Shown here in pieces: positions 1 through 64,000 of a DNA stretch of 64,000 nucleotides (position 1 is the first letter of the stretch; each line of letters begins with the position of its first letter). The notes beneath the pieces are model-generated. The model was not told the origin of the DNA. It worked only from the letters and a program-made list of their open reading frames with translations, and searched no databases. The DNA is taken from assembly GCA_963674945.2 (NCBI GenBank), contig CAXXWQ010000003.1, positions 2,080,001-2,144,000 of the forward strand, written 5' to 3'. This stretch comes from an uncultured Desulfosarcina sp. (lineage in GTDB: Bacteria; Desulfobacterota; Desulfobacteria; Desulfobacterales; Desulfosarcinaceae). The translations under genes and the position numbers were made by a program.

Positions 1-72
1 AGTGTCAAGGGAAGGATCGGGTCTAATTTTAAAATCGATAGAATACCTTTACTTAACACTCACTCACAAGAT

Positions 73-1008
73 TTAGTGCGCACCATGCCCACCACCCCCA
101 TGAGCGCTATGTCCCTTCCCGTGATTGCCATGGGCATTTTTTCCATGAATACGCTTCTCGCTACTACCGACGGCATCTACTTTTTTCCCGGTAAGATGTA
201 AAAAAGCATCTTCCAGGTTCACCCGGCGCAGGGTAAACCCGTTGGTGCCTGCGGCACCCGATTCCTGGGCCGCCTCCCGGCTTGGAAAATAGGCCGACTC
301 CATTCCTTCCTCCGTCACCCAGTCGATGGCCCAATGGCCGACCTGGGCCATCAAGGTCGTGGGGGCATCCACCGCAACGATTCGGCCGCTGTCCAGAAAC
401 GCTACACGATCTGCCAAAAATTCGGCCTCTTCGATGTAGTGGGTGGTGAGAAAAATCGTCGTCCCGTTCTTTTGAATCTTCTTGATCAACGACCAGATGC
501 GCCGACGGATATTGGCGTCCAGCCCCACGGTAGGCTCGTCCAGGAAAAGAATGCGAGGATCGTGAAGCAGCGCACGGGCGATCATGACACGGCGTTTCAT
601 TCCACCGGACAACTGCTTGACCAGACCGTCGCTGCGATCGCTGAGTTCGATATAGGCGAGCAGGGTTTCGATGCGGTCTTTACGAGCCGACGCCGACATG
701 CCGAACAGGCGCCCGTGGATGTCCAAGTTCTCTTTAACGGTGAGTTCACTGTCCAGATTGATATGCTGGGGCACGAGTCCGCATTGGCGCTTGGCATCCA
801 TGGGGCGGTGCTGGATGTCGTGGCCGTTTAACGACGCACTCCCTTGGGTCAGTTTCGTCAGCCCGGTAAGGATCCGGATGGTCGTCGTCTTGCCGGCCCC
901 GTTGGGTCCCAGGTAGGCGAACAGCTCGCCTTCGGGAACATTCAGGTCGATGCCGGATAAAGCCGTTGTGGTAGCGTAGCTTTTTTGGAGGTTTTGTATT
1001 TTTATCAT
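73..1008 (-). CDS. ABC transporter ATP-binding protein (NodI/DrrA-like), His-rich C-terminal tail
   Basis: Walker A GPNGAGKTT, signature LSGGMKRR, Walker B ILFLDEPT, TTHYIEEAE; start moved to MIKIQNL (1008). Confidence 0.9.
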   Translation of the reverse strand: MIKIQNLQKSYATTTALSGIDLNVPEGELFAYLGPNGAGKTTTIRILTGLTKLTQGSASLNGHDIQHRPMDAKRQCGLVPQHINLDSELTVKENLDIHGRLFGMSASARKDRIETLLAYIELSDRSDGLVKQLSGGMKRRVMIARALLHDPRILFLDEPTVGLDANIRRRIWSLIKKIQKNGTTIFLTTHYIEEAEFLADRVAFLDSGRIVAVDAPTTLMAQVGHWAIDWVTEEGMESAYFPSREAAQESGAAGTNGFTLRRVNLEDAFLHLTGKKVDAVGSSEKRIHGKNAHGNHGKGHSAHGGGGHGAH

Positions 1009-1049
1009 ATTTTTCTTTTTCCCACAGATCAATGATCACTGATTACTGC

Positions 1050-2090
1050 TCAACGCCCACCGGCAACTGCTTTTTTCTTTAATGCTTGAACATTATCCGC
1101 AATCTCCATCAAAGGTTGCCTGCGTACCCGATGGGGCAGGGCCAGTTCGGCGGCGGCCTGAATGTCCTCTGAGATCACTTCGCTACGGCCGTCATAAGCG
1201 GCCAGGGTCTTGGCGGTCTTGAGGATAATGATGTCTCCCCTGTGCCCGTCCACCCCCACGTCCAGGCAATATTCGGCGATTTCGTATAACCGCTCTTTGG
1301 CCACCGTCACTTGGGGGTAGAGGGTTTTTGCGGCGAGAATACGGTCGGTCAGGGTTTTTCCCTCGGATTCCCACTGTTTGGAGAACTCTTCCGGATGTTC
1401 GTCGAAGGCGGCCCGCCGCTCCATGACCGTCACCCGGTCGTCGGCCGTGGTGATGCCTTCGATGTTGACACAGAGTCCGAACCGGTCCAGCAATTGGGGA
1501 CGAAGTTCCCCCTCTTCGGGGTTCATGGTGCCCACCAGAGTAAAACGGGCCGGATGGGAGAAGGAGACCCCCTCCCGCTCGATGCTGTTGACGCCCATGG
1601 CCGCCGAATCCAGCAGCACATCCACCACGTGATCGTCCAGCAGGTTGACTTCATCCACGTAGAGGATACCCCGGTGGGCGGCGGCGAGCAGTCCGGGTTC
1701 CACCCGTTTTTCTCCATTTTTCAGGGCGTGCTCCAGATCCATGGTGCCCACCACCCGGTCTTCGGTGGCGCCCACGGGCAATTCCGTTACCCGGACCTTG
1801 CGGGTCGTGGTCGAAGGAAGGCCCTCTCCGGGCAGGTCCAACATACGGGCGACTTCCAGATAGACCCCATCCTCCTCGCCGGGCGCAAGCTGGAACGGGT
1901 CGTCGGTGAAGACTTCGATCTGGGGAAGGATGTCGGCCAGTGCCCTCACGGCGGTGGATTTGGCCGTCCCTTTCTCCCCACGGATGAGTACCCCGGAAAG
2001 GCCGGGATTGACGACGTTGAGGATCAGGGCCAATTTCATTTTTTCCTGTCCGACGATGGCGGCAAATGGGTAGATGGGGGCTTTGTTCAC
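1050..2090 (-). CDS. ChlI/BchI-family AAA+ chelatase ATPase subunit (probable CobN partner)
   Basis: YPFAAIVGQE, GEKGTAKST, ATEDRVVG, LYVDEVNLL, NPEEGELRPQLLDRFG. Confidence 0.92.
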   Translation of the reverse strand: MNKAPIYPFAAIVGQEKMKLALILNVVNPGLSGVLIRGEKGTAKSTAVRALADILPQIEVFTDDPFQLAPGEEDGVYLEVARMLDLPGEGLPSTTTRKVRVTELPVGATEDRVVGTMDLEHALKNGEKRVEPGLLAAAHRGILYVDEVNLLDDHVVDVLLDSAAMGVNSIEREGVSFSHPARFTLVGTMNPEEGELRPQLLDRFGLCVNIEGITTADDRVTVMERRAAFDEHPEEFSKQWESEGKTLTDRILAAKTLYPQVTVAKERLYEIAEYCLDVGVDGHRGDIIILKTAKTLAAYDGRSEVISEDIQAAAELALPHRVRRQPLMEIADNVQALKKKAVAGGR

Positions 2091-4210
2091 GGCAGTTGTC
2101 CTTTCACGATATTGACCAGGCTCCGGGCCTTGAGGTCGTCGATTTTAAAGTATTGGGCATCCAATGCGGCGGCCAGCCGACGGGCCAGACCGAAGGTGAC
2201 CAGGCCCGCCTCTTCGGTGTCCACCACGATGTGACGGATGCGATCGTCTTTGGCCATGGCCGATGCCAGGCGCGTCACCTCGTCCAGGGGCTTTCCGTCG
2301 CCCAGGGCGACATTGCTCTTGCCGTCGGTGATCAGAATCACGATGGGCCGGGCCGAAGGATCCTTTAGCAAAACGTTGCGTACCTGTTCGAACGTCTTGG
2401 CCAGTCCCGCCGAAAGCGGCGTGCGCCCGCCAACGGGCAGTTCGGCCAGCAGCTTGCCTGCAAGGTCTACGGATGTGGTGGGAGGAAGGTTGACCACGGC
2501 TTCGCTTCTCCGAAAGGAGATCATGGCCACACGATCCCGTTTCTGGTAGGCGTCCAGAAGAAGCGACATCACGGCTCCCTTGGAAGCGGCCATGCGGCCC
2601 CTGGCACCCATGGAGCCGCTGGCGTCCACGGCGAAAAAGAGAAAATTGCCGATGCGCTTTTCCCGGATTTTTCCGCGGATGTCCGCATCGCTCAGGGTAA
2701 CGCAAAAGCCATTACCGTTACCGCGCGACTTCTGATACGGGGCAGCGGCCCGCAAGGTGGCGTCCAGGGCAATATCTCCATTTCGTTGGTTCATACAGCT
2801 TTTAACGTACCGTCCTTGCTTCTGGGAGACCCGGGTACGCGACCTGCGCCCAGAACCCCTTCTGAAGATTCGATCCTTGGGTACCGAAAGTGGTTTCACC
2901 TTGAAGGTGCTGCCGATCTCGAAGATGCGATCTTCTCCGGATTCAGGACGTGGTGGTTCCTGATCGGGTTCGGTCTGATTCTCACCGTGTGAGTGATCCG
3001 GTTGTGACGCCTGGGGCGGATCGTTTTCCTGCTCCTTTTGTTTTTCCTCCGGTTGCGCATCGTCCGGTGGCGGATCTTCCCGGGGCGGATCGTTCTCTTC
3101 ATTATCTTGGGAGTTATCCGGTGGTGGCGGTGGAGGCGGCGGTGGTGGTTGGGCCTCTCGTCTACGATGCACCAGCACCATGGGCGCCACCTGGTGGATG
3201 TGGTCCACGGTCACCTCGGATGCCGATGACATGGCCGCGACGGCTCGGGCGGCTTGCTCCATCACGAGGTCGGCCCGGTGGCCGGCTACGTTGTTCTCGG
3301 TGCACAATTCACCGATGAAGCCGCGCAGATGGCGCGGCATGCGCACCCCGCAAAGATTGGCGCGACCGGTTTCGATCCGGCGGGCGATTGTCCGGTTCTG
3401 TTCGAAAGCCGCCTTCATGAAGGCGACCGGATCATTGTCGAACGCCTCGCGCCGCAGCATGAGCGTCACACGATCGTCGGCCGAATCGGCACCGGCGGTC
3501 TCGACACACAGGCCGAATCGGTCGAGCAACTGGGGTCGTAATTCTCCCTCCTCGGGGTTCATGGTGCCCACCAGGATAAACCGTGATGGATGCCAAAAGG
3601 AGATGCCCTCCCGTTCGATGATGTTTTCACCCGATGCCGCGGCGTCCAGAACGATGTCTACGATGTGATCGTCCAGCAGGTTGACCTCATCCACATAGAG
3701 GATTCCCCGGTGGGCCGCTGCCAGTAATCCAGGCTGCAGGGTACGCCGACCTTTTCTGATGGCCAACGAAAAATCGATCCCCCCGACAACCCGGTCCTCG
3801 GTTGCATTCAAGGGCAGATTAACCACACGGACCCTTCGTTTGGCCGGTTTTACCTTGCTTCCCAAAGAGCGGCAACCATCGCAATAGGCATCGGGTCGAT
3901 CCGGCCGGCATGAATAGGCACACCCTGCGACCACATCGATATGGGGTAAGATGGCCGCCAGTGCTCGCACCGCAGTGGATTTGGCCGTTCCTTTCTCCCC
4001 ACGGATCAGCACGCCACCGATGGCCGGATTGACGGCGTTAAGCAGAAGACTCTTCTTGAGATCGTCCTGGCCGATGATTGCGGCGAAAGGAAAAACAGAC
4101 TGGTGATGCGTGATGGGTGATGCGTGTCCAGTGCCCAAGACTTGGTTATCGGTCGCTGACTTTGAAATCTGATTTTTCTCGATCTGCATGCTGCTTGTTA
4201 CCATATTCAC
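2087..4210 (-). CDS. ChlD/BchD-family chelatase subunit (AAA + Pro/acidic linker + vWA), putative cobaltochelatase subunit
   Basis: N-terminal ChlI-like domain, poly-Pro/acidic linker, vWA MIDAS DASGSM, GRTPL, ITDG; exact start uncertain. Confidence 0.92.
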   Translation of the reverse strand: MNMVTSSMQIEKNQISKSATDNQVLGTGHASPITHHQSVFPFAAIIGQDDLKKSLLLNAVNPAIGGVLIRGEKGTAKSTAVRALAAILPHIDVVAGCAYSCRPDRPDAYCDGCRSLGSKVKPAKRRVRVVNLPLNATEDRVVGGIDFSLAIRKGRRTLQPGLLAAAHRGILYVDEVNLLDDHIVDIVLDAAASGENIIEREGISFWHPSRFILVGTMNPEEGELRPQLLDRFGLCVETAGADSADDRVTLMLRREAFDNDPVAFMKAAFEQNRTIARRIETGRANLCGVRMPRHLRGFIGELCTENNVAGHRADLVMEQAARAVAAMSSASEVTVDHIHQVAPMVLVHRRREAQPPPPPPPPPPDNSQDNEENDPPREDPPPDDAQPEEKQKEQENDPPQASQPDHSHGENQTEPDQEPPRPESGEDRIFEIGSTFKVKPLSVPKDRIFRRGSGRRSRTRVSQKQGRYVKSCMNQRNGDIALDATLRAAAPYQKSRGNGNGFCVTLSDADIRGKIREKRIGNFLFFAVDASGSMGARGRMAASKGAVMSLLLDAYQKRDRVAMISFRRSEAVVNLPPTTSVDLAGKLLAELPVGGRTPLSAGLAKTFEQVRNVLLKDPSARPIVILITDGKSNVALGDGKPLDEVTRLASAMAKDDRIRHIVVDTEEAGLVTFGLARRLAAALDAQYFKIDDLKARSLVNIVKGQLP

Positions 4211-4242
4211 CTTGCATTCATTTCCGTTTTTTATTCATCGCT

Positions 4243-4283
4243 TACCGTGAACCGTGAACCGTGAACCGTGAACCGTGAACCGA
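4243..4283. repeat. Tandem heptamer array (ACCGTGA)x5
   Basis: accgtga repeated five times between the receptor gene and chlD-like gene. Confidence 0.9.
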
Positions 4284-4289
4284 TTTCCG

Positions 4290-6053
4290 TTACATTCGCC
4301 AATTCACCCCAACGATCCAGGTAAACGGCGGTGCCAGAAGTCCGTCGGAATAGTAGTACGTTTTATCGAAGAGGTTTTCCATCTCGGTAAAAACGGTCCA
4401 TCGTTTGAGGGCGTATTCCGCCTTGAGGCTGGCGATGGCATATTCCGGAACGGTTTTCGTGTTGGCCTTGTTGCGAAAGACTTCGGAGACATACTTTCCG
4501 GTTGCCACGATGGAAAACGGTCCTGCCGGTTGCCAGAACAGATCCAGCCTGGCTTTGTGCTTCGCCTTGGCCGGCAAGGTAAGATCCGTCTCTTCGTCGA
4601 TGGCTTCCAGGTATGTGTAATTGCCCTTGAGTTTTAACCGATCGCGAATTTGCCAGTCCAGGGATAGATCCCCTCCCGCATAGGTGACCAGCCCGAAATT
4701 CTGGTATTGCCCGATACCTTCGTCGCCGGTCAGGTAGGTGATCCGGTCGGAAAGGCGATTGTAGAAAAAGGTCACGCTTGTACTGATTTTCTCCTTTGGC
4801 TTTACAAACAGGGCCAGGCTGTAATTGTCCGCCGTCTCCATGGTCAGGTCTGGGTTGGGCAGGGTCGAGCTGGTCTGGTTGTACCGTTGCCGAAAGGACG
4901 GCGTGTTGTTGGTCCGGCCATAGGCGGCGGTTACGCGCCACTTCTTTCGTTTGTATGCCAGCTTCAGTTCGGGGTTGACGGCATCGTCAAAGTCCGAATT
5001 GACGTTGGCCCGGAGTCCTGCGGTCAACGTGAGACGTTGGTCGAACCACTGCAGCGAATCGGATGCAAACAAAGACCAGGTCGTCTCCCGCTGGTCGTCG
5101 AAATTGCTGCCGCCGGCACGGCCCAATCGGAACGCGGCACCGAAGTTTACATTTCCCCAGTCGCCCAGGTCCCTGGTGGTCGACAGGTCTTCCCCCAACT
5201 CACTGACGCGGAAGATCTGGTCGATGTTCCGACTGGGATCGGTGTTGTGGGTTCGACCCTCGTTGAAAAAGGTGGTACTGGCCATCGGATCCCAGTTTGC
5301 CGTGAGGGACAGTCCGAGGTTGTCGGAGGATTTCCGTGAAAGGGGGGTAGGGTATTCTGGCAGACCGGCGAGACCCCTCTCATCTTCGAGATAATCGGCC
5401 GTAAGAGAGACGCTTCTTCCTTCATTGCGGCTGTAGGTTAGCCGGCCACCGCCCTGCCACCGTTCCCTGTCGCCGTTACTCTTGTATCCATCGGTTGCTT
5501 CGAAACCGCCGGTCACGCCGGCGGACCAGTGGCCGGCGGTTGTTTGCAGGTTGGTGTATCCGTATCCGGTACCGTAATTGCCTCCGTAGGCCTTGACGTT
5601 TCCGGTCAACCGCTGGATCCGTTTGGTGGTGATGAGGATGACACCGCCCGACGCGTCCTGGCCGTACCGCAGGCCGCCCTTGCCACGCAGGATCTCGATA
5701 CGCTCAACCTCGTGGGGGGATACCAGGTCCCATTTGATGGTGCCGTGACTGGAGGTGGGATCGTTGATGGGGCGGCCGTCCACGAACACCTTGACCTTGT
5801 ACACGCCATGGATTCCCACGGAGGTATCGCTGGCGGTCACACCGGGTACATGGTTGAGCACGTCGGCCATTTTGTGGGCCTGCATGTCACGAATCTCCTC
5901 GGCGGTGATGACGATGGTGTCACCGTTGTCAGTGATCGGTGATCGGTCGTCGGTCATCGGTGGCTGCTGTTCAGCGAAAACAGGGCAAGTTACTTCCATC
6001 AGCACGATAAGTAGCGTCAAACTCAAAAGTCGCATTTTCAGGTTACGGTTCAC
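4290..6053 (-). CDS. TonB-dependent outer-membrane receptor (BtuB-like, short)
   Basis: Signal peptide, plug motifs (VFVDGRP, ERIEILRG, GGVILITTK), NPDLTMETA, ENLFDKTY, terminal beta-strand. Confidence 0.9.
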   Translation of the reverse strand: MNRNLKMRLLSLTLLIVLMEVTCPVFAEQQPPMTDDRSPITDNGDTIVITAEEIRDMQAHKMADVLNHVPGVTASDTSVGIHGVYKVKVFVDGRPINDPTSSHGTIKWDLVSPHEVERIEILRGKGGLRYGQDASGGVILITTKRIQRLTGNVKAYGGNYGTGYGYTNLQTTAGHWSAGVTGGFEATDGYKSNGDRERWQGGGRLTYSRNEGRSVSLTADYLEDERGLAGLPEYPTPLSRKSSDNLGLSLTANWDPMASTTFFNEGRTHNTDPSRNIDQIFRVSELGEDLSTTRDLGDWGNVNFGAAFRLGRAGGSNFDDQRETTWSLFASDSLQWFDQRLTLTAGLRANVNSDFDDAVNPELKLAYKRKKWRVTAAYGRTNNTPSFRQRYNQTSSTLPNPDLTMETADNYSLALFVKPKEKISTSVTFFYNRLSDRITYLTGDEGIGQYQNFGLVTYAGGDLSLDWQIRDRLKLKGNYTYLEAIDEETDLTLPAKAKHKARLDLFWQPAGPFSIVATGKYVSEVFRNKANTKTVPEYAIASLKAEYALKRWTVFTEMENLFDKTYYYSDGLLAPPFTWIVGVNWRM

Positions 6054-6175
6054 GGATTTCAGTTCACAGTTCTCGGTTCAAGGTTCTCGGTTCAAAGTTT
6101 ACGGTTCTCAGTTCTCAGTTCTCAGTTCGTGGTTCATCGTTCACCGATCTCCGATCACCTGGTCACTGGTCACAG
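6045..6175. repeat. Degenerate heptamer array (GTTCTCR / GTTCACR units) overlapping the cobN 3' end
   Basis: gttcacagttctcggttcaaggttctcggttcaaagtttacggttctcagttctcagttctcagttc... Confidence 0.8.
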
Positions 6176-9100
6176 GTTTCCGATCGCTCCACTCTTCGAT
6201 CTCGCCTTCCATCTCCAGGTAGGCGTCGCGAAGCTTCTCCTCCATCTCGTCATCGGCGTCCCACATGCCCCGGTTGATGGCCTCGAGGAGTTTGTCGAGG
6301 ATATTTTGCAGGGCAAAGGGGTTGACCTGTTTCATCCACTCCTGCATCTCGGGGTCAAGGGCATAGGCGTTGGCGATCTTTTCGTACATCCAGTCGTCGA
6401 TTACCTCGGCAGTGGCATCCCATCCCAGCACCACGTCCATCATGTGCGAGATGTCACCGGCACCCTTGTAACCGTGACGCTTCATTCCCTCCAGCCATTT
6501 GGGATTGACCAGCCGGCTGCGCAGCACGTGCTTGGCCTCCTCGAAGGTGGTGCGCATCTTGACCCGCTTGGGGTCGGCGCTGTCGCCCATCACGGAAAAG
6601 GGCAGGTGGTCGCGCACGGTCTTGACGGCAACGATCATGCCGCCGTAGTAGTTGTAATAGTCCGTGCACGACATCATGTCGTACTCCCGGGAGTCCTCGT
6701 TTTTCACGGTTACGTCCATGCGCGACAGGTTTTTCCGGTAGGCGTCGGGTTTTTGTTTGCCATAGCTGCCCTGGCCGTAGGCGTGGGAGGAGTAGCGGAT
6801 GTAGTTGTTGCCCAGGTCCTCCTGGGTCTTCCAGTTTTTGGACTCCACCAGTTCTGCCACGCCTGCGCCGTAGGTACCCGGAGGGCAGCCGAAGACCCTG
6901 AAGGTGGCTTCGCGATAGGCCTCCTGTTCATCCATGCCCATCTGTCGGTATTCCTCGAGGTCCTTATACACGTTGCGACGGACGAAATTGGATTCCGGCG
7001 GCTCCGTAAGGGCCGCCACCATCTGGACGGCCTCGTCGATGCGTGCCACCAGGTTGGGAAACGAGTCCCGGAAGAAGCCCGAAATGCGCGGCGTCACATC
7101 CAGGCGGGGGCGTTTCAGTTCGCTTGCCGGGATCACCTCCAGACCGGTCACGTTGCCGCTGCCCTTGGCCCATACCGGGCGAACGCCCATCAGGTAGTAG
7201 ATCTCGGCGATGTCGTCTCCCCGGGTGCGCATGGTGCTGGTGCCGTAGACCAGGATGCCGATATTGTCCGGATACCGTCCCGATTCCTCCAGATAACGCT
7301 CGATGAGTGCGTCGCCCAGTCGAATGCCGACCTTCCAGGCCGCCGGGGTGGGAATTTTATTTGGATCTACACTGTAGAAGTTGCGGCCGGTGGGCAGAAT
7401 GTCGGCCTGGCCCCGGGTGGGCGCGCCTGAGGGACCCGGTGGAACGAAACCGCCGTTGAATCCCGTGAAGCTGTGGTCGATCTCATCCGTGCAGCGTCGG
7501 ATATTGGGTACCAGGGTATCGGCAATATAGGCGAGTACTTCATCTGCATCCGGCGATGGGCTGTCCAGCAGGTCGGCGGTTACCGCTGCCACGCGATCGG
7601 GCCGGTAGTCCGTGGCGGCCAGTCCGTGGGCCAGGGAAAGGGCCTTTTCGTGGGCCTTACGGATGATCTCGGCGCCGCTCAGGCCACCGAAGCGATCCGG
7701 GCGTTTGCCGCGATTTTCCAGCACATCGTCATAATCGAAGCCCATGTCACGGACCATGGCTTCGCGCAAGGAGGGCACGCTGCCGTTGGCAAGGCGGGTG
7801 AGCTGGACCACGAACTCCTCCAGCCGCGCCGCTTCCGGGGCCATCCCCATGACGTGCAGGCCGTCGTTGATCATGGTGTCGGATAGTTCTTCGATGTAGG
7901 CGTGCAATTTTTCCAAAAAGCCGTCGAAATCGCCAAAAGCGGTTTCCCGGCTAAGCTCCAGATCCTTGTCCAGATCGGCGGCTTCCACCGCCTCCCAGAT
8001 CATGGGCCGCAGAATTTCCATTTTTGCCGGATCCTCGGCAACGGCCATCGCATAGTCGGTCACCAGCCCCTGCACCTTGCCCAGATCGTCGTACAGGTCG
8101 GCATTGGTGTAAGCCGGTGTCAGGTGGTCGATGATGCAGGCGTAGCTTCTCCGCTTGGCCTGGGTTCCCTCACCGGGGTCGTTGATGATGTAGGGGTATA
8201 CGTTGGGAAGATCCATGATGGCCAGGTCCGGATAACAGGTCTCGGAGAGTCCCAGGGATTTTCCCGGCAGCCACTCCAGGCTGCCGTGCTTGCCCACATG
8301 AACCACCACGTCGGCCTTGAACACGTCTCTGATCCATCGGTAGTGGGCCAGGTAGTGGTGGGGCGGCGACAGATACATGTCGTGGTAGATCGCATCGATG
8401 TTCTCAAGGTACCCCCGTGGCGGCTGGATCGTCATGAAGACGTTGCCGTTGACGATACCGGCAAAATGCATCTCGTCTTCGTGGACGAACAAATCGCCGG
8501 GAATTTTTCCCCAGTCGGCGGTCATTTTTTCACGAATCGGTACGGGACGGGCGTCGTGCCAGGCGGTGAACCATTTACGGTCGGCATGGGCCTCGGCCCG
8601 TTCGGCCAACTGGTCCGGCGTCAGCCATCGCCGGTCGCAGGTCATCCGGCTGAGCATGTCGTGGGCCAGCTCGTCGCCGTCCGTGTAGGTGCGTTCGATC
8701 CGGTATCCGTCCGCCTGCATCCGGTCCAGCAGGTGCTTGACACTGGAGAAACTGTCCAATCCGGCCGCGCATCCGATGCGATCGTTTCGCGGTGGGTAGT
8801 GATGAAAGACGATGGCCACCTTTCGTTCGGTATTGGTCTTTACCGACAATCGTCCCCAGTTGAGTGCCAGCCGAACCATCTTGTCCACCCGCTCGGTGAT
8901 GGGCATATATTTGGACAAGAGTGCACCGGTGACGGGATCGGTTGTCTCCTGCTCCCGCGTGGCCACCGGCACGGTAATCAGGGCGCCGTCGAACTCGGGC
9001 TGGGCAGCCGAGTAGGAGACGTCCATGGTGTGCATTCCCTGGATACTCTCCTTCCACTGGGCATACGGATCCATGGAAACCATGGCCTGGATGCAGGGCA

Positions 9101-9950
9101 CGTTGAGCCGGGGCAAAAGATCCTTGTATTCCGGGGCGGCCAGTGTGAGAGAAAACATCATCGGGTTGATCAACACCTGGATGCGGGGGCGGTAACCATC
9201 CATGAAGTAGTGCTCGACGATATGATCGGCCCCGCGATTACCGCGATCGGCATCCTTGTACCGATGATGGAAAACAGGAATCACATTGGCACCGTGGGCC
9301 TCTACGGACCGGACGATGGCGTCGATGAAGGCGATATTGTTATTCAGCCAATAGATCTGGTAAAACCACAATCCCACGGTGGGTTTGGTCCGATCGACCT
9401 TTTGGTCCAGATAGTCGGCGAGATCGGGAATCCCGGGCAGGTCCGGATGGTAGATGCCCTCGTGGGGCAGGGTGATTGCCGGCTGGAAGGACTCATTTTC
9501 GTCGAATAGGCGATTGTAGAGATAGACGAGCAATTGAGTGAAATTCACATGACCGCCATGAAGCAGATAGTGGTTCATGTCATCCCAGACGGGTGTGCCG
9601 AAATCCGGGCTATTCGCACGGGCCGCCTCCACCGTATCCTCGTAACCGCCCGTTGGCTGGATGTGCAGGTAGGGTCGTCGGCCTTCGGGCAGGTCGGCCA
9701 GTGCCTCCATCAGCATATCGAAGGCGGGAAAGGATGGTTTTCCGCCGTGAAGGGTGACGACGATGGCATCGGCCTTGATCGCATGATCCACGAAGGCCTG
9801 CTGCCGCGCCTGGTCGAACAACTGAGCCTGGGTGCGGGCATGGACGCGGATGTCGCCACCGGCATCGATGAATTGACGCACGCCTTCGCTTAAGGAGGGA
9901 AGTTCCATGGCCGTGGCCGAATAGTAGCATAGGGTATAAGGTCGCATCAT
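6141..9950 (-). CDS. cobN: Cobaltochelatase subunit CobN (cytoplasmic)
   Basis: HVGKHGSLEWLPGK, YPYIINDPGEGTQAKRR, PGPSGAPTRG, LPTGRNFYSVDP, NPKWLEGMKRHGYKGA; no signal peptide. Confidence 0.93.
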   Translation of the reverse strand: MMRPYTLCYYSATAMELPSLSEGVRQFIDAGGDIRVHARTQAQLFDQARQQAFVDHAIKADAIVVTLHGGKPSFPAFDMLMEALADLPEGRRPYLHIQPTGGYEDTVEAARANSPDFGTPVWDDMNHYLLHGGHVNFTQLLVYLYNRLFDENESFQPAITLPHEGIYHPDLPGIPDLADYLDQKVDRTKPTVGLWFYQIYWLNNNIAFIDAIVRSVEAHGANVIPVFHHRYKDADRGNRGADHIVEHYFMDGYRPRIQVLINPMMFSLTLAAPEYKDLLPRLNVPCIQAMVSMDPYAQWKESIQGMHTMDVSYSAAQPEFDGALITVPVATREQETTDPVTGALLSKYMPITERVDKMVRLALNWGRLSVKTNTERKVAIVFHHYPPRNDRIGCAAGLDSFSSVKHLLDRMQADGYRIERTYTDGDELAHDMLSRMTCDRRWLTPDQLAERAEAHADRKWFTAWHDARPVPIREKMTADWGKIPGDLFVHEDEMHFAGIVNGNVFMTIQPPRGYLENIDAIYHDMYLSPPHHYLAHYRWIRDVFKADVVVHVGKHGSLEWLPGKSLGLSETCYPDLAIMDLPNVYPYIINDPGEGTQAKRRSYACIIDHLTPAYTNADLYDDLGKVQGLVTDYAMAVAEDPAKMEILRPMIWEAVEAADLDKDLELSRETAFGDFDGFLEKLHAYIEELSDTMINDGLHVMGMAPEAARLEEFVVQLTRLANGSVPSLREAMVRDMGFDYDDVLENRGKRPDRFGGLSGAEIIRKAHEKALSLAHGLAATDYRPDRVAAVTADLLDSPSPDADEVLAYIADTLVPNIRRCTDEIDHSFTGFNGGFVPPGPSGAPTRGQADILPTGRNFYSVDPNKIPTPAAWKVGIRLGDALIERYLEESGRYPDNIGILVYGTSTMRTRGDDIAEIYYLMGVRPVWAKGSGNVTGLEVIPASELKRPRLDVTPRISGFFRDSFPNLVARIDEAVQMVAALTEPPESNFVRRNVYKDLEEYRQMGMDEQEAYREATFRVFGCPPGTYGAGVAELVESKNWKTQEDLGNNYIRYSSHAYGQGSYGKQKPDAYRKNLSRMDVTVKNEDSREYDMMSCTDYYNYYGGMIVAVKTVRDHLPFSVMGDSADPKRVKMRTTFEEAKHVLRSRLVNPKWLEGMKRHGYKGAGDISHMMDVVLGWDATAEVIDDWMYEKIANAYALDPEMQEWMKQVNPFALQNILDKLLEAINRGMWDADDEMEEKLRDAYLEMEGEIEEWSDRKPVTSDQVIGDR

Positions 9951-9956
9951 ATTTTC

Positions 9957-11342
9957 TTACACAGCCTCCAAAGTGCAGGTTTTCGAAGTCTTGTTCCCGT
10001 CGATTGCGGGAAAGCGCTTTTCGATGAGATCCAGCAAGTGGGTGACATCATCGCATCTTGACATATTCTCCTGATCATCTTCCGGCAACAGACACGAACC
10101 ATTGTCTTTCCGAATGGTGAAGACCGGCTTCCCCCCGTGGATGGCCGCTTGCAGCAGCACCATGTTGCCCATGTTCATTTGATGGATGGGAAATCCACAG
10201 TCGATCACCATGTCGCATTTATCGATTCGGCTTTGGGCCTGGCCCAAAAGGTCCCCAGTGATGCATTCCAGGGCCTCTTGTGTCAGGCAGCTGGCACCGA
10301 GGGAGCGGGCCACGAAGTAGTCCAAGTCGTTGGTGTGGAGCACCCCGGTTGCGATGGCAAACCCACGCTTGGCCAACATGCGGTACACCAGGGCACCGCT
10401 GCCCATGCCGGCCACCACGAATGCCCGGCCCCGATTGCCACTGCCGCGCAGTTCGATGCTGCCCAGTTGATGATCGAAATCGGCGCCGTCGAAGTCATAG
10501 AGGGCCGCCACGGCGTGGTTTTTCAATACGGATTCGGGGGGGCCCCAGGCCGTTACTTTTCCCGACTTGATCAGGGCCACCTGATCGGCCACTTTGGCCG
10601 CCACGTCCACGTCGTGCAGGGACGCCACGACGGTGATGCCCTCGCTGCGGCACAGGTTGCGCAAAATTCCCATCACCTCCACCCGGTGTTTGAGATCCAG
10701 GTGCAAGGTGGGTTCATCCAGCAAAAGAAGTCGCGGTTGCTGGGCCAATGCCCGGGCCACCAGGGCTTTCTGGCGTTCACCATCGGAAAGGTCGCTGAAG
10801 ATTCGCGTCACCAGATTGTCGGCATGGACGGCGGAAAGTGCGTGGAGAACCACCTGTTTGTCCGCTTCGCTCAACCGCCCGAGAAAATCGGTGTGGGGGT
10901 AGCGGCCCAGGGCAACGAATTCATACACCGTGAAAAGTGGCGGCGAGATTTTTTCGGTGAGCACGACGGCCATGAATTTCGCAAGATCAAGGGAGTTCAT
11001 TGTTGACAGGGGGCTTCCCCGAAGCGTTATGCCGCCCCACAATGGCGCCAGGTGACCGGACAGGGTACGAAGCAACGTTGTCTTTCCGGCGCCGTTGGGG
11101 CCCAGCAGGGCGATGAACTGCCCGGCTGTGAATTCCAGGTTCAGGCCGCTTAAAACGACCTTGTCCTTGTAGCCGACGCTCAGGTCGCGGCAGGATAGGA
11201 TCGGTGATGCGTGATGGGTGATGGGTGATGGGTGATCAGTGAACGGTGACAGGTTATTTGAAGAATCATGATGTCTTATTTTTTTTGGTATCATGTTTGA
11301 AGACTCCATATTTTGCGTTATCGTAAACAACTTACTCATCAC
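9957..11342 (-). CDS. Fe/B12-type ABC importer ATP-binding protein with C-terminal extension
   Basis: GPNGAGKTT, LSDGERQK, LLLDEPT, LHD; start uncertain because the N-terminus contains a translated heptamer repeat. Confidence 0.88.
   Translation of the reverse strand: MMSKLFTITQNMESSNMIPKKIRHHDSSNNLSPFTDHPSPITHHASPILSCRDLSVGYKDKVVLSGLNLEFTAGQFIALLGPNGAGKTTLLRTLSGHLAPLWGGITLRGSPLSTMNSLDLAKFMAVVLTEKISPPLFTVYEFVALGRYPHTDFLGRLSEADKQVVLHALSAVHADNLVTRIFSDLSDGERQKALVARALAQQPRLLLLDEPTLHLDLKHRVEVMGILRNLCRSEGITVVASLHDVDVAAKVADQVALIKSGKVTAWGPPESVLKNHAVAALYDFDGADFDHQLGSIELRGSGNRGRAFVVAGMGSGALVYRMLAKRGFAIATGVLHTNDLDYFVARSLGASCLTQEALECITGDLLGQAQSRIDKCDMVIDCGFPIHQMNMGNMVLLQAAIHGGKPVFTIRKDNGSCLLPEDDQENMSRCDDVTHLLDLIEKRFPAIDGNKTSKTCTLEAV
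11200..11252. repeat. Heptamer array (GTGATGG)n inside the ATPase 5' end
   Basis: ggtgatgcgtgatgggtgatgggtgatgggtgatcagtgaacggtgaca. Confidence 0.75.
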
Positions 11343-11372
11343 CCATTACTGATCACTCACCACTGAAGTAAG

Positions 11373-12422
11373 TTACATCTTCACCCGACGCTTGAGCAAA
11401 AGCCCGATCACCACCGGCGCGCCGAAAAAAGCGGTGATGGCCGAAAGTGGCAATTCCACGGGCGAGAGCAGCATACGGGCGATCAGATCACACAGACTGA
11501 CGACCAGGGAGCCCAACAGGCAGGCGCCGGGAATCAGAATGCGGTTGTCCGACGTCTGGAAAATCAAACGCGCCATGTGAGGAACGGCCAGTCCCACGAA
11601 GGCCACCGGACCGGCCATGGCGGTGATCATACCGGCCAGGGCGCAGGCACAGAGCAAAATCAATACACGGAAACGGCGGATATTGACCCCCATGGAGGCG
11701 GCATAGGTCTCACCGAGAAGAAATGCGTTGAGCGGCTTACTTAAAAAATAGACAAAGGCAAGGATCAGGCCGCCGACGAGCACCAGCACACCGATTTCGC
11801 TCCATTTGAAGCCGGAAAAGCTGCCCAGCTGCCATAAAACAAAGCCCTTGATCTTCTCTTTTTCCGCCAGGGCCGTGAGGACGCTGGTTATCGCGTGGCA
11901 CAAATACCCCATCATCAGTCCCACGATCAGCAAGGTGATGCCGTTTTTCACCTTCGATGCCACGGCAATGACGATCACCATTACCCCATAGGCGCCGATG
12001 AAGGCGGCGAGGGTGGTCATAAATGGCGAGAGCACCGTCATGCCCACCGTGAGGGTGGTGAGCATGACGACGGAGACCATCACCGTGGCGCCATGGGAGA
12101 TGCCCAGAATAAAGGGACCAACGATGGGATTGCGGAAATAGACCTGCAAGAGAAGTCCCGAGGTGGCCAAAAAGGCTCCGCTAAAAATGGCGGCAATGGC
12201 CCGGGGAATACGAATTTTCCATACGATGGATCCGGCGGTGGCGTCGATATGGGGATGGACGATTGCCTGCCATACTTCAGCTGGAGAAAAAAAGACCGAT
12301 CCGATACCGATGTTGAGGAGCATCAGGACGAGGGTCAATGTTCCTATAAGGGCAAAGACGACCGATGGTCTGCGTAAAAAGATGAAATTGAACGTGGGAA
12401 CGGTTTGCCGGGCAGTGCTCAT
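11373..12422 (-). CDS. FecCD/BtuC-family ABC permease
   Basis: RIPRA, FRNPIVGPFILGISHGA, GPVAFVGLAVPH; multiple hydrophobic helices. Confidence 0.92.
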   Translation of the reverse strand: MSTARQTVPTFNFIFLRRPSVVFALIGTLTLVLMLLNIGIGSVFFSPAEVWQAIVHPHIDATAGSIVWKIRIPRAIAAIFSGAFLATSGLLLQVYFRNPIVGPFILGISHGATVMVSVVMLTTLTVGMTVLSPFMTTLAAFIGAYGVMVIVIAVASKVKNGITLLIVGLMMGYLCHAITSVLTALAEKEKIKGFVLWQLGSFSGFKWSEIGVLVLVGGLILAFVYFLSKPLNAFLLGETYAASMGVNIRRFRVLILLCACALAGMITAMAGPVAFVGLAVPHMARLIFQTSDNRILIPGACLLGSLVVSLCDLIARMLLSPVELPLSAITAFFGAPVVIGLLLKRRVKM

Positions 12423-13543
12423 GAATGTTCTCCATTTTCCACTGGATCTGTGTCGGGCAGTTCAATGAAATATCGGCGCTTGAAATCGGGATAGACCTCG
12501 GGGTGAAGAATCGCTGCGATTTCGGTGAGAATCTCGTCCAGATGATCGCCGGATTGGACGTAGTGGGGCAATGGCGAATAAACCTTTCCCGACCTGATGG
12601 GCCGGATATCGGAAAGCAACGGGTTCAGGCGTGCCAGTGCCGCCTTGGAGGTCACGCCGTTCTCTTTGGTACGGTAGGTGAAATAAATATCGGCATCCTG
12701 GCCGCTGTAGAGAAAACGTTCCACGGCGATTTCGATACAGGATGTGCCGTAGACATCGTCGAAGAGGTAATCGCTTTCGGCAAGGCCGACCAGTTCTCCC
12801 ACCCAGGCGTTGCCCGGTTCCACCAACACCCGCTTTTCATAGATATCGCCCCACATCACCTTGGGGGGCGGTCCGGCGCCCGCCGTCCGTTCCCGGATGT
12901 CGATCAGGGCCTGGTTCACCCGGTTGAAAAAGGCATCGGCTTCCTTCTCCCGTTGGAAGAAAGGTGCAAGGAACTGGACGAATCGCATGCGCGCGTTGAG
13001 ACACATGGCCGTCGGTGTGGAAGTGATGGCACATGGGATCGAAAGCTCGTCAAGCATGGGGATGACGGCATGATCCCAGGTGAGCACTATCTCCGGTTTC
13101 TGCTGCTGTAGTCGTTCGAAATCAATGCTGCTGGCGTCCCCCAGAAAGGCGATTTTTCCGGATGCCATGCCTTGTTTCACCTCTTCGATGTACCATTTGT
13201 TCTCCGGTGCCGTGACCCCCACCAGTACATCCTCGAGGACACCCAGTGCGCGCAGGGTGGCCACATCGAAATAGCCGTAAGCGACGATTCGTTTCACAGG
13301 CGTTCTTACCAGTCGCGAAGGCGTCACATCCACGGGCGCCGAAACATCCCGTGGAACCAGAACAAGTGTTCTTCCTGCGCCGTCGCGCACCTCGGTTCGC
13401 TGGGGAGAAATGCGGTTGACGGTGAATTCGCCAACTTGAATGAACGACCCCATCTTTTCACTACTTTTGGAGGTGCAGGCGCAAATGAGCACGGTAGTCA
13501 AGAAAATCACGATGTGTAGCATTATTTTGGATTGTTGATGCAT
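12419..13543 (-). CDS. Fe/B12-type ABC substrate-binding protein (probable lipoprotein)
   Basis: N-terminal hydrophobic stretch ending ICAC, DGAGRTL...PVKRIV, DFERL..KPEIVL; adjacent to permease and ATPase. Confidence 0.8.
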   Translation of the reverse strand: MHQQSKIMLHIVIFLTTVLICACTSKSSEKMGSFIQVGEFTVNRISPQRTEVRDGAGRTLVLVPRDVSAPVDVTPSRLVRTPVKRIVAYGYFDVATLRALGVLEDVLVGVTAPENKWYIEEVKQGMASGKIAFLGDASSIDFERLQQQKPEIVLTWDHAVIPMLDELSIPCAITSTPTAMCLNARMRFVQFLAPFFQREKEADAFFNRVNQALIDIRERTAGAGPPPKVMWGDIYEKRVLVEPGNAWVGELVGLAESDYLFDDVYGTSCIEIAVERFLYSGQDADIYFTYRTKENGVTSKAALARLNPLLSDIRPIRSGKVYSPLPHYVQSGDHLDEILTEIAAILHPEVYPDFKRRYFIELPDTDPVENGEHS

Positions 13544-13570
13544 GGTTCCTCTTCCTTCACCGGATGCAGT

Positions 13571-14464
13571 TCATGGTTCACGGTTCACAGTTCGAGGTTC
13601 ATAATTTACAGGTTGAAGTTCATTGTTTACCGTGTCAATGTATAATGAAATCTTACGATTATCCGGTTTTCGATAAATCGCCCATTCGGTCAGGTACATG
13701 ACCAGACCGATGGTAAACAAAAGCAGCCCGGCCAGATAGAGTCCCACCCCCGGGTCCTTGCGGACGATCAGGTCGACGCGCTCCCGGCGATTCATGCCGC
13801 CCTCTTTCATTTTCGGCTCGAAATCCTTGAGAAAGATCCCATATCCCTTGCACCGCAGCGGTCGCATACACCCCAAAACGACGGATCTTCGATGCTCGCC
13901 ATCTGATATCAACAACTTCGCCCGGGGTCGCAATACCCGCTTTTCGAATGCGGGCAGGCGGTCTGTTTGGTAGTATACAGAATCCAATTGGATGAGTGTT
14001 ATCCTGGTGTTCGTGCCGGGAAGTGCAAAAGGGACGCCGGGAATCAACGTTCGGGTGTCGAGCACCTGTGCGAAGAGATAGCTGCACAGGTAGCCGACCA
14101 AGATGACGATCATGGCGTAATGCATGATGTGGGGGGCAAATTTGAAGATCAGCCGCCGGCGGCTAAAGTTCGCCCGTTTGGCCATGAGAGAAACAACACG
14201 ATCCGTGGTGCAAATGAAAGTGTTGATGCAAAGCAGGGCCAAAAGGATCAACAATATGAAAAACCATAAGGTGTGGGCCAGGTTGCTTACACCATAGGTT
14301 TTAATCCATGGTCCAAGACCGATGTCGTTCAATGGGGAAAAAAGGAAAGTGCGGCGATTCAGGCAGATGTACCCAACGGTCAAATCGGCTGTGAGCAACA
14401 GGCAAAGTACCACCGTAAGATGGATGCTGCCGAGTTTATGCCATACAAACGAGAAAAATTTCAT
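13571..14464 (-). CDS. ResB/CcsB-like membrane protein (short)
   Basis: WFFILLILLAL..NTFICT, HYAMIVILVG (TM His), PLRCKGYGIFL, RKDPGVGL C-terminal TM; start set at MKFFSF. Confidence 0.7.
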   Translation of the reverse strand: MKFFSFVWHKLGSIHLTVVLCLLLTADLTVGYICLNRRTFLFSPLNDIGLGPWIKTYGVSNLAHTLWFFILLILLALLCINTFICTTDRVVSLMAKRANFSRRRLIFKFAPHIMHYAMIVILVGYLCSYLFAQVLDTRTLIPGVPFALPGTNTRITLIQLDSVYYQTDRLPAFEKRVLRPRAKLLISDGEHRRSVVLGCMRPLRCKGYGIFLKDFEPKMKEGGMNRRERVDLIVRKDPGVGLYLAGLLLFTIGLVMYLTEWAIYRKPDNRKISLYIDTVNNELQPVNYEPRTVNREP

Positions 14465-14474
14465 GATTTTCAAT

Positions 14475-15320
14475 TTACAGTGGCCAACGCAACGGCCCCA
14501 GCTCCGGAACACAGTTCAACCCCAGGACCACAAGCGCACCGGCGGCGGCATACAGGCTTCGCGCGCGGGTGGACCAGGTCCCGGTCAGATGAAGGTGAAG
14601 CAGACAAATATAAAAAAACCACGTGGCCATTGTCGTGGTAATGGCCGGGTCATCCCAAACCACCGGTGTCCCCCATCCCAGGTAGGACCACAACTCTCCG
14701 GCGAACATGGAAAGCGTTAAAAAGGCAAAGCCCCAGATGGCCCAGTGCATGGTGCGAGAAGAGGGGGAGGAGGCGTTCGATGGACGATGGACGAGGGATG
14801 AGGGACGATTCGTGGGCCGTCGGTTTCGTCCCTCATCCCTCGTCTTTCTTCCTTCGTTTTCGCTTTTCTCTATCAATCCTGCCATGGCCCAGGCGGCGGA
14901 AAAAAGAAAACACCCCCTGCCTGCCACGCCAAACCGGAAGAAAAGATGAGCCCAGACGGTTTGTGATTTGATGAACGGAATGTAGTAGTTCTTGGGGAAC
15001 AGCACTCCAGCAAGGGCAATGACGACAATCCACGTCAAGATGATACGCAGCGGACACGAACCATTTTTACATGGATACCCGATCGCGAAGGCCACTGTCC
15101 CCATGAAAACTGGCAGTGCCTGGACACCCGCGTACATGGGCAGCATGGGCCAGGCGATCCAATATCGCCCGATTAGGGCAGTTGCGTTGGCCAAGAGGGC
15201 GAAAACGAGAAAAAAGAGAAGCGTCCGCGGACGCCGGGAAAACCAGATGGCGGACACAAGGCTCAGTATATAGAGTCCTGTGGCGATTTTGAAAAGCTGC
15301 TGTGTGTCGGTCAAGGTCAT
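14475..15320 (-). CDS. CcsA/ResC-like cytochrome c assembly family membrane protein with degenerate WWD motif
   Basis: GELWSYLGWGTPVVWDD, WFFYICLLHLH, WAHLFF; start set at MTLTDT. Confidence 0.75.
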   Translation of the reverse strand: MTLTDTQQLFKIATGLYILSLVSAIWFSRRPRTLLFFLVFALLANATALIGRYWIAWPMLPMYAGVQALPVFMGTVAFAIGYPCKNGSCPLRIILTWIVVIALAGVLFPKNYYIPFIKSQTVWAHLFFRFGVAGRGCFLFSAAWAMAGLIEKSENEGRKTRDEGRNRRPTNRPSSLVHRPSNASSPSSRTMHWAIWGFAFLTLSMFAGELWSYLGWGTPVVWDDPAITTTMATWFFYICLLHLHLTGTWSTRARSLYAAAGALVVLGLNCVPELGPLRWPL

Positions 15321-15340
15321 CGCTCTTTTCCCATTTTTCT

Positions 15341-15370
15341 CAAAAAAAAGCCCCTGACAGGGGCTTGGCA
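15341..15370 (-). terminator. Intrinsic terminator in riboswitch leader
   Basis: Minus strand AAGCCCCTGTCAGGGGCTTTTTTTT upstream of the ccsA-like gene. Confidence 0.7.
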
Positions 15371-15529
15371 GCATCACGATGGTGGGAAGTGGGCAAGGCA
15401 GTCGTTTGCGCTACCATGACCGGTTCATCGAGTGCGACCGAATCCTCGTCAGTCTCACCTAAGTTGAGCGATTCAGCACTTTGAGAAAATTTGAAACGCT
15501 CAGTTTAGGTCTCATTCACTCCTCATGCA

Positions 15530-15700
15530 TTCGGCAGGTCTTCTGGCTTCGCCGCTTCCTTGGACAGCCTTCCCATCCCAAGATCATCGGGACAGTGGCA
15601 ATGTTGCCCTGGAAAAACTCCTCTTCATTTATGAAAAGGCGGCGTTACAGCGTCGGGTACGCTCCCGATTCTCACGGGATTCCCTATTATCACCAAGTAT
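15530..15700 (-). promoter_or_regulatory. Cobalamin riboswitch 1
   Basis: Minus strand AATAGGGAATCCCGTGAGAATCGGGAG..GCTGTAA..GCCACTG..GGGAAGGC..AGCCAGAAGACCTGCC (B12 box). Confidence 0.9.
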
Positions 15701-15759
15701 TACAGGTCTTGGCGGCCGAGCGCATTGGGGGATATTTTGTTATTTTGCTCCTTGTTTTT

Positions 15760-15850
15760 TAGTTCACGGTTCTCAGTTCTCGGTTCAAAGTTCTCGGTTC
15801 ACTGTTATCCGGTTACGGTATTGAACTGTGAACTGAGAACCGTGAACTTT
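15760..15850. repeat. Inverted heptamer arrays (hairpin-forming) downstream of the TPR gene
   Basis: agttcacggttctcagttc ... gaactgagaaccgtgaact are reverse complements. Confidence 0.8.
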
Positions 15851-17211
15851 TACTGATTACCGATGTTTCCCACTGTTGCTTGGGATAACATCGCCAATTG
15901 CTTAAGGGCCGTATTGGCAGCCTCACGCTGGCGTTGATGGCAGGCCGCCTCGGTAAAAGCTTTTTTACTGGTTGTGAGATCATTCATCTGCCAGGCGGCA
16001 TATCCGGCCATGAGCCAGGCCCTGCCGACGTGACGGCCTTTTTTTCGGGCGGCTTTTTCATAGGCGTCGACCGCCTGGCCGTATTGTTTCAGGCTGTAAT
16101 ACAGCTCTCCCTTGAGCAGCATGATGTCAGCATCGTCAGCTTCCGGCTCCATTTCATCAATTGCCGCAAGGGCCGTCTCGGGCTTGCCCAGTTGCCGATA
16201 GGCCATGGCCAGTTGCTCCAGGATCTGCTTGTCGTGATTTTCCCGAAGACAGTTTTCATACAGGGGTGCGGCTTTTACGGGGACGTTGAGCTGCAGATTG
16301 AGATCGGCCAGGAGTCTTTTCTCATCCAATGAAAGTGGGGTGATAAATGCATAGATGGTCATTGCCATCAATGCGTCCTCATACCGTTCGGCGTTCAACT
16401 GGATGTGGGTCAGTGCTTTCCACCATTTGGCAAAAGTGGGGGTTTGCCGGGTCAACGTATGCGCCAGATCCAGGGCCTTGTCCTGCATGTTCAACTGCAT
16501 GTATTGCTGAAGCAGTATCTCCTGCCATTGGATCTGTTTGTCACCCGTGTAGGCCTGTGCGAGTTCCTGGACGAAGGGCAGGGCACGCCGGGGTTGGTCC
16601 GCTGCGAGCAAGGCATGGACCATGTGCTCCTTCCATTCCAATTTGACGGCATCCGGATGAAGGGCAAACAAATTTTCGAAGATGTCGATGGCCCTGAGAT
16701 TGTCTTCTGCCATCAGATAGGCGGCCGCGCTGTAGTAGAGATACTCCGGATTTTTCTCCGTCGATGTTTCATACCCTTTTCCGAAACATCGACCGGCTTC
16801 GGTAAAGTGATCCAATTCATAGTGCGCTTTGGCTAGGTTCAGCCAGGCATAGCTGTGGGTGTTATCACGCTTGACGGCGTTTTCATACGCCGCTATGGCC
16901 GGTTCGTGCTGCTCTTGGAGAAGGTAGCAGTTGCCCATGCAAAAATAGATCTCCGCGTGTTGGTATCCCTTGGGGTCGGCCTTGCCGGGATCCAGGGAGG
17001 AGCCGCTACGGGCCGAAAACGCCTGAAGCGTATCGATGGCCTTTTGATACTCCCTGTTTTGCATCATGGGACCGACCTTGGCGAGAACCACCTGTACGGG
17101 CAGGGGAAGGCTCTTGCTAGTAAAGCTTTTCCCCGCGAACCCATTTGTCGGGGTAAGAAACAATATCAGCATAAAGCCGATCAGCAGCCTATAAATTCGA
17201 ATTGTTGCCAT
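15850..17211 (-). CDS. Exported tetratricopeptide-repeat protein of the TonB system
   Basis: Signal peptide, repeated TPR-like helices; last gene of the DUF3450-exbB-exbB-exbD-tonB cluster. Confidence 0.85.
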   Translation of the reverse strand: MATIRIYRLLIGFMLILFLTPTNGFAGKSFTSKSLPLPVQVVLAKVGPMMQNREYQKAIDTLQAFSARSGSSLDPGKADPKGYQHAEIYFCMGNCYLLQEQHEPAIAAYENAVKRDNTHSYAWLNLAKAHYELDHFTEAGRCFGKGYETSTEKNPEYLYYSAAAYLMAEDNLRAIDIFENLFALHPDAVKLEWKEHMVHALLAADQPRRALPFVQELAQAYTGDKQIQWQEILLQQYMQLNMQDKALDLAHTLTRQTPTFAKWWKALTHIQLNAERYEDALMAMTIYAFITPLSLDEKRLLADLNLQLNVPVKAAPLYENCLRENHDKQILEQLAMAYRQLGKPETALAAIDEMEPEADDADIMLLKGELYYSLKQYGQAVDAYEKAARKKGRHVGRAWLMAGYAAWQMNDLTTSKKAFTEAACHQRQREAANTALKQLAMLSQATVGNIGNQ

Positions 17212-17213
17212 GG

Positions 17214-17918
17214 CTACTCCAATTCAAAACGAATTACGGTTTCCACCTGGGTCTTGACCGGGGTGCCGCCGACGGTTCCGGGTTTAAAGCGCCAGGCGCG
17301 AACACACCGATCGACGCTCCTGTCGAACAGGTTCTCCGGATCGGCTTCCAGGATGGAAACATTTCCCACTTCGCCGTTTTCGTCCACGATAAAAGAGACT
17401 TTGACCCATCCTTCGATGCCGCGACGGCGGGCCTGAATGGGGTACACCGGTGGAATGCGCGTCAGGGTCGTCAGGGGGCCGTCCAAATCTCCCATGGAAA
17501 ACGCGCCTTGCAATGCCGTCATGTCTACCATGGGGGCGCTTTCCAGCGGTGGCAGCACCAGGCTGTTGGGACCTGTCGGAAGGCGCGGATTGACCTTGAA
17601 GGGCAGTGTCAGCTTCTTTTGCAGTGGTTGATTCGGTGCCGCCTTGGGCCGGTGGACCGGTTTCTTCTCTGGCGGTTTCGGCGGCTTGGGCGGCTTTCGC
17701 CGAACATCCGAATCCGGCCGCTTCATGCGAATGACATTCACCTGGGGAACGAGGGTCTCCACGATGGGTCGGGAGGGTTCCTGATCCACGAGTCGGGGCA
17801 TCACCCAGAACAACGCCAGGTTCAACGTGGCGGCCACCAGCGCCGACCACAGCCAGGTGGTCCAGGTGCGCCGGGACAAAGCGTTGAAGTAATTGTCGGG
17901 TGTCGATGATGACGTCAT
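17214..17918 (-). CDS. tonB: Energy transducer TonB
   Basis: TM anchor, Pro/Lys-rich linker, PVYPIQARRRGIEGWV..F, WRFKPG; start set at MTSSST. Confidence 0.9.
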   Translation of the reverse strand: MTSSSTPDNYFNALSRRTWTTWLWSALVAATLNLALFWVMPRLVDQEPSRPIVETLVPQVNVIRMKRPDSDVRRKPPKPPKPPEKKPVHRPKAAPNQPLQKKLTLPFKVNPRLPTGPNSLVLPPLESAPMVDMTALQGAFSMGDLDGPLTTLTRIPPVYPIQARRRGIEGWVKVSFIVDENGEVGNVSILEADPENLFDRSVDRCVRAWRFKPGTVGGTPVKTQVETVIRFELE

Positions 17919-17928
17919 TGTTTTCTCA

Positions 17929-18345
17929 TCATTCCTGTGGCACGCTGGCCGCCAGGGAGACGTTGTTCGCACCTGCCATGCGGCAACCATCCATTACCTG
18001 GATGGCCGTGCCGGTACTGCTGGCCTTGTCGGCCACCACCACCACGGCGCCTTCCGGGTTCTCGGCCAGGGCGCGTTCCACGTTGGCCCGAACGGCCCTG
18101 GGGTCGATCTCCCGGTGGTCCATGAAGATCCGGTCATTCCCATCGATGGCGATGAGGATCGTAGCCTTGTTTTGCACCACCGCCGTCGATGCCGTGGGTC
18201 GACTCACATCGATGCCGGTCTCCTTTACGAAACTGGTGTTGACCAGAAAGAAAATCAGCAGGATGAAGACCATGTCGATAAGCGGGGCGATATTGAGTTC
18301 CGTTGTCCCGCGATTCTTTCGTCGCGCAGCGGATATATTTAACAT
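17929..18345 (-). CDS. exbD: Biopolymer transporter ExbD
   Basis: NIAPLIDMVFILLIFFLV with the conserved Asp. Confidence 0.93.
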   Translation of the reverse strand: MLNISAARRKNRGTTELNIAPLIDMVFILLIFFLVNTSFVKETGIDVSRPTASTAVVQNKATILIAIDGNDRIFMDHREIDPRAVRANVERALAENPEGAVVVVADKASSTGTAIQVMDGCRMAGANNVSLAASVPQE

Positions 18346-18420
18346 GGTTCTCCGTTCTCCGTTCTTGGTTTTCGGTTCTCCGTTTTGAACTGTGAACTGT
18401 GAACCGAGAACCGTGAACTT
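18346..18420. repeat. Inverted heptamer arrays between exbB and exbD
   Basis: gttctccgttctccgttcttggttttcggttctcc / gaactgtgaactgtgaaccgagaaccgtgaac. Confidence 0.8.
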
Positions 18421-18423
18421 TTA

Positions 18424-19035
18424 TTAAATCTGTCTTCTCAAATAATACCCCGCCCTGGCTACCCGCTGCATAAGGTTTCGTGCGCGCCGATCCAAAAACC
18501 CCTTCATGTACAGGCCGGGAATGGCAACCAAGAGGCCGGTCTGGGTGGTGATCAGGGCTTCGCTGATGCCACCGGCCATGCCTTTGGCGTTTCCCGTGCC
18601 GAATACGGACAGGATGTCGAAGGTGCCGATCATGCCCGTGACCGTACCCAGAAGGCCCAGCAGCGGGGCAACGGCGGCCAGTACGCCGATCACGGCCAGA
18701 TGGTCGGAGAGTGAACGGTTGATGGTTAATACGGTCTCGTCCAGGATGAATCGATTCAGTTTTGGATCGCTGCTTCGCCGCTGGAGAAAACGGGCCACCA
18801 GCAAAGAGACGACGCCGCGATATTGATCCGGGTCCGGCAGCCGGTTGTCCCGAACGTGGGACAGGGCCTCTTTCAAAGGCATGTTTTTGCGATGCAGCCG
18901 CCTGAAAAACAAGGCGCGTTCCACGATCAGCAGCCACATGGCAAGGCTCACCAGCACCAGCGGCACCATGGCCACGCCGCCGGCGGCAATATACGCCTCG
19001 AGGCGCAAGTAGGATGAGGACATCAGGTCGATCAC
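18424..19035 (-). CDS. exbB: MotA/TolQ/ExbB proton channel protein
   Basis: APLLGLLGTVTGMI, GISEALITTQTGL. Confidence 0.92.
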   Translation of the reverse strand: MIDLMSSSYLRLEAYIAAGGVAMVPLVLVSLAMWLLIVERALFFRRLHRKNMPLKEALSHVRDNRLPDPDQYRGVVSLLVARFLQRRSSDPKLNRFILDETVLTINRSLSDHLAVIGVLAAVAPLLGLLGTVTGMIGTFDILSVFGTGNAKGMAGGISEALITTQTGLLVAIPGLYMKGFLDRRARNLMQRVARAGYYLRRQI

Positions 19036-20480
19036 GACGCCTCCCGGGACTTGTGAATGATGTTGACCAGGGCTACGGCCTTTTCCTCCATGTCTCCGAT
19101 CTTCTTGTCCACGGCACGGCTTAAGAGGGTCTGGGAGAGCATCAGCGGAATGGCCACGGAAAGACCCAGCATGGTGGTGACCAGTGCTTCGCTGATGCCT
19201 CCGGACATCAATCTTGGATCACCGGTGCCGTGCAGGGTGATCACGTGAAAGGTGTCGATCATGCCGGTGACCGTTCCCAAGAGGCCCAACAAGGGCGCGA
19301 TGGCGGCAAGCATCCCCAGGGTGGACAGAAACCGTTCCATGGGCGGAATTTCTCTTAGTATGGCCTCTTGCAAGGCGTTTTCCATCTCTTCGCGCTGCAT
19401 GTGGAAACATCGCAATCCGGCATCGACCACACGTGCCACCGGTTTTGTCGGATAACAGCGGCACGCTTCTTGGCACGCGTCCCAGTCGTTATCGGCGCAA
19501 AGACCTTCGATTTTTCGCATAAGGCTGTCGCTGTCCAGTTTTTTTCGTACCAGAAAGAAAACTCGTTCCAGAACGATCAGGATGCCGACGGCGAAAATTC
19601 CGAGAATGGGCCAGACGATGGGGCCTCCGTGGGGAATCTGCTCCCAAAGTTTTAACTCATGTGTCAGCTGGCGCAGTGCCCCACCCCGGGATATGTCCAT
19701 GGGAACGACATCCGTCTGACCTTCCATGTACCGGGCCAATTGTTTTTGCATCCGATTTGATGGTAGCCGGGAGAGGGCATAGAGTTTTTTTCCGCTCGTG
19801 GAATAATTGCAAAACCCCAATTCCCGGGAACTGCGATAGACAACCGTAAACGGTCCGACGAGAAGAAGATCGGCGTTCACTTCACGCCCGGTACGATCGA
19901 CCATGGGGCCATTTTGAATTTGTACCTGTCCGGTGATATCGATCTGAGCCAACAGGCCCTGGGCAAGATTCCGGACATCGTCCATGCCGGGGAAACGGGT
20001 GTTCTGAGCAATCGATTCCGAAAAATCGACGGAAGTCGCTGAAATTGCGGTCTGTGGGTTCTGAGAGATCAAGGCGTCCACATCTTTCGCATTGACCCGG
20101 ATGGCCCCCACCAGTTCGTCGATCATGCGGTCGGTCTGCTGGAGTGTTTCGGTGAGTTGCTTTTCGTGTTCCTCCAACTTCCGGCGCTCTTCGGCCAGTT
20201 GGTCTGCCTCTTTCTTCAACCGGTCGTTGGCCGTTTCAAGGTCGGCAATGGCACGTTCCAACGTTTCTCTGGCCTGTATGATCCGGGAGCGACTCTCGGC
20301 CGCGGCTTCTTCGGCGGCCTTTTGTTCTTCGGCGGCCTTTTGGATCAACGCTTCTTTTTCTTTTTGTGCCTGCATCTGAACCGCTCGCATGTCGTTGGAC
20401 CATGCGGGCAAAACTGCTCCCATGTGAAACAACAGCAAAGGCATCAACAGTAAAAAAAGGCATTTCGGTGAAAATTTCAT
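19032..20480 (-). CDS. Long MotA/TolQ/ExbB-family protein (TtpC-like) with periplasmic coiled coil
   Basis: Signal peptide, coiled coil, C-terminal APLLGLLGTVTGMI..GISEALVTT; start set at MKFSPK. Confidence 0.88.
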   Translation of the reverse strand: MKFSPKCLFLLLMPLLLFHMGAVLPAWSNDMRAVQMQAQKEKEALIQKAAEEQKAAEEAAAESRSRIIQARETLERAIADLETANDRLKKEADQLAEERRKLEEHEKQLTETLQQTDRMIDELVGAIRVNAKDVDALISQNPQTAISATSVDFSESIAQNTRFPGMDDVRNLAQGLLAQIDITGQVQIQNGPMVDRTGREVNADLLLVGPFTVVYRSSRELGFCNYSTSGKKLYALSRLPSNRMQKQLARYMEGQTDVVPMDISRGGALRQLTHELKLWEQIPHGGPIVWPILGIFAVGILIVLERVFFLVRKKLDSDSLMRKIEGLCADNDWDACQEACRCYPTKPVARVVDAGLRCFHMQREEMENALQEAILREIPPMERFLSTLGMLAAIAPLLGLLGTVTGMIDTFHVITLHGTGDPRLMSGGISEALVTTMLGLSVAIPLMLSQTLLSRAVDKKIGDMEEKAVALVNIIHKSREAS

Positions 20481-21250
20481 GGAATCACCAGCTTTCCGAC
20501 GGGCAGGTCGAGCAGTTCTACCGGTTTTCGCTTGGCTGCCATTTCGATGGCAGAATGGATCGGTTGGTTGTGTTTCTGAGACAGAAGTTGCCACTCATTT
20601 TCTGCAACGTTGAAAAGGCCACACTTCTTTTGATCGAGGGACTGGAAGAATAGGTTGATTCGTCCAAGCCGAAAAATATCGACAAGTAGGGGCTGGCCGT
20701 CAATTTCGATGGTTTCCTGGTAGGTTTCGATGGTAAAACCGTACTCGGCTTCCACCAACAGCGCCTCCATGGCTTTTCGATACTTCTCGCTGATAGGGAC
20801 TTCGGGATCATCCGCCAGGCGGGTCAAATTTTCGACGCGCCGCTCTCTTTCTTTCATCAGAAAAGGAGGGCCTTCGATAATCAGGGCCTCGAGGCGATCG
20901 ATCAGTTCATGGACAAAGGGGCCGATCTGGTCGGAGATCTGTTCGATGTCCGCCAGTTGTTTCTCCTTGGTGGCGATGCGGGACCGGGTCGCGGCCACTT
21001 GCTCTTTGAGTTCATCGGTCTGTTGGGTGAGCCGTTTCTTTTCAGCTTCAAGCTCTTCATACCGGGCCATCAACTTCTCCTGGTCCAACCGCCATTGAAA
21101 TTCGGCCTCTTGGGTGGCCTGGCGGGTGTCGATGGCTTTTTGTACCGGCTTTTCGATGCGCCGTCGGGTTTCGCTGCCCGTAGCGGGAAGTACGGAAAAA
21201 CATAAAAGGAAAATGAGTATAGGAGAAAACCTGGACTTTTTTCTGTGCAT
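20477..21250 (-). CDS. DUF3450-family periplasmic protein
   Basis: Coiled coil, PF..ER..R, SEKYR..EA..EAEYG, RLGRI; usual first gene of TonB2-type clusters. Confidence 0.8.
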   Translation of the reverse strand: MHRKKSRFSPILIFLLCFSVLPATGSETRRRIEKPVQKAIDTRQATQEAEFQWRLDQEKLMARYEELEAEKKRLTQQTDELKEQVAATRSRIATKEKQLADIEQISDQIGPFVHELIDRLEALIIEGPPFLMKERERRVENLTRLADDPEVPISEKYRKAMEALLVEAEYGFTIETYQETIEIDGQPLLVDIFRLGRINLFFQSLDQKKCGLFNVAENEWQLLSQKHNQPIHSAIEMAAKRKPVELLDLPVGKLVIP

Positions 21251-21334
21251 GAACCGATCTCCTGTGAAGCGAGTATATATGAGAACCAAAATCCCGACAC
21301 AATTAGGGCGTTTGGGGAAAAGATACTCCTTGTC

Positions 21335-21380
21335 GAAAATAGAAAACCCGGACCGTCAAACGATCCGGGATATCCCTTTT
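21335..21380 (-). terminator. Leader terminator of riboswitch 2
   Basis: Minus strand CCCGGATCGTTTGACGGTCCGGG followed by TTTTCTATTTT. Confidence 0.65.
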
Positions 21381-21439
21381 TTACCCACAGATAGAGTACT
21401 GCAAACGATGCCGTCCACGCAATCGTTTCTTTTTTCATT

Positions 21440-21595
21440 CAGGCAGGTCTTCTGACTTTCGGATCATCCTGCACGTTGCGCCTTCCCAACCCGTTGGCCA
21501 GTGGCAAATGCAACGTTCGTCCCCGATCACAGCGGCGGGCCCATCCCCGATTTCCACGGGGTTCCCTATTCAGCTCAAAATGAGCACCTGAACTT
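21440..21595 (-). promoter_or_regulatory. Cobalamin riboswitch 2
   Basis: Minus strand GGTGC..AATAGGGAACCCCGTGGAAATCGGGGA..CCCGCCGCTGTG..GCCACTG..GGGAAGGC..AGTCAGAAGACCTGCC. Confidence 0.93.
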
Positions 21596-21835
21596 TCGCA
21601 GATTGAAATTTTTGCCAATATTAAAAAAAAAAACGAAATAGTCAAGTAAAAATAATCTCGATGATTACCAACGGCGCAGCCGGTGTCCGTTTCCTATATT
21701 CATCACCTTTTCGCTGCATTTTATCGTTTCCATCCGAGGTGTTGTGAGGAATTGAAAATCGATTTGTTATGATTTTTGACTCGAAAAAAAAACTTGACAA
21801 AAATCTTGTTACGGTATTTTCTTGCGCAAAATATT

Positions 21836-22030
21836 CTGGGTGCTTCCAAGATTGCCTGACCGTTGAGGCGAAGATATTTTTGGAGCGAAAATAGGGAACT
21901 CCGTGGAAATCGGAGACGGGCCCGCCGCTGTAAACGGGGACGAAAGCCGCATAACCACCACTGACGAGCAGCACTCGTCGGGAAGGTGTGGCCGGTAGGT
22001 TGATCCGTAAGTCAGAAGACCTGCCCAGAG
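21836..22030 (+). promoter_or_regulatory. Cobalamin riboswitch 3
   Basis: GGTGC..AATAGGGAACTCCGTGGAAATCGGAGACGGGCCCGCCGCTGTAA..CCACTG..GGGAAGG..AGTCAGAAGACCTGCC. Confidence 0.93.
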
Positions 22031-22093
22031 GAAAACGAGATCTGAACGCACGGATGGTTGTGCTCGACTCGACATAGATCACTGTGGAGAAAA

Positions 22094-22145
22094 AGGGACA
22101 TCCCTGGATCGTAAAGAAATAGACGGTTCAGGGATTTTGCTTTTT
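22094..22145 (+). terminator. Leader terminator of riboswitch 3
   Basis: ATCCCTGGATCGT..ACGGTTCAGGGAT followed by TTTGCTTTTT. Confidence 0.6.
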
Positions 22146-22160
22146 GGGGGAGAGAGAGGA

Positions 22161-24209
22161 ATGAAAATTCGGCTCGTGTCTTTGATTATGGTGTCCATTT
22201 TGATCGCCTTCGTTCAAAACGGGGGTGCTCAGGAGGAGCGAGACCCGGCGATGATGCTGGATGCCGTAGTGGTCACTTCGACAAGGGTCGATGATGATTT
22301 TCGAACCGGCGATGTGGACCAAGAGACCACGACGGTGATGACCACCACCATCGAACGAGCGCAATTCGAGGGAAAGATTGAAAACATCGCCGAGGTTATC
22401 GAGAAGGAGGTGGGGGTTCAGGTGCGACAGTCCGGTGGACTCGGCTCCTTCTCATCCGTATCCCTGCGCGGTTCATCCAGCGATCAGGTGATGGTTTTCA
22501 TGGACGGCATCCCATTAAACGACGCCTCCGGAGGCGGGGTAGACCTGAGTACTATCTCCCTGTCCGACGTGGCCGCCATCGAAATCTACCGGGGTGCCAC
22601 CCCCATCAATTTTGGCAGTTCCAGTATCGGCGGCGTCGTTAACATTCGTACCTTGCGATCGCAAAAGGGATTGAATACAAGCCTTTCTGGAGGATATGGC
22701 TATTTCAATACATGGAAAGCCAACGGATTTATCAACCACAAGCCCGGCCGATTCGATTATCTCGTTTCCGCCGATTACCTTTCCTCGGATAACGATTTCG
22801 ACATTTTAAACGACAATGGAACCGAGTGGAATCCGGACGACGATCGCTGGGAGAAACGAAACAATGCCCAGGTCGATCAGGCTAACGTGCTGGCAAAAGC
22901 CGGTTATGACCTTTCGGAGAATCTGCGGCTGGATCTGATGAATCAGACCTTCAGCAAGGAGCAGGGACTACCCAGCTGGAACAACAGCCCTTCTACCCAA
23001 TCCACGCTGGATACATTCCGAAACATCACCACATTGCGAATTACGGCAGACGATCTCACCGCTGCCCGTATCAACACGGGGACACAACTGGCGTATTCCA
23101 TCAAAGAAGAGGAGTACGACGACCGGGGTGGACACATCGGTCTGGCGGAACAGCACACCACTTATACCACCAACCGGTATAACCTCGATCTTTTTGCCCA
23201 GTGGACGGGAGCGTGGCAGGACCTCATCGGCACCATCAACCTGCTTCATGAAGACTACGAAGCAGAAGATCACCTGGAGAAATCGAATCCGGGGGATAGT
23301 CAAAGGGACTCTCTTTCCTTCGGCCTGCAGGACTGTTTTTTCTTCTTCAACGATTCAATGATTGTTACGCCGGCTGCCCGCTATACATGGATCGAAGATG
23401 AACTCGGTGCAGATGTCAGCACCTGGGGGACCACCCTGGATGAGCAAAGCCGGAGCGATACCAACTTCACGCCCCAGATCGGAGTCGTTTACGGTCCCTT
23501 TACGTGGCTCAAGTTCAAATCCAACCTGGCCAAGTATGTCCGTCAACCCTCCTTTTACGAATTGTTCGGGGATAGAGGGCTGTTTTTGGGGAATCCGGAC
23601 CTGAAAGAAGAAAAAGGGGTCAATTTCGATTTCGGTGCCGAGTGCCAGTGGCGCTCTCCTGAAAAATGGCTTCAACGCCTTCGTTTGGGTGCCGCTTATT
23701 TCTGTACCGATGCAGATGACCTGATCACTCGAAGTTATGATGCGCGTGGGGTAGGAAAATCCGTTAACATTTCCGGTGCCCTAATCCAAGGGATCGAACT
23801 CAATGGCACTGTAGAATTTCTGGATCACTTTCGTGCAGTTGCCAATTTTACCTACCAGGATCCCGAAAATCAAAGTGAAGTCAAGGCATTCGATGGAAAA
23901 CGACTCTCAGGTCGTTTCGAGACTGCCTTTCTCGGACGCCTGGAGGCATTCTACGCCGGCTTTCGCATTTACGGCGAGTATACCGGAGAGACCGGCATAT
24001 ACTACGATACGGCCAACCTCTTGCCTGCCCCCGACAAAGAAGAGATCAACGCCGGCATTTCCTATTCGGTGGGCACATGGCAGTTTCAATTGGAAGGCAG
24101 GAACCTGACCGATGAACTGTACGAGGATTTCAACGGTTATCCACTTCCCGGAAGATCTTTTTATGCATCCGTCAAATACAATTTTTCAACCCAAGAAGCG
24201 GAAAAGTGA
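22161..24209 (+). CDS. TonB-dependent receptor (BtuB-like)
   Basis: TonB box DAVVVTSTR, SLRGSSSDQVMVFMDGIPLN, IEIYRG, GNPDLKEE, NLTDELY..PGRSF; directly behind a B12 riboswitch. Confidence 0.92.
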   Translation: MKIRLVSLIMVSILIAFVQNGGAQEERDPAMMLDAVVVTSTRVDDDFRTGDVDQETTTVMTTTIERAQFEGKIENIAEVIEKEVGVQVRQSGGLGSFSSVSLRGSSSDQVMVFMDGIPLNDASGGGVDLSTISLSDVAAIEIYRGATPINFGSSSIGGVVNIRTLRSQKGLNTSLSGGYGYFNTWKANGFINHKPGRFDYLVSADYLSSDNDFDILNDNGTEWNPDDDRWEKRNNAQVDQANVLAKAGYDLSENLRLDLMNQTFSKEQGLPSWNNSPSTQSTLDTFRNITTLRITADDLTAARINTGTQLAYSIKEEEYDDRGGHIGLAEQHTTYTTNRYNLDLFAQWTGAWQDLIGTINLLHEDYEAEDHLEKSNPGDSQRDSLSFGLQDCFFFFNDSMIVTPAARYTWIEDELGADVSTWGTTLDEQSRSDTNFTPQIGVVYGPFTWLKFKSNLAKYVRQPSFYELFGDRGLFLGNPDLKEEKGVNFDFGAECQWRSPEKWLQRLRLGAAYFCTDADDLITRSYDARGVGKSVNISGALIQGIELNGTVEFLDHFRAVANFTYQDPENQSEVKAFDGKRLSGRFETAFLGRLEAFYAGFRIYGEYTGETGIYYDTANLLPAPDKEEINAGISYSVGTWQFQLEGRNLTDELYEDFNGYPLPGRSFYASVKYNFSTQEAEK

Positions 24210-25546
24210 AGGAGGGGATTATGTTTTCGAAATGGAATAGCGTTGCAGCGTCATGTGGGCGAGTTGGAATGTTGGTCTTGATGCTCAGTCTTTGTATTCC
24301 CGCATCGGCTTTGTCTCAAGTGGCAATCGTGGCCACGTCGGCTTCGGACTATACAAGTGGGGCACACGCCCTTGTAACCGTTGATCCTGTGGGTGGGCCG
24401 AGAACGATTCAGGACAATCTTCTTCCTACCATTTCAGACATCGGGGTAGCCGCCTATGAAAATTACTTCTATCGCATCGAACGCTTCCAGGCTGACAACA
24501 TCACCAAGTTTGATGTTGCCGCTCCGAGCACGCCAATTTATCAATACAGTGTTCTTGACAGCGGAGATACGGTTACCGCAAATCCCCATGCCATGATTTT
24601 TGTGAATGATCAGAAGGCATACGTGCTACGTTATGGCAAGACCAAGGCCTGGATTGTGAATCCCTCGGCAGCGTCTGCGGCAGACTTCAAGACCGGTGAA
24701 CTGGATCTGAGCGCCTATGCCGATTCGGACGGTATCCCGGAGATGGACAACGGAGTCATCGTCGATGGGGTATTGTACATTACCTTGCAGCGGTTGGATC
24801 GAAACGATAACTATGCGCCTTCCAACACCGCCTATGTAGCCTTGTTCGATACTGCCACCGATGCGGAGATCGATACCGGCATAACCAATACGGACGGAGT
24901 CATAGGGATTCCCCTGCCCGTGAAAAATACCAGTGCCATCCAGTATTTGGCGGAAAACGATACCATCTATGTGCAAGGAGTGGGCGATTACGGCAGCTCT
25001 TGGAGCAGCCGGGATCCAGAATATTCGGGGGGTATCGTAACCATCGATCCGGCCACATACGCCACCGCGCTTCTGGTGGATGACGGTGACGACACCGATC
25101 ACCCCTATGGAAATATATCTGGCATGATCATCGTGAGTGCCGACAAGGGGTATTTCATCGGGTATGACGGATGGGGAGACAATACCCTCTACGGCTTTTC
25201 GCCCACGACGGGAACCGTCGCCGGCAGCGTCAGCAGCGATCTGACCGGGAAAAACATCGCCGGCATGCAATCGGGTGCCTATCTGGATGAAAACGACATG
25301 CTCTGGGTGTGCAACCAGACCGATTCGCAGCTCATTATTCTCAACACTGCCGACGACACTATTGATGAGACCATCTCCACAAACCTCAACCCGCTGATGG
25401 TTGCATTTGCCAGCGAAAGCGATGATGACGACGAGGATGATGATGACAGTGATGATGGAAATAATAGCGGCAGCGTTGCTGACGACGATGATGACGGCAC
25501 CTGTTTCATCGATACTATGGGATTCTCTCCATTCATCAATGATTAA
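24206..25546 (+). CDS. Exported beta-propeller-like protein (putative BtuG-like corrinoid capture protein) with Asp-rich linker and CFI-type C-terminal motif
   Basis: Signal peptide, beta-rich repeats (NPHAMIFVNDQKAYV), poly-Asp tract then GTCFIDT; overlaps the receptor stop. Function inferred from context. Confidence 0.6.
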   Translation: MKEGIMFSKWNSVAASCGRVGMLVLMLSLCIPASALSQVAIVATSASDYTSGAHALVTVDPVGGPRTIQDNLLPTISDIGVAAYENYFYRIERFQADNITKFDVAAPSTPIYQYSVLDSGDTVTANPHAMIFVNDQKAYVLRYGKTKAWIVNPSAASAADFKTGELDLSAYADSDGIPEMDNGVIVDGVLYITLQRLDRNDNYAPSNTAYVALFDTATDAEIDTGITNTDGVIGIPLPVKNTSAIQYLAENDTIYVQGVGDYGSSWSSRDPEYSGGIVTIDPATYATALLVDDGDDTDHPYGNISGMIIVSADKGYFIGYDGWGDNTLYGFSPTTGTVAGSVSSDLTGKNIAGMQSGAYLDENDMLWVCNQTDSQLIILNTADDTIDETISTNLNPLMVAFASESDDDDEDDDDSDDGNNSGSVADDDDDGTCFIDTMGFSPFIND

Positions 25547-25634
25547 AACGAAATGCGGTTTCGCGAAAGCGGTACCAGTTTTCTCTTGACCGCCAATAAA
25601 AAATTCTCTATCCAGATAAAGTTTTACGTCAATT

Positions 25635-25880
25635 TATTCGGTGCTCGTTTGAGCTTAAAAGGGAACTCCGTTCGAATCGGAGACAGGCCCGCTGCTGTGA
25701 TCGGGGACGAAATCCGCAACTTGCCACTGTCAACGTAGTAAAGGTTGCCTCTACAGAAATAGGAAAATTGGTTCGAGATCGAGACAAAGATATCGGGCAA
25801 ATTGGCCATTTCTGTACGGGCATCTGACGGGAAGGCGCAGAGAGTAGGTAGAACCGAAAGTCAGAAGACCTGCCGAATAT
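25635..25880 (+). promoter_or_regulatory. Cobalamin riboswitch 4 (long peripheral insertion)
   Basis: GGTGC..AAAAGGGAACTCCGTTCGAATCGGAG..GCTGTG..GCCACTG..(~100 nt)..GGGAAGGC..AGTCAGAAGACCTGCC. Confidence 0.9.
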
Positions 25881-25936
25881 GAAGTACGTCTCCTTCGTGG
25901 ACGGAAGGTGAGTATACAAAGATTTTGAGGATAATA

Positions 25937-25984
25937 AGGGATATCCCCGGATCGAGCGAAAGATCGGTCCGGGGATTTTTTTTG
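25937..25984 (+). terminator. Leader terminator of riboswitch 4
   Basis: ATCCCCGGATCGAGCGAAAGATCGGTCCGGGGAT followed by a T run. Confidence 0.75.
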
Positions 25985-26050
25985 TGGATACGACAAAAAC
26001 CCGAAAAAAGATGTTCTTCGAGTACATTGACTATGATCTCTTGCTCACAA

Positions 26051-29000
26051 ATGATGATGAATCTGCAAATGCCGTCCCGTGACCGGTTTATCCCGAACCG
26101 TTTGTTTATCCGGATCAGACGATGGGCTCGGTGCCTTTTCTTCTCGTCCATCGTCCTTCTTCTGTTTTCTTACAATCCATCTTTCGCCCTGGCTGGGAAG
26201 GTGAGCATCCTGGAGATCGACATCAACAGCTACCAGGTTGCCAAGGCCATGGGACGACTGGATCTGCCGAAAGCCATCGAAACCCGATTTTTCACCATTT
26301 CCGACCTGACGGACAATCCATCGGCGAAGGCGTTTCTTGCCGACTCGAAGATCATCTTCGTTAATGTGATGCATCCGGAACTGGCCAATTATCCGGTGGA
26401 TGCGGGACTCATGGATGGACGGTACGTATACGCCCTCAATCCGGCGGGTGATCCCGAGGCCCTCGGGAAAAAGGGGTACCGGTTCGATGACGAGGTCATG
26501 GCCTATTATCGTCACCGCAGTGTCACCAACATGGTAAACATGGTGCGCATGGTCGTGGCCCGGCATATGGATCCTTCGCTACCCTATGGCTCTTTGGAAA
26601 AGACACCCGAGGTGTGCATTCACCACCCGGATGCAAAACAACTTTTCACCCGACCGTCCGACTATTGGCAGTGGAACGCCAAACGCGACGGGTTTGATCC
26701 GGATCAACCGAGGGTGGGCATCCTTTGTTATTCCGCGATGCTCAAGGAGGGGCAGGTGGAGGCGGCCGATGATTTGATCCGCCAACTGGAGGCGGCGGGT
26801 TTCGCCGTGCTGCCCTGTTTCGGATCGGCCCGGAAGATCATATCCACGTTTCTTCGCCCGGAGAACGGCCGGTCTCCGGTTGACATGGTCCTGGCCTTTT
26901 CCCTGAAATTCTCTTCGGCCATCGACGATGAGCTTCGAAAATCCCTGGTTGAACTGGATGCGCCGGTCTTCGACGTGATCCGTCCCTTCGGGGAAACCAT
27001 CGATGAGTGGAAAAAGAGCGAGGTGGGCCTGGGGCCCATGGAGACGGTCTGGGCCGTTGCCACGCCCGAGTTTTCCGGTTCCATCGAACCGAGCGTGATC
27101 ATGGGGAAGAAGCGGGTTGTGGATCCTGTTACCGGCCGGCCATTGTTCATCTACGAGACGATTCAGGAGACGGTGGGTTTTCTCATTCCCCGCCTGAAAA
27201 AGTGGGCGCAGCTGCAGAAAATGGCCAATGGGGACAAGAAGGTCGCCATCTTCTACTATAATCACAGCCAGGGAAAACAGAACATCGCCGCCGCCTACCT
27301 CAACGTATTTCGAAGCCTGGAGTCGATTTTAGGCCGCCTCGTTGCCGAAGGGTACACGGTGGACACGACCGTTCGTCTCACCGAAGAACGGCTCCAGAAA
27401 ATGGTTCTGGCAGGGGGACGCAACATCGGTTCATGGGCGCCCGGAGAACTGGATGCCATGATGGCCGAAGGAGAGGTGGAGACCGTCGACCTTGCCACCT
27501 ACAAGGCCTGGTTCGACCAGCTTCCCGAGGCGTTCACCAAACCGGTCCTGGCCCAATGGGGGCCGCCGGAAGATTGCGCCATCATGACCCGGGATAATCG
27601 GATGGTGTTTCCCATGGTCAAACTGGGAAGTATTGTGATCTTGCCTGAGCCGGCCCGGGGCTGGACCGATGATCCCATGAAACTATACCATGACAAGACC
27701 CTTTTCCCCCATCATCAATATATCGCGGCCTATCTCTGGCTTTCCCGGGTCTTTCATGCCGATGCCATGATTCATCTGGGCACCCACGCCACATATGAAT
27801 GGCTGCCGGGCAAACAGGTGGGGCTGGCGCCATGGGATCCGCCCGAAATCATGACCGGTGCCATCCCCAACATCTATCCCTACATCGTGGACGACGTGGG
27901 GGAAGGAATTCAGGCCAAACGAAGGGGTCGTGGAGTGGTCATCGACCATCTGACACCCCCCATGAAAAAAGCGGATCTGTACCACGAATACGCCAAGCTG
28001 CATGACCTGTATCACAAATACGAAATCTCTGTTGCCAACGGCAGCGAAACGGCATCCGCCTATATGGAGAAGGTACAGGCCCTCGTTCGGGAGATGGGAA
28101 TCGCCAACGACCTGGGACTCGACCGGTTGGACGAGGAAGCCATGGAGAAGGTTCATCTCTATCTTCACGAAATCGACAACAATTCCCTGCCATACGGTCT
28201 TCACACCTTCGGCAGGGCCTATGATGAAGCGGCGGCATCGGAGACCGTGGACCTGATCATCGAGCAGAATCCCGATGCGGACCCCGAAAATGTAAAAGCG
28301 GATCTTTCCCGCAGCGCAAAAGACGAGATGGACAACCTGATCCGAGGCTTGAACGGACGGTATGTGCCGGCAGGGGAGGGCAATGATCCGCTGCGGAATC
28401 TGGCGGCCCTTCCCACGGGGAGGAATTTTTACGGGTTCTCTCCTGCCAAGGTTCCTTCCAAGGCAGCCTGGACCATCGGAAAACGGGCCGCCGAACAGAT
28501 GATCCAGGAGAAGTTGGCCAAGACGGGCGACTATCCCCAAAAGGTCGGCATCGTCCTGTGGGCCACGGAAACCACCCGAAACGAGGGCGTCAACGAGAGC
28601 ACGATCCTGTACCTGATGGGTATCGAGCCGGTATGGGATGCCACGGAGAGGGTAACGGGCAGCCGGGTGATTCCCGGTGCCGTTCTCCGCCGGCCCCGCA
28701 TCGACGTGCTGATCAATCCTTCCGGACTGTACCGGGACATGTTTCCCGACAAGCTGGTTTTTCTGGACGAGGCGGTCGAAAAGGCCATGGCCCAGACCGA
28801 CATCGAAAACCTCCTGGCCAAGCACAATGCCGCCATCGAAAAACGGCTCATGGATGCCGGCATGGATGAAGCCGAGGCCAAATCCCAGAGCCGGTTTCGC
28901 ATCTTCACCGAACAGGTCGGTTCCTACGGCAACGGGGTCGCGGAAATGGCCAGTGCCTCCGGGCTATGGGAGGAAGACGATGCCGTCAGCGACGTCTATC

Positions 29001-30037
29001 TCAACCGGGTGCAGTTTGCCGTCGGACAGGGCAAATGGGGGGTGCCGGTGCGCGCCGCCTTCACCGAGAATCTTCGCGACGTGGACGTGGCGGTCCATTC
29101 CAGGTCCACCAACGTCATCGGTATCATCGATACGGATGATTTCTTCATGTACCTGGGGGGAATGTCCCTGGCTGTCAAGAATCTTTCGGGAAAGGCCCCG
29201 GACACCATGGTGACCCTGCACCGTCGAAAGGATGAAATCCGGGTGGAGGATGTGGAAAAGACCATCGGCCGTGAGATGCGAACCCGCTATCTCAATCCCC
29301 AGTGGATCGAGGGGATGAAAAAGGACAACTACGGCGGCGCCCGACAGATGGCCGATTTTGCCGAGAACCTGTGGGGGTGGCAGGTGACGGTCCCCACAGC
29401 CGTGGATGCGGACAAGTGGGAACAGGTCTACGAGGTCTACGTGAAGGACAAGTATGACCAGGATCTGGCCGCCTTCTTCGACAAACACAACCCATGGGCC
29501 TACCAGTCCATGACCGCCCGCATGCTGGAGACGGTGAGAAAAGGGTACTGGCAGGCCGACGATGAAATTCGACAGAAACTTGCCGTGGAGTATGCCGTGA
29601 ACGTGGTGGAAAAGGGGGTGGCATGCTGCGACCACACCTGCAACAACCCCATGCTCAACCAGATGGTGGTCAACATCATCTCATTGCCCGGCGTCATGTC
29701 TCCGGAAATGGTGGAGAAGTTCAAACTGGCCATCGAGAAGATGGCGGCCCGGTCCCTGGAAGACCAGGCCAAAATGCGCCGGGAACTTTTAGAAAAATTG
29801 AAAGCGGCCCCCGGCCAAAAGGAATCGGCTAACGATCCGCCCAAGGCCGAAGATGCCGATCGCGCTTCACAGGATGTTGGTGCCGCTGACGCCGAACAGG
29901 TCGAAGGATACAAGATGGAGGATATCGACACCAATGATACCTCGACCGATCTTACATCATCGGGGGTTCAATGGATTGCCTCCCTGTTCGTGATTTTCGT
30001 TATCGGGGCGTTTGTGTGGGGAACCAAACGAAAATAA
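26051..30037 (+). CDS. Exported, C-terminally anchored CobN/Mg-chelatase H-family protein (HmuS/BtuS-like)
   Basis: HLGTHATYEWLPGK, YPYIVDDVGEGIQAKRRG, LPTGRNFY, NPQWIEGM; signal-like N-terminus ..SFALA, CCDHTCNN, C-terminal TM + KRK; start uncertain. Confidence 0.88.
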   Translation: MMMNLQMPSRDRFIPNRLFIRIRRWARCLFFSSIVLLLFSYNPSFALAGKVSILEIDINSYQVAKAMGRLDLPKAIETRFFTISDLTDNPSAKAFLADSKIIFVNVMHPELANYPVDAGLMDGRYVYALNPAGDPEALGKKGYRFDDEVMAYYRHRSVTNMVNMVRMVVARHMDPSLPYGSLEKTPEVCIHHPDAKQLFTRPSDYWQWNAKRDGFDPDQPRVGILCYSAMLKEGQVEAADDLIRQLEAAGFAVLPCFGSARKIISTFLRPENGRSPVDMVLAFSLKFSSAIDDELRKSLVELDAPVFDVIRPFGETIDEWKKSEVGLGPMETVWAVATPEFSGSIEPSVIMGKKRVVDPVTGRPLFIYETIQETVGFLIPRLKKWAQLQKMANGDKKVAIFYYNHSQGKQNIAAAYLNVFRSLESILGRLVAEGYTVDTTVRLTEERLQKMVLAGGRNIGSWAPGELDAMMAEGEVETVDLATYKAWFDQLPEAFTKPVLAQWGPPEDCAIMTRDNRMVFPMVKLGSIVILPEPARGWTDDPMKLYHDKTLFPHHQYIAAYLWLSRVFHADAMIHLGTHATYEWLPGKQVGLAPWDPPEIMTGAIPNIYPYIVDDVGEGIQAKRRGRGVVIDHLTPPMKKADLYHEYAKLHDLYHKYEISVANGSETASAYMEKVQALVREMGIANDLGLDRLDEEAMEKVHLYLHEIDNNSLPYGLHTFGRAYDEAAASETVDLIIEQNPDADPENVKADLSRSAKDEMDNLIRGLNGRYVPAGEGNDPLRNLAALPTGRNFYGFSPAKVPSKAAWTIGKRAAEQMIQEKLAKTGDYPQKVGIVLWATETTRNEGVNESTILYLMGIEPVWDATERVTGSRVIPGAVLRRPRIDVLINPSGLYRDMFPDKLVFLDEAVEKAMAQTDIENLLAKHNAAIEKRLMDAGMDEAEAKSQSRFRIFTEQVGSYGNGVAEMASASGLWEEDDAVSDVYLNRVQFAVGQGKWGVPVRAAFTENLRDVDVAVHSRSTNVIGIIDTDDFFMYLGGMSLAVKNLSGKAPDTMVTLHRRKDEIRVEDVEKTIGREMRTRYLNPQWIEGMKKDNYGGARQMADFAENLWGWQVTVPTAVDADKWEQVYEVYVKDKYDQDLAAFFDKHNPWAYQSMTARMLETVRKGYWQADDEIRQKLAVEYAVNVVEKGVACCDHTCNNPMLNQMVVNIISLPGVMSPEMVEKFKLAIEKMAARSLEDQAKMRRELLEKLKAAPGQKESANDPPKAEDADRASQDVGAADAEQVEGYKMEDIDTNDTSTDLTSSGVQWIASLFVIFVIGAFVWGTKRK

Positions 30038-30039
30038 AA

Positions 30040-30123
30040 TTCACAGTTCGAAACCGAGAACGGAGAACAGTGAACCGAGAACGGAGAACAGTGAACCGAG
30101 AACGGAGAACCGAGAACCGAGAA
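30040..30123. repeat. Heptamer array with 21-bp higher-order unit (AACCGAGAACGGAGAACAGTG)
   Basis: Visible tandem copies between the CobN-like and DUF2162 genes. Confidence 0.85.
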
Positions 30124-30132
30124 AGGTGAGCC

Positions 30133-30882
30133 ATGTTACTTAAGAGTCTCATATTCGGTATTGCCTTCAGCATGGGCATTTTTGCCATAAAAAGCGGCGT
30201 GGGGGCAGCCTATGTGGTGGGGCGGCATAGAAAAAAAACGAAGATCGCCTTAGACATTTTCCTTTTTGTACTCGTTTACGGGATCGTATTTGCAGCAGCA
30301 TCAATCGTGCTCTCCCGAGTGGATCCGGTGGCCCACTTGGCCGCTTTTCAGGGATTTTTTCGTTCGGGAACCCTCGTTCATCTGCTTTTGGCCGCCTTGA
30401 TGGCCGCCTGGGGGGTGGCGCTGCTTCGACGGAACCCGAAAACGGCATCGAAAAGTCGGGGTTGGCTAATGTTGGTGGTGCCCTGCCCGCTATGTGTGGC
30501 GGTCATCCTTTTGTCAATGGGGTTTTTACTGGCAGGCTTTCCCGATCATCCTCGAATGGTCGTGTCGCTGTTCTTCATTGCCTTCGTGATGATCGCCCTG
30601 GCCGCTCTCGGTGTGGCGCGCCGGTATGGTCGCAACCACCCGGAAATCTCTCCCGAATCCTTTCTGGGAAGTGCCATGTTGCTCATTGCCGCCTATTTTC
30701 TCGTATCCATGACCGTCATGCCACTGTTTGGCGAACTGAATGAGGTGTATCGCCTGGCCCGTTATCGCGGACCGAATGCGGTGCAATCCTACGTTCCCAT
30801 GATTTCCCTTGCCATTTGCATCGTCACGGCTTTTTCCGTTGGTTTTGTGGCGTCCGATAGAAAAATAAGGAGAACGATATGA
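30133..30882 (+). CDS. DUF2162-family membrane protein (HmuT-like)
   Basis: GIFAIKSGVG, PCPLC motif, multiple TM helices; follows the CobN-like gene. Confidence 0.75.
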   Translation: MLLKSLIFGIAFSMGIFAIKSGVGAAYVVGRHRKKTKIALDIFLFVLVYGIVFAAASIVLSRVDPVAHLAAFQGFFRSGTLVHLLLAALMAAWGVALLRRNPKTASKSRGWLMLVVPCPLCVAVILLSMGFLLAGFPDHPRMVVSLFFIAFVMIALAALGVARRYGRNHPEISPESFLGSAMLLIAAYFLVSMTVMPLFGELNEVYRLARYRGPNAVQSYVPMISLAICIVTAFSVGFVASDRKIRRTI

Positions 30883-31520
30883 TCGATCCGGGTGCACTGC
30901 TCAAGACCATTATTTACCTCATCTCCTCTTCACTGCTCTATCCGGTTTTATTGCTGCTCGTATTGTTGGCCCTGTTTATCGTGGTGTATGCGGGGTCCTT
31001 CTTTGCCGAATGGCTGGGACGCATTCGGCTTTCTCCCTGTGACCCGACAAAACTGCCGGCCATCTTGAAAAAGGGGCAGCCGGCGCCGGTGGTCTCCCAT
31101 CGTGTCAATGGTTATGTCCAGGATTTGCATAAGATGCGCGGTGCGAACCAGACAGACGAGGTCATCGTCGAGAACCTGCTACAGGAGAGGTCTTTGTCCC
31201 TATGGAAGTCCATGGACCGGCTGCGCATCCTGGTCCGCGTCGCGCCCGCCCTGGGGCTGATCGGCACCCTGATTCCCATGGGCACGGGGTTGGCCGCCTT
31301 GGGCCAGGGGGACATGACGAGACTGACCACGGATCTGGTCATCGCCTTTACCACCACAGTGGTGGGACTGGCCATCGGCACCCTGGCGTTTTTCTTCTAC
31401 ACCATCAGACGGCGCTGGATCGAGCAGGATGTGAAAAATATGGAACTGGCCACGGAGGTATTCATGGATGACAACGAACGGAGCGTATATGAAATACGTA
31501 ACGCAGCGTCGAATGCGTAA
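30879..31520 (+). CDS. MotA/TolQ/ExbB-family protein (HmuU-like)
   Basis: SSSLLYPV, APALGLIGTLIPMG, AFTTTVVGL, RRRW..D. Confidence 0.85.
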   Translation: MIDPGALLKTIIYLISSSLLYPVLLLLVLLALFIVVYAGSFFAEWLGRIRLSPCDPTKLPAILKKGQPAPVVSHRVNGYVQDLHKMRGANQTDEVIVENLLQERSLSLWKSMDRLRILVRVAPALGLIGTLIPMGTGLAALGQGDMTRLTTDLVIAFTTTVVGLAIGTLAFFFYTIRRRWIEQDVKNMELATEVFMDDNERSVYEIRNAASNA

Positions 31521-31863
31521 GGCCGGCCGTGGTTTTGGAGACACGGCGTTCCGGGACGATGATCCCATGACCGGCGTCGCCAATCTCTTCGATATCGGAC
31601 TGGTCTTCATCGTGGGGCTGTTGTTGACGCTGTTTTCCGCCTATCGACTCCAGGATCTGTTCGACGAGAATTCAAATATGACCATCATGAAACAAAAGGA
31701 AAGCGGCGAGATGGAAATCATCACCAAGAAGGGAAAGAAAATCAAGGCCACCCGGGTGACACGGGAAACCGCCCAGGGCGAGGGCAGTCGGTTGGGCGTG
31801 GCGTATCGGTTGGCGGATGGGACCATGGTATATGTCCCAGATGAATCAATGACGTCTCCGTAA
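31489..31863 (+). CDS. DUF2149-family protein (HmuV-like)
   Basis: DDPMTGVANLFD, MEIITKKG, G.RLGVAYRLADGTMVYVP. Confidence 0.85.
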   Translation: MKYVTQRRMRKAGRGFGDTAFRDDDPMTGVANLFDIGLVFIVGLLLTLFSAYRLQDLFDENSNMTIMKQKESGEMEIITKKGKKIKATRVTRETAQGEGSRLGVAYRLADGTMVYVPDESMTSP

Positions 31864-31977
31864 AAAGCTCGATATCGGCGTTACGCGTATCCCTCGTCAC
31901 TGCGGAGTATTTTCTGTATACAGCCTCATTCCTCGGGAACCGCAAGCCTTGATCTCGAGCTTTTTACGAAGCCGTTC
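31850..31977. mobile_element. ~130 bp MITE/REP-like element, copy 1
   Basis: Terminal inverted repeats GACGTCTCCGTAAAAAGCTC / GAGCTTTTTACGAAGCCGTT; homologous to 57230-57360 in the opposite orientation. Confidence 0.75.
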
Positions 31978-32097
31978 AGAACCTGCTTTTTCTGCAAATT
32001 GATATAAATTTTAATAGTAGGCGTGAGGGAAGATGGGCTTCACTCGAACCCTTGAATCATTGAACCCTCATTTCACCTTGAACCGGAGAACTTCAAA

Positions 32098-34104
32098 ATG
32101 AAACCTGTCTTGCGACGAATCGGTTGGCTGCAGGTGATTGGCCTCTGGCTTTTCCTCAGCGTTTCCGCCTGGGCCACGCCCATGGATATTACCGACGATG
32201 CCGGCAACACCCTGCATTTTTACAAGCCACCGAAGAGGGTGGTCAGCCTGGTGCCATCGGCGACGGAGATCATTTTCGCCATCGATGCCCAGGACGCATT
32301 GGTGGGCATCACACATCACAGCAGCGCCCTGCGCGGTGCCGCCAAAAAGACCATCGTGGGTGGGTACACTTCTCCCTCCATACCCCATATCATGGCCCTG
32401 GAACCCGATCTGGTGATCGCCTCCGATTTTCAGGATGAGATGATTGGCCATATTCGTGAAACGGTGCCTGTCATGGTGATCAACATGAACCGGATGGACG
32501 ATGCATTTCGGCATATGGAATTGATGGGAAGACTGTTGGGCCATGGAAAAGCGGCATCGGCCCTTGCGGAACAAAATAGAATACAACTGGAGTTGATCGC
32601 CCGCAAAGTGGCCACAATACCTCCGGAACGGAGAAAACGGGTGATGCGCATCATGGGGCTGAAGCATCCCATGACGCCGGGCTCCGATTCTTTCCAAAAC
32701 GAAATGATCCGGGCCGCCGGCGCCATTGCCCCCGATCTCGGTATGCCGGGCGCCGTAATCCCGATGACGAAAGAACAATGGCGCGACTTCAATCCCCAGT
32801 TGCTCTACGGATGCGGCGGCATCGACAGGGCCAGGGACGCCTTTTTCTTAAAGGAGGGTTGGAACGCGGTGGATGCCGTCACAAATCAAAATATCCGGGA
32901 TTTCCCCTGTGCGTTGACCTGCAGGGCCGGTGCCCATTTGGGGTATTTTGTCAGCTGGCTATCTTCGGTGATCTATCCGGAGGAATTCGCCAAACCCGAA
33001 AATGAAATGCTGCCGAGAAAGGTGGTCGACACCCGGCCGGTGCCCGTCGATTTGGACTATGTGGCCGATGCCGCCGTCGCCACGAGTATTATTCAGGATT
33101 TTGCCCACAAGAGCCTGATCGTGGATTTTACATCACCTCGGACCATCGTTTCCACCCTGGAAGGACAGCGCAGCGGCATTCAAACCGTGGGTAACCACTA
33201 CTCCTCGCCGCCCTGCTGGGCCCTGATGGGGATGTCCGGCTTGGATCCCCTATACCGGTTGATCTATCCGGTGATCGGAAAAGAAGCATCCACCACGGCC
33301 TTTCTCTTCACCGGTGCCAACATGGACCATCTTGCGGTAAAGAAAGAGAAATTCAAGGAGATGGTCGTCTATGGTCTGGTCACCGCCGGAGTCAGGGGCA
33401 ATGCCGTGAGAATGGGGACGGATGTAGGCGCATACTACGAGCCAGGCACCATCAACATGATTTTTCTCACCAACATGCGCCTTACCCCACGTGCCTTGAC
33501 CCGGGCCATCATATCGGCCACCGAGGGCAAGACGGCAGCCCTTCAGGACCTGGATATTCGCAGCAGTTACCTCTCCCTGACCGCAGCCGCCACCGGCACC
33601 GGTACCGACAACATCATCGTGGTGCAAGGGGACGGGCCGGTCGTGGAAAATGCCGGTGGACATTCGAAGCTGGGGGAACTGATCGCCCGCTGTGCCTATG
33701 CCGGTGTCCGGGAGGCGATCGCCCGGCAAAACGGCATCGTGGGGCCACGAAACATCTTTGAACGGCTCCGGGACCGTCACACCAGTGTCTATCAATTGGC
33801 CAGTGAAAGCCAATGCGAGTGCATGGCGAATAAAGGAAAATTGGCCGGCCGGGTGGAAACGCTGCTTCTCGATCCTGCCTATGCCGGGTTTCTGGAGGCC
33901 GCCATGGACATAAGCGATGGTACCAACAGGAAGATGGTCCAAGATCTTTCCGGATTCGAGAACTGGTGCCTGGACGTGGCCGGCAGGATCGCCGGGCGGG
34001 AGGTGGATCGACTGGATATTCATGTCGCGGACGAAAAATTCCCGCGACCGCTGGCCATGGCCTTCGATGCACTGTTTACAGGTGTTTCCAAACGTAACGA
34101 ATAG
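32098..34104 (+). CDS. cbiZ: BtuF-like periplasmic binding domain fused to adenosylcobinamide amidohydrolase CbiZ domain
   Basis: Signal peptide; DDAG..PPKRVVSLVPSATEI binding domain; CbiZ motifs TAGVRGNA, GTIN, TEGKTAALQDL, ATGTGTD, GGHSKLGELI. Confidence 0.82.
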   Translation: MKPVLRRIGWLQVIGLWLFLSVSAWATPMDITDDAGNTLHFYKPPKRVVSLVPSATEIIFAIDAQDALVGITHHSSALRGAAKKTIVGGYTSPSIPHIMALEPDLVIASDFQDEMIGHIRETVPVMVINMNRMDDAFRHMELMGRLLGHGKAASALAEQNRIQLELIARKVATIPPERRKRVMRIMGLKHPMTPGSDSFQNEMIRAAGAIAPDLGMPGAVIPMTKEQWRDFNPQLLYGCGGIDRARDAFFLKEGWNAVDAVTNQNIRDFPCALTCRAGAHLGYFVSWLSSVIYPEEFAKPENEMLPRKVVDTRPVPVDLDYVADAAVATSIIQDFAHKSLIVDFTSPRTIVSTLEGQRSGIQTVGNHYSSPPCWALMGMSGLDPLYRLIYPVIGKEASTTAFLFTGANMDHLAVKKEKFKEMVVYGLVTAGVRGNAVRMGTDVGAYYEPGTINMIFLTNMRLTPRALTRAIISATEGKTAALQDLDIRSSYLSLTAAATGTGTDNIIVVQGDGPVVENAGGHSKLGELIARCAYAGVREAIARQNGIVGPRNIFERLRDRHTSVYQLASESQCECMANKGKLAGRVETLLLDPAYAGFLEAAMDISDGTNRKMVQDLSGFENWCLDVAGRIAGREVDRLDIHVADEKFPRPLAMAFDALFTGVSKRNE

Positions 34105-34121
34105 AGAGTGCCGATTCAGAA

Positions 34122-36122
34122 ATGACCAATTTGCCTATTTCTGGACAGATCATATGTAAGGAACGCTATATGTTCAGCAATCATAGATGTAAATTTCAAC
34201 GTCTAAATCGCCATTTTCATCCTCGCCGGGGTCGATCCAATTGGATCGCTTTTCTGGCATTTATTGGATTCTTGCTGATGATTCCGCCCGTCCCATGGGC
34301 ACAGGAAAAACACGGTCACGGCCGGTCGGCCCCCCAACCCATGGCCATGGACGACGTCGTCGTTACCGCAGAACGGATCGATGCCTATGTGAACAATAAT
34401 CCTGCACAGGTGGTGATCCTGGGACTGGAAGAGATCCGGGAGCGCAACCTGCTCAGTGTCGAGGAGGCGCTGAACACCATGCCCGGTGTGGATGTGAAGA
34501 AGAGTTCTGGCATCGGATCCCGCATCTCCATCCGCGGTTCGGGAAAGTCCGGCGGGGTATTGGTGCTGATCAACGGCAGACCGTTAAACAGCAGCCAGTA
34601 CGGTGGGGCCGATCTTTCCACAATTCCCATCGATATCGTCAAATCCATCACCGTGTTCAAACCTCCGGTTCCCGTATGGCTCGGGGCTGGTGCCAGTGAA
34701 GGTGCCATCGTTATCACCACCCGCGACATGGCGGACGGGAAAAAAGAGGAGAAAACGCATGTGACCCGGTTTCGGGGTGCCGGCGGTTCCTATGGCCTTG
34801 CCGAGGCTACGGCAAGCCAGCGTGTCAGCCTTGCATCGGGAGGCATCATGGCCACGGCAACGGGCACGCACAGGGACGGCAAACGGACCAACAGCGACAG
34901 GGACAGCGGGAACTTCTCCCTGCACTGGGACCGGGAACTGACCGGGACCCATCGGGTGGAGGTGGACGGGCGCTATTACCTGTCGGAGTACGGCAGTGCC
35001 GGTCCTTTAGACAACCCAACCCCGGATGCCCGGCAGCGGTATGAGAAGGGTGCATTGGACGGCCGACTCAGCGGAACCATCGGTTCCACGGGCGACTATA
35101 CGTTGAACCTGTACGGTGATATGGTCGATCTGACGGATGAAAGCCAGTCGGGTTTCGTGTCCACTCTGGACAACGATAAGTATGGGCTCAAGGGGGAGAA
35201 CAACTGGACCGACGAAGCGGGGAAATGGGGACTGCAGATGAGCGGTATCGTGGAACGTGACGATGTGGATCACACCCTTTCGGGCACCCACCACCGAACC
35301 ACAGCCGGAATGGGCGCCCAGGCGGACAGAAGCTGGCAGACCCTCACGGCCACATTGGGGGTGCGGGGAGACTACACCAGCGATTTCGACATCAACCCCG
35401 GTCTTTCCAGTGGCGTCCGCTATCGGCTGACCGATAACTGGTCCTTATTGGCCAACGCCGGATACATGGTGAAGATTCCCACATTCGGACAGCTCTACCA
35501 GCCCAGCCACGGCAGCATCGATCAGGTGCGCGGGAATCCGGATCTGGACGAAGAGAAGATCTGGTCCTATGATGCCGCCGCGGAGTATCGCTGGAAAAAG
35601 ATCCACCACTTTCAATTCTCTGTTTTCCGGTCCGATACCCGTGATCCCATCGTCTATCGGCGGGGCGCGGACCTGATCTTCCAGCCGGAAAACGCCGACC
35701 GAAGCTGGCGCCACGGCATCGAAGCCACGTGGAAATACCGGTTTGCCGCTGGGGTCACCGCAGATGCCAATGCCATCGCACAGGATTCGAAGATCGATGA
35801 GACCGGCAACGAACTGCCCTACACGCCGCGAGTGAAGCTCACGCTCACGCTGCTCTACACGATTGAGGGACCCGGCACCCACCTGGAAACGACGGCGCGG
35901 TATCGGAGCCGGCAGTACTCGGAGGCGGAAAACCGGGAATCGGAGCGACTCGACGAATACATTACCTTAGACTTCAAAGCCATACAACCCTTTACGATAA
36001 AATCAATGGCCGCCGAATTTTTCATCTCGTTGGAAAATCTCTTCGATACCGATTTTGAAATTCATTATGGATATCCCGACGACGGGTTTCGGTTCGTTTC
36101 GGGATTGAATTTGACATTCTAA
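34122..36122 (+). CDS. TonB-dependent receptor
   Basis: DDVVVTAER, SIRGS, LINGRPLN, GNPDLDEE, ENLFD, terminal F; start uncertain. Confidence 0.9.
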   Translation: MTNLPISGQIICKERYMFSNHRCKFQRLNRHFHPRRGRSNWIAFLAFIGFLLMIPPVPWAQEKHGHGRSAPQPMAMDDVVVTAERIDAYVNNNPAQVVILGLEEIRERNLLSVEEALNTMPGVDVKKSSGIGSRISIRGSGKSGGVLVLINGRPLNSSQYGGADLSTIPIDIVKSITVFKPPVPVWLGAGASEGAIVITTRDMADGKKEEKTHVTRFRGAGGSYGLAEATASQRVSLASGGIMATATGTHRDGKRTNSDRDSGNFSLHWDRELTGTHRVEVDGRYYLSEYGSAGPLDNPTPDARQRYEKGALDGRLSGTIGSTGDYTLNLYGDMVDLTDESQSGFVSTLDNDKYGLKGENNWTDEAGKWGLQMSGIVERDDVDHTLSGTHHRTTAGMGAQADRSWQTLTATLGVRGDYTSDFDINPGLSSGVRYRLTDNWSLLANAGYMVKIPTFGQLYQPSHGSIDQVRGNPDLDEEKIWSYDAAAEYRWKKIHHFQFSVFRSDTRDPIVYRRGADLIFQPENADRSWRHGIEATWKYRFAAGVTADANAIAQDSKIDETGNELPYTPRVKLTLTLLYTIEGPGTHLETTARYRSRQYSEAENRESERLDEYITLDFKAIQPFTIKSMAAEFFISLENLFDTDFEIHYGYPDDGFRFVSGLNLTF

Positions 36123-36132
36123 AGGAAAACTC

Positions 36133-36906
36133 ATGATCGAAAAGACACCCATCGTGCTGGCCGCCTTCGGCACGACGTCGGCGGCAATGGACACCTATAG
36201 CGATATCGACAGGATCGTAAAAGCGACCTTTACCGGACATCCGGTGAGATGGGCCTATACTTCCCGTATGGTCCGGTCCCACATGAACACCAAGCGTCGG
36301 GCAAGCATGAAAAATCCTGAACAAGTGCTGGCCGATCTATACGATCAGGGGCATCGGTGGGCCGTGGTACAAAGCATGCACCTGATATGGGGACACGAAT
36401 TTTACCGGCTGGTGGAAGAGGTCCGGGAAAGTGGTGTCCGCATCAGCATGGGCCTGCCGCTGCTGACCGATCCCAAGGATTACAATGACACTGCCATGGC
36501 CCTTCTTAGCTCGAATGGCAAGGGTAACAATCATGCGACGGTACTGGTGGGGCACGGAACCGATCATCCGGCCTGGACCGCCTATCCGGCTTTGGAACGT
36601 GTCCTGTGTACCTGCGGAAACAACGTTCATGTGGCCACCATAGAGGGGGAGAGCGACATGGCGGAAACGGTGGATGCCGTTGTTCGGTCGGGCGCTCGAG
36701 CCGTCAGACTCGTTCCCCTGATGCTGGTTGCGGGCGTTCATGTGAGAGAAGATATCGCCGGTGAAGAGGATTCCTGGCGAACGGCGTTTCAGGCGGCCGG
36801 CCTGTCCGTTTCGGTCGATGATCGGGGAATGGGAAAACATCCCGCCATCGTCGATATTTTCATTCGACATATCCGGGAGGCGTTGGACGTGATACCCACC
36901 GGATGA
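36133..36906 (+). CDS. cbiK: Sirohydrochlorin cobaltochelatase (CbiK family)
   Basis: LAAFGTT, WAYTSRMV, QSMHLI.G.E, GHGTDHP, PLMLVAGVHVREDIAG; no signal peptide. Confidence 0.9.
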   Translation: MIEKTPIVLAAFGTTSAAMDTYSDIDRIVKATFTGHPVRWAYTSRMVRSHMNTKRRASMKNPEQVLADLYDQGHRWAVVQSMHLIWGHEFYRLVEEVRESGVRISMGLPLLTDPKDYNDTAMALLSSNGKGNNHATVLVGHGTDHPAWTAYPALERVLCTCGNNVHVATIEGESDMAETVDAVVRSGARAVRLVPLMLVAGVHVREDIAGEEDSWRTAFQAAGLSVSVDDRGMGKHPAIVDIFIRHIREALDVIPTG

Positions 36907-37044
36907 TCGATGAGAGGCAATTTATCATTATAAATGATACCGTTGTCCCGCGACATGCAAAGGTGTCTCTGGCTCAGATGGATTACAACAGCTCCTGTTG
37001 TACGCGACACCGATACTTGGATAACCGCCGGCAGTTTTCACCGA

Positions 37045-38352
37045 TTAAAAATGTACATTAAAACCTACGGCAATTCCATGCGTATTCGAACTAAGTCTCT
37101 GTGTGGATCCAATCGGGCTTTCATGGTTTACGACTTCATGGTTCCAACTGTATAGATATGCGAAAGTTACATCGAGTGTTGGTTTGAAATAGTATGTTGC
37201 ACCGAGACCATACGTTATTGCGTCAATTTTGGCGCTTATGTCGGATTGTAATTCGTCAGGAAGTCCTTTTTTCGAGTACAGATAGCCGATGCCCGCAAGC
37301 AATTTGTCCGGAATTACTGCGTACTCGAGTCCAACACCAGCTTCCCATCCATTCTCGATATTCGGCCCCCTCTCATCCGACCAGTCGGTTCCTTCGTTAT
37401 AGTAGAAGATGAAACTCGTCTCGACTCTCCACCTCGGCGTAATATCATAAGACACACCAAACGCAATATCCTGAGGAATTGTATTATCCGCTTTTTGTCC
37501 ATCACGCTCCGCAAACTGACCATAAAGATCCTTGCCGTCATGAATCTTTTGTTCCAACTCCATTTTCGTATAGTACGAATAGCGAAGACCGATATTCAGG
37601 GCTTGCGTTGGCATGATATTCGCTCCGAAAATAACACCAAGGCAGTCACCGGACAGGCTCATATCCAGTTCTTCGGTAGGCTGCGCCATACCATTGAGAA
37701 ATGGTGTTATCGTGGCGGTATTACCGCCGGTGGTGTAGACATACCGCAGTTGACCGGCAATGGAAAAGATGTCGTTTACAGCATACGCCGCACCGATGGA
37801 AAGGCCGGCACCAACAAAATAGCCGCTAAATTCCGATGTAACGTCTAAACTTTCGATTGGAATTCCCTGCTCCGATGCCGGCAGGTACGCCCCAAGCATG
37901 GTTCCCGCAAAATCGGAAAATGGTATTCCATCGTCGTGTGTTCCGGCACCGCCACCGGTCATGATATCGAAACCGAACATATAAGCCATGTTCTCTTTTT
38001 TCTGGACGACATGAAAATTGGGAAACACCGGTGACAATACGTATGAATTAAAATCTTCACGCGGTAACAACGGATTGTCATCGTTAAAGTTATAATATTT
38101 GAAAAACGCCTGATTGCTGAATCCGATATGGGTGCCGTCCGCCAACTTCGCCGTCCCTGCAGGATTGAAAAATACGGCATCGGCATCGGTCGACGCATAC
38201 CTGTTCAATGTTCTAACCCATTCGGCACTTTGGTTATTGTTGGAAACGATACCGCCGGCGCCAGAAGCAAAAAGGTCTGTCGTGAAGAGTATTGTTGTCA
38301 TCATTGCTGCAATTACTATAAATCTTCTCAGTAGCATACGACTTCTCCTCAA
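37045..38352 (-). CDS. OmpP1/FadL-family outer-membrane transporter
   Basis: Signal peptide, NNNQSAEW.R, DADAVFFNPAG, amphipathic beta-strands, terminal F. Confidence 0.8.
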   Translation of the reverse strand: MRRSRMLLRRFIVIAAMMTTILFTTDLFASGAGGIVSNNNQSAEWVRTLNRYASTDADAVFFNPAGTAKLADGTHIGFSNQAFFKYYNFNDDNPLLPREDFNSYVLSPVFPNFHVVQKKENMAYMFGFDIMTGGGAGTHDDGIPFSDFAGTMLGAYLPASEQGIPIESLDVTSEFSGYFVGAGLSIGAAYAVNDIFSIAGQLRYVYTTGGNTATITPFLNGMAQPTEELDMSLSGDCLGVIFGANIMPTQALNIGLRYSYYTKMELEQKIHDGKDLYGQFAERDGQKADNTIPQDIAFGVSYDITPRWRVETSFIFYYNEGTDWSDERGPNIENGWEAGVGLEYAVIPDKLLAGIGYLYSKKGLPDELQSDISAKIDAITYGLGATYYFKPTLDVTFAYLYSWNHEVVNHESPIGSTQRLSSNTHGIAVGFNVHF

Positions 38353-38472
38353 TCATCTATTCCAGTTCCAGATACAATACAGTGGAGGCCCTTGCAGGAC
38401 GATTGCTATATATCCAACGTATTTCAACAAACAGAGGGAAGCACTGTCTGTTTCAACATGCCAATGAATTGA

Positions 38473-38961
38473 TTACGTCAATGTTGCACGGCTGCTGGCG
38501 ATGGGGGGATTCATTATTTTCAAGAACATGAATGCCATGCGTTGCATATTGGGAAGTCCTTCCAGAAGCATCCCGGCAATTTCCGTCAACTGCTCCTTTG
38601 CGGCCAAAAAAAGCTCTAATCCGCTGTCCGTCAGGCGCGTGTTTGTTATTCGTTTGTCCTGCTCATCCAAAAATCTGGCAGCATAGCCGTTTTCTACCAT
38701 CCGCCGTACGATCCGGGTGATGGTGGCGTGAGGGATCGATGTCGTCTGGCTCAGTTGCCCCATCGTCATGATCCCGTTCCGATACAGAATCCCGGCGACG
38801 CACATGAACATGAGAAAGTTTGTAGTTAGCTCGGCATTCTCACCGGATCTGCCATATCGACGTTGCAGACCATCCCCGATTGTTCCCATTTGCTCGGGCA
38901 GCATTTTGTCGATTAAACACCAGACGTCATAAAAGTCCTTGGATATGAATTGTTTTCCCAT
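38473..38961 (-). CDS. MarR-family transcriptional regulator
   Basis: wHTH TMGQLS..ATITRIVRRMVENGY..DEQDKR..LTDSG; RBS AGGAG before MGKQF. Confidence 0.8.
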   Translation of the reverse strand: MGKQFISKDFYDVWCLIDKMLPEQMGTIGDGLQRRYGRSGENAELTTNFLMFMCVAGILYRNGIMTMGQLSQTTSIPHATITRIVRRMVENGYAARFLDEQDKRITNTRLTDSGLELFLAAKEQLTEIAGMLLEGLPNMQRMAFMFLKIMNPPIASSRATLT

Positions 38962-39213
38962 ATTACCCGCTCCTAATCGTTCAAAGTTATCCCTCATGGA
39001 TACGTTCCCCCTTATCATCACGTATTTCATGTGCTTCGGTTGGAAGTTGGATTGAAAACAACATCGTTTCTGAATCGGTTGAAAGATGACGAAAATATCT
39101 CGGCACCAGACGGGAAGGGGGGTAGGATTAAGGTAACGTGCCGGGACCAAAGCGAAAGAGAACTTCAAATGAATTCCCTTTCAACTTCCAGGAAGGGTGC
39201 AGCAGTAACCGAC

Positions 39214-39253
39214 AATAAAAAAGCCCTTCATGCATTTGTTCGCATGAAGGGCT
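39214..39253 (-). terminator. Intrinsic terminator after riboswitch 5
   Basis: AGCCCTTCATGC-loop-GCATGAAGGGCT followed by TTTTTATT on the minus strand. Confidence 0.8.
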
Positions 39254-39319
39254 GCACCCAGCTTACTTGGCCCTTTACGGTTGCCATCCACCCAACCCAT
39301 CGTGGGCATGGCCAATCTT

Positions 39320-39475
39320 CAAGGCAGGTCTTCTGACTCCCGGATCATCCTACTCTCCGCGCCTTCCCACCATATATTTCCTGGCAGTGGCCTTGCGAAT
39401 TTCGTCCCCGGATACAGCGGCGGGACCGTTCCCGATTCTCACGGGATTCCCTATTAAGCCTTTCGGCACCTTCAA
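39320..39475 (-). promoter_or_regulatory. Cobalamin riboswitch 5
   Basis: Minus strand AGGTGCC..AATAGGGAATCCCGTGAGAATCGGGAACGG..GCCACTG..GGGAAGGC..AGTCAGAAGACCTGCC. Confidence 0.93.
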
Positions 39476-39691
39476 AATCTACTCATAGCAGATAAAAAGA
39501 AAATGTCAAACTATTTTGTAAGAGAGATCGAAAACCCCGTATAAAAAAAGGAGCCTTCCATGAAATGGAAGGCATCGGTTGCAACATCAATGGTTTGGCG
39601 GTATATAGTAAACTGGAAGATTCGTTAAGATTTATATGTGGCAGGATCGTCGGCTTTCCACCTTGATGCCGATTATTTGAGGAGTCCGACC

Positions 39692-40078
39692 ATGTCTGTG
39701 TTACCGAAACACCCCAAACACACGGAGGAAAAGGACCTTTTTACCTGTGACGAGCAGTCAAAAGAATCTGACGCAACCATCATCAGTGAAGCCCAACTGA
39801 TTCTGGCGGAGAAAAGAACATCCCTGGCCGCCATGCGTACCGGAATCGCCGTCTTTGCCCTGCCGCTCTCGGTACTTGGACTGTTGATCGCCACATCCCG
39901 CTATTATGACGTCCTTCATGTGCTGCACCTGATCATTCCCCTGGGTGTCCTGCTTATCGCCCTGATCGTTTTGGGTGGCTACCTGGTCATCCGTGCGCTG
40001 CGCAACATTCACCGCTACGACCGGCTGATGCACCAGCTGAAAACCTGCCATAGCAAACTGTCAAGGTTTCTGGATTGA
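39692..40078 (+). CDS. Small two-TM membrane protein (DUF202-like)
   Basis: LAEKRTSLAAMRTGIA motif; RBS GAGGAG before MSVLPK. Confidence 0.7.
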   Translation: MSVLPKHPKHTEEKDLFTCDEQSKESDATIISEAQLILAEKRTSLAAMRTGIAVFALPLSVLGLLIATSRYYDVLHVLHLIIPLGVLLIALIVLGGYLVIRALRNIHRYDRLMHQLKTCHSKLSRFLD

Positions 40079-40410
40079 ACGTCAACCGGATATCACAATA
40101 TTACCAGTACTTTTTTTATATTCAATTTCTGAGTTGCGGGACAGCATTTTTTGATAAGCTGTACTTCTGGGCCGAACGGCCAGCCACAAGACATGGGATT
40201 GAATGATGTTCGTCCTGAAATCCGGAGACTGGCAAGAACGCACATGAATCGGTCGGGGACAGTTTTGTGGGATAGCCATAACGTACTTGTTTTGTTTAAA
40301 TGTTGCTCCGAAGAGCATCTATCCCAATATTTGACAATGATGCGATCCAAAAGTTACTCTCAATCAACCTGTCGTTTGGGTTACAACCGGATAACCATTG
40401 GAGAAAGAAC

Positions 40411-42425
40411 ATGGCCATGAAACCGATTACCTCTGACCAGAATCACGTACCTTCACATTGGCGCAGGATCCAGCCGGCCTATGTGAAAAAGGACAAAATT
40501 GTTTCTGCGGATGAGGCCGTTCGCATCATTCAAAACGGGGATACGGTAGTATTCGGCGGCTTTGTCGGTGCCGGTGCTTCGGAAGAGATCGCCCGGGAAC
40601 TGGAACGGCGATACCTGGAATCCGGCAAACCCAAGGACCTCACCCTGATGTTTACCGTGGCCACCGGCGTGGGGGACAAAACCAACTGCGGACTCAACCA
40701 CCTCGCCCATGAAGGCCTTCTTAAACGAATCATTGGCGGACACTGGGGATGGCGCCCCTGATTCAGGAACTGGCAGTAAAAAACAAAGTGATCTCGTACA
40801 ATTTACCCCAAGGCGTCATCAGCCATTTATACCGTAATATCGCCGCCGGTAAGCCGGGGCTTATCTCCCAGGTGGGGTTGGGAACCTTCGTCGATCCGCG
40901 CAATGGCGGCGGAAAGCTAAACGCCAGAACTACGGAAGATATCGTCCGGTGTATTGACATTGAGGACGAAGAATATCTCTTTTATAAAGCACTTCCTATC
41001 AACGTTGCCGTCGTCAGGGGCACGACGGCCGATACCGAAGGCAACATCAGTATGGAAAGAGAGGCGTTGACGCTGGATTCACTTGCCATCGCCATGGCTG
41101 CCAGAAATTCCGGAGGACTCGTCATCGTTCAGGTGGAACGCGTCGCAAAGGCCGGTACATTGAATTCGCACCAGGTAAAAATCCCGGGTATTCTGGTGGA
41201 CTGTGTTGTGGTGGCAAAGCCGGAGAACCATTGGCAGACATTTGTGGAACCGTACAACCCATCTTTCAGTGGCGTAATCAAAATTCCATTGGAGACCCTT
41301 CCACCCATGCAATTGAACCCTCGAAAAGTCATCGCCCGTCGGGCGGCCTTCGAACTCAAGCCCAACTGCGTGGTGAATCTGGGCATCGGTATACCGGAAG
41401 GGGTATCCAACGTGGCCAATGAGGAAAAAGTCATCGATTTTATGACGCTGACGACGGAACCGGGGGTTATCGGCGGGTTTCCGGCCGGCGGTGTCAATTT
41501 CGGCGCCGGTTTGAACGCATCTGCCATTATCGACCAGCCCTACCAGTTCGATTTTTACAACGGCGGCGGGGTGGATGTGGCATTCCTTGGAATGGCGGAG
41601 ACCGACGGTACGGGAAATGTCAACGTAAGCTGGTTCGGTTCGAAGCTTGCCGGTGCCGGGGGATTCATCAACATCAGCCAAAACTCTAAAAAAGTGGTGT
41701 TTATGGGATCGTTTACGGCCGGGGGTGCGCAAATCGATATCCAGGACGGCATCCTGCGAATCGACAGGGAAGGGGCGTTCAGAAAATTCGTGCAGCGCGT
41801 CCAGCACATCACCTTCAGTGGCCGTTACGGTGCAAAATCCGGTCGCCAGATTCTCTACATAACCGAACGATGCGTTTTTTCCCTTTGCGAACGGGGGGTG
41901 AAACTCATCGAAATCGCGCCCGGTGTCGATCTTCAAAAGGATGTTCTGGACTTCATGGATTTCGAACCGATCATTTCGAAACAACCGAGACTTATGGATG
42001 CGAGAATCTTCTGCTCCGAACCCATGGGATTGAAAGACGATCTACTGAGTATTTCCCTGGAAGACCGGATCACTTACGACGCGAAAAAGAATATGCTGTT
42101 TGCGAATCTTGCCGGCTATTCGGTGAAAACGTTGGAGGATGTTCTGTCCATCCGGACGATCACCGAAAACCTCCTCAAACCCTTGGGAAAAAGAGTCGAT
42201 GCAATCGGCAATCTGGATAAATCGTTCATCGATCCCGACCTGATCGATGCGTTCTCGGAAATGCAGCAATACCTCACGGAAAAATATTACAGACGCGTCA
42301 GCCGCTATACGACAAGTGCCTTTTTGCGTATGAAACTTGGCAATGCAATGCAAAAGCGGGGGCTGCCGCCCCACATCTATGAAAGCGCAAAAGAGGCCCA
42401 GGCTTTTCTCAAGGAAGGATATTGA
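40411..42425 (+). pseudogene. Acyl-CoA:acetate CoA-transferase (YdiF/Pct family) split by a frameshift near 40748
   Basis: ORF1 ends ..GLNHLAHEGLLKRIIGGHWG; ORF2 continues MAPLIQEL..YNLPQGVI in another frame; VVNLGIGIPEG downstream. Confidence 0.8.
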
Positions 42426-42426
42426 A

Positions 42427-42854
42427 ATGGGAACCCCGATCTTTGACGCGACGCTGATCTTCATCTTCCTGTTGAGCATGATCGCATGTATAACTGCTTG
42501 TGGAGATAAGGACCGATTTCCGGTAAGACCCAAATACGGTCAGACATCGATCCGCCGGCGTTGGTTCGTGATGAATATGGAAATGTACGAGGCGGCATCC
42601 GCACGCCCTACGTCGATGTACCGATCGCCACTCTTTCCTGTGAGGGACAGTCCGGTGATACAATGTGCTTTCTCTATGGGGTAACCGAGTTGTTCGACAA
42701 TGCAACGCTAAAAACGTTATACTCGGATCACGCCGCTTACGTCACCGAAGTTGAATTGGCAACGGATGAAGCGGTGCAGGCCGGATTTTTACTCTACAAA
42801 GACGGGTAACTGATAAAAGCGGCCGCCGAAGCATCGGATATCGGCAATTCGTGA
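42427..42854 (+). pseudogene. Remnant of an exported alpha/beta-hydrolase-domain lipoprotein
   Basis: Lipobox-type N-terminus (ITAC-GD) joined out of frame to a C-terminal fragment RDEYGNVRGGIRTPYVDVP..GFLL; internal TAA at 42807. Confidence 0.6.
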
Positions 42855-42932
42855 CGTCACGATCTCTATATACCTGAGCGACCCGAAAAGGTTCGGACCG
42901 TTCCGGCGAGACACTCAATCTGCATTCGACAT

Positions 42933-44327
42933 TCAAGTCCTTATCACATCTTCTTCCACCACGAGCATTTTTTCCCATTTGCTTTGCCTGTAGCGGAGGG
43001 AAGTTACAATAAACAGAGAGGTGATGAACAGTAAGACACACATCCAGGCATAGGTAATACCCTGCTGAAATACTTCGATGCCGATATAAATGGGAAGAAT
43101 CATGACGAACAGGGTAACAAAGCCGATGCTCCACATGATAAAATGCGTATCCCCGGCACCCTTCAATACGCCCGAAAATGTCATATAAAGCGCATCCATA
43201 AAGACGGAAACCGCCACAATGCGCAAAAGAACGATGCCTGTATCCATGATAACAGCATACTCTGACGCTTGACCTTCTGGTATGAAAAGGGACAGCAGCA
43301 GTTTTGGAGCGAAGAGAAAAAGAAAATCGATGATGAATGTATAGGCAAGAAGGATGTGAATGGCACTCCACACCGCAAGTTTTGCTTCCACGGGTTGTCG
43401 TCGTCCAAGGGCCTGCCCCACCAGGGCACTGACACCGAAGGAAAATCCCATTGCCGGCATGAACGCCAGAGAATCGATGGACATGACAATGTTGCTGACG
43501 GCGAGTTCCGTTTTTCCGATCCGGCCCACCATGAAAGCGAAAAATGTAAATGCAAAAACATCTATGGTGAATTGTAAGGCACCGGGAACGCCGAATCGCA
43601 TGAGGCGGAAGAAAATACCCGCGTCATAGCGTCCATGGCGGGTCAAAAACAACTTGTGGTTCTCACGGTTGAAGATCATCAGACAAAACAAAAGGGTGAT
43701 AAGACCCCAGGATGCCACCGTTGCAATGGCCGCGCCGGTGATGCCGAGTTCGGGAAATATCCAGATGCCGTTGATCAATGCATAGTCGAGGGGGATGTTG
43801 AATGCCATGCCGATTGTATTGATGACCATGACCGGTCTGGTGATGCCCCTTCCGGCGAAAAAGCCGGAAAGGGTCTGATTGGCGATATGGAAAATCGATC
43901 CCCATCCGAGTATTTTGAAGTAAATTACCTCAAGCCTTTGAACCTCGGCGGCATGGCCGGCCAAAGCAAAGAGCGGTTCGGCAATCAGCGTCACGGCAAA
44001 GGCGGTAAGAATACCGGAAAACAGACTGAAGTAGAGCCCCTGCCACAAAGCGGTGCCGACTCTTTGATGGGCATTCGCCCCGCAATATTGAGCGATGAAT
44101 ACGCTGGAGTAACCTGCCACGCCGCCAAAGAAAGCAACGATGAGAATTATTGCAATGCCGGCCGGAGCGACAGCCGAAATGGCCTCCAAACTGTAATTGG
44201 ACAGAAACGCCCGATCGGTAAATTCCATGACGGTGACCGCCGCCATGCTCATCACCAAGGGGAAACAAACCCTTGCCACTTCACGGTAGCGCTGCTTTAT
44301 TTTCCATTCTTTCCAGAGACGTTGCAT
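42933..44327 (-). CDS. MATE-family efflux transporter
   Basis: FTDRAFL, NIPLDYALING..PELGITGAAIAT, GVLKGAGDT; about 12 TM helices. Confidence 0.92.
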   Translation of the reverse strand: MQRLWKEWKIKQRYREVARVCFPLVMSMAAVTVMEFTDRAFLSNYSLEAISAVAPAGIAIILIVAFFGGVAGYSSVFIAQYCGANAHQRVGTALWQGLYFSLFSGILTAFAVTLIAEPLFALAGHAAEVQRLEVIYFKILGWGSIFHIANQTLSGFFAGRGITRPVMVINTIGMAFNIPLDYALINGIWIFPELGITGAAIATVASWGLITLLFCLMIFNRENHKLFLTRHGRYDAGIFFRLMRFGVPGALQFTIDVFAFTFFAFMVGRIGKTELAVSNIVMSIDSLAFMPAMGFSFGVSALVGQALGRRQPVEAKLAVWSAIHILLAYTFIIDFLFLFAPKLLLSLFIPEGQASEYAVIMDTGIVLLRIVAVSVFMDALYMTFSGVLKGAGDTHFIMWSIGFVTLFVMILPIYIGIEVFQQGITYAWMCVLLFITSLFIVTSLRYRQSKWEKMLVVEEDVIRT

Positions 44328-44509
44328 CGTATTGAAAGTGAAATCGATTTGTCGTTGGATATTGTTGCTGCAATATTCGCAGTCGGCAAAATTACTCGAA
44401 TCAATCGACGATTACGATGAAAAAGTCAACTTGCGAATCTCGAACGTTGTATTCGATCATGCCAGCGCTCCATTGAATTTTTTCGGGTTTGATGCGATGT
44501 TTGGTATAT

Positions 44510-46618
44510 ATGAGACCAATTCAATATACACGTATGTTGTTTTTCCTTTTTATTTGGGTTGTACACCTGGAAATTGGCACCATTGCCTTTGCCGGTGTCT
44601 CACATGACCTGATTGTCCGCCTCGAACCGGAAATGCAGCTGCTTTCGGGGATCGATCGCATCACTCTGTCGGGTGAATCCACGCACCGGGTCGAATTTTT
44701 CCTCTCGCTCCAGGCCAGAATTCGAAGCCTTCTCGTGGACGGAAAGGAAGCCGATTTTCGAGTTTCTCACGGGCAGGTGACGATTGTACCAACAAGGGAA
44801 CATGGTGATGTCCACGCGACAGAGCTTCTGGTCGACTACGAGGCCGTGTTCGACGATCCCTTTCCCGAAGCGCCGGCCAACACCGATAACCCAGGGTACG
44901 GGATAACCGGCATCATCGGGAGAAAGGGAACCTTCCTGCTTTCCGGAGCAGGTTGGTACCCCGTGTTTCCCGATCCTCCTTCGCACCTATCCCTTATGGT
45001 GGATGCCCCAAAAGGCATGATTGCCGTCACGGCAGGAAGGTCGGGTGGACGAAAAACAAACGGCGAGCGTACCCGATCCTTCTGGGAGGTGGACCACCCC
45101 GCCGGTGACCTTTCCCTTAGCGCGGGTCCTTACATCGTGACTGAAATCGATTCCGGTAACGTGCAACTGGCGACCTATTTTTTACCGGAGACCCAGCCCC
45201 TCTCCGACCGCTATCTCGCCGCGGTCAAAAGATATCTGGAACTGTACACGGAACTGTTCGGACCATACCCCTTCGAGAAGTTCGCCGTGGTGGAAAATTT
45301 TTTTCCCACAGGATACGGATTCCCCTCCTACACCCTCATGGGCGGCACTGTTTTGCGTCTGCCCTTTATCATCGATGTCAGCCTCGGCCATGAAATCGCC
45401 CATTGCTGGTGGGGAAACGGGGTCCTCGTCGATGCCGCATCGGGCAACTGGTGCGAGGGGCTCACCACATACGTGGCGGACTACCGATTCAAGGAAATGG
45501 TCTCGGCCGTCGAGGCCGGCGCGTATCGAATTCAGTGGCTTCGCAACTATGCGACGTTGGTGAATGACGAAAACGACTTTCCGCTGTCCCAATTTTTCAG
45601 TCGAAAGGATCGCGTAACCAAGGTGATTGGCTATGACAAGGCGGCCATGGTCTTTCACATGATTCGGGAGTTGGTCGGAGAATCTGTATTTTGGGGTGCG
45701 CTTCGCGATCTTTTCGAGGATAAGTGCTTTCAACGCGTCTCATGGGGGGATCTGCGTATCGCGCTGGAAAGACGTTCGGGGCACGGTCCGTGCTGCACCC
45801 TGGAAGAATTCTTCACCCAGTGGATTGAAAGGCCCGGCGCACCGAAACTGGCACTGACGGATGTTCGCCGTTGGGAAACCAAAGAAGGCTGGAAGATCTC
45901 CGGCGTTGTCGTCCAACACCAGGACGAACTCTTTACCGTTCCCGTGACAATGACGATCGAAACCGGCAAAGGCCCCCTAATGCAAATGATTTCAATCCAC
46001 GATCGGAAGACACCGTTTTCCCTGCGCATATCATCGCGGCCAACCGCGCTTGCCTTGGATCCGGATGCGAGCCTGTTCCGGCGCCTTTTCCCGGAAGAGA
46101 TTCCGGCCTCTATCAACACGTTGAAAGGCGCGGATTCGGTATCGGTTGTCGTCTCCGAGGCAGCAGGCAATGTGGGAATGGAAACGGCGCGGATGCTGGT
46201 CCGGTCCCTTGGCCTGTCCCGGGCCGAAATATACCAGGAGACCGATGTTCGCCCCCGGAGCATTGAAGGAAACAGCCAGATATACATCGGGTTTCCCACG
46301 GATCCAACCCTTTTCCCACGAAAAAGGGGAGCAGTGACAATCGATGCAGATCGCTTTTCCGTGGCAGGCCAGACCTTTTCTACCGATACCGACACATTTT
46401 TCTGCGTCATTGAGGATCCGAAGGACAGGGAAAACGTCGTGGGGATTTTATACCCGTTGCATCCGCAATATGGCCCGCTGGTGGCCCGGAAGGCGACCCA
46501 CTATGGGAAATACAGTTACCTCGCATTTTCCAAGGGACAGAATCGGGCAAAGGGAATATGGCCGGTGACGGACTCTCCGCTGGTTGTCCGTTGGGAGCCG
46601 GCCGGTGTCGAAAAATGA
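44510..46618 (+). CDS. Exported M1-family zinc aminopeptidase
   Basis: HEIAH-x18-E (HEIAHCWWGNGV..NWCEGL), GPYPFEKF, YDKAAMVFHM; start uncertain. Confidence 0.85.
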   Translation: MRPIQYTRMLFFLFIWVVHLEIGTIAFAGVSHDLIVRLEPEMQLLSGIDRITLSGESTHRVEFFLSLQARIRSLLVDGKEADFRVSHGQVTIVPTREHGDVHATELLVDYEAVFDDPFPEAPANTDNPGYGITGIIGRKGTFLLSGAGWYPVFPDPPSHLSLMVDAPKGMIAVTAGRSGGRKTNGERTRSFWEVDHPAGDLSLSAGPYIVTEIDSGNVQLATYFLPETQPLSDRYLAAVKRYLELYTELFGPYPFEKFAVVENFFPTGYGFPSYTLMGGTVLRLPFIIDVSLGHEIAHCWWGNGVLVDAASGNWCEGLTTYVADYRFKEMVSAVEAGAYRIQWLRNYATLVNDENDFPLSQFFSRKDRVTKVIGYDKAAMVFHMIRELVGESVFWGALRDLFEDKCFQRVSWGDLRIALERRSGHGPCCTLEEFFTQWIERPGAPKLALTDVRRWETKEGWKISGVVVQHQDELFTVPVTMTIETGKGPLMQMISIHDRKTPFSLRISSRPTALALDPDASLFRRLFPEEIPASINTLKGADSVSVVVSEAAGNVGMETARMLVRSLGLSRAEIYQETDVRPRSIEGNSQIYIGFPTDPTLFPRKRGAVTIDADRFSVAGQTFSTDTDTFFCVIEDPKDRENVVGILYPLHPQYGPLVARKATHYGKYSYLAFSKGQNRAKGIWPVTDSPLVVRWEPAGVEK

Positions 46619-46623
46619 TGAAT

Positions 46624-47787
46624 TTACCGATTGGCCTTTCGATATCCAAGCTGATCCATGGCGATGATCCATTTACAGATGTTGGTGGAGCCTTCCACCA
46701 TAAAATAGGTCGGGGCATCCCGGTAGATGCGGGCTACCGGATATTCGGTTGAATAGCCATAGGCACCCAGCACACGCATGGCGTAATTGGCACACTTGTT
46801 TGCCGTTTCGCCGGCAAAAAACTTGGCCTTGGCCACATCCAGTCCATTGTTGTGCCGACCCTGGTCCTTGACCCAGGCGGCCTTGTAGACCAAAAGGCGT
46901 GCGGCATCGATCTCGGTTGCCATCTGTGCCACCATGTCCTGGTTCATCTGAAACTGGCCGATGGGTTTTCCAAACTGCTTTCGGTCGTTGCAATACCCGG
47001 TCACCACATCCATGCAGGCCTGGGACACCCCAACCGCACCGGCGGCGGCCGACAGGCGGGTCTGGTTCAAAGACCCGAATACGATTTTGGTCCCCATGCC
47101 CGGCTTTCCCAGTATGTTCTCCTTGGGAACCTTGGTGTTGTCGCAAAACACCTCGCCGGTGGGCGAGCAAAAGGATCCCATCTTGTCCAATCGGGTGGTT
47201 TTCACGCCGGTGAAATTCTTGGGTTCGATAACGAAAGCAGACAAACCCCTGGATCCTGCGTTGATGTCGGTGTACGCATAGTAGATCAGCACGTCTGCCA
47301 CATCGGCGTTGGAGATCCAGGTCTTGGCGCCATTGAGAAGCCAATGATCTCCCTTGTCTTCTGCGGTGGAAGAAATGGCCATCACATCCGACCCGGCATC
47401 CGGTTCGGTGATGGCGAAGCCGCCGATCAGATCAGCGCTGCACAAGCCTGGAATATATTTTTTCTTCAGCGCCTCACTGCCATAGGTAAATATTGTGTAT
47501 GCGCAACCCAGCACCTGCATGTTGACCTGCACCCTCAGGGAACTGCAGACACGGGCAATCTCTTCCGTGACGATCATGGCAGCCAGCCACCCCATGTCTT
47601 CGCCGCCATACGCCTCTGGAATCACCGTTCCCCAGAAACCCAGATCGCCCATTGGCTTGATGGCCTCTTCATAGGGGAAATAGTGTGCCGCGTCCCACTG
47701 ATCCACGTGGGGGGCAATTTTCTTGGTTGCAAACTCGCGGACGGCTTTACGCAACATCTCGAGTTCTTTGGAAAGGAAAAAGTCCAT
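46624..47787 (-). CDS. acd: Acyl-CoA dehydrogenase, likely non-decarboxylating glutaryl-CoA dehydrogenase
   Basis: ITEPDAGSD, RKQFGKPI, GAYGYSTEYPVAR..MVEGS..DQLGYRKANR, resembling the Desulfococcus multivorans enzyme as recalled. Confidence 0.85.
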   Translation of the reverse strand: MDFFLSKELEMLRKAVREFATKKIAPHVDQWDAAHYFPYEEAIKPMGDLGFWGTVIPEAYGGEDMGWLAAMIVTEEIARVCSSLRVQVNMQVLGCAYTIFTYGSEALKKKYIPGLCSADLIGGFAITEPDAGSDVMAISSTAEDKGDHWLLNGAKTWISNADVADVLIYYAYTDINAGSRGLSAFVIEPKNFTGVKTTRLDKMGSFCSPTGEVFCDNTKVPKENILGKPGMGTKIVFGSLNQTRLSAAAGAVGVSQACMDVVTGYCNDRKQFGKPIGQFQMNQDMVAQMATEIDAARLLVYKAAWVKDQGRHNNGLDVAKAKFFAGETANKCANYAMRVLGAYGYSTEYPVARIYRDAPTYFMVEGSTNICKWIIAMDQLGYRKANR

Positions 47788-48230
47788 TTTCAAACACTCC
47801 TTACGTGCATTACGGGCTTCGTTCATACCCGGGGTTAGCGTTTTGCTTGTGAAGGTATGCTGCGAATTGCTTCATTCAGGCCACATATTATTGTTTATGC
47901 TTTTTTTCCGCAGTGGGCAAGTCGTCATACATCATTCTGTCCGCTCTGTTTCCCCTGGATCTTGAAAGCAGTCTTATTCGGGTTGGTAGGCAGCTTTTCC
48001 CGTTCATTTTCAGTGGCGGTCTGATTCCTCCTATTCAAAGCGGATGATTTGCACCCAAAACCAACCCGAACGATACCGCACTGACGTGCTTTTGAAAATG
48101 CGGCCCATGGACCGGATATTTGTTCCACCCGCTTTGCGGGTGGTCGTTGACTCACAAGGTCGAATATGCAAAATTTTATGGATGAGGATGATAAGAACGA
48201 AAACAACAAAACTTTCAAAGGAGATGCAGC

Positions 48231-48884
48231 ATGAGTGAAGTCTCATTTTCGGATATTGCAATCGTTTCCTGTGGAACGATGAGCCTTGAGATGAATTATC
48301 TGAAAAAGGAAGGTTTTCTCGATGTCCACAGCCTGTATTACACGACACCCGGGCTGCATCAGGATATACCGGAACTCGAGCGGCAGCTTGTTGACCGAAT
48401 AAAAAAGGCAAAAGAAAAGGTAGAAAAGGTTATTGTGATCTACGGCGGTAAATTCTGTTATGTGAATGTTGACGAACCCACCCGTACCATGAAGAACATC
48501 ATAGACGAACAGGGGCCAAATGTGGTGAGAATCCAGGCCACACACTGCATGGACATGATCGCCAGCGAAGCCGAACGGGAAGAAATCGCACGGGAAATGG
48601 CAGGCGGCGAAAGCGTATGGTGGATGACACCGGGCTGGATTAAATTTCGTAAGGAAGTTTTTAAAGGCTGGGACAAAGGACTCGCCAATGAAAATTTTCC
48701 AAAGCATACAGGGGGCGCCATCGTTCTGGACGGCGTCGGCTATCTCGACAGATACATGGCTGAAAAACCGGAAGAGTTCCTTGAATATTCCGACTGGATG
48801 GGCATTCCAATACAGCCATATCCCATCAGCCTGGAAAGATTTACATCCCTGCTTGTGGAACAGGCAGAGCAATTGAACGCATAA
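48231..48884 (+). CDS. DUF1638-family protein
   Basis: SCG, PGLH, YGGKFC, HCMDM, WMTPGW motifs; RBS AGGAG. Confidence 0.75.
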   Translation: MSEVSFSDIAIVSCGTMSLEMNYLKKEGFLDVHSLYYTTPGLHQDIPELERQLVDRIKKAKEKVEKVIVIYGGKFCYVNVDEPTRTMKNIIDEQGPNVVRIQATHCMDMIASEAEREEIAREMAGGESVWWMTPGWIKFRKEVFKGWDKGLANENFPKHTGGAIVLDGVGYLDRYMAEKPEEFLEYSDWMGIPIQPYPISLERFTSLLVEQAEQLNA

Positions 48885-49213
48885 TTTGCGGGAGATGTCT
48901 ATATGAGTGATACATCAAACTGCGCGATCCAGTGTAGAAATTGCGCTGGGTGCTCATCGAGGTTCTCCGACGATTATCGGGCCGCCGGAGATGGGCGCCG
49001 GGCACCCAGCGCAACACGCATCGGGGGGGCGTTGCGTGAATCTGTATTCTCCCATTCATGTACTTTGAAGATAATTGGCTGACATGTGGCCAATTATTTC
49101 GGCACCAAATGGGATAAGGGGTTGGCGTCGGGTCAAACACCGGGTCATAAGCGAAGGAGAATTCCTGCCCGAATCCTCCTTCGCTTTGTGAAACGGGTGC
49201 GGCATTAACCGGT

Positions 49214-49254
49214 AATAAAAAAAGCCCTTCATGCTTCTGCCTGCATGAAGGGCT
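49214..49254 (-). terminator. Intrinsic terminator after riboswitch 6
   Basis: AGCCCTTCATGC-loop-GCATGAAGGGCT followed by TTTTTTATT on the minus strand. Confidence 0.8.
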
Positions 49255-49320
49255 GCACCCTGCTTACTTGACCCTTTATGGTTGCCATCCACCCAACCCA
49301 TCGTGGGCATGGCCGATATC

Positions 49321-49475
49321 CAAGGCAGGTCTTCTGACTATCGGTTCATCCTACTCTCCGCGCCTTCCCACCTCTTGCTCAGTGGCAGTGGCCGTTGCGG
49401 ATTTCATCCCCGAATACAGCGGCGGGACCGTTCCCGATTCTCACGGGATTCCCTTTTAAGCCCTATGGCACCTTA
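49321..49475 (-). promoter_or_regulatory. Cobalamin riboswitch 6 (no evident downstream gene)
   Basis: Minus strand AGGTGCC..AAAAGGGAATCCCGTGAGAATCGGGAACGG..GCCACTG..GGGAAGGC..AGTCAGAAGACCTGCC. Confidence 0.93.
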
Positions 49476-49573
49476 ATAGTTTACTCATAGCAGATGGAAA
49501 AGAAATGTCAACCTTTTTTTGGGATCGAGCAGAAGAGAAATAATGAATTTCTTATGGAGAATAGATGTTGATG

Positions 49574-50356
49574 TTAACTTTTCAGCAGACTTACCCGCGG
49601 CCAATTTCCGGCAGGGCTCCGGTCCACCATGACCCGGCAGCCGTATGCGTCACCCAGGATCTCCTCTCGGACAACCTGATCCGGTGGCCCGCAGGCAACC
49701 TTTTCGCCGTCGACGATTAAAAGCAATCGATCCGCATACATCGCGGCCAGATTGATGTCGTGGGAGACCATTACCACTGTGGTGTTTCGTTCTCGCTTCA
49801 GGTTCGTCATCAGATCCATGGTTCGGACCTGGTGGGCCAGGTCCAGGGCCGCCGTGGGTTCATCCAGAAGTATCAGTTCCGGTTCTTGGCAGATGGCCCG
49901 GGCGATTTGGGCGCGCTGACGCTCGCCACCGCTGAGGCACCCCATGGGCCGATCGGCCAGATGCTGTACTCCGGTAAAGGACATGGCCTGCCGGGCAATC
50001 TCGATGTCATTGGGGCCTTCGATGCCGAGGATGCCCAGATAGGGCGCGCGTCCCATGAGCACCGTTTCCTGAATGGTGAACGGCGTCTCGTCGGTGATCG
50101 TTTGGGCCACGTACGCCACTTTCCGGGCGAGCGCTCTGGGTTTGAACCGGGAAAGGGGGCGATCCTGAATGTGGATATCGCCGCCGGATGGAGAGAGAAG
50201 TCCGGCCAAGGCCTTGATCAGGGTGCTCTTACCCGAACCATTGGGGCCGATGATGATGAAGAATTCATTGTTGGCCACCTCGAACGAGATCGCGCGCAGC
50301 ACCGTTTTATCCGGATAGGTGCATGTGAGTCCTTGCACACGAACGGCGGCACTCAT
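49574..50356 (-). CDS. btuD: Cobalamin ABC transporter ATP-binding protein
   Basis: GPNGSGKST, LSGGERQR, LLDEPT, SHDINLA; start set at MSAAVR. Confidence 0.8.
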   Translation of the reverse strand: MSAAVRVQGLTCTYPDKTVLRAISFEVANNEFFIIIGPNGSGKSTLIKALAGLLSPSGGDIHIQDRPLSRFKPRALARKVAYVAQTITDETPFTIQETVLMGRAPYLGILGIEGPNDIEIARQAMSFTGVQHLADRPMGCLSGGERQRAQIARAICQEPELILLDEPTAALDLAHQVRTMDLMTNLKRERNTTVVMVSHDINLAAMYADRLLLIVDGEKVACGPPDQVVREEILGDAYGCRVMVDRSPAGNWPRVSLLKS

Positions 50357-51363
50357 CGTCTCGTCCTTCTGAGCAAAATGATAAACAGCGGTGCACCGAT
50401 CATGGCCGTGATCACACCGCCCGGCATTTCGCCCTGTGCCGGAAGTGTTCTCGCCAACAGATCGCAGATCACCATGTACGCCCCGCCGCCGAGGATGCAA
50501 GCCGGTACCAATACCCGGTGATCCGGCCCGATGATCAGGCGCAGCAGGTGGGGGATAACCAGGCCGACAAATCCGATGAGACCACACTGGCTGACGGTGA
50601 CGCTGACCATCAGTGAGGTGGTGACCAGCAGGATCAAAGTGATCTGGCGTACGGAGATGCCCATGGAGGCGGCGATGTCACCTCCCAGTTGCAGCAGATT
50701 CATGCGATTGGAGTAGGCGAAGATCAGGATGAAGCAGGGCAGCAAAATGGCTCCGAGCAGTCCGACGTGGTGGATCTGGGAAGCGGACAGGTCTCCCATG
50801 AGCCAGAAGATGATGTTGTGCAGTTCGGCACTTTGGGTAATGGAGAGCAAAAACATGATTACCGCCGTGCAAAAGGCGTTGACCATGACGCCCGAAAGCA
50901 ACAGGGCGTCCTTGACCATTGCCGTCCGGCCCGAAGAGATCACGATGATGAGCACCAAGGTGGCAAGACTGCCGAGAAAGGCGGTCATGCTGACACCCGG
51001 TATGGGGGAGAGCCCCAGCAGGATGCCGAAGATGGCACCGATGGCGGCACCCCCGGAAATGCCCAGGATGTATGGTTCGGCGAGTGGGTTTTTCAAAAGA
51101 GCCTGAAAGACCAGGCCGCCCAGGGAAAGGGCAGCGCCCACCATGGTCGCCAACAGTACCCGTGGCAGACGGAGGCGCCAGATGATGGCAGACTGCATGG
51201 CGTCTGCATCGCCGTGTTGAAAGATCGCCGCCCAAAGGGCCTTTAATCCGTGTCCTGACGATCCCATGCCCAGGCCGAATACAAGGGCCACCGCCAGTAC
51301 CAGTGCCAATACCAGCGCGGTTGTCGCCATTTTCACAAGGAGTTTGGTGTTCTGATGGATCAT
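50353..51363 (-). CDS. btuC: Cobalamin ABC transporter permease
   Basis: RLPRVLL, KNPLAEPYILGISGGA, GLIGFVGLVIPH; start set at MIHQNT. Confidence 0.85.
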   Translation of the reverse strand: MIHQNTKLLVKMATTALVLALVLAVALVFGLGMGSSGHGLKALWAAIFQHGDADAMQSAIIWRLRLPRVLLATMVGAALSLGGLVFQALLKNPLAEPYILGISGGAAIGAIFGILLGLSPIPGVSMTAFLGSLATLVLIIVISSGRTAMVKDALLLSGVMVNAFCTAVIMFLLSITQSAELHNIIFWLMGDLSASQIHHVGLLGAILLPCFILIFAYSNRMNLLQLGGDIAASMGISVRQITLILLVTTSLMVSVTVSQCGLIGFVGLVIPHLLRLIIGPDHRVLVPACILGGGAYMVICDLLARTLPAQGEMPGGVITAMIGAPLFIILLRRTRR

Positions 51364-52388
51364 GGTTGAGCCCCGACGGCGGTGCCTTCGAAACGTTTCG
51401 GATGGATCAACCGGGCCAGAAGCTCCAGTCCGTCCACCAGCCGCGGCGTTGCCCGGTCCAGCACGTTGGAGTCCACCAGATGGATGCGGTCGTTCTTTGC
51501 CGCCGGCATTTCCGGCCATTTTTGCCACTCGGCCTTTACCTGGTCGAAAATCACTTTCCGGGCCATGGAAGTGATGATGATGACCTCCGGATCCATGCCG
51601 ATCACCTGTTCCTTGGAAAATCGTGGATACGGGATCGGGCCTTGGGCGAGATTGAGGCCGCCGGCCATCACGATCAGCTCATGGATAAAGGTGTTGGTGC
51701 CAATGGATACGATGGGGGTGATACCGATCTGTAAAAAAACGGATGGTCTGTGCGGGATATCGGATAGGCGCTGCCGGACCAACTGCACGCGCCGGGCCAT
51801 GTCGTCGACGAGCAATCTGGACTTGTCCTCGACATCCAATAGCCGTCCCAGTTCCAACACCGTTTCCATGACCGATTCGATGTTTCGCGGATCAACGGCA
51901 TAGACCGGAATGCCCATGGATTCCAATTTGCCAACCACTGAGATGGGATTGCCGTCCTTTACGGCAATGCACAGATCCGGTTTCAACGCAACGATACGTT
52001 CCACGTCCAGGTGAATGTACGATCCCACCTTGGGAATGGCGGCGGCGGCCGGGGGGTAATCGCTGAACTGGGAAGCGCCGACGAGGCGGTCTCCCAACTC
52101 CAGGTAGAACACGATTTCGGTGATACTGGGCGCCAAGGCAACGATGCGTGTCGGCGTAGCGGTGAGCCGAACGGGCCGTCCCAGCTGGTCGGTAACGGTC
52201 CTGTGCGTGGCATGGGCAGGCGCAACGGTAAATAGGAAAAGCGTGATAGAGAGAAAAATACACGCAGGGATATAAGAGAGGTGAAATAAACCAATGATGG
52301 GGTGATTTGTTTTTATTGGAGCCATCGGCATAGGCGCATCCATGTCCTGCATTGCAAAAACCAAAGCATCGCGCCATTGGTAAATCAA
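51360..52388 (-). CDS. btuF: Cobalamin-binding periplasmic protein
   Basis: TDQLGR..RIVALAPSITEI, SDYPP, ERIVALKPDL, RATPRL; behind a B12 riboswitch; true start probably downstream of 52388. Confidence 0.85.
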   Translation of the reverse strand: MIYQWRDALVFAMQDMDAPMPMAPIKTNHPIIGLFHLSYIPACIFLSITLFLFTVAPAHATHRTVTDQLGRPVRLTATPTRIVALAPSITEIVFYLELGDRLVGASQFSDYPPAAAAIPKVGSYIHLDVERIVALKPDLCIAVKDGNPISVVGKLESMGIPVYAVDPRNIESVMETVLELGRLLDVEDKSRLLVDDMARRVQLVRQRLSDIPHRPSVFLQIGITPIVSIGTNTFIHELIVMAGGLNLAQGPIPYPRFSKEQVIGMDPEVIIITSMARKVIFDQVKAEWQKWPEMPAAKNDRIHLVDSNVLDRATPRLVDGLELLARLIHPKRFEGTAVGAQP

Positions 52389-52534
52389 GGCGAGGCAATG
52401 GTTCGTTCAATGCCGATATGTTCATGGGTGCCATCCGTCGATGGCCGATTCGCCAACATATCGGGGCGGCACCAAACAGCCTTGACCGCGAAGGCGCGTT
52501 CGGTTTTCGAATTGTGGTCGTTTTTCGATACTGA

Positions 52535-52692
52535 ATCCGGTGAGGTTTCCTGGCTTGTGGATCGTCCTACCGGCCGCCTCTTCCCACCCGCTTGTGGCGG
52601 GCAGTGAGATGGTGCGGCTTTCGTCCCCACATACAGTGGCGGGTCCGCAGCGGATTTGCACCGCTTTCCCATCGACTTCCGGACTCGACGAT
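52535..52692 (-). promoter_or_regulatory. Cobalamin riboswitch 7
   Basis: Minus strand ATGGGAAAGCGGTGCAAATCCGCTGCGGACCCGCCACTGT..CACTG..GGGAAG..AGCCAGGAAACCT. Confidence 0.88.
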
Positions 52693-52718
52693 CAATAAAC
52701 CCGAAAGAGTGTGAAAAG

Positions 52719-53081
52719 TCAACGGGTTTCCTCATCATTGTCTTCGGCAAGAGAATCCTTGAACAATTTCCACACCTCCGGGTCATGCTGGGTGGTGAAT
52801 TCCGTGCCGCAAACCCACCCCGTCTGAAAGTAAAGGCGACTTTCAGAGGCGTGAAATTGGGAAACGTGACGGGCGACACCCGTCATACGGATGGGATGGT
52901 TGTTGAAAGAGATGATCGGTTCAATGGTTTTACCAATTTTAATTTCCTGTGGCCGATGGATTAAAAAGCCTACTCCGTATTCATTGATATTGAAAATCTG
53001 ATATTTTTTCCCGTTGATTGACAATGTACGTTTTTTTGCAAAAAGACGTCGCTTTTTTCTGTTTTCATGAAAACGTTTCAT
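52719..53081 (-). CDS. Small PilZ-like domain protein
   Basis: ENRKKRR, NINEYGVG (D/NxSxxG-like), CGTEF. Confidence 0.5.
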   Translation of the reverse strand: MKRFHENRKKRRLFAKKRTLSINGKKYQIFNINEYGVGFLIHRPQEIKIGKTIEPIISFNNHPIRMTGVARHVSQFHASESRLYFQTGWVCGTEFTTQHDPEVWKLFKDSLAEDNDEETR

Positions 53082-53453
53082 CGCTTCCCTCCTTTTGCAA
53101 CATGGAATGGGTGTTCCCACCTTCCGATCCATCCCGTTGCAAATCCAGGAATCAGGGTAAAAGGGTTGTGAACGAAGTATTCTTGGGCGTTGAACGATGA
53201 TGATTTCAGAATGTCACAATCGCGCGTGTGGTGGTGCCGTGGCTTATGTCCTGGGAAGAACGGGCGATAATACCGTCATGAGGTCAGCGCAGGGTAAGTT
53301 CGACGATTTCACCGAAAAAGGTTCAGTGAAATATACAATAACACAATGGGCGGTGTTTGATAAGGGAGAATCGATCGTTTTTTTTATGGATGCAGATCTC
53401 TGATTGTGGATCCGATCTCCTTTCCGGCCGATATGCCGGAGTGAAGGCACAAA

Positions 53454-54836
53454 ATGGTGGAGACAGTAGTGGAGATAATGCCGATTATGGATCGGCTGGG
53501 CATTTTCGATTCGTTTACCGCCGACGAAAAACGACAAATGGTGTCCGAAGATGCCCATTTCAAGGTTTACCAACCCGAAGATCGGCTTATCCAGCAGGGA
53601 AGTCACGATCAAAGTCTATTCATTATCCTCACCGGCACGGTAAGCATCCGGCAGCGGATGGGCAGCACCACGTTGGCGGTCTTGGGCGAGGGAGATATCT
53701 TCGGCGAGATGGCTTTCTTTGCCGATGTACCGCGTACTGCAGACGTTATCGCCAACGATTCGGTCATCGCCTTGAAACTGGACCGTGTTCTTTTTGACCA
53801 ACTTCCCACCCGGATCCGCGAAAAGTTCAAGGATAAAATCATCGAAAAGCTGGTGGGGCGACTGGATTGGGCCAACCGGGAACTGGCACGGCGCAAGGCT
53901 TTGTCCGGCAACGAGAACTTTGCCGGTGGGGGATCCGGGGACGGTCTATCGCGGAAAGCTGAATCGGAATCCGTCACACCGGTATTTCGAAGCGGCCGAA
54001 AGCTCATACGAAAGATTCTGTCCGACACGAAATCATTGCCTGCAATGCCCGGGGTGATGGTCAAGGTTCAGCGGATGGTCAAACATCCGAGGACCAGTCC
54101 CGCACAACTGGCCAAGGTCATTCAGACCGATCCTGCCATCGTCGCCGGTATTCTGAAGGTTGCCAACAGTGCTTATTACGGATTTCGGGGAAAGGTATCC
54201 ACCATCCAGCATGCATCGGCATTGTTTGGAACACGTCGGCTCACCGAATTGATCACTGCCATGAGTGCCGGAAACATGATGAAACAGGCCATGGCGGGAT
54301 ACGGCCTGAAGACAGGCGACATGTGGCGTCATTCGGTGGCTGTCGCCTGTACGGCCGGTGAGATTTCGGCCGTCGCTGCACCCGATGTGGCCGAAAGTGC
54401 CTATATGGCAGGGCTCCTCCACGATGTCGGCAAGCTCATCCTGGACCCATATGTGCAGGAACGAAAGATCCTTTTCGACCAATATTGGAAGAAACACAAA
54501 AATACCACCATTCAATCGGCGGAACGGGATATTTTAGGGTTCGATCACGCCGTTATCGCAGCCATTGTTTGTGAAAACTGGAATCTGCCCCGGGCCATCT
54601 CCTTCGGTATCCGTCACCACCACGATCCTTCCAAAGCGGGGGACCACCCATTGACCCACATCGTCCATCTTGCCGACTATATCGTCAATCAGGCGGGGAT
54701 GGTAGGGGACAGTCGATCATCCAAGCGGGAACTCGAAGCAGGCAGCCTGTCCATCGTCCGTCTGGATGAAGAGGCCCTGCAGAATACGGCGGAAAAGGCG
54801 CGACAGTACATGGAGAGTCTGACTGGCGGCGCCTAG
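53454..54836 (+). CDS. cNMP-binding domain + HDOD domain signalling protein
   Basis: GDIFGEMAFF..PRTADV; LPAMP, DPAIVAGILKVANSAYY, WRHS, GLLHDVGK, DHA, HH. Confidence 0.88.
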   Translation: MVETVVEIMPIMDRLGIFDSFTADEKRQMVSEDAHFKVYQPEDRLIQQGSHDQSLFIILTGTVSIRQRMGSTTLAVLGEGDIFGEMAFFADVPRTADVIANDSVIALKLDRVLFDQLPTRIREKFKDKIIEKLVGRLDWANRELARRKALSGNENFAGGGSGDGLSRKAESESVTPVFRSGRKLIRKILSDTKSLPAMPGVMVKVQRMVKHPRTSPAQLAKVIQTDPAIVAGILKVANSAYYGFRGKVSTIQHASALFGTRRLTELITAMSAGNMMKQAMAGYGLKTGDMWRHSVAVACTAGEISAVAAPDVAESAYMAGLLHDVGKLILDPYVQERKILFDQYWKKHKNTTIQSAERDILGFDHAVIAAIVCENWNLPRAISFGIRHHHDPSKAGDHPLTHIVHLADYIVNQAGMVGDSRSSKRELEAGSLSIVRLDEEALQNTAEKARQYMESLTGGA

Positions 54837-55069
54837 TGCCAATATCGCAACAGATCGAAACAAAGGATCCGAATCGGTCGCCTTCTTCAGTCCTGTGGCA
54901 CTTCCTTTCTTTACCCTTGAAATCAAAGTCGTTGGTATAATATATAGAACATCATTTATGATTGATCTATGGTGGCAATCGATTTTGGACCCTTTGCAGT
55001 ACGGGTTTCAAAAGTCTTACGAAGCTTTCACGGGATCCACCGCATTTTCGCCGTTGGAGGGAAGTCTCT

Positions 55070-55450
55070 ATGTTTCCCGGCTTTGAAAAAATCATCGAAT
55101 CTCGAATCAAGAAGGCCCAGGAGCAGGGTGCTTTCGACAATCTTCCGGGAAGTGGAGAGCCCCTTCGACTCGAAGACGACCGGCATATTCCCGAAGACCT
55201 CCGACTGGCGCACAAGGTATTGAAAAATGCCGATTGTTTGCCGCCGGAGGTGCAGCTTCGAAAGGAGATTCAGACCACCGAGGATCTATTGTCCGGTATG
55301 ACCGATACGACCCAAAAGTACCGGGTACTGAAAAAATTGAATTATTTGATTTTACGGCTCAATACCATGAGGGACGCCAACGCGGCCTTTGATATACCCC
55401 AGCGATATTACGGAGAACTCGTGGATCGCCTCGAACCGAGAAAACCGTGA
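55070..55450 (+). CDS. DUF1992-family protein
   Basis: IESRIKKAQEQGAFDNLPGSGEPL, LKNADCLPPEV. Confidence 0.85.
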   Translation: MFPGFEKIIESRIKKAQEQGAFDNLPGSGEPLRLEDDRHIPEDLRLAHKVLKNADCLPPEVQLRKEIQTTEDLLSGMTDTTQKYRVLKKLNYLILRLNTMRDANAAFDIPQRYYGELVDRLEPRKP

Positions 55451-55505
55451 AGGCCGATTGCCTGGTGCGAATCATTCCAACTTTAATTTTTACTCTGGTG
55501 CAACG

Positions 55506-55997
55506 ATGTTTGAGAAAAAGGGGGGCGGAGACGGCGTTTTTAAGAGTGTGCTGCTCGCCTACTTCATATTGACGTTTCATGTCCTGCTGATCGCAGGAAT
55601 GGCGGTTCTGGTACTATTTTTCCGGGGTGTGGTCAATTACTTGGTTTGGATCCTTTTGGGAGGCATCGCGCTGATCGGTTTCTCCGCATTCTATATGATC
55701 CGACGCATGCGGGCCGAGGGAAAATCCCTTCGCGAGATATTGCGAAACCCCGTGTTTGAAGGTCGATCGGTGGAAGTAAGTCTCCTCGGAGGAATGGCCA
55801 CGCTGAAACTGGGTAAGTCGCAAACGACTCCGCTTATCGGACACGACACTTCCATTGACATTCCGCGACTCGAAGATTCGGATTCTTCTGAAAATCGGGA
55901 AATTTCCGAACTCACGGAGCTTGCCCGACTCTTGGAAAAAGACCTGATCACGATAGAAGAGTTCAACAAGGCCAAGCAACAATTGCTAAACGGCTAA
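55506..55997 (+). CDS. Two-TM membrane protein with C-terminal SHOCT domain
   Basis: Two hydrophobic helices; ELTELARLLEKDLITIEEFNKAKQQLL. Confidence 0.75.
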   Translation: MFEKKGGGDGVFKSVLLAYFILTFHVLLIAGMAVLVLFFRGVVNYLVWILLGGIALIGFSAFYMIRRMRAEGKSLREILRNPVFEGRSVEVSLLGGMATLKLGKSQTTPLIGHDTSIDIPRLEDSDSSENREISELTELARLLEKDLITIEEFNKAKQQLLNG

Positions 55998-56194
55998 ACC
56001 ATGGCGTCTGTCCGGCGCCAGGACAGTTTGCTCAAGTCATCTTTCCCGTGTGGGGCAACTCACGCATCATGGGAAGTCGGACTACCACATTCATTCGTCC
56101 TTAGGGCCATTACCGTATCACGGATTCAACGCCTTTGGTCGCGAACGCCGGGACGATTCAACTTCGAACGTTTTTTGGGTTTTACTGGAGAGGC

Positions 56195-57154
56195 ATGATC
56201 ATGGAAAAGAAAACCATTGCCTTGATATTCGGGGGAATCTCTTCGGAAAGAGACGTGTCGCTCAATAGCGGCCAGCAGGTGTACGATGCTTTGGACAAAG
56301 ACCGTTACGACATTTTGATCTACGACCCAAAGAAGGACATCCCACGGCTGGTCAACGATGCCCAGAGAATCGATTGTGCCTTGATCATCCTGCATGGGCC
56401 ATATGGGGAAGATGGTACGGTGCAAGGCCTTTTGGATCTGCTTGATATCCCGTACCAGGGTGCCGGTGTGCTGGGGAGTGCGGTGGCGATGAACAAACTG
56501 TTGTCCAAGCATCTGTACCAGGGGGCCGGGCTCACCGTTCCGCCTTACGCGCTGGTTCGACGGGGCGAACCGGTGGAAAAGGATGCCATCGTCTCCAGAT
56601 TGGGATTGCCGGTTGTGGTGAAACCGGTGGAAACCGGATCCAGCGTCGGGATGTCCATCGTCAGAAACGATGCTGACCTGGAAGTGGCCGTGGAAAAAGC
56701 GCTTTCCTTCGGTCCCACCGCCATGATCGAGGCGTACATTCAGGGAACGGAGATTACCTGTGGTGTGCTGGGCAATGAAACCGTGGAGGCACTGCCCCTG
56801 ATCGAGATCATTCCGGGGGAACAATACGAGTTTTTCGACTACGAAGCGAAATACCAGCCCGGTGCCACCCGGGAGGTCTGTCCGGCACGCATCGACGACG
56901 ACCTGACCCGAAAGGCCCAGGTTTGTGCCGTAACCGCCCACAAGGCCCTCTATCTCCAAGGGTACAGCCGGACCGATATGATCTTGCGTGACGGGGTTTT
57001 CTATGTGCTGGAAACCAATACCATCCCCGGCATGACCGCCACCAGCCTCTACCCGCAGTCGGCAAGGGCGGCGGGCCTTTCTTTCGGAGAACTTTTGGAC
57101 CGGCTAATCGAGTTGGGAATCGCTGCCCGGCGTCGTCAATCAACAATAGGATGA
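56195..57154 (+). CDS. ddl: D-alanine--D-alanine ligase
   Basis: GGISSERDVS, LHGPYGEDG, GSSVG, FDYEAKY, ETNTIPGMT. Confidence 0.95.
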   Translation: MIMEKKTIALIFGGISSERDVSLNSGQQVYDALDKDRYDILIYDPKKDIPRLVNDAQRIDCALIILHGPYGEDGTVQGLLDLLDIPYQGAGVLGSAVAMNKLLSKHLYQGAGLTVPPYALVRRGEPVEKDAIVSRLGLPVVVKPVETGSSVGMSIVRNDADLEVAVEKALSFGPTAMIEAYIQGTEITCGVLGNETVEALPLIEIIPGEQYEFFDYEAKYQPGATREVCPARIDDDLTRKAQVCAVTAHKALYLQGYSRTDMILRDGVFYVLETNTIPGMTATSLYPQSARAAGLSFGELLDRLIELGIAARRRQSTIG

Positions 57155-57229
57155 GGGTAAACGGCCTTATGCGATGTTCCATGTGACAACGCCCCGAATT
57201 TTGATGCACTCATAAAAAGTCAGATTTCG

Positions 57230-57360
57230 GACGGCTTCGTAAAAAGTCCGAGATCAAGGCTTGCGAATCCCGAGGAATGAGTCGTATTTATGATTATGAT
57301 ACGTCGCAGTGACGAGGGATGAAGCGTAACGCCGATATCGGACTTTTTACGAAGCCGTCA
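57230..57360. mobile_element. ~130 bp MITE/REP-like element, copy 2
   Basis: Terminal inverted repeats GACGGCTTCGTAAAAAGTCCG / CGGACTTTTTACGAAGCCGTC; extra degenerate end at ~57201-57225. Confidence 0.8.
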
Positions 57361-57391
57361 ATTTGGGGCATCAACGAAAAGGAGGAGCAAT

Positions 57392-59164
57392 ATGAAGGTG
57401 TTGGTGATCGGTGGTGGCGGAAGAGAGCACGCCCTGGTTTGGAAGATCGCTCAGAGTCCGCGTGTGAAAAAGATTTTTTGCGCACCGGGAAATGCTGGTA
57501 TCGCAAAGCTGGCCACCTGCGTTGCCATCGATGCCACGGATATCGACGGTCTTCTCACCTTTGCCGGTGATGAGAAGATTGATCTGACCATCGTAGGACC
57601 GGAAGATCCCTTGGCCGGTGGCATCGTCGATCGGTTCGAGTCAAAGGGGCTGCGGATATTCGGTGCCAGCCGAAAGGCAGCGCGCATCGAATCGAGCAAA
57701 TCCTTTGCCAAGGCGATCATGGAAAAGTACGGCGTCCCCACGGCCATCGGTGAGACCTTTACCCGATACGCACAGGCCCAGGCCTACGTAAAGAAAATCG
57801 GGGCACCGGTGGTGGTCAAGGCAGACGGTCTGGCCGCGGGCAAGGGAGTCATCGTCTGTACCACAGAAAAGATGGCCATGGATGCGCTCAAGCAGATCAT
57901 GGTGGACCGCGATTTCGGTGAAGCCGGCGATCAGGTGGTTGTCGAAGAGTGCCTGGTGGGAGAAGAGGCCTCCTTTCTGGCCTTCACGGACGGAAAGACC
58001 GTTCTGCCGCTACCTTCCTCCCAGGACCACAAACCCGTCTACGATGGCGACAAGGGGCTCAACACCGGGGGTATGGGGGCCTATTCTCCGGCACCGGTGG
58101 TGGATCAATACCTTCACAGACGAATCGTGGATGAAGTGATGACTCCCATGGTGCGGGGTATGGCCGCCGAGGGGTGTCCATACAAAGGAGTTCTCTATGC
58201 CGGGTTGATGATCGACGGTGATCGGATCAAGGTACTTGAATTCAACGGCCGATTCGGTGATCCGGAGGCCCAGCCGCTTCTGGTGCGTCTTGAAAATGAT
58301 ATCATTCCCATCATGGAAGCCGTCATCGACGAACGTCTGGACACCTGCACGCTTGACATCGATCCCAGGGCATCGGTTTGCGTGGTCATGGCTGCCGGAG
58401 GATATCCGAAAAGCTATAAAAAGGGCCATGAGATCAAGGGAATCGATGCGGCCAATCGCATGCGCGACGTGGTGGTTTTTCACGCCGGAACAAGGGCGGA
58501 GGGGAAGAAGATTCTATCCCATGGGGGGCGTGTACTTGGGGTCACCGCCCTGGGCGACACGGTCGAATCGGCCATCAAGAAGGCGTATCAGGCCGTGGCA
58601 AAGATCAAATGGAGCAAAGTCCATTTTCGAACGGATATCGGAAAGAAGGCCCTGGTACGAATGCAGGCGGTGCCGCGGGTGGGCATCGTCATGGGGAGTG
58701 ATTCGGACCTGAAGGTAATGGAAGGCGCCTTGGGCGTTTTCAAGAGATTCGGCATCCCCATTGAAATGACCGTTGCGTCGGCCCACCGCAGCCCTCGGCG
58801 AGCTGCGGAATATGCCGCCTCCGCAAAACAGCGGGGCCTGAAGGTGATCATCGCCGGCGCCGGCCATGCGGCTCACCTGGCCGGCGTGATGGCCGCACAC
58901 ACAACCTTGCCGGTGATCGGCGTGCCCATCGATTCCTCCTGTCTCGACGGTATGGATTCCCTCCTCTCCACAGTACAGATGCCGCCTGGAATTCCGGTGG
59001 CAACGGTCTCCATTGGAAAGCCAGGAGCAAAAAACGCGGCGATCCTGGCGACACAGATCATGGCCGTGGATGACGAAACGCTGTCCGCCAAGTTGGCGGC
59101 ATTCAAAGACGAAATGGCCGAACAGGTTGACCAGAAGGCGGAAAAACTCGCGGGATACCGATAA
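57392..59164 (+). CDS. purD: Phosphoribosylamine--glycine ligase PurD fused to N5-CAIR mutase PurE
   Basis: GGGGREHAL, KADGLAAGKGV, NTGGMGAYSP, RFGDPE; then VGIVMGSDSD, SAHR, QMPPGIPVATV. Confidence 0.95.
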   Translation: MKVLVIGGGGREHALVWKIAQSPRVKKIFCAPGNAGIAKLATCVAIDATDIDGLLTFAGDEKIDLTIVGPEDPLAGGIVDRFESKGLRIFGASRKAARIESSKSFAKAIMEKYGVPTAIGETFTRYAQAQAYVKKIGAPVVVKADGLAAGKGVIVCTTEKMAMDALKQIMVDRDFGEAGDQVVVEECLVGEEASFLAFTDGKTVLPLPSSQDHKPVYDGDKGLNTGGMGAYSPAPVVDQYLHRRIVDEVMTPMVRGMAAEGCPYKGVLYAGLMIDGDRIKVLEFNGRFGDPEAQPLLVRLENDIIPIMEAVIDERLDTCTLDIDPRASVCVVMAAGGYPKSYKKGHEIKGIDAANRMRDVVVFHAGTRAEGKKILSHGGRVLGVTALGDTVESAIKKAYQAVAKIKWSKVHFRTDIGKKALVRMQAVPRVGIVMGSDSDLKVMEGALGVFKRFGIPIEMTVASAHRSPRRAAEYAASAKQRGLKVIIAGAGHAAHLAGVMAAHTTLPVIGVPIDSSCLDGMDSLLSTVQMPPGIPVATVSIGKPGAKNAAILATQIMAVDDETLSAKLAAFKDEMAEQVDQKAEKLAGYR

Positions 59165-59795
59165 GATCCTTCACGTCGATCCTCGACGTCCCAAGAGAGA
59201 GGATATCCTGGCGGCGGTGCGGATCCTCGAGCGACAGGGGATCGTGGTGATTCCCACAGCGGGATTGTATGGATTGGCTGCCGATGCCTCCAGTGCCGAG
59301 GCCGTACGAAGAATCTTTGCCATCAAGCGACGGCCACCCCAAAAACCCTTGCCGGTCTTGCTGTCCGACCCGATGCAGATTTCTCTTGTGGTGCGGACGG
59401 TGCCTGATCATGCAAAGCCCCTCATGGGGTTATGGCCCGGAGGCATCACACTGATCTTCGAAGCGATCGACGGTCTTCCGGATGAATTGACCGGGAGAAC
59501 AGGAAAAATTGGCGTGCGGATACTGGGCCATCCGGTGGCAAGGGCAGTTGCCACCCGGTTTGGGGGACCCATTACCGGGACCAGTGCCAACCTTTCCGGC
59601 GAACCGGCCGTTGCCGACGCAGCCAACCTGGAACCCGAGATTCAATCCGGTGTGGATCTGGTGCTGGATGTCGGCAGGCTTTCCGGCAAAGGCGGTTCCA
59701 CCATCGTGGATGTGACCCGCTGGCCCATTCGTTTGCTTCGAGAGGGACGCGTTCCGCTAAGGGTTATCGAATCAGTTCTGAAAGATGGTCCATAA
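59127..59795 (+). CDS. tsaC: L-threonylcarbamoyladenylate synthase (TsaC/YrdC)
   Basis: PTAGLYGLAAD, KRRP..KPL, WPGGITL, GTSANLSG, STIVD; start uncertain (TTG at 59127 proposed). Confidence 0.88.
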   Translation: MTRRRKNSRDTDKILHVDPRRPKREDILAAVRILERQGIVVIPTAGLYGLAADASSAEAVRRIFAIKRRPPQKPLPVLLSDPMQISLVVRTVPDHAKPLMGLWPGGITLIFEAIDGLPDELTGRTGKIGVRILGHPVARAVATRFGGPITGTSANLSGEPAVADAANLEPEIQSGVDLVLDVGRLSGKGGSTIVDVTRWPIRLLREGRVPLRVIESVLKDGP

Positions 59796-59815
59796 CGAAT
59801 TGGCTGTTAAACTCA

Positions 59816-59844
59816 TTGACAATCCTTTGCTTATTGCTTATATA
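59816..59844 (+). promoter_or_regulatory. Sigma70-type promoter of the tRNA
   Basis: TTGACA-N17-TATATA, about 10 nt upstream of the tRNA. Confidence 0.65.
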
Positions 59845-59854
59845 ACGCACCCAC

Positions 59855-59942
59855 GCCGGGGTGGTGAAATTGGTAGACGCACTGGACTCAAAATCCAGCG
59901 GACCTTGCGTCCGTGAGGGTTCGATTCCCTCCCCCGGCACCA
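59855..59942 (+). tRNA. tRNA-Leu (CAA)
   Basis: Acceptor stem GCCGGGG/CCCCGGC + ACCA; anticodon arm CTGGA-CTCAAAA-TCCAG; long variable arm; GGTTCGATTCC. Confidence 0.97.
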
Positions 59943-59961
59943 AATGACATTCCAATTCTTG

Positions 59962-59993
59962 AAAGGCCCTGAGAAATCGGGGCTTTTTTTTTC
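59962..59993 (+). terminator. Intrinsic terminator after the tRNA
   Basis: GGCCCTGAGAAATCGGGGCT followed by a T run. Confidence 0.8.
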
Positions 59994-60473
59994 GTTTTGA
60001 TGTTCGGAAATTGGCTGAAAAAATCCGTTGACAACCCCTGATTTTTGGGCCTATATCTACAGGTCTATCAAAAAATATGGAAACGATAAAAACTAAATGT
60101 TATTCGTTTTAAGATTTATTTCTTAACTGTTTCAGTATCTTAAAATCTGGTCAGTCCATAGAAGATATCAATCGGCCGTCGATAACAGATTCGCCGGTTG
60201 TTTTTTGCTCTTTGACATAACGACTCGATCGATCTCACGATCGCAGTCTTTTCGGCGCGGTTTCTCCTGAAAACGCAAAATTATGGTAGTACTCTTTCTG
60301 AGTAACCGGTTCAATTATTACGTCAAGCTGATTTTATCACGAATATACTTGGATATGAACGAAAATGCAGTATTCAATCCAGGTTTTCAAAGCGCTAGAT
60401 GAAAGTTCTTCACTGGAAAATTGTTGATCTGTCTATGTAGCGAACTAAATATGCAAACTCATGGAGGAAAAAT

Positions 60474-61535
60474 ATGACCATGGAAAAGAGTTTTTGTTCC
60501 GAGCGAGAACCGTATGTCGATGTTGCGTTGGTTGCCGATTACATCCGCTCGGTCCAGAATGATTCTGGAGAGATTCCCTGGTCGAAAGGAGGACAAACCG
60601 ATAATTGGGATCACGTCGAATGTGCCATGGCATTGACGGTTTGCGGCTATGAGAAGGAAGCTCGTGATGCCTATCGCTGGTCCGCCAATGTTCAGATGGA
60701 AGACGGAAGCTGGTGGTCCAATTACGACAACGGGAAGCCACGCAAAGATTCCCACAAGGACCCGAATATGTCCGCTTACATTGCCGTTGGGCTTTTTCAT
60801 TACTACGTCGTAACCAAGGACAAGGCTTTCCTTCACTCCATGTGGAAAACGATTTCCCGCACAATGAATTTCATTTTGGAGATGCAAGGGGATGGGGGGC
60901 AGATTTATTGGAACAAGAGCAAAACGGGTATAATCGAGAAAAAGGCCCTGTTAACCGGATCATGTTCCATCTATCTGAGTGTCAGCTGTGCGTTGGCCAT
61001 CGCATCGGTATTGGGAATCAACAAACCGGAATGGAAAATCGCCCGGGAAAAGCTCAGGAATGCGATTTCGGACAAACCACACCTGTTCGACAAAACCAAA
61101 TCCCGATACTCCATGGACTGGTACTATCCCGTGCTCAGCGGCGTTTATCGGGGAGAAAGAGCCCAAGAGCGCATCGAAAGAATGTGGGACTTGTTTGTCG
61201 TAAAGGACTGGGGGGTTCTTTGTGTGTCTGACAGTCCCTGGGTGACCATCGGTGAGTCCTCGGAACTTTGCCTCAGCCTCTGCGCATATGGCAATCGAAG
61301 CCTTGCGGAAACCGTGTTTGGGTGGATTTATGAAAAAAGATACGAGGATGGAGCGTATTGGACCGGCATCACGGTCCCCGACGAGGTTATATACACAGAA
61401 GAAAAGACGACCTGGAGCGGTGCTGGTGTTATCCTCGCGGCCGATTCCATCTATTCGATCAGCAGTGCCGATCGGTTTTTCCATCACGGTTTCATCGATT
61501 CCTATATCGATCAATCCCTGATACGAATTTCATGA
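60474..61535 (+). CDS. Prenyltransferase/terpene-cyclase-like (alpha/alpha-toroid) protein
   Basis: Q..SGEIPW, DNWDHVECAMAL, Q.EDGSW repeats, SRYSMDWYYPVL, DGAYWTG. Confidence 0.7.
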   Translation: MTMEKSFCSEREPYVDVALVADYIRSVQNDSGEIPWSKGGQTDNWDHVECAMALTVCGYEKEARDAYRWSANVQMEDGSWWSNYDNGKPRKDSHKDPNMSAYIAVGLFHYYVVTKDKAFLHSMWKTISRTMNFILEMQGDGGQIYWNKSKTGIIEKKALLTGSCSIYLSVSCALAIASVLGINKPEWKIAREKLRNAISDKPHLFDKTKSRYSMDWYYPVLSGVYRGERAQERIERMWDLFVVKDWGVLCVSDSPWVTIGESSELCLSLCAYGNRSLAETVFGWIYEKRYEDGAYWTGITVPDEVIYTEEKTTWSGAGVILAADSIYSISSADRFFHHGFIDSYIDQSLIRIS

Positions 61536-61610
61536 CATTGTTTTCGTAAATTTCCCTGTCGAGGATTGATTTGAAGAAGTTTTACTTTGAAAAAAGGAGC
61601 ATCCGGTTAT

Positions 61611-63278
61611 ATGCGCGTCGCAATTATCAACCCGCCATACCCCCTAGAAGAGTTCCCATCCCCACCGCTGGGTGTGTGCTATGTGGCAGCCGCCTTTGAA
61701 AAAGCCGGTGCAGATGTTCGAATCTTCGACTTTGTCGTTTCCGAATATAGTCCTCAAAAGTTGAGGCGTTGGTTGGAAAATTTTTCTCCTGACGTCGTCG
61801 GAACAACCTCCGTTACAATGAGTTTCAATGACGCTGCAGAAATTTTATCTGCTGCGAAAGAGATAAAACCCTCCATCGTGAGTATCATGGGGGGGCCACA
61901 CGTGTCTTTTTCTGCGCAACAGACCATGGAACAGTATCCTGGTATCGACATGATCGTCATCGGTGAGGGGGAAGAGACGATCGCGGAGATCGCGCCTCGG
62001 ATTTTCGACAAGAAGGCCTGGTTCGAAGTACCGGGGATTGCCTTCCGTGACGAGAACGAATTCTTCTTCACGCAAAAGAGGCAATTCATTCAGGATCTGG
62101 ATTCCATCCCCTTTCCTGCGCGTCACCTATTGCCCATTTCCAAATACAGGGCGTTGACGTTTCCCGTATCGATCATTACCAGCCGCGGGTGTCCCAATCG
62201 ATGCATCTTCTGTGTCGGCCACCGGATGGTGGGACACAAGGTCCGGTATCGGAGTATCGATCGGGTATTGGACGAGGTGGAGCATCTGATTGCCCTCGGA
62301 TTTAACCGGATCAACATTGCCGATGATCTGTTCACATCGAACAAGAAGCGTGTTTCCGCCTTCTGCGAAGGGATAAAAAGCAGGGGACTCGACATTTCAT
62401 GGACCGCCTTTTCCAGGGTGAACACCATCGACGAAGAGACCGTCCGCCAGATGAAATCCGCTGGATGCGACACGATCAGTTTCGGTATCGAAACGGGAAA
62501 TAAAGAGATGCTGAAACGGATTCGAAAGGGAATTACCCTCGAACAGGCACGTCGTGCCGCAGCAATTTGTAAAAAGGTTGGCGTTTTGGCCCATTCCTCT
62601 TTTATCGTCGGACTGCCTGGGGAAACTGCGGAAACACTGGCGGAAACGGATCGTTTCACGAAGGAATTCGGTATGGTTTTCGGCTACCATTTTCTGGCAC
62701 CGTTTCCGGGAACCACCGTCTACGAAAACATCGAGGAGTATGATCTGGAACTGCTCACGACCGACTGGCGGTTGTACGATGCCAATCGTCCCGTGGTACG
62801 AACGTCGAGTGTAAGCGCCGACGATGCGAACGACTTCGTTGACCGCTACATGGATATCATCAATATGGAATGGGACCGTATCGAAAAGGGATACGTAGAA
62901 GGAACCAATACATCCGAGGAGAATTTGAAGGTAGAAGGACGCCAAAGCATGAGCATCATCTACGATATCATCTCCAAGGGGTTGATTGAAGAATATGGCA
63001 GAATCGAAGAAAAGATCGACGGCAACACGGAAACCGCACTTACAATTTTAATTAAAAGAGTCGCTGATGCCACGAAAACAACCCATGAGATTACGAACCG
63101 GGTGATCCGTAATTTCCACAAGTGGGGAAACATTCAGATTCGAGATGAAGAGGAAATGTCCGTATGGGAATGGACGCCGAATCCTGAATATGCGAATTAT
63201 GCGAAATGGTTACGGTTATCCGCCGAAGGCGCAGAAGTTACAATGAAAAATCACCCGGAGAGAAAATATGCGTCTTGA
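61611..63278 (+). CDS. B12-binding-domain radical SAM protein
   Basis: PPLG..YVAA, GGPH, GEGE, TSRGCPNRCIFC (CX3CX2C), GIETG, GLPGET. Confidence 0.92.
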   Translation: MRVAIINPPYPLEEFPSPPLGVCYVAAAFEKAGADVRIFDFVVSEYSPQKLRRWLENFSPDVVGTTSVTMSFNDAAEILSAAKEIKPSIVSIMGGPHVSFSAQQTMEQYPGIDMIVIGEGEETIAEIAPRIFDKKAWFEVPGIAFRDENEFFFTQKRQFIQDLDSIPFPARHLLPISKYRALTFPVSIITSRGCPNRCIFCVGHRMVGHKVRYRSIDRVLDEVEHLIALGFNRINIADDLFTSNKKRVSAFCEGIKSRGLDISWTAFSRVNTIDEETVRQMKSAGCDTISFGIETGNKEMLKRIRKGITLEQARRAAAICKKVGVLAHSSFIVGLPGETAETLAETDRFTKEFGMVFGYHFLAPFPGTTVYENIEEYDLELLTTDWRLYDANRPVVRTSSVSADDANDFVDRYMDIINMEWDRIEKGYVEGTNTSEENLKVEGRQSMSIIYDIISKGLIEEYGRIEEKIDGNTETALTILIKRVADATKTTHEITNRVIRNFHKWGNIQIRDEEEMSVWEWTPNPEYANYAKWLRLSAEGAEVTMKNHPERKYAS

Positions 63279-64000
63279 ACCAAGCGCAGCAGCAATGAAC
63301 GGCGGTCCACTTAAAATTTGTATGTTGGGATATCGAAGCAACCCCCACTGCGGCGGTCAAGGCGTCTACATCAAAAATCTGAGCAGGGCCTTACAGGACT
63401 TGGGGCATCGGGTAACCGTCCTTTCCGGTCCTCCGTATCCGGACTTGGATGATGATGTAACGCTTTTTACGCTTCCGAGTATGGACATGTACCATCCGGA
63501 TCGGTTTCTTCGTTTATGGAATCCCCTTTTGCTGGCAAATCCCTTTAACTTCATCGAATGGTTGGGAATAACGAGTATGGGGTTTTCCGAACCATTGGCA
63601 TTCGGAATGCGCGCCCATCAATTTATCAGGTCCCGGGCCGCCGATTTTGATATCGTTCACGACAACCAGAGTCTCTCCTATGGTTTGTGGTCCATCAGTC
63701 AATATCTGCCTACCACCGCTACGATCCACCATCCTATCAGCATCGACCGAACCATTGCGATCAACTCGGCACGGTCGGCTCTGAAAAAGGTGATGGAATG
63801 GCGATGGTATTCATTTGTCGGCATGCAGCAAAAAATTGCCCGGACGCTTTCCAGAATTTTGACGGTATCCCAAAATTCCCGCAGAAATACCAGTCGAGAA
63901 TTCAAGATTCCGTCCTCCCGATTTCGTGTTGTGCCCAACGGTATCGATTTGCACAGATTTCATCGTCTGCCGGGGGTTAAGCGTGAGGCAAATCGGATCA
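63268..64000 (+). CDS. Glycosyltransferase family 4 protein (runs off the window end)
   Basis: Manual translation MRLEPSAAAMNGGPLKICMLGYRSNPHCGGQGVY..SGPPYP..HDNQSL..VVPNGID; absent from the ORF track because it has no stop in the window. Confidence 0.85.
   Translation, partial: MRLEPSAAAMNGGPLKICMLGYRSNPHCGGQGVYIKNLSRALQDLGHRVTVLSGPPYPDLDDDVTLFTLPSMDMYHPDRFLRLWNPLLLANPFNFIEWLGITSMGFSEPLAFGMRAHQFIRSRAADFDIVHDNQSLSYGLWSISQYLPTTATIHHPISIDRTIAINSARSALKKVMEWRWYSFVGMQQKIARTLSRILTVSQNSRRNTSREFKIPSSRFRVVPNGIDLHRFHRLPGVKREANRI

Follow-up and report, generated by a model that had tools for sequence, protein, structure and literature searches.

The module occurs almost only in de novo B12 builders, and this points to the stripping of cobalt from scavenged B12-like molecules for re-use as its likely role. 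To the fuller claim, that it releases cobalt in the periplasm from imported corrinoids and feeds CbiK, we give about an even chance. Corrins are generally seen as locking in their cobalt, and in models of B12 sharing intact rings are taken up and remodelled. The module consists of seven plus-strand genes in the order CobN-like protein, DUF2162, ExbB-like protein, DUF2149, BtuF-CbiZ, TonB-dependent receptor and CbiK, with a cobalamin riboswitch and a terminator ahead of them. All parts were located in the window, i.e., the whole stretch of 64,000 nucleotides that was analysed (Table 1).

The module, its riboswitch and its neighbours

The B12 control that the original prediction had assigned to the module is supported both here and in its relatives. 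The riboswitch scores above the RF00174 gathering score of 31.5 bits and has a counterpart upstream of 55 of the 73 assessable related modules (four duplicate contigs removed; no matches in reversed controls), whereas none of three HmuS loci carries one, a small control since the Bacteroidota sample consisted mostly of Mg-chelatase-bearing genomes. In most relatives the riboswitch lies directly at the 5′ end of the module. About a quarter of the assessable modules have no detectable riboswitch, including one copy downstream of feoB (L038), and the clade is therefore not restricted to cobalt. The hairpin downstream of the riboswitch is likely its expression platform. A promoter scan of the sequence remained at chance level (15 vs. 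11.7 ± 3.3), and a weak test with an E. coli-type consensus gave no Fur box in the 64-kb window at up to 3 mismatches. DUF2149 and BtuF-CbiZ are separated by 234 bp, and a common transcript across this gap is putative.

Table 1. Features of the module and of the adjacent units, by position in the window.
Feature	Position	Strand	Evidence or remark
Separate riboswitch unit: CcsA/ResB, ABC importer, cytoplasmic CobN, receptor, ChlD, ChlI	1050..15735	-	
Divergent unit: cobalamin riboswitch, DUF3450, two ExbB, ExbD, TonB, TPR	15850..21606	-	
Upstream unit: cobalamin riboswitch, TonB-dependent receptor, secreted 446-aa protein without family	21826..25546	+	
Cobalamin riboswitch, long insertion in one loop	25622..25891	+	Rfam RF00174, 105.4 bits, E 2e-25, whole model
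Intrinsic-terminator-like hairpin	25943..25986	+	13 pairs and T run; strongest of region; in MFE and centroid structures
CobN/HmuS(BtuS)-superfamily protein, 1322 aa	26069..30037	+	PF02514 (CobN/Mg-chelatase), 1062 bits
Predicted signal peptide, residues 1-42	26069..26194	+	Hydrophobic stretch 23-41, end SFA-LA
HLGTHA (His573) to Glu612	27773..27904	+	Equivalent to CobN cobalt ligands H554/E593 and HmuS His538; H 98/98, E 98/98
D1021-T-D1023-D1024, CobN-type DxDD where HmuS has SLDH (His1209)	29129..29140	+	D1024 in 95/98
CCDHTC, residue 1186	29624..29641	+	Outer Cys pair also in some HmuS; co-variation of inner C1187/H1189 with DUF2162 CxxC
VEGYKME, conserved island in otherwise variable linker ahead of anchor	29900..29920	+	91/94 full-length homologues
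Predicted C-terminal transmembrane anchor, residues 1298-1316, then basic tail	29960..30016	+	Hydropathy, one TM helix
DUF2162 (HmuT position), ~7 TM helices	30133..30882	+	PF09930, 114.8 bits
MotA/TolQ/ExbB-family protein (HmuU position)	30879..31520	+	PF01618, 50.7 bits; invariant Thr130 in 28 sequences
DUF2149 (HmuV position), one TM helix with invariant Asp, basic C-terminal domain	31489..31863	+	PF09919, 110.9 bits
Exported fusion of BtuF-like binding domain and CbiZ amidohydrolase, one ORF	32098..34104	+	PF01497 (Peripla_BP_2) 61 bits, PF01955 163 bits
TonB-dependent receptor	34122..36122	+	Best NCBIfam model B12 receptor TIGR01779, 130.6 vs. cut-off 599.7
CbiK sirohydrochlorin cobaltochelatase, cytoplasmic type	36133..36906	+	PF06180, 182 bits; no signal-like start

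The corrinoid amidohydrolase fusion and the cobaltochelatase expected in the module were both recovered. BtuF structures are among the structural matches of BtuF-CbiZ, and related CbiZ ORFs have a signal-like N-terminus in 41 of 48 cases, the ATGTGTD motif in 46 and the fusion to a BtuF-like domain in 39. One locus (L131) encodes an in-frame BtuF-CbiZ-CobN-like fusion in which the internal signal peptide is absent. However, CbiZ (40/94 loci) and CbiK (26/94) are accessories rather than fixed parts of the module.

The divergent unit is a complete conventional motor for receptors. No HmuY family match was found in the window, and the secreted protein of the upstream unit has no family. The CobN-like protein had been described as probably lying outside the cytoplasm, away from ATP and ChlI/D. 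Genes for ChlI and ChlD are nonetheless part of the window (1050-4210, minus strand), where they share an operon with another CobN, a cytoplasmic one (6141-9950). The same B12 island contains a riboswitch-linked NicO-family metal transporter and a cytoplasmic CbiZ. The host, a bacterium of sulfate-reducer type, follows the early-insertion pathway (CbiK, CbiD), has de novo synthesis genes in its genome, and possesses CbiB, CobU and CobS.

The CobN-like protein and its membrane partners

The open frame of the CobN-like protein covers 25925-30037; ATG 26069 is the probable start, with alternatives at 26033-26057. Its signal peptide and anchor were called by hydropathy alone. A hydrophobic N-terminus is found in 109 and a hydrophobic C-terminus in 115 of 120 close homologues, in agreement with the exported and C-anchored protein initially proposed, which is predicted to face the periplasm. 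The best Foldseek match of its AlphaFold model (pLDDT 91.8) is HmuS (9d26, TMq 0.86), while CobN (7c6o) gives a TMq of 0.75. In a tree calculated without BchH and archaeal sequences, the exported CobN-like proteins, including HmuS, are grouped apart from cytoplasmic CobN (SH-aLRT 100; clade of the module, 94), and in this sequence comparison the clade is the sister of the heme dechelatase HmuS. Together with the T, U and V genes present in the window, this position sustains the suggested kinship with hmuSTUV. In addition, the protein misses the NCBIfam CobN equivalog cut-offs (961 vs. 1619 and 661 vs. 822). Its tail is a continuation of domain VI. A predicted complex of two DUF2149 periplasmic domains with the linker of the CobN-like protein scored 0.27 against a mark of 0.32, the controls not having been folded, and was given no weight in either direction.

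Conservation of the active site was counted in 98 exported homologues. The cobalt ligands of CobN, H554, E593 and D1100 (bioRxiv 10.64898/2026.07.21.739949), correspond to H573, E612 and D1023 and are kept in 98, 98 and 97 sequences, respectively; the first is also the equivalent of the catalytic His538 of HmuS. Where HmuS has LSLDHxxEFMGG with His1209, the CobN-like protein has IDTDDFFMYLGG, and Asp occupies the His1209 position in 95 homologues and His in none. HmuS has His at this position, as do 11 of 15 BchH-type sequences (4 Arg), but both solved CobNs have Asp. His254 of HmuS (HGR motif, site-1 heme ligand) occurs in 0/98 homologues vs. 3/3 HmuS. The Met-rich domain IV insertion is also absent: the span measures 55 aa with 1 Met here, has a median of 55 with at most 6 Met in the 71 of 98 homologues that are measurable, and reaches 205 aa with 8 Met in the single HmuS measurable by pattern. 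Judged by these alignments, the CobN-like protein lacks three HmuS-defining features (His254, His1209 and the Met-rich insert). On the other hand, the site-1 heme ligand Met79 has an equivalent, M101, which is Met in 85 of the 98. Overall, the residues support a corrin-type active site. The Asp signature informs on the substrate class and not on the direction of the reaction, and it matches that of an inserting enzyme.

CCDHTC, which the original prediction had singled out, is present, but its Cys pair C1186/C1191 is also found in B. thetaiotaomicron HmuS (SCSGFVC) and is absent from two HmuS-type proteins. The idea of a special catalytic motif was therefore in part rejected, and only C1187 and H1189 are clade-specific. 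The motif co-varies with the CxxC of DUF2162: 60 of 62 CobN/DUF2162 pairs keep both, and both are absent from L053, L106, L139/L143, L058 and the three HmuS loci. There are exceptions: L039 retains CCDHTC without the CxxC, L103 retains the CxxC but not the His, and in L074 DUF2162 is truncated and fused.

The three membrane genes follow in hmuSTUV order, as had been described. The invariant columns of DUF2162 (44 sequences) are H83 and P-C-P-x-C (117-121), and the protein is a candidate cobalt carrier or electron conduit. For its fold, Foldseek gave no match at E 0.001 or better, no sequence match was found in the PDB, and an Atlas search returned DUF2162 and DUF2149 clusters only; the best VIA match (Z 7.9) was to an MFS half. 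A CcdA/DsbD-type electron carrier was considered but received no structural support (CcdA at rank 37, E 1.3), though the CxxC is invariant. The conserved channel Thr of the ExbB-like protein is presumably equivalent to T148 of ExbB. In DUF2149, NLxD with its intramembrane Asp is invariant (41/41), and hhalign against the one ExbD of the window detected no homology (0.5%).

Distribution, proposed function and rival readings

The distribution of the module was analysed in 401 genomes of the phylum using DUF2149 as marker. Genomes were classed as corrin-ring builders (CbiC or CbiD), cobamide-only salvagers (CobS only, CbiB not scored) or neither. CbiD by itself was discarded as ring-builder marker, since a CbiX-CbiC cluster is present in three carriers that lack CbiD. 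The marker was found in 39 of 200 ring builders, 1 of 111 CobS-only genomes and 1 of 90 with neither (Fisher p = 2e-7, an overstatement given the non-independence of related genomes); the CobS-only match is a contig-edge fragment and the last one has stop codons. Carriers belong to ~29 families. A CobN-like gene is present in 87 of 94 DUF2149 clusters; six of the others end at a contig or fetch edge, and the seventh belongs to a genome whose CobN-like gene lies on a different contig. The presence of the marker in ring builders and its near absence from CobS-only genomes favour cobalt, and not a finished corrinoid, as the product, in line with the earlier argument that CbiK re-uses the cobalt.

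Under cobalt release, low B12 would allow transcription past the terminator via the observed riboswitch. TonB-dependent receptors, energised by the divergent TonB/ExbB/ExbD set, would import cobalt tetrapyrroles. With the corrinoid bound by the BtuF domain, CbiZ would remove the aminopropanol and nucleotide loop, leaving a loop-free corrin like the ligands of CobN; family membership and one gene fusion suggest this step. The CobN-like protein may then run the chelatase reaction in reverse at His573/Glu612/Asp1023, as HmuS does on heme. Freed Co(II), or electrons to loosen it, may pass between C1187/H1189 and H83/CxxC of DUF2162, as their co-variation suggests, and CbiK would insert this cobalt into sirohydrochlorin so that the cell can make B12 de novo. 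Somewhat short of even is the chance that the ExbB-like/DUF2149 pair pulls via the VEGYKME strand in the tail beyond domain VI, a domain whose surface is held by CobT in CobNST (bioRxiv 10.64898/2026.07.21.739949); the other steps are independent of it.

The sister HmuS, a proven dechelatase and also the closest structure, supports stripping, as does the NicO-family metal transporter of the island. Against it, corrins hold cobalt very tightly. Our literature searches turned up no enzyme capable of extracting cobalt from a corrin; Ni-corrins, too, hold their metal very tightly (PMC7693184). Moreover, stripping appears wasteful, since cobyric acid, the product of CbiZ, is usable whole with CbiB, CobU and CobS present. 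Also against stripping are the absence of CbiZ and CbiK from most loci and the fact that HmuS needs no motor: the purified enzyme is active with NADH, and HmuU/V are assigned to powering the receptor (PMC12583661). The boldest form of the proposal, a pmf-driven corrin decobaltase in which CbiZ trims cobamides, the ExbB-like/DUF2149 motor pulls the tethered tail free of ATP and a Cys/His relay leads to cobalt import through DUF2162, is doubtful.

The main rival to cobalt release is cobalt insertion. A periplasmic chelatase would capture the metal-free corrinoids that neighbours release under cobalt starvation (hydrogenobalamin, hydrogenobyric acid), with CbiZ trimming them and the ExbB-like/DUF2149 motor replacing the CobST ATPase. 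The active site is CobN-like at every residue checked, Chromatium is known to produce metal-free hydrogenobalamin naturally (PMC7693184), it is for insertion that a motor is required, and the tail extends from the CobT-binding handle, domain VI. Nevertheless, we consider insertion unlikely: its product, cobyric acid, would best serve the CobS-only salvagers, almost all of which are without the marker (CbiB not scored), a B12-short ring builder more probably lacks cobalt than the ring, and a cytoplasmic CobN-ChlI-ChlD, served by an importer of its own, is already encoded in the island, as is a cytoplasmic CbiZ.

Alternatively, the protein could be a non-catalytic catcher or sorter that binds corrinoids or early cobalt-precorrin intermediates and passes them, metal unchanged, to DUF2162 or an ABC importer. 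Early ring intermediates would likewise be useful to ring builders only, and reviews propose HmuT/U/V as inner-membrane transporters (PMC12094164); yet the catalytic metal ligands are invariant across the 98 sequences and an enzyme fold of 1300 residues makes an expensive carrier beside the BtuF-type proteins of the same operon, which makes this reading decidedly improbable. A dechelatase that takes iron from heme or siroheme in the manner of HmuS, with a riboswitch merely due to its place in a B12 island or with freed sirohydrochlorin passing to CbiK, would suit the sister position of HmuS, the Met79 equivalent, the copy near feoB and the iron link discussed for Methanosarcina BtuS (PMC10846266), but it is very unlikely given the missing HmuS features, the riboswitch at the module's very start in most relatives and the lack, by a weak test, of an E. 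coli-type Fur box in the window, and it leaves CbiZ without a role.

If cobalt release is true, about one fifth of the phylum's ring builders (39/200 sampled) would mine cobalt from the cobamides of others; they would thereby drain shared B12 in sediments and offer a way to recycle cobalt. In the pmf-driven form, the enzyme would be without precedent both in removing cobalt from a corrin and in being a class I chelatase that runs on an ion motor, and through it these anaerobes would destroy shared B12; ATP-free cobalt insertion in the periplasm, if true, would likewise be new. Residues offered for testing are D1024, for the substrate class, C1187 and H1189 together with the CxxC of DUF2162, the VEGYKME tail and the Asp of DUF2149.

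Comparison with known systems

The module is a variant of the BtuS/Hmu system. HmuS heme dechelatases have been studied in B. thetaiotaomicron (PDB 9d26; PMC12583661) and P. gingivalis (PMC13227078) and belong to hmuYRSTUV, the heme-iron system of Bacteroidota. Most CobN-like clusters cannot be annotated according to the HmuS paper (PMC12583661), and what HmuT/U/V do is considered unclear in reviews. Like hmuYRSTUV, the module has an exported, anchored class I chelatase fold (TMq 0.86), T/U/V partners, a TonB-dependent receptor and the His538 equivalent, with no ATPase partner. Unlike it, the module has a B12 riboswitch instead of iron control, the CobN-type DxDD, a CxxC-bearing T, an exported BtuF-CbiZ and a CbiK, and its carriers are corrin-ring builders; its chelatase-like protein is without the His254, His1209 and Met-rich insert of HmuS (domain IV span 55 vs. 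205 aa).

Export signal, C-terminal TM anchor, T/U/V genes and grouping with HmuS place the module in the BtuS/HmuS type in the broad sense. The BtuS family (Rodionov et al., 2003, as cited in PMC6460266) includes B. fragilis BtuS1/BtuS2 and Methanosarcina BtuS. In B. fragilis, judging by locus-tag numbers, cbiK (BF638R_2502) similarly lies inside the btuS1 operon (2501-2512; PMC6460266). The same paper sets BtuS against B12-regulated CobN and ties it to heme, whereas the present module is linked to a B12 riboswitch. No paper on a B12-riboswitch, CbiZ-linked BtuS branch was found in the literature, although Rodionov et al. (2003) might mention one; btuS, cobN and cbiZ do not occur in PMC545781.

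With CobNST (Brucella, 9uk9; M. tuberculosis, 7c6o; bioRxiv 10.64898/2026.07.21.739949) the module shares the H554/E593/D1100 ligands, the DxDD and the six-domain fold (TMq 0.75). It differs from CobN of that complex by the signal peptide, the anchor and the C-terminal extension, by an operon without AAA+ partner and by a host with the early-insertion pathway. The likeness to CbiZ remodelling lies in the PF01955 domain (163 bits), while here the enzyme is exported, fused to BtuF and, in one case, to the CobN-like protein. Finally, like ExbB-ExbD, MotAB and TolQR, the module has a PF01618 subunit with an invariant Thr and a single-pass partner with an invariant intramembrane Asp, but DUF2149 has no detectable sequence homology to ExbD and there is no TonB in the module.

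Operon, genomic setting and conservation

Behind the cobalamin riboswitch at 25622-25891 we found every gene of the operon claimed in the original prediction, in the order CobN/Mg-chelatase-family protein (hereafter CobN-like protein), DUF2162, MotA/ExbB (ExbB-like) protein, DUF2149, BtuF-like-CbiZ fusion, TonB-dependent receptor and CbiK. The closest named homologues of the CobN-like protein belong to Desulfosarcina (73-74% identity), which makes that group the probable home of the host, and its signal-like N-terminus and C-terminal TM anchor, also predicted, are common to 109/120 and 115/120 close homologues, respectively. Cobalamin riboswitches number 7 in the window and 12 in the genome, 10 of these inside about 61 kb.

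Features of the window and their coordinates
Feature	Position	Strand	Remarks
B12-riboswitch operon	1050-15735	-	runs on to L192:7838-9965 (adjoining region); cytoplasmic CobN, ChlI, ChlD, receptor, ABC importer, CcsA/ResB-like genes, cytoplasmic CbiZ
Secreted 446-aa protein	24206-25546		acidic C-terminal tail ending GTCFID; adjoins riboswitch-linked receptor
Cobalamin riboswitch	25622-25891	+	105.4 bits; followed by the region's strongest terminator-like hairpin
CobN-like protein	ATG 26069	+	1322 residues, signal-like start, single C-terminal TM helix
Gap CobN-like gene/DUF2162	30040-30125		filled by short tandem repeats, GAACCGAGAACGGAGAACAGT-like units
Cobalamin riboswitch	39306-39488	-	near-copy of 49307-49490
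CoA-transferase	40300-42425		seemingly in two pieces, 40300-40761 and 40749-42425, in overlapping frames; may reflect a frameshift
Cobalamin riboswitch	49307-49490	-	near-copy of 39306-39488
Cobalamin riboswitch	52522-52719	-	5' of BtuFCD-like ABC importer

The host genome carries one module of this kind and one further CobN, which is cytoplasmic and grouped with ChlI and ChlD behind a separate riboswitch, together with ring-building and late B12 genes (CbiC, CbiD, CbiG, CobQ-type, CbiB, CobU, CobS). A full TonB/ExbB/ExbD set with a riboswitch of its own is divergent from the operon, and a cytoplasmic CbiZ and a DUF1007/NicO pair linked to a riboswitch lie immediately upstream of the window. 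The CobN of the 1050-15735 operon bears the motif SCTDYY, not DSDDYY, a type also present in several genomes of the Bacteroidota sample; in this anaerobe, which already has CbiK and CbiD, that operon possibly serves to load salvaged, metal-free corrins with cobalt at the expense of ATP. The secreted 446-aa protein gave no Pfam or NCBIfam match and is a candidate surface corrinoid-binding protein. Three relatives of the same genus (G004, G007, G009) are rich in CobN-family paralogues, with 14-19 matched stretches that amount to some 7-10 genes, and have 15-32 cobalamin riboswitches.

The marker, DUF2149, exceeds its cut-off in 41 members of a 401-genome sample of the phylum. The regions compared comprised 40 DUF2149 matches in 38 genomes (the weakest two, in G169 and G191, being omitted), 15 close-relative regions and 58 GTDB loci. 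They yielded 98 DUF2149 clusters, counted as 94 owing to four same-contig pairs, of which 87 contain a CobN-like gene. A receptor is encoded in 64 of the 94, CbiZ in 40 and CbiK in 26. Gene order is variable, and DUF2162, ExbB-like and DUF2149 genes mostly stay together. A profile made from 20 riboswitches, with no matches on reversed sequence, placed a same-strand riboswitch at the 5' end of 55 of the 73 modules whose 5' end could be judged. Among the other 18, L053, L066 and L071 carry one a little further upstream, and an Rfam recheck of 12 detected no upstream riboswitch; three HmuS-type loci of Bacteroidota also have none. Overall, the system is real and conserved.

One rechecked locus, L038, is a second module copy downstream of feoB. 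Its genome, G445, holds two copies, one (L040) behind two riboswitches and adjoining cbi genes, the other (L038) downstream of feoB, riboswitch-free and with the altered motif DSDDFYG, which makes them a natural pair for comparing cobalt with iron. Tandem copies, up to three consecutive CobN-like genes, occur in the sub-clade of L129, L134, L135 and L120, where no riboswitch was detected.

Active site and partner proteins

The best structural match of the AlphaFold model of the CobN-like protein (pLDDT 91.8) is HmuS (TMq 0.86), followed by CobN (0.75) and ChlH (0.70). In a 37-sequence tree, which left out BchH and archaeal sequences, the protein groups, as regards the comparison with HmuS and CobN proposed at the outset, with the exported proteins (SH-aLRT 100), and HmuS (3 rows) is sister to this exported clade (30 rows, SH-aLRT 94). 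Nath et al. (PMC12583661) characterise HmuS by Met79, His254, an LSLDHxxEFMGG motif and an insertion rich in Met. Across 98 exported non-HmuS sequences, HGR and His at 1209 (HmuS numbering) occur in none and the Met-rich insertion is absent; the Met79 equivalent is retained in 85. Since HGR, His1209 and the insertion are missing from the clade, the CobN-like protein is, judged by its sequence, not an HmuS, though HmuS-like in build.

The cobalt ligands reported for CobN, H554, E593 and D1100 (bioRxiv 10.64898/2026.07.21.739949), correspond to H573, E612 and D1023, kept in 98/98, 98/98 and 97/98 sequences. The residue after D1023 separates substrate classes across the sequences compared: HmuS has His there, as have 11 of 15 BchH-type sequences, assigned by motif and genome context (Arg in the other 4); Asp is found in both solved CobNs, in SDD- or CTD-motif cytoplasmic CobN types and in 95/98 exported proteins, and two divergent cytoplasmic types have other residues. 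We infer a corrin-type cavity, which has no bearing on the direction of the reaction.

A deep-branching exported paralogue of about 1390 aa, with a longer domain IV and the three membrane genes (L078, L080, L081; in L081 beside a DUF4198 gene), had no upstream riboswitch in the two loci that could be judged and may serve another metal, e.g. nickel. In Dyadobacter, aerobic Bacteroidota (L139, L143), an Asp-type member with a divergent DUF2162 and without the inner Cys/His has no riboswitch; transfer or re-purposing is probable.

The predicted CCDHTC motif is present, but its outer cysteines match SCSGFVC of HmuS. Its inner Cys and His track the CxxC of DUF2162, a protein with invariant H83 and P-C-P-x-C: both are present in 60/62 scored pairs and both missing in L053, L106 and L139/L143 (three separate branches within the clade), L058 and three HmuS loci, with partial exceptions in L039, L103 and L074. 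This co-variation suggests metal or electron hand-over between the two proteins. Structure comparison of DUF2162 revealed no clear structural relative. The related CbiZ ORFs are exported-type in 41/48 and BtuF-fused in 39/48 cases, and in a single MAG (L131) BtuF-CbiZ runs in frame into a CobN-like protein without its own signal peptide. Other fusions join a CobN-like protein to a TonB-dependent receptor (P0089, 1926 aa) or to the C-terminal part of DUF2162 (L074:7570-11751).

A Thr of the ExbB-like protein is invariant, as is a membrane Asp of DUF2149. The linker before the CobN-like anchor is variable save VEGYKME (91/94), of which GTVLKK is the HmuS look-alike. The tail runs on from domain VI, described as the chief CobT-binding 'handle' of CobNST (bioRxiv 10.64898/2026.07.21.739949), and by this analogy a putative motor pulling on the tail is plausible but unproven. 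For purified HmuS, NADH is enough for heme turnover, and HmuU/V are assigned there to energising the receptor (PMC12583661); this counts against a strict need for a motor.

Distribution and candidate chemistry

The most telling test of the analysis is the distribution of the marker. Salvagers should gain most from a system whose output is cobyric acid or finished corrinoid; if the output is cobalt or an early intermediate of the ring, only builders can profit. The 401 genomes split into 200 ring builders (CbiC or CbiD), 111 salvagers (CobS, neither CbiC nor CbiD) and 90 with none, and DUF2149 occurs in 39, 1 and 1 of these, respectively (Fisher p = 2e-7, a value too favourable given the kinship among genomes and the incompleteness of many). 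The lone salvager match is a 45-residue fragment at a contig edge, and that among the 90 has stop codons. Carriers cover about 29 families, and the three without CbiD have CbiX-CbiC ring clusters. The argument against a cobyric-acid product is somewhat weaker because salvagers were defined without scoring CbiB. In the small genomes G244 (L186:11359-18774), G272 and G296, whose corrin-ring cluster fuses CbiX to CbiC and lacks a CbiD match, a 408-aa TP-methylase-domain ORF may replace CbiD; a second CobN-family gene there lies in two adjacent frames.

This distribution, together with a sister family that dechelates and the predicted location in the periplasm, favours putative cobalt release, to which we give about an even chance: imported corrinoids or related Co-tetrapyrroles would be trimmed, their cobalt released in the periplasm, and the freed metal imported and re-used by CbiK. 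The main weaknesses of this reading are chemical, the reaction having no precedent in the literature searched and cobyric acid being usable intact. Cobalt insertion into metal-free corrins is consistent with the active site, and hydrogenobalamin is known to occur (PMC7693184); however, it is at odds with the distribution, and an ATP-driven CobN is already on the island; we regard insertion as rather doubtful. A pure carrier causing no metal change is less likely, indeed improbable, and iron release from heme or siroheme is hardly to be expected.

The putative chemistry of the system is potentially unprecedented. A third CobN type, BtuS, was put forward in 2003 with a proposed role in salvaging metalloporphyrins (as cited in PMC6460266). 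Heme dechelatase activity of HmuS was demonstrated in 2025, and according to the authors most other superfamily clusters resist annotation (PMC12583661). Full-text searching, judged by titles and abstracts and with subscription papers mostly outside its range, showed no paper on an exported CobN with a CbiZ link and a B12 riboswitch; how new the system is may also depend on Dataset EV4 of PMC12583661 and on Figures S3-S5 of PMC6460266. Compared with these known systems, the CobN-like protein is like HmuS in fold (TMq 0.86) but lacks HGR/His254, His1209 and the Met-rich insertion; with CobN, it has the cobalt ligands and the Asp in common.
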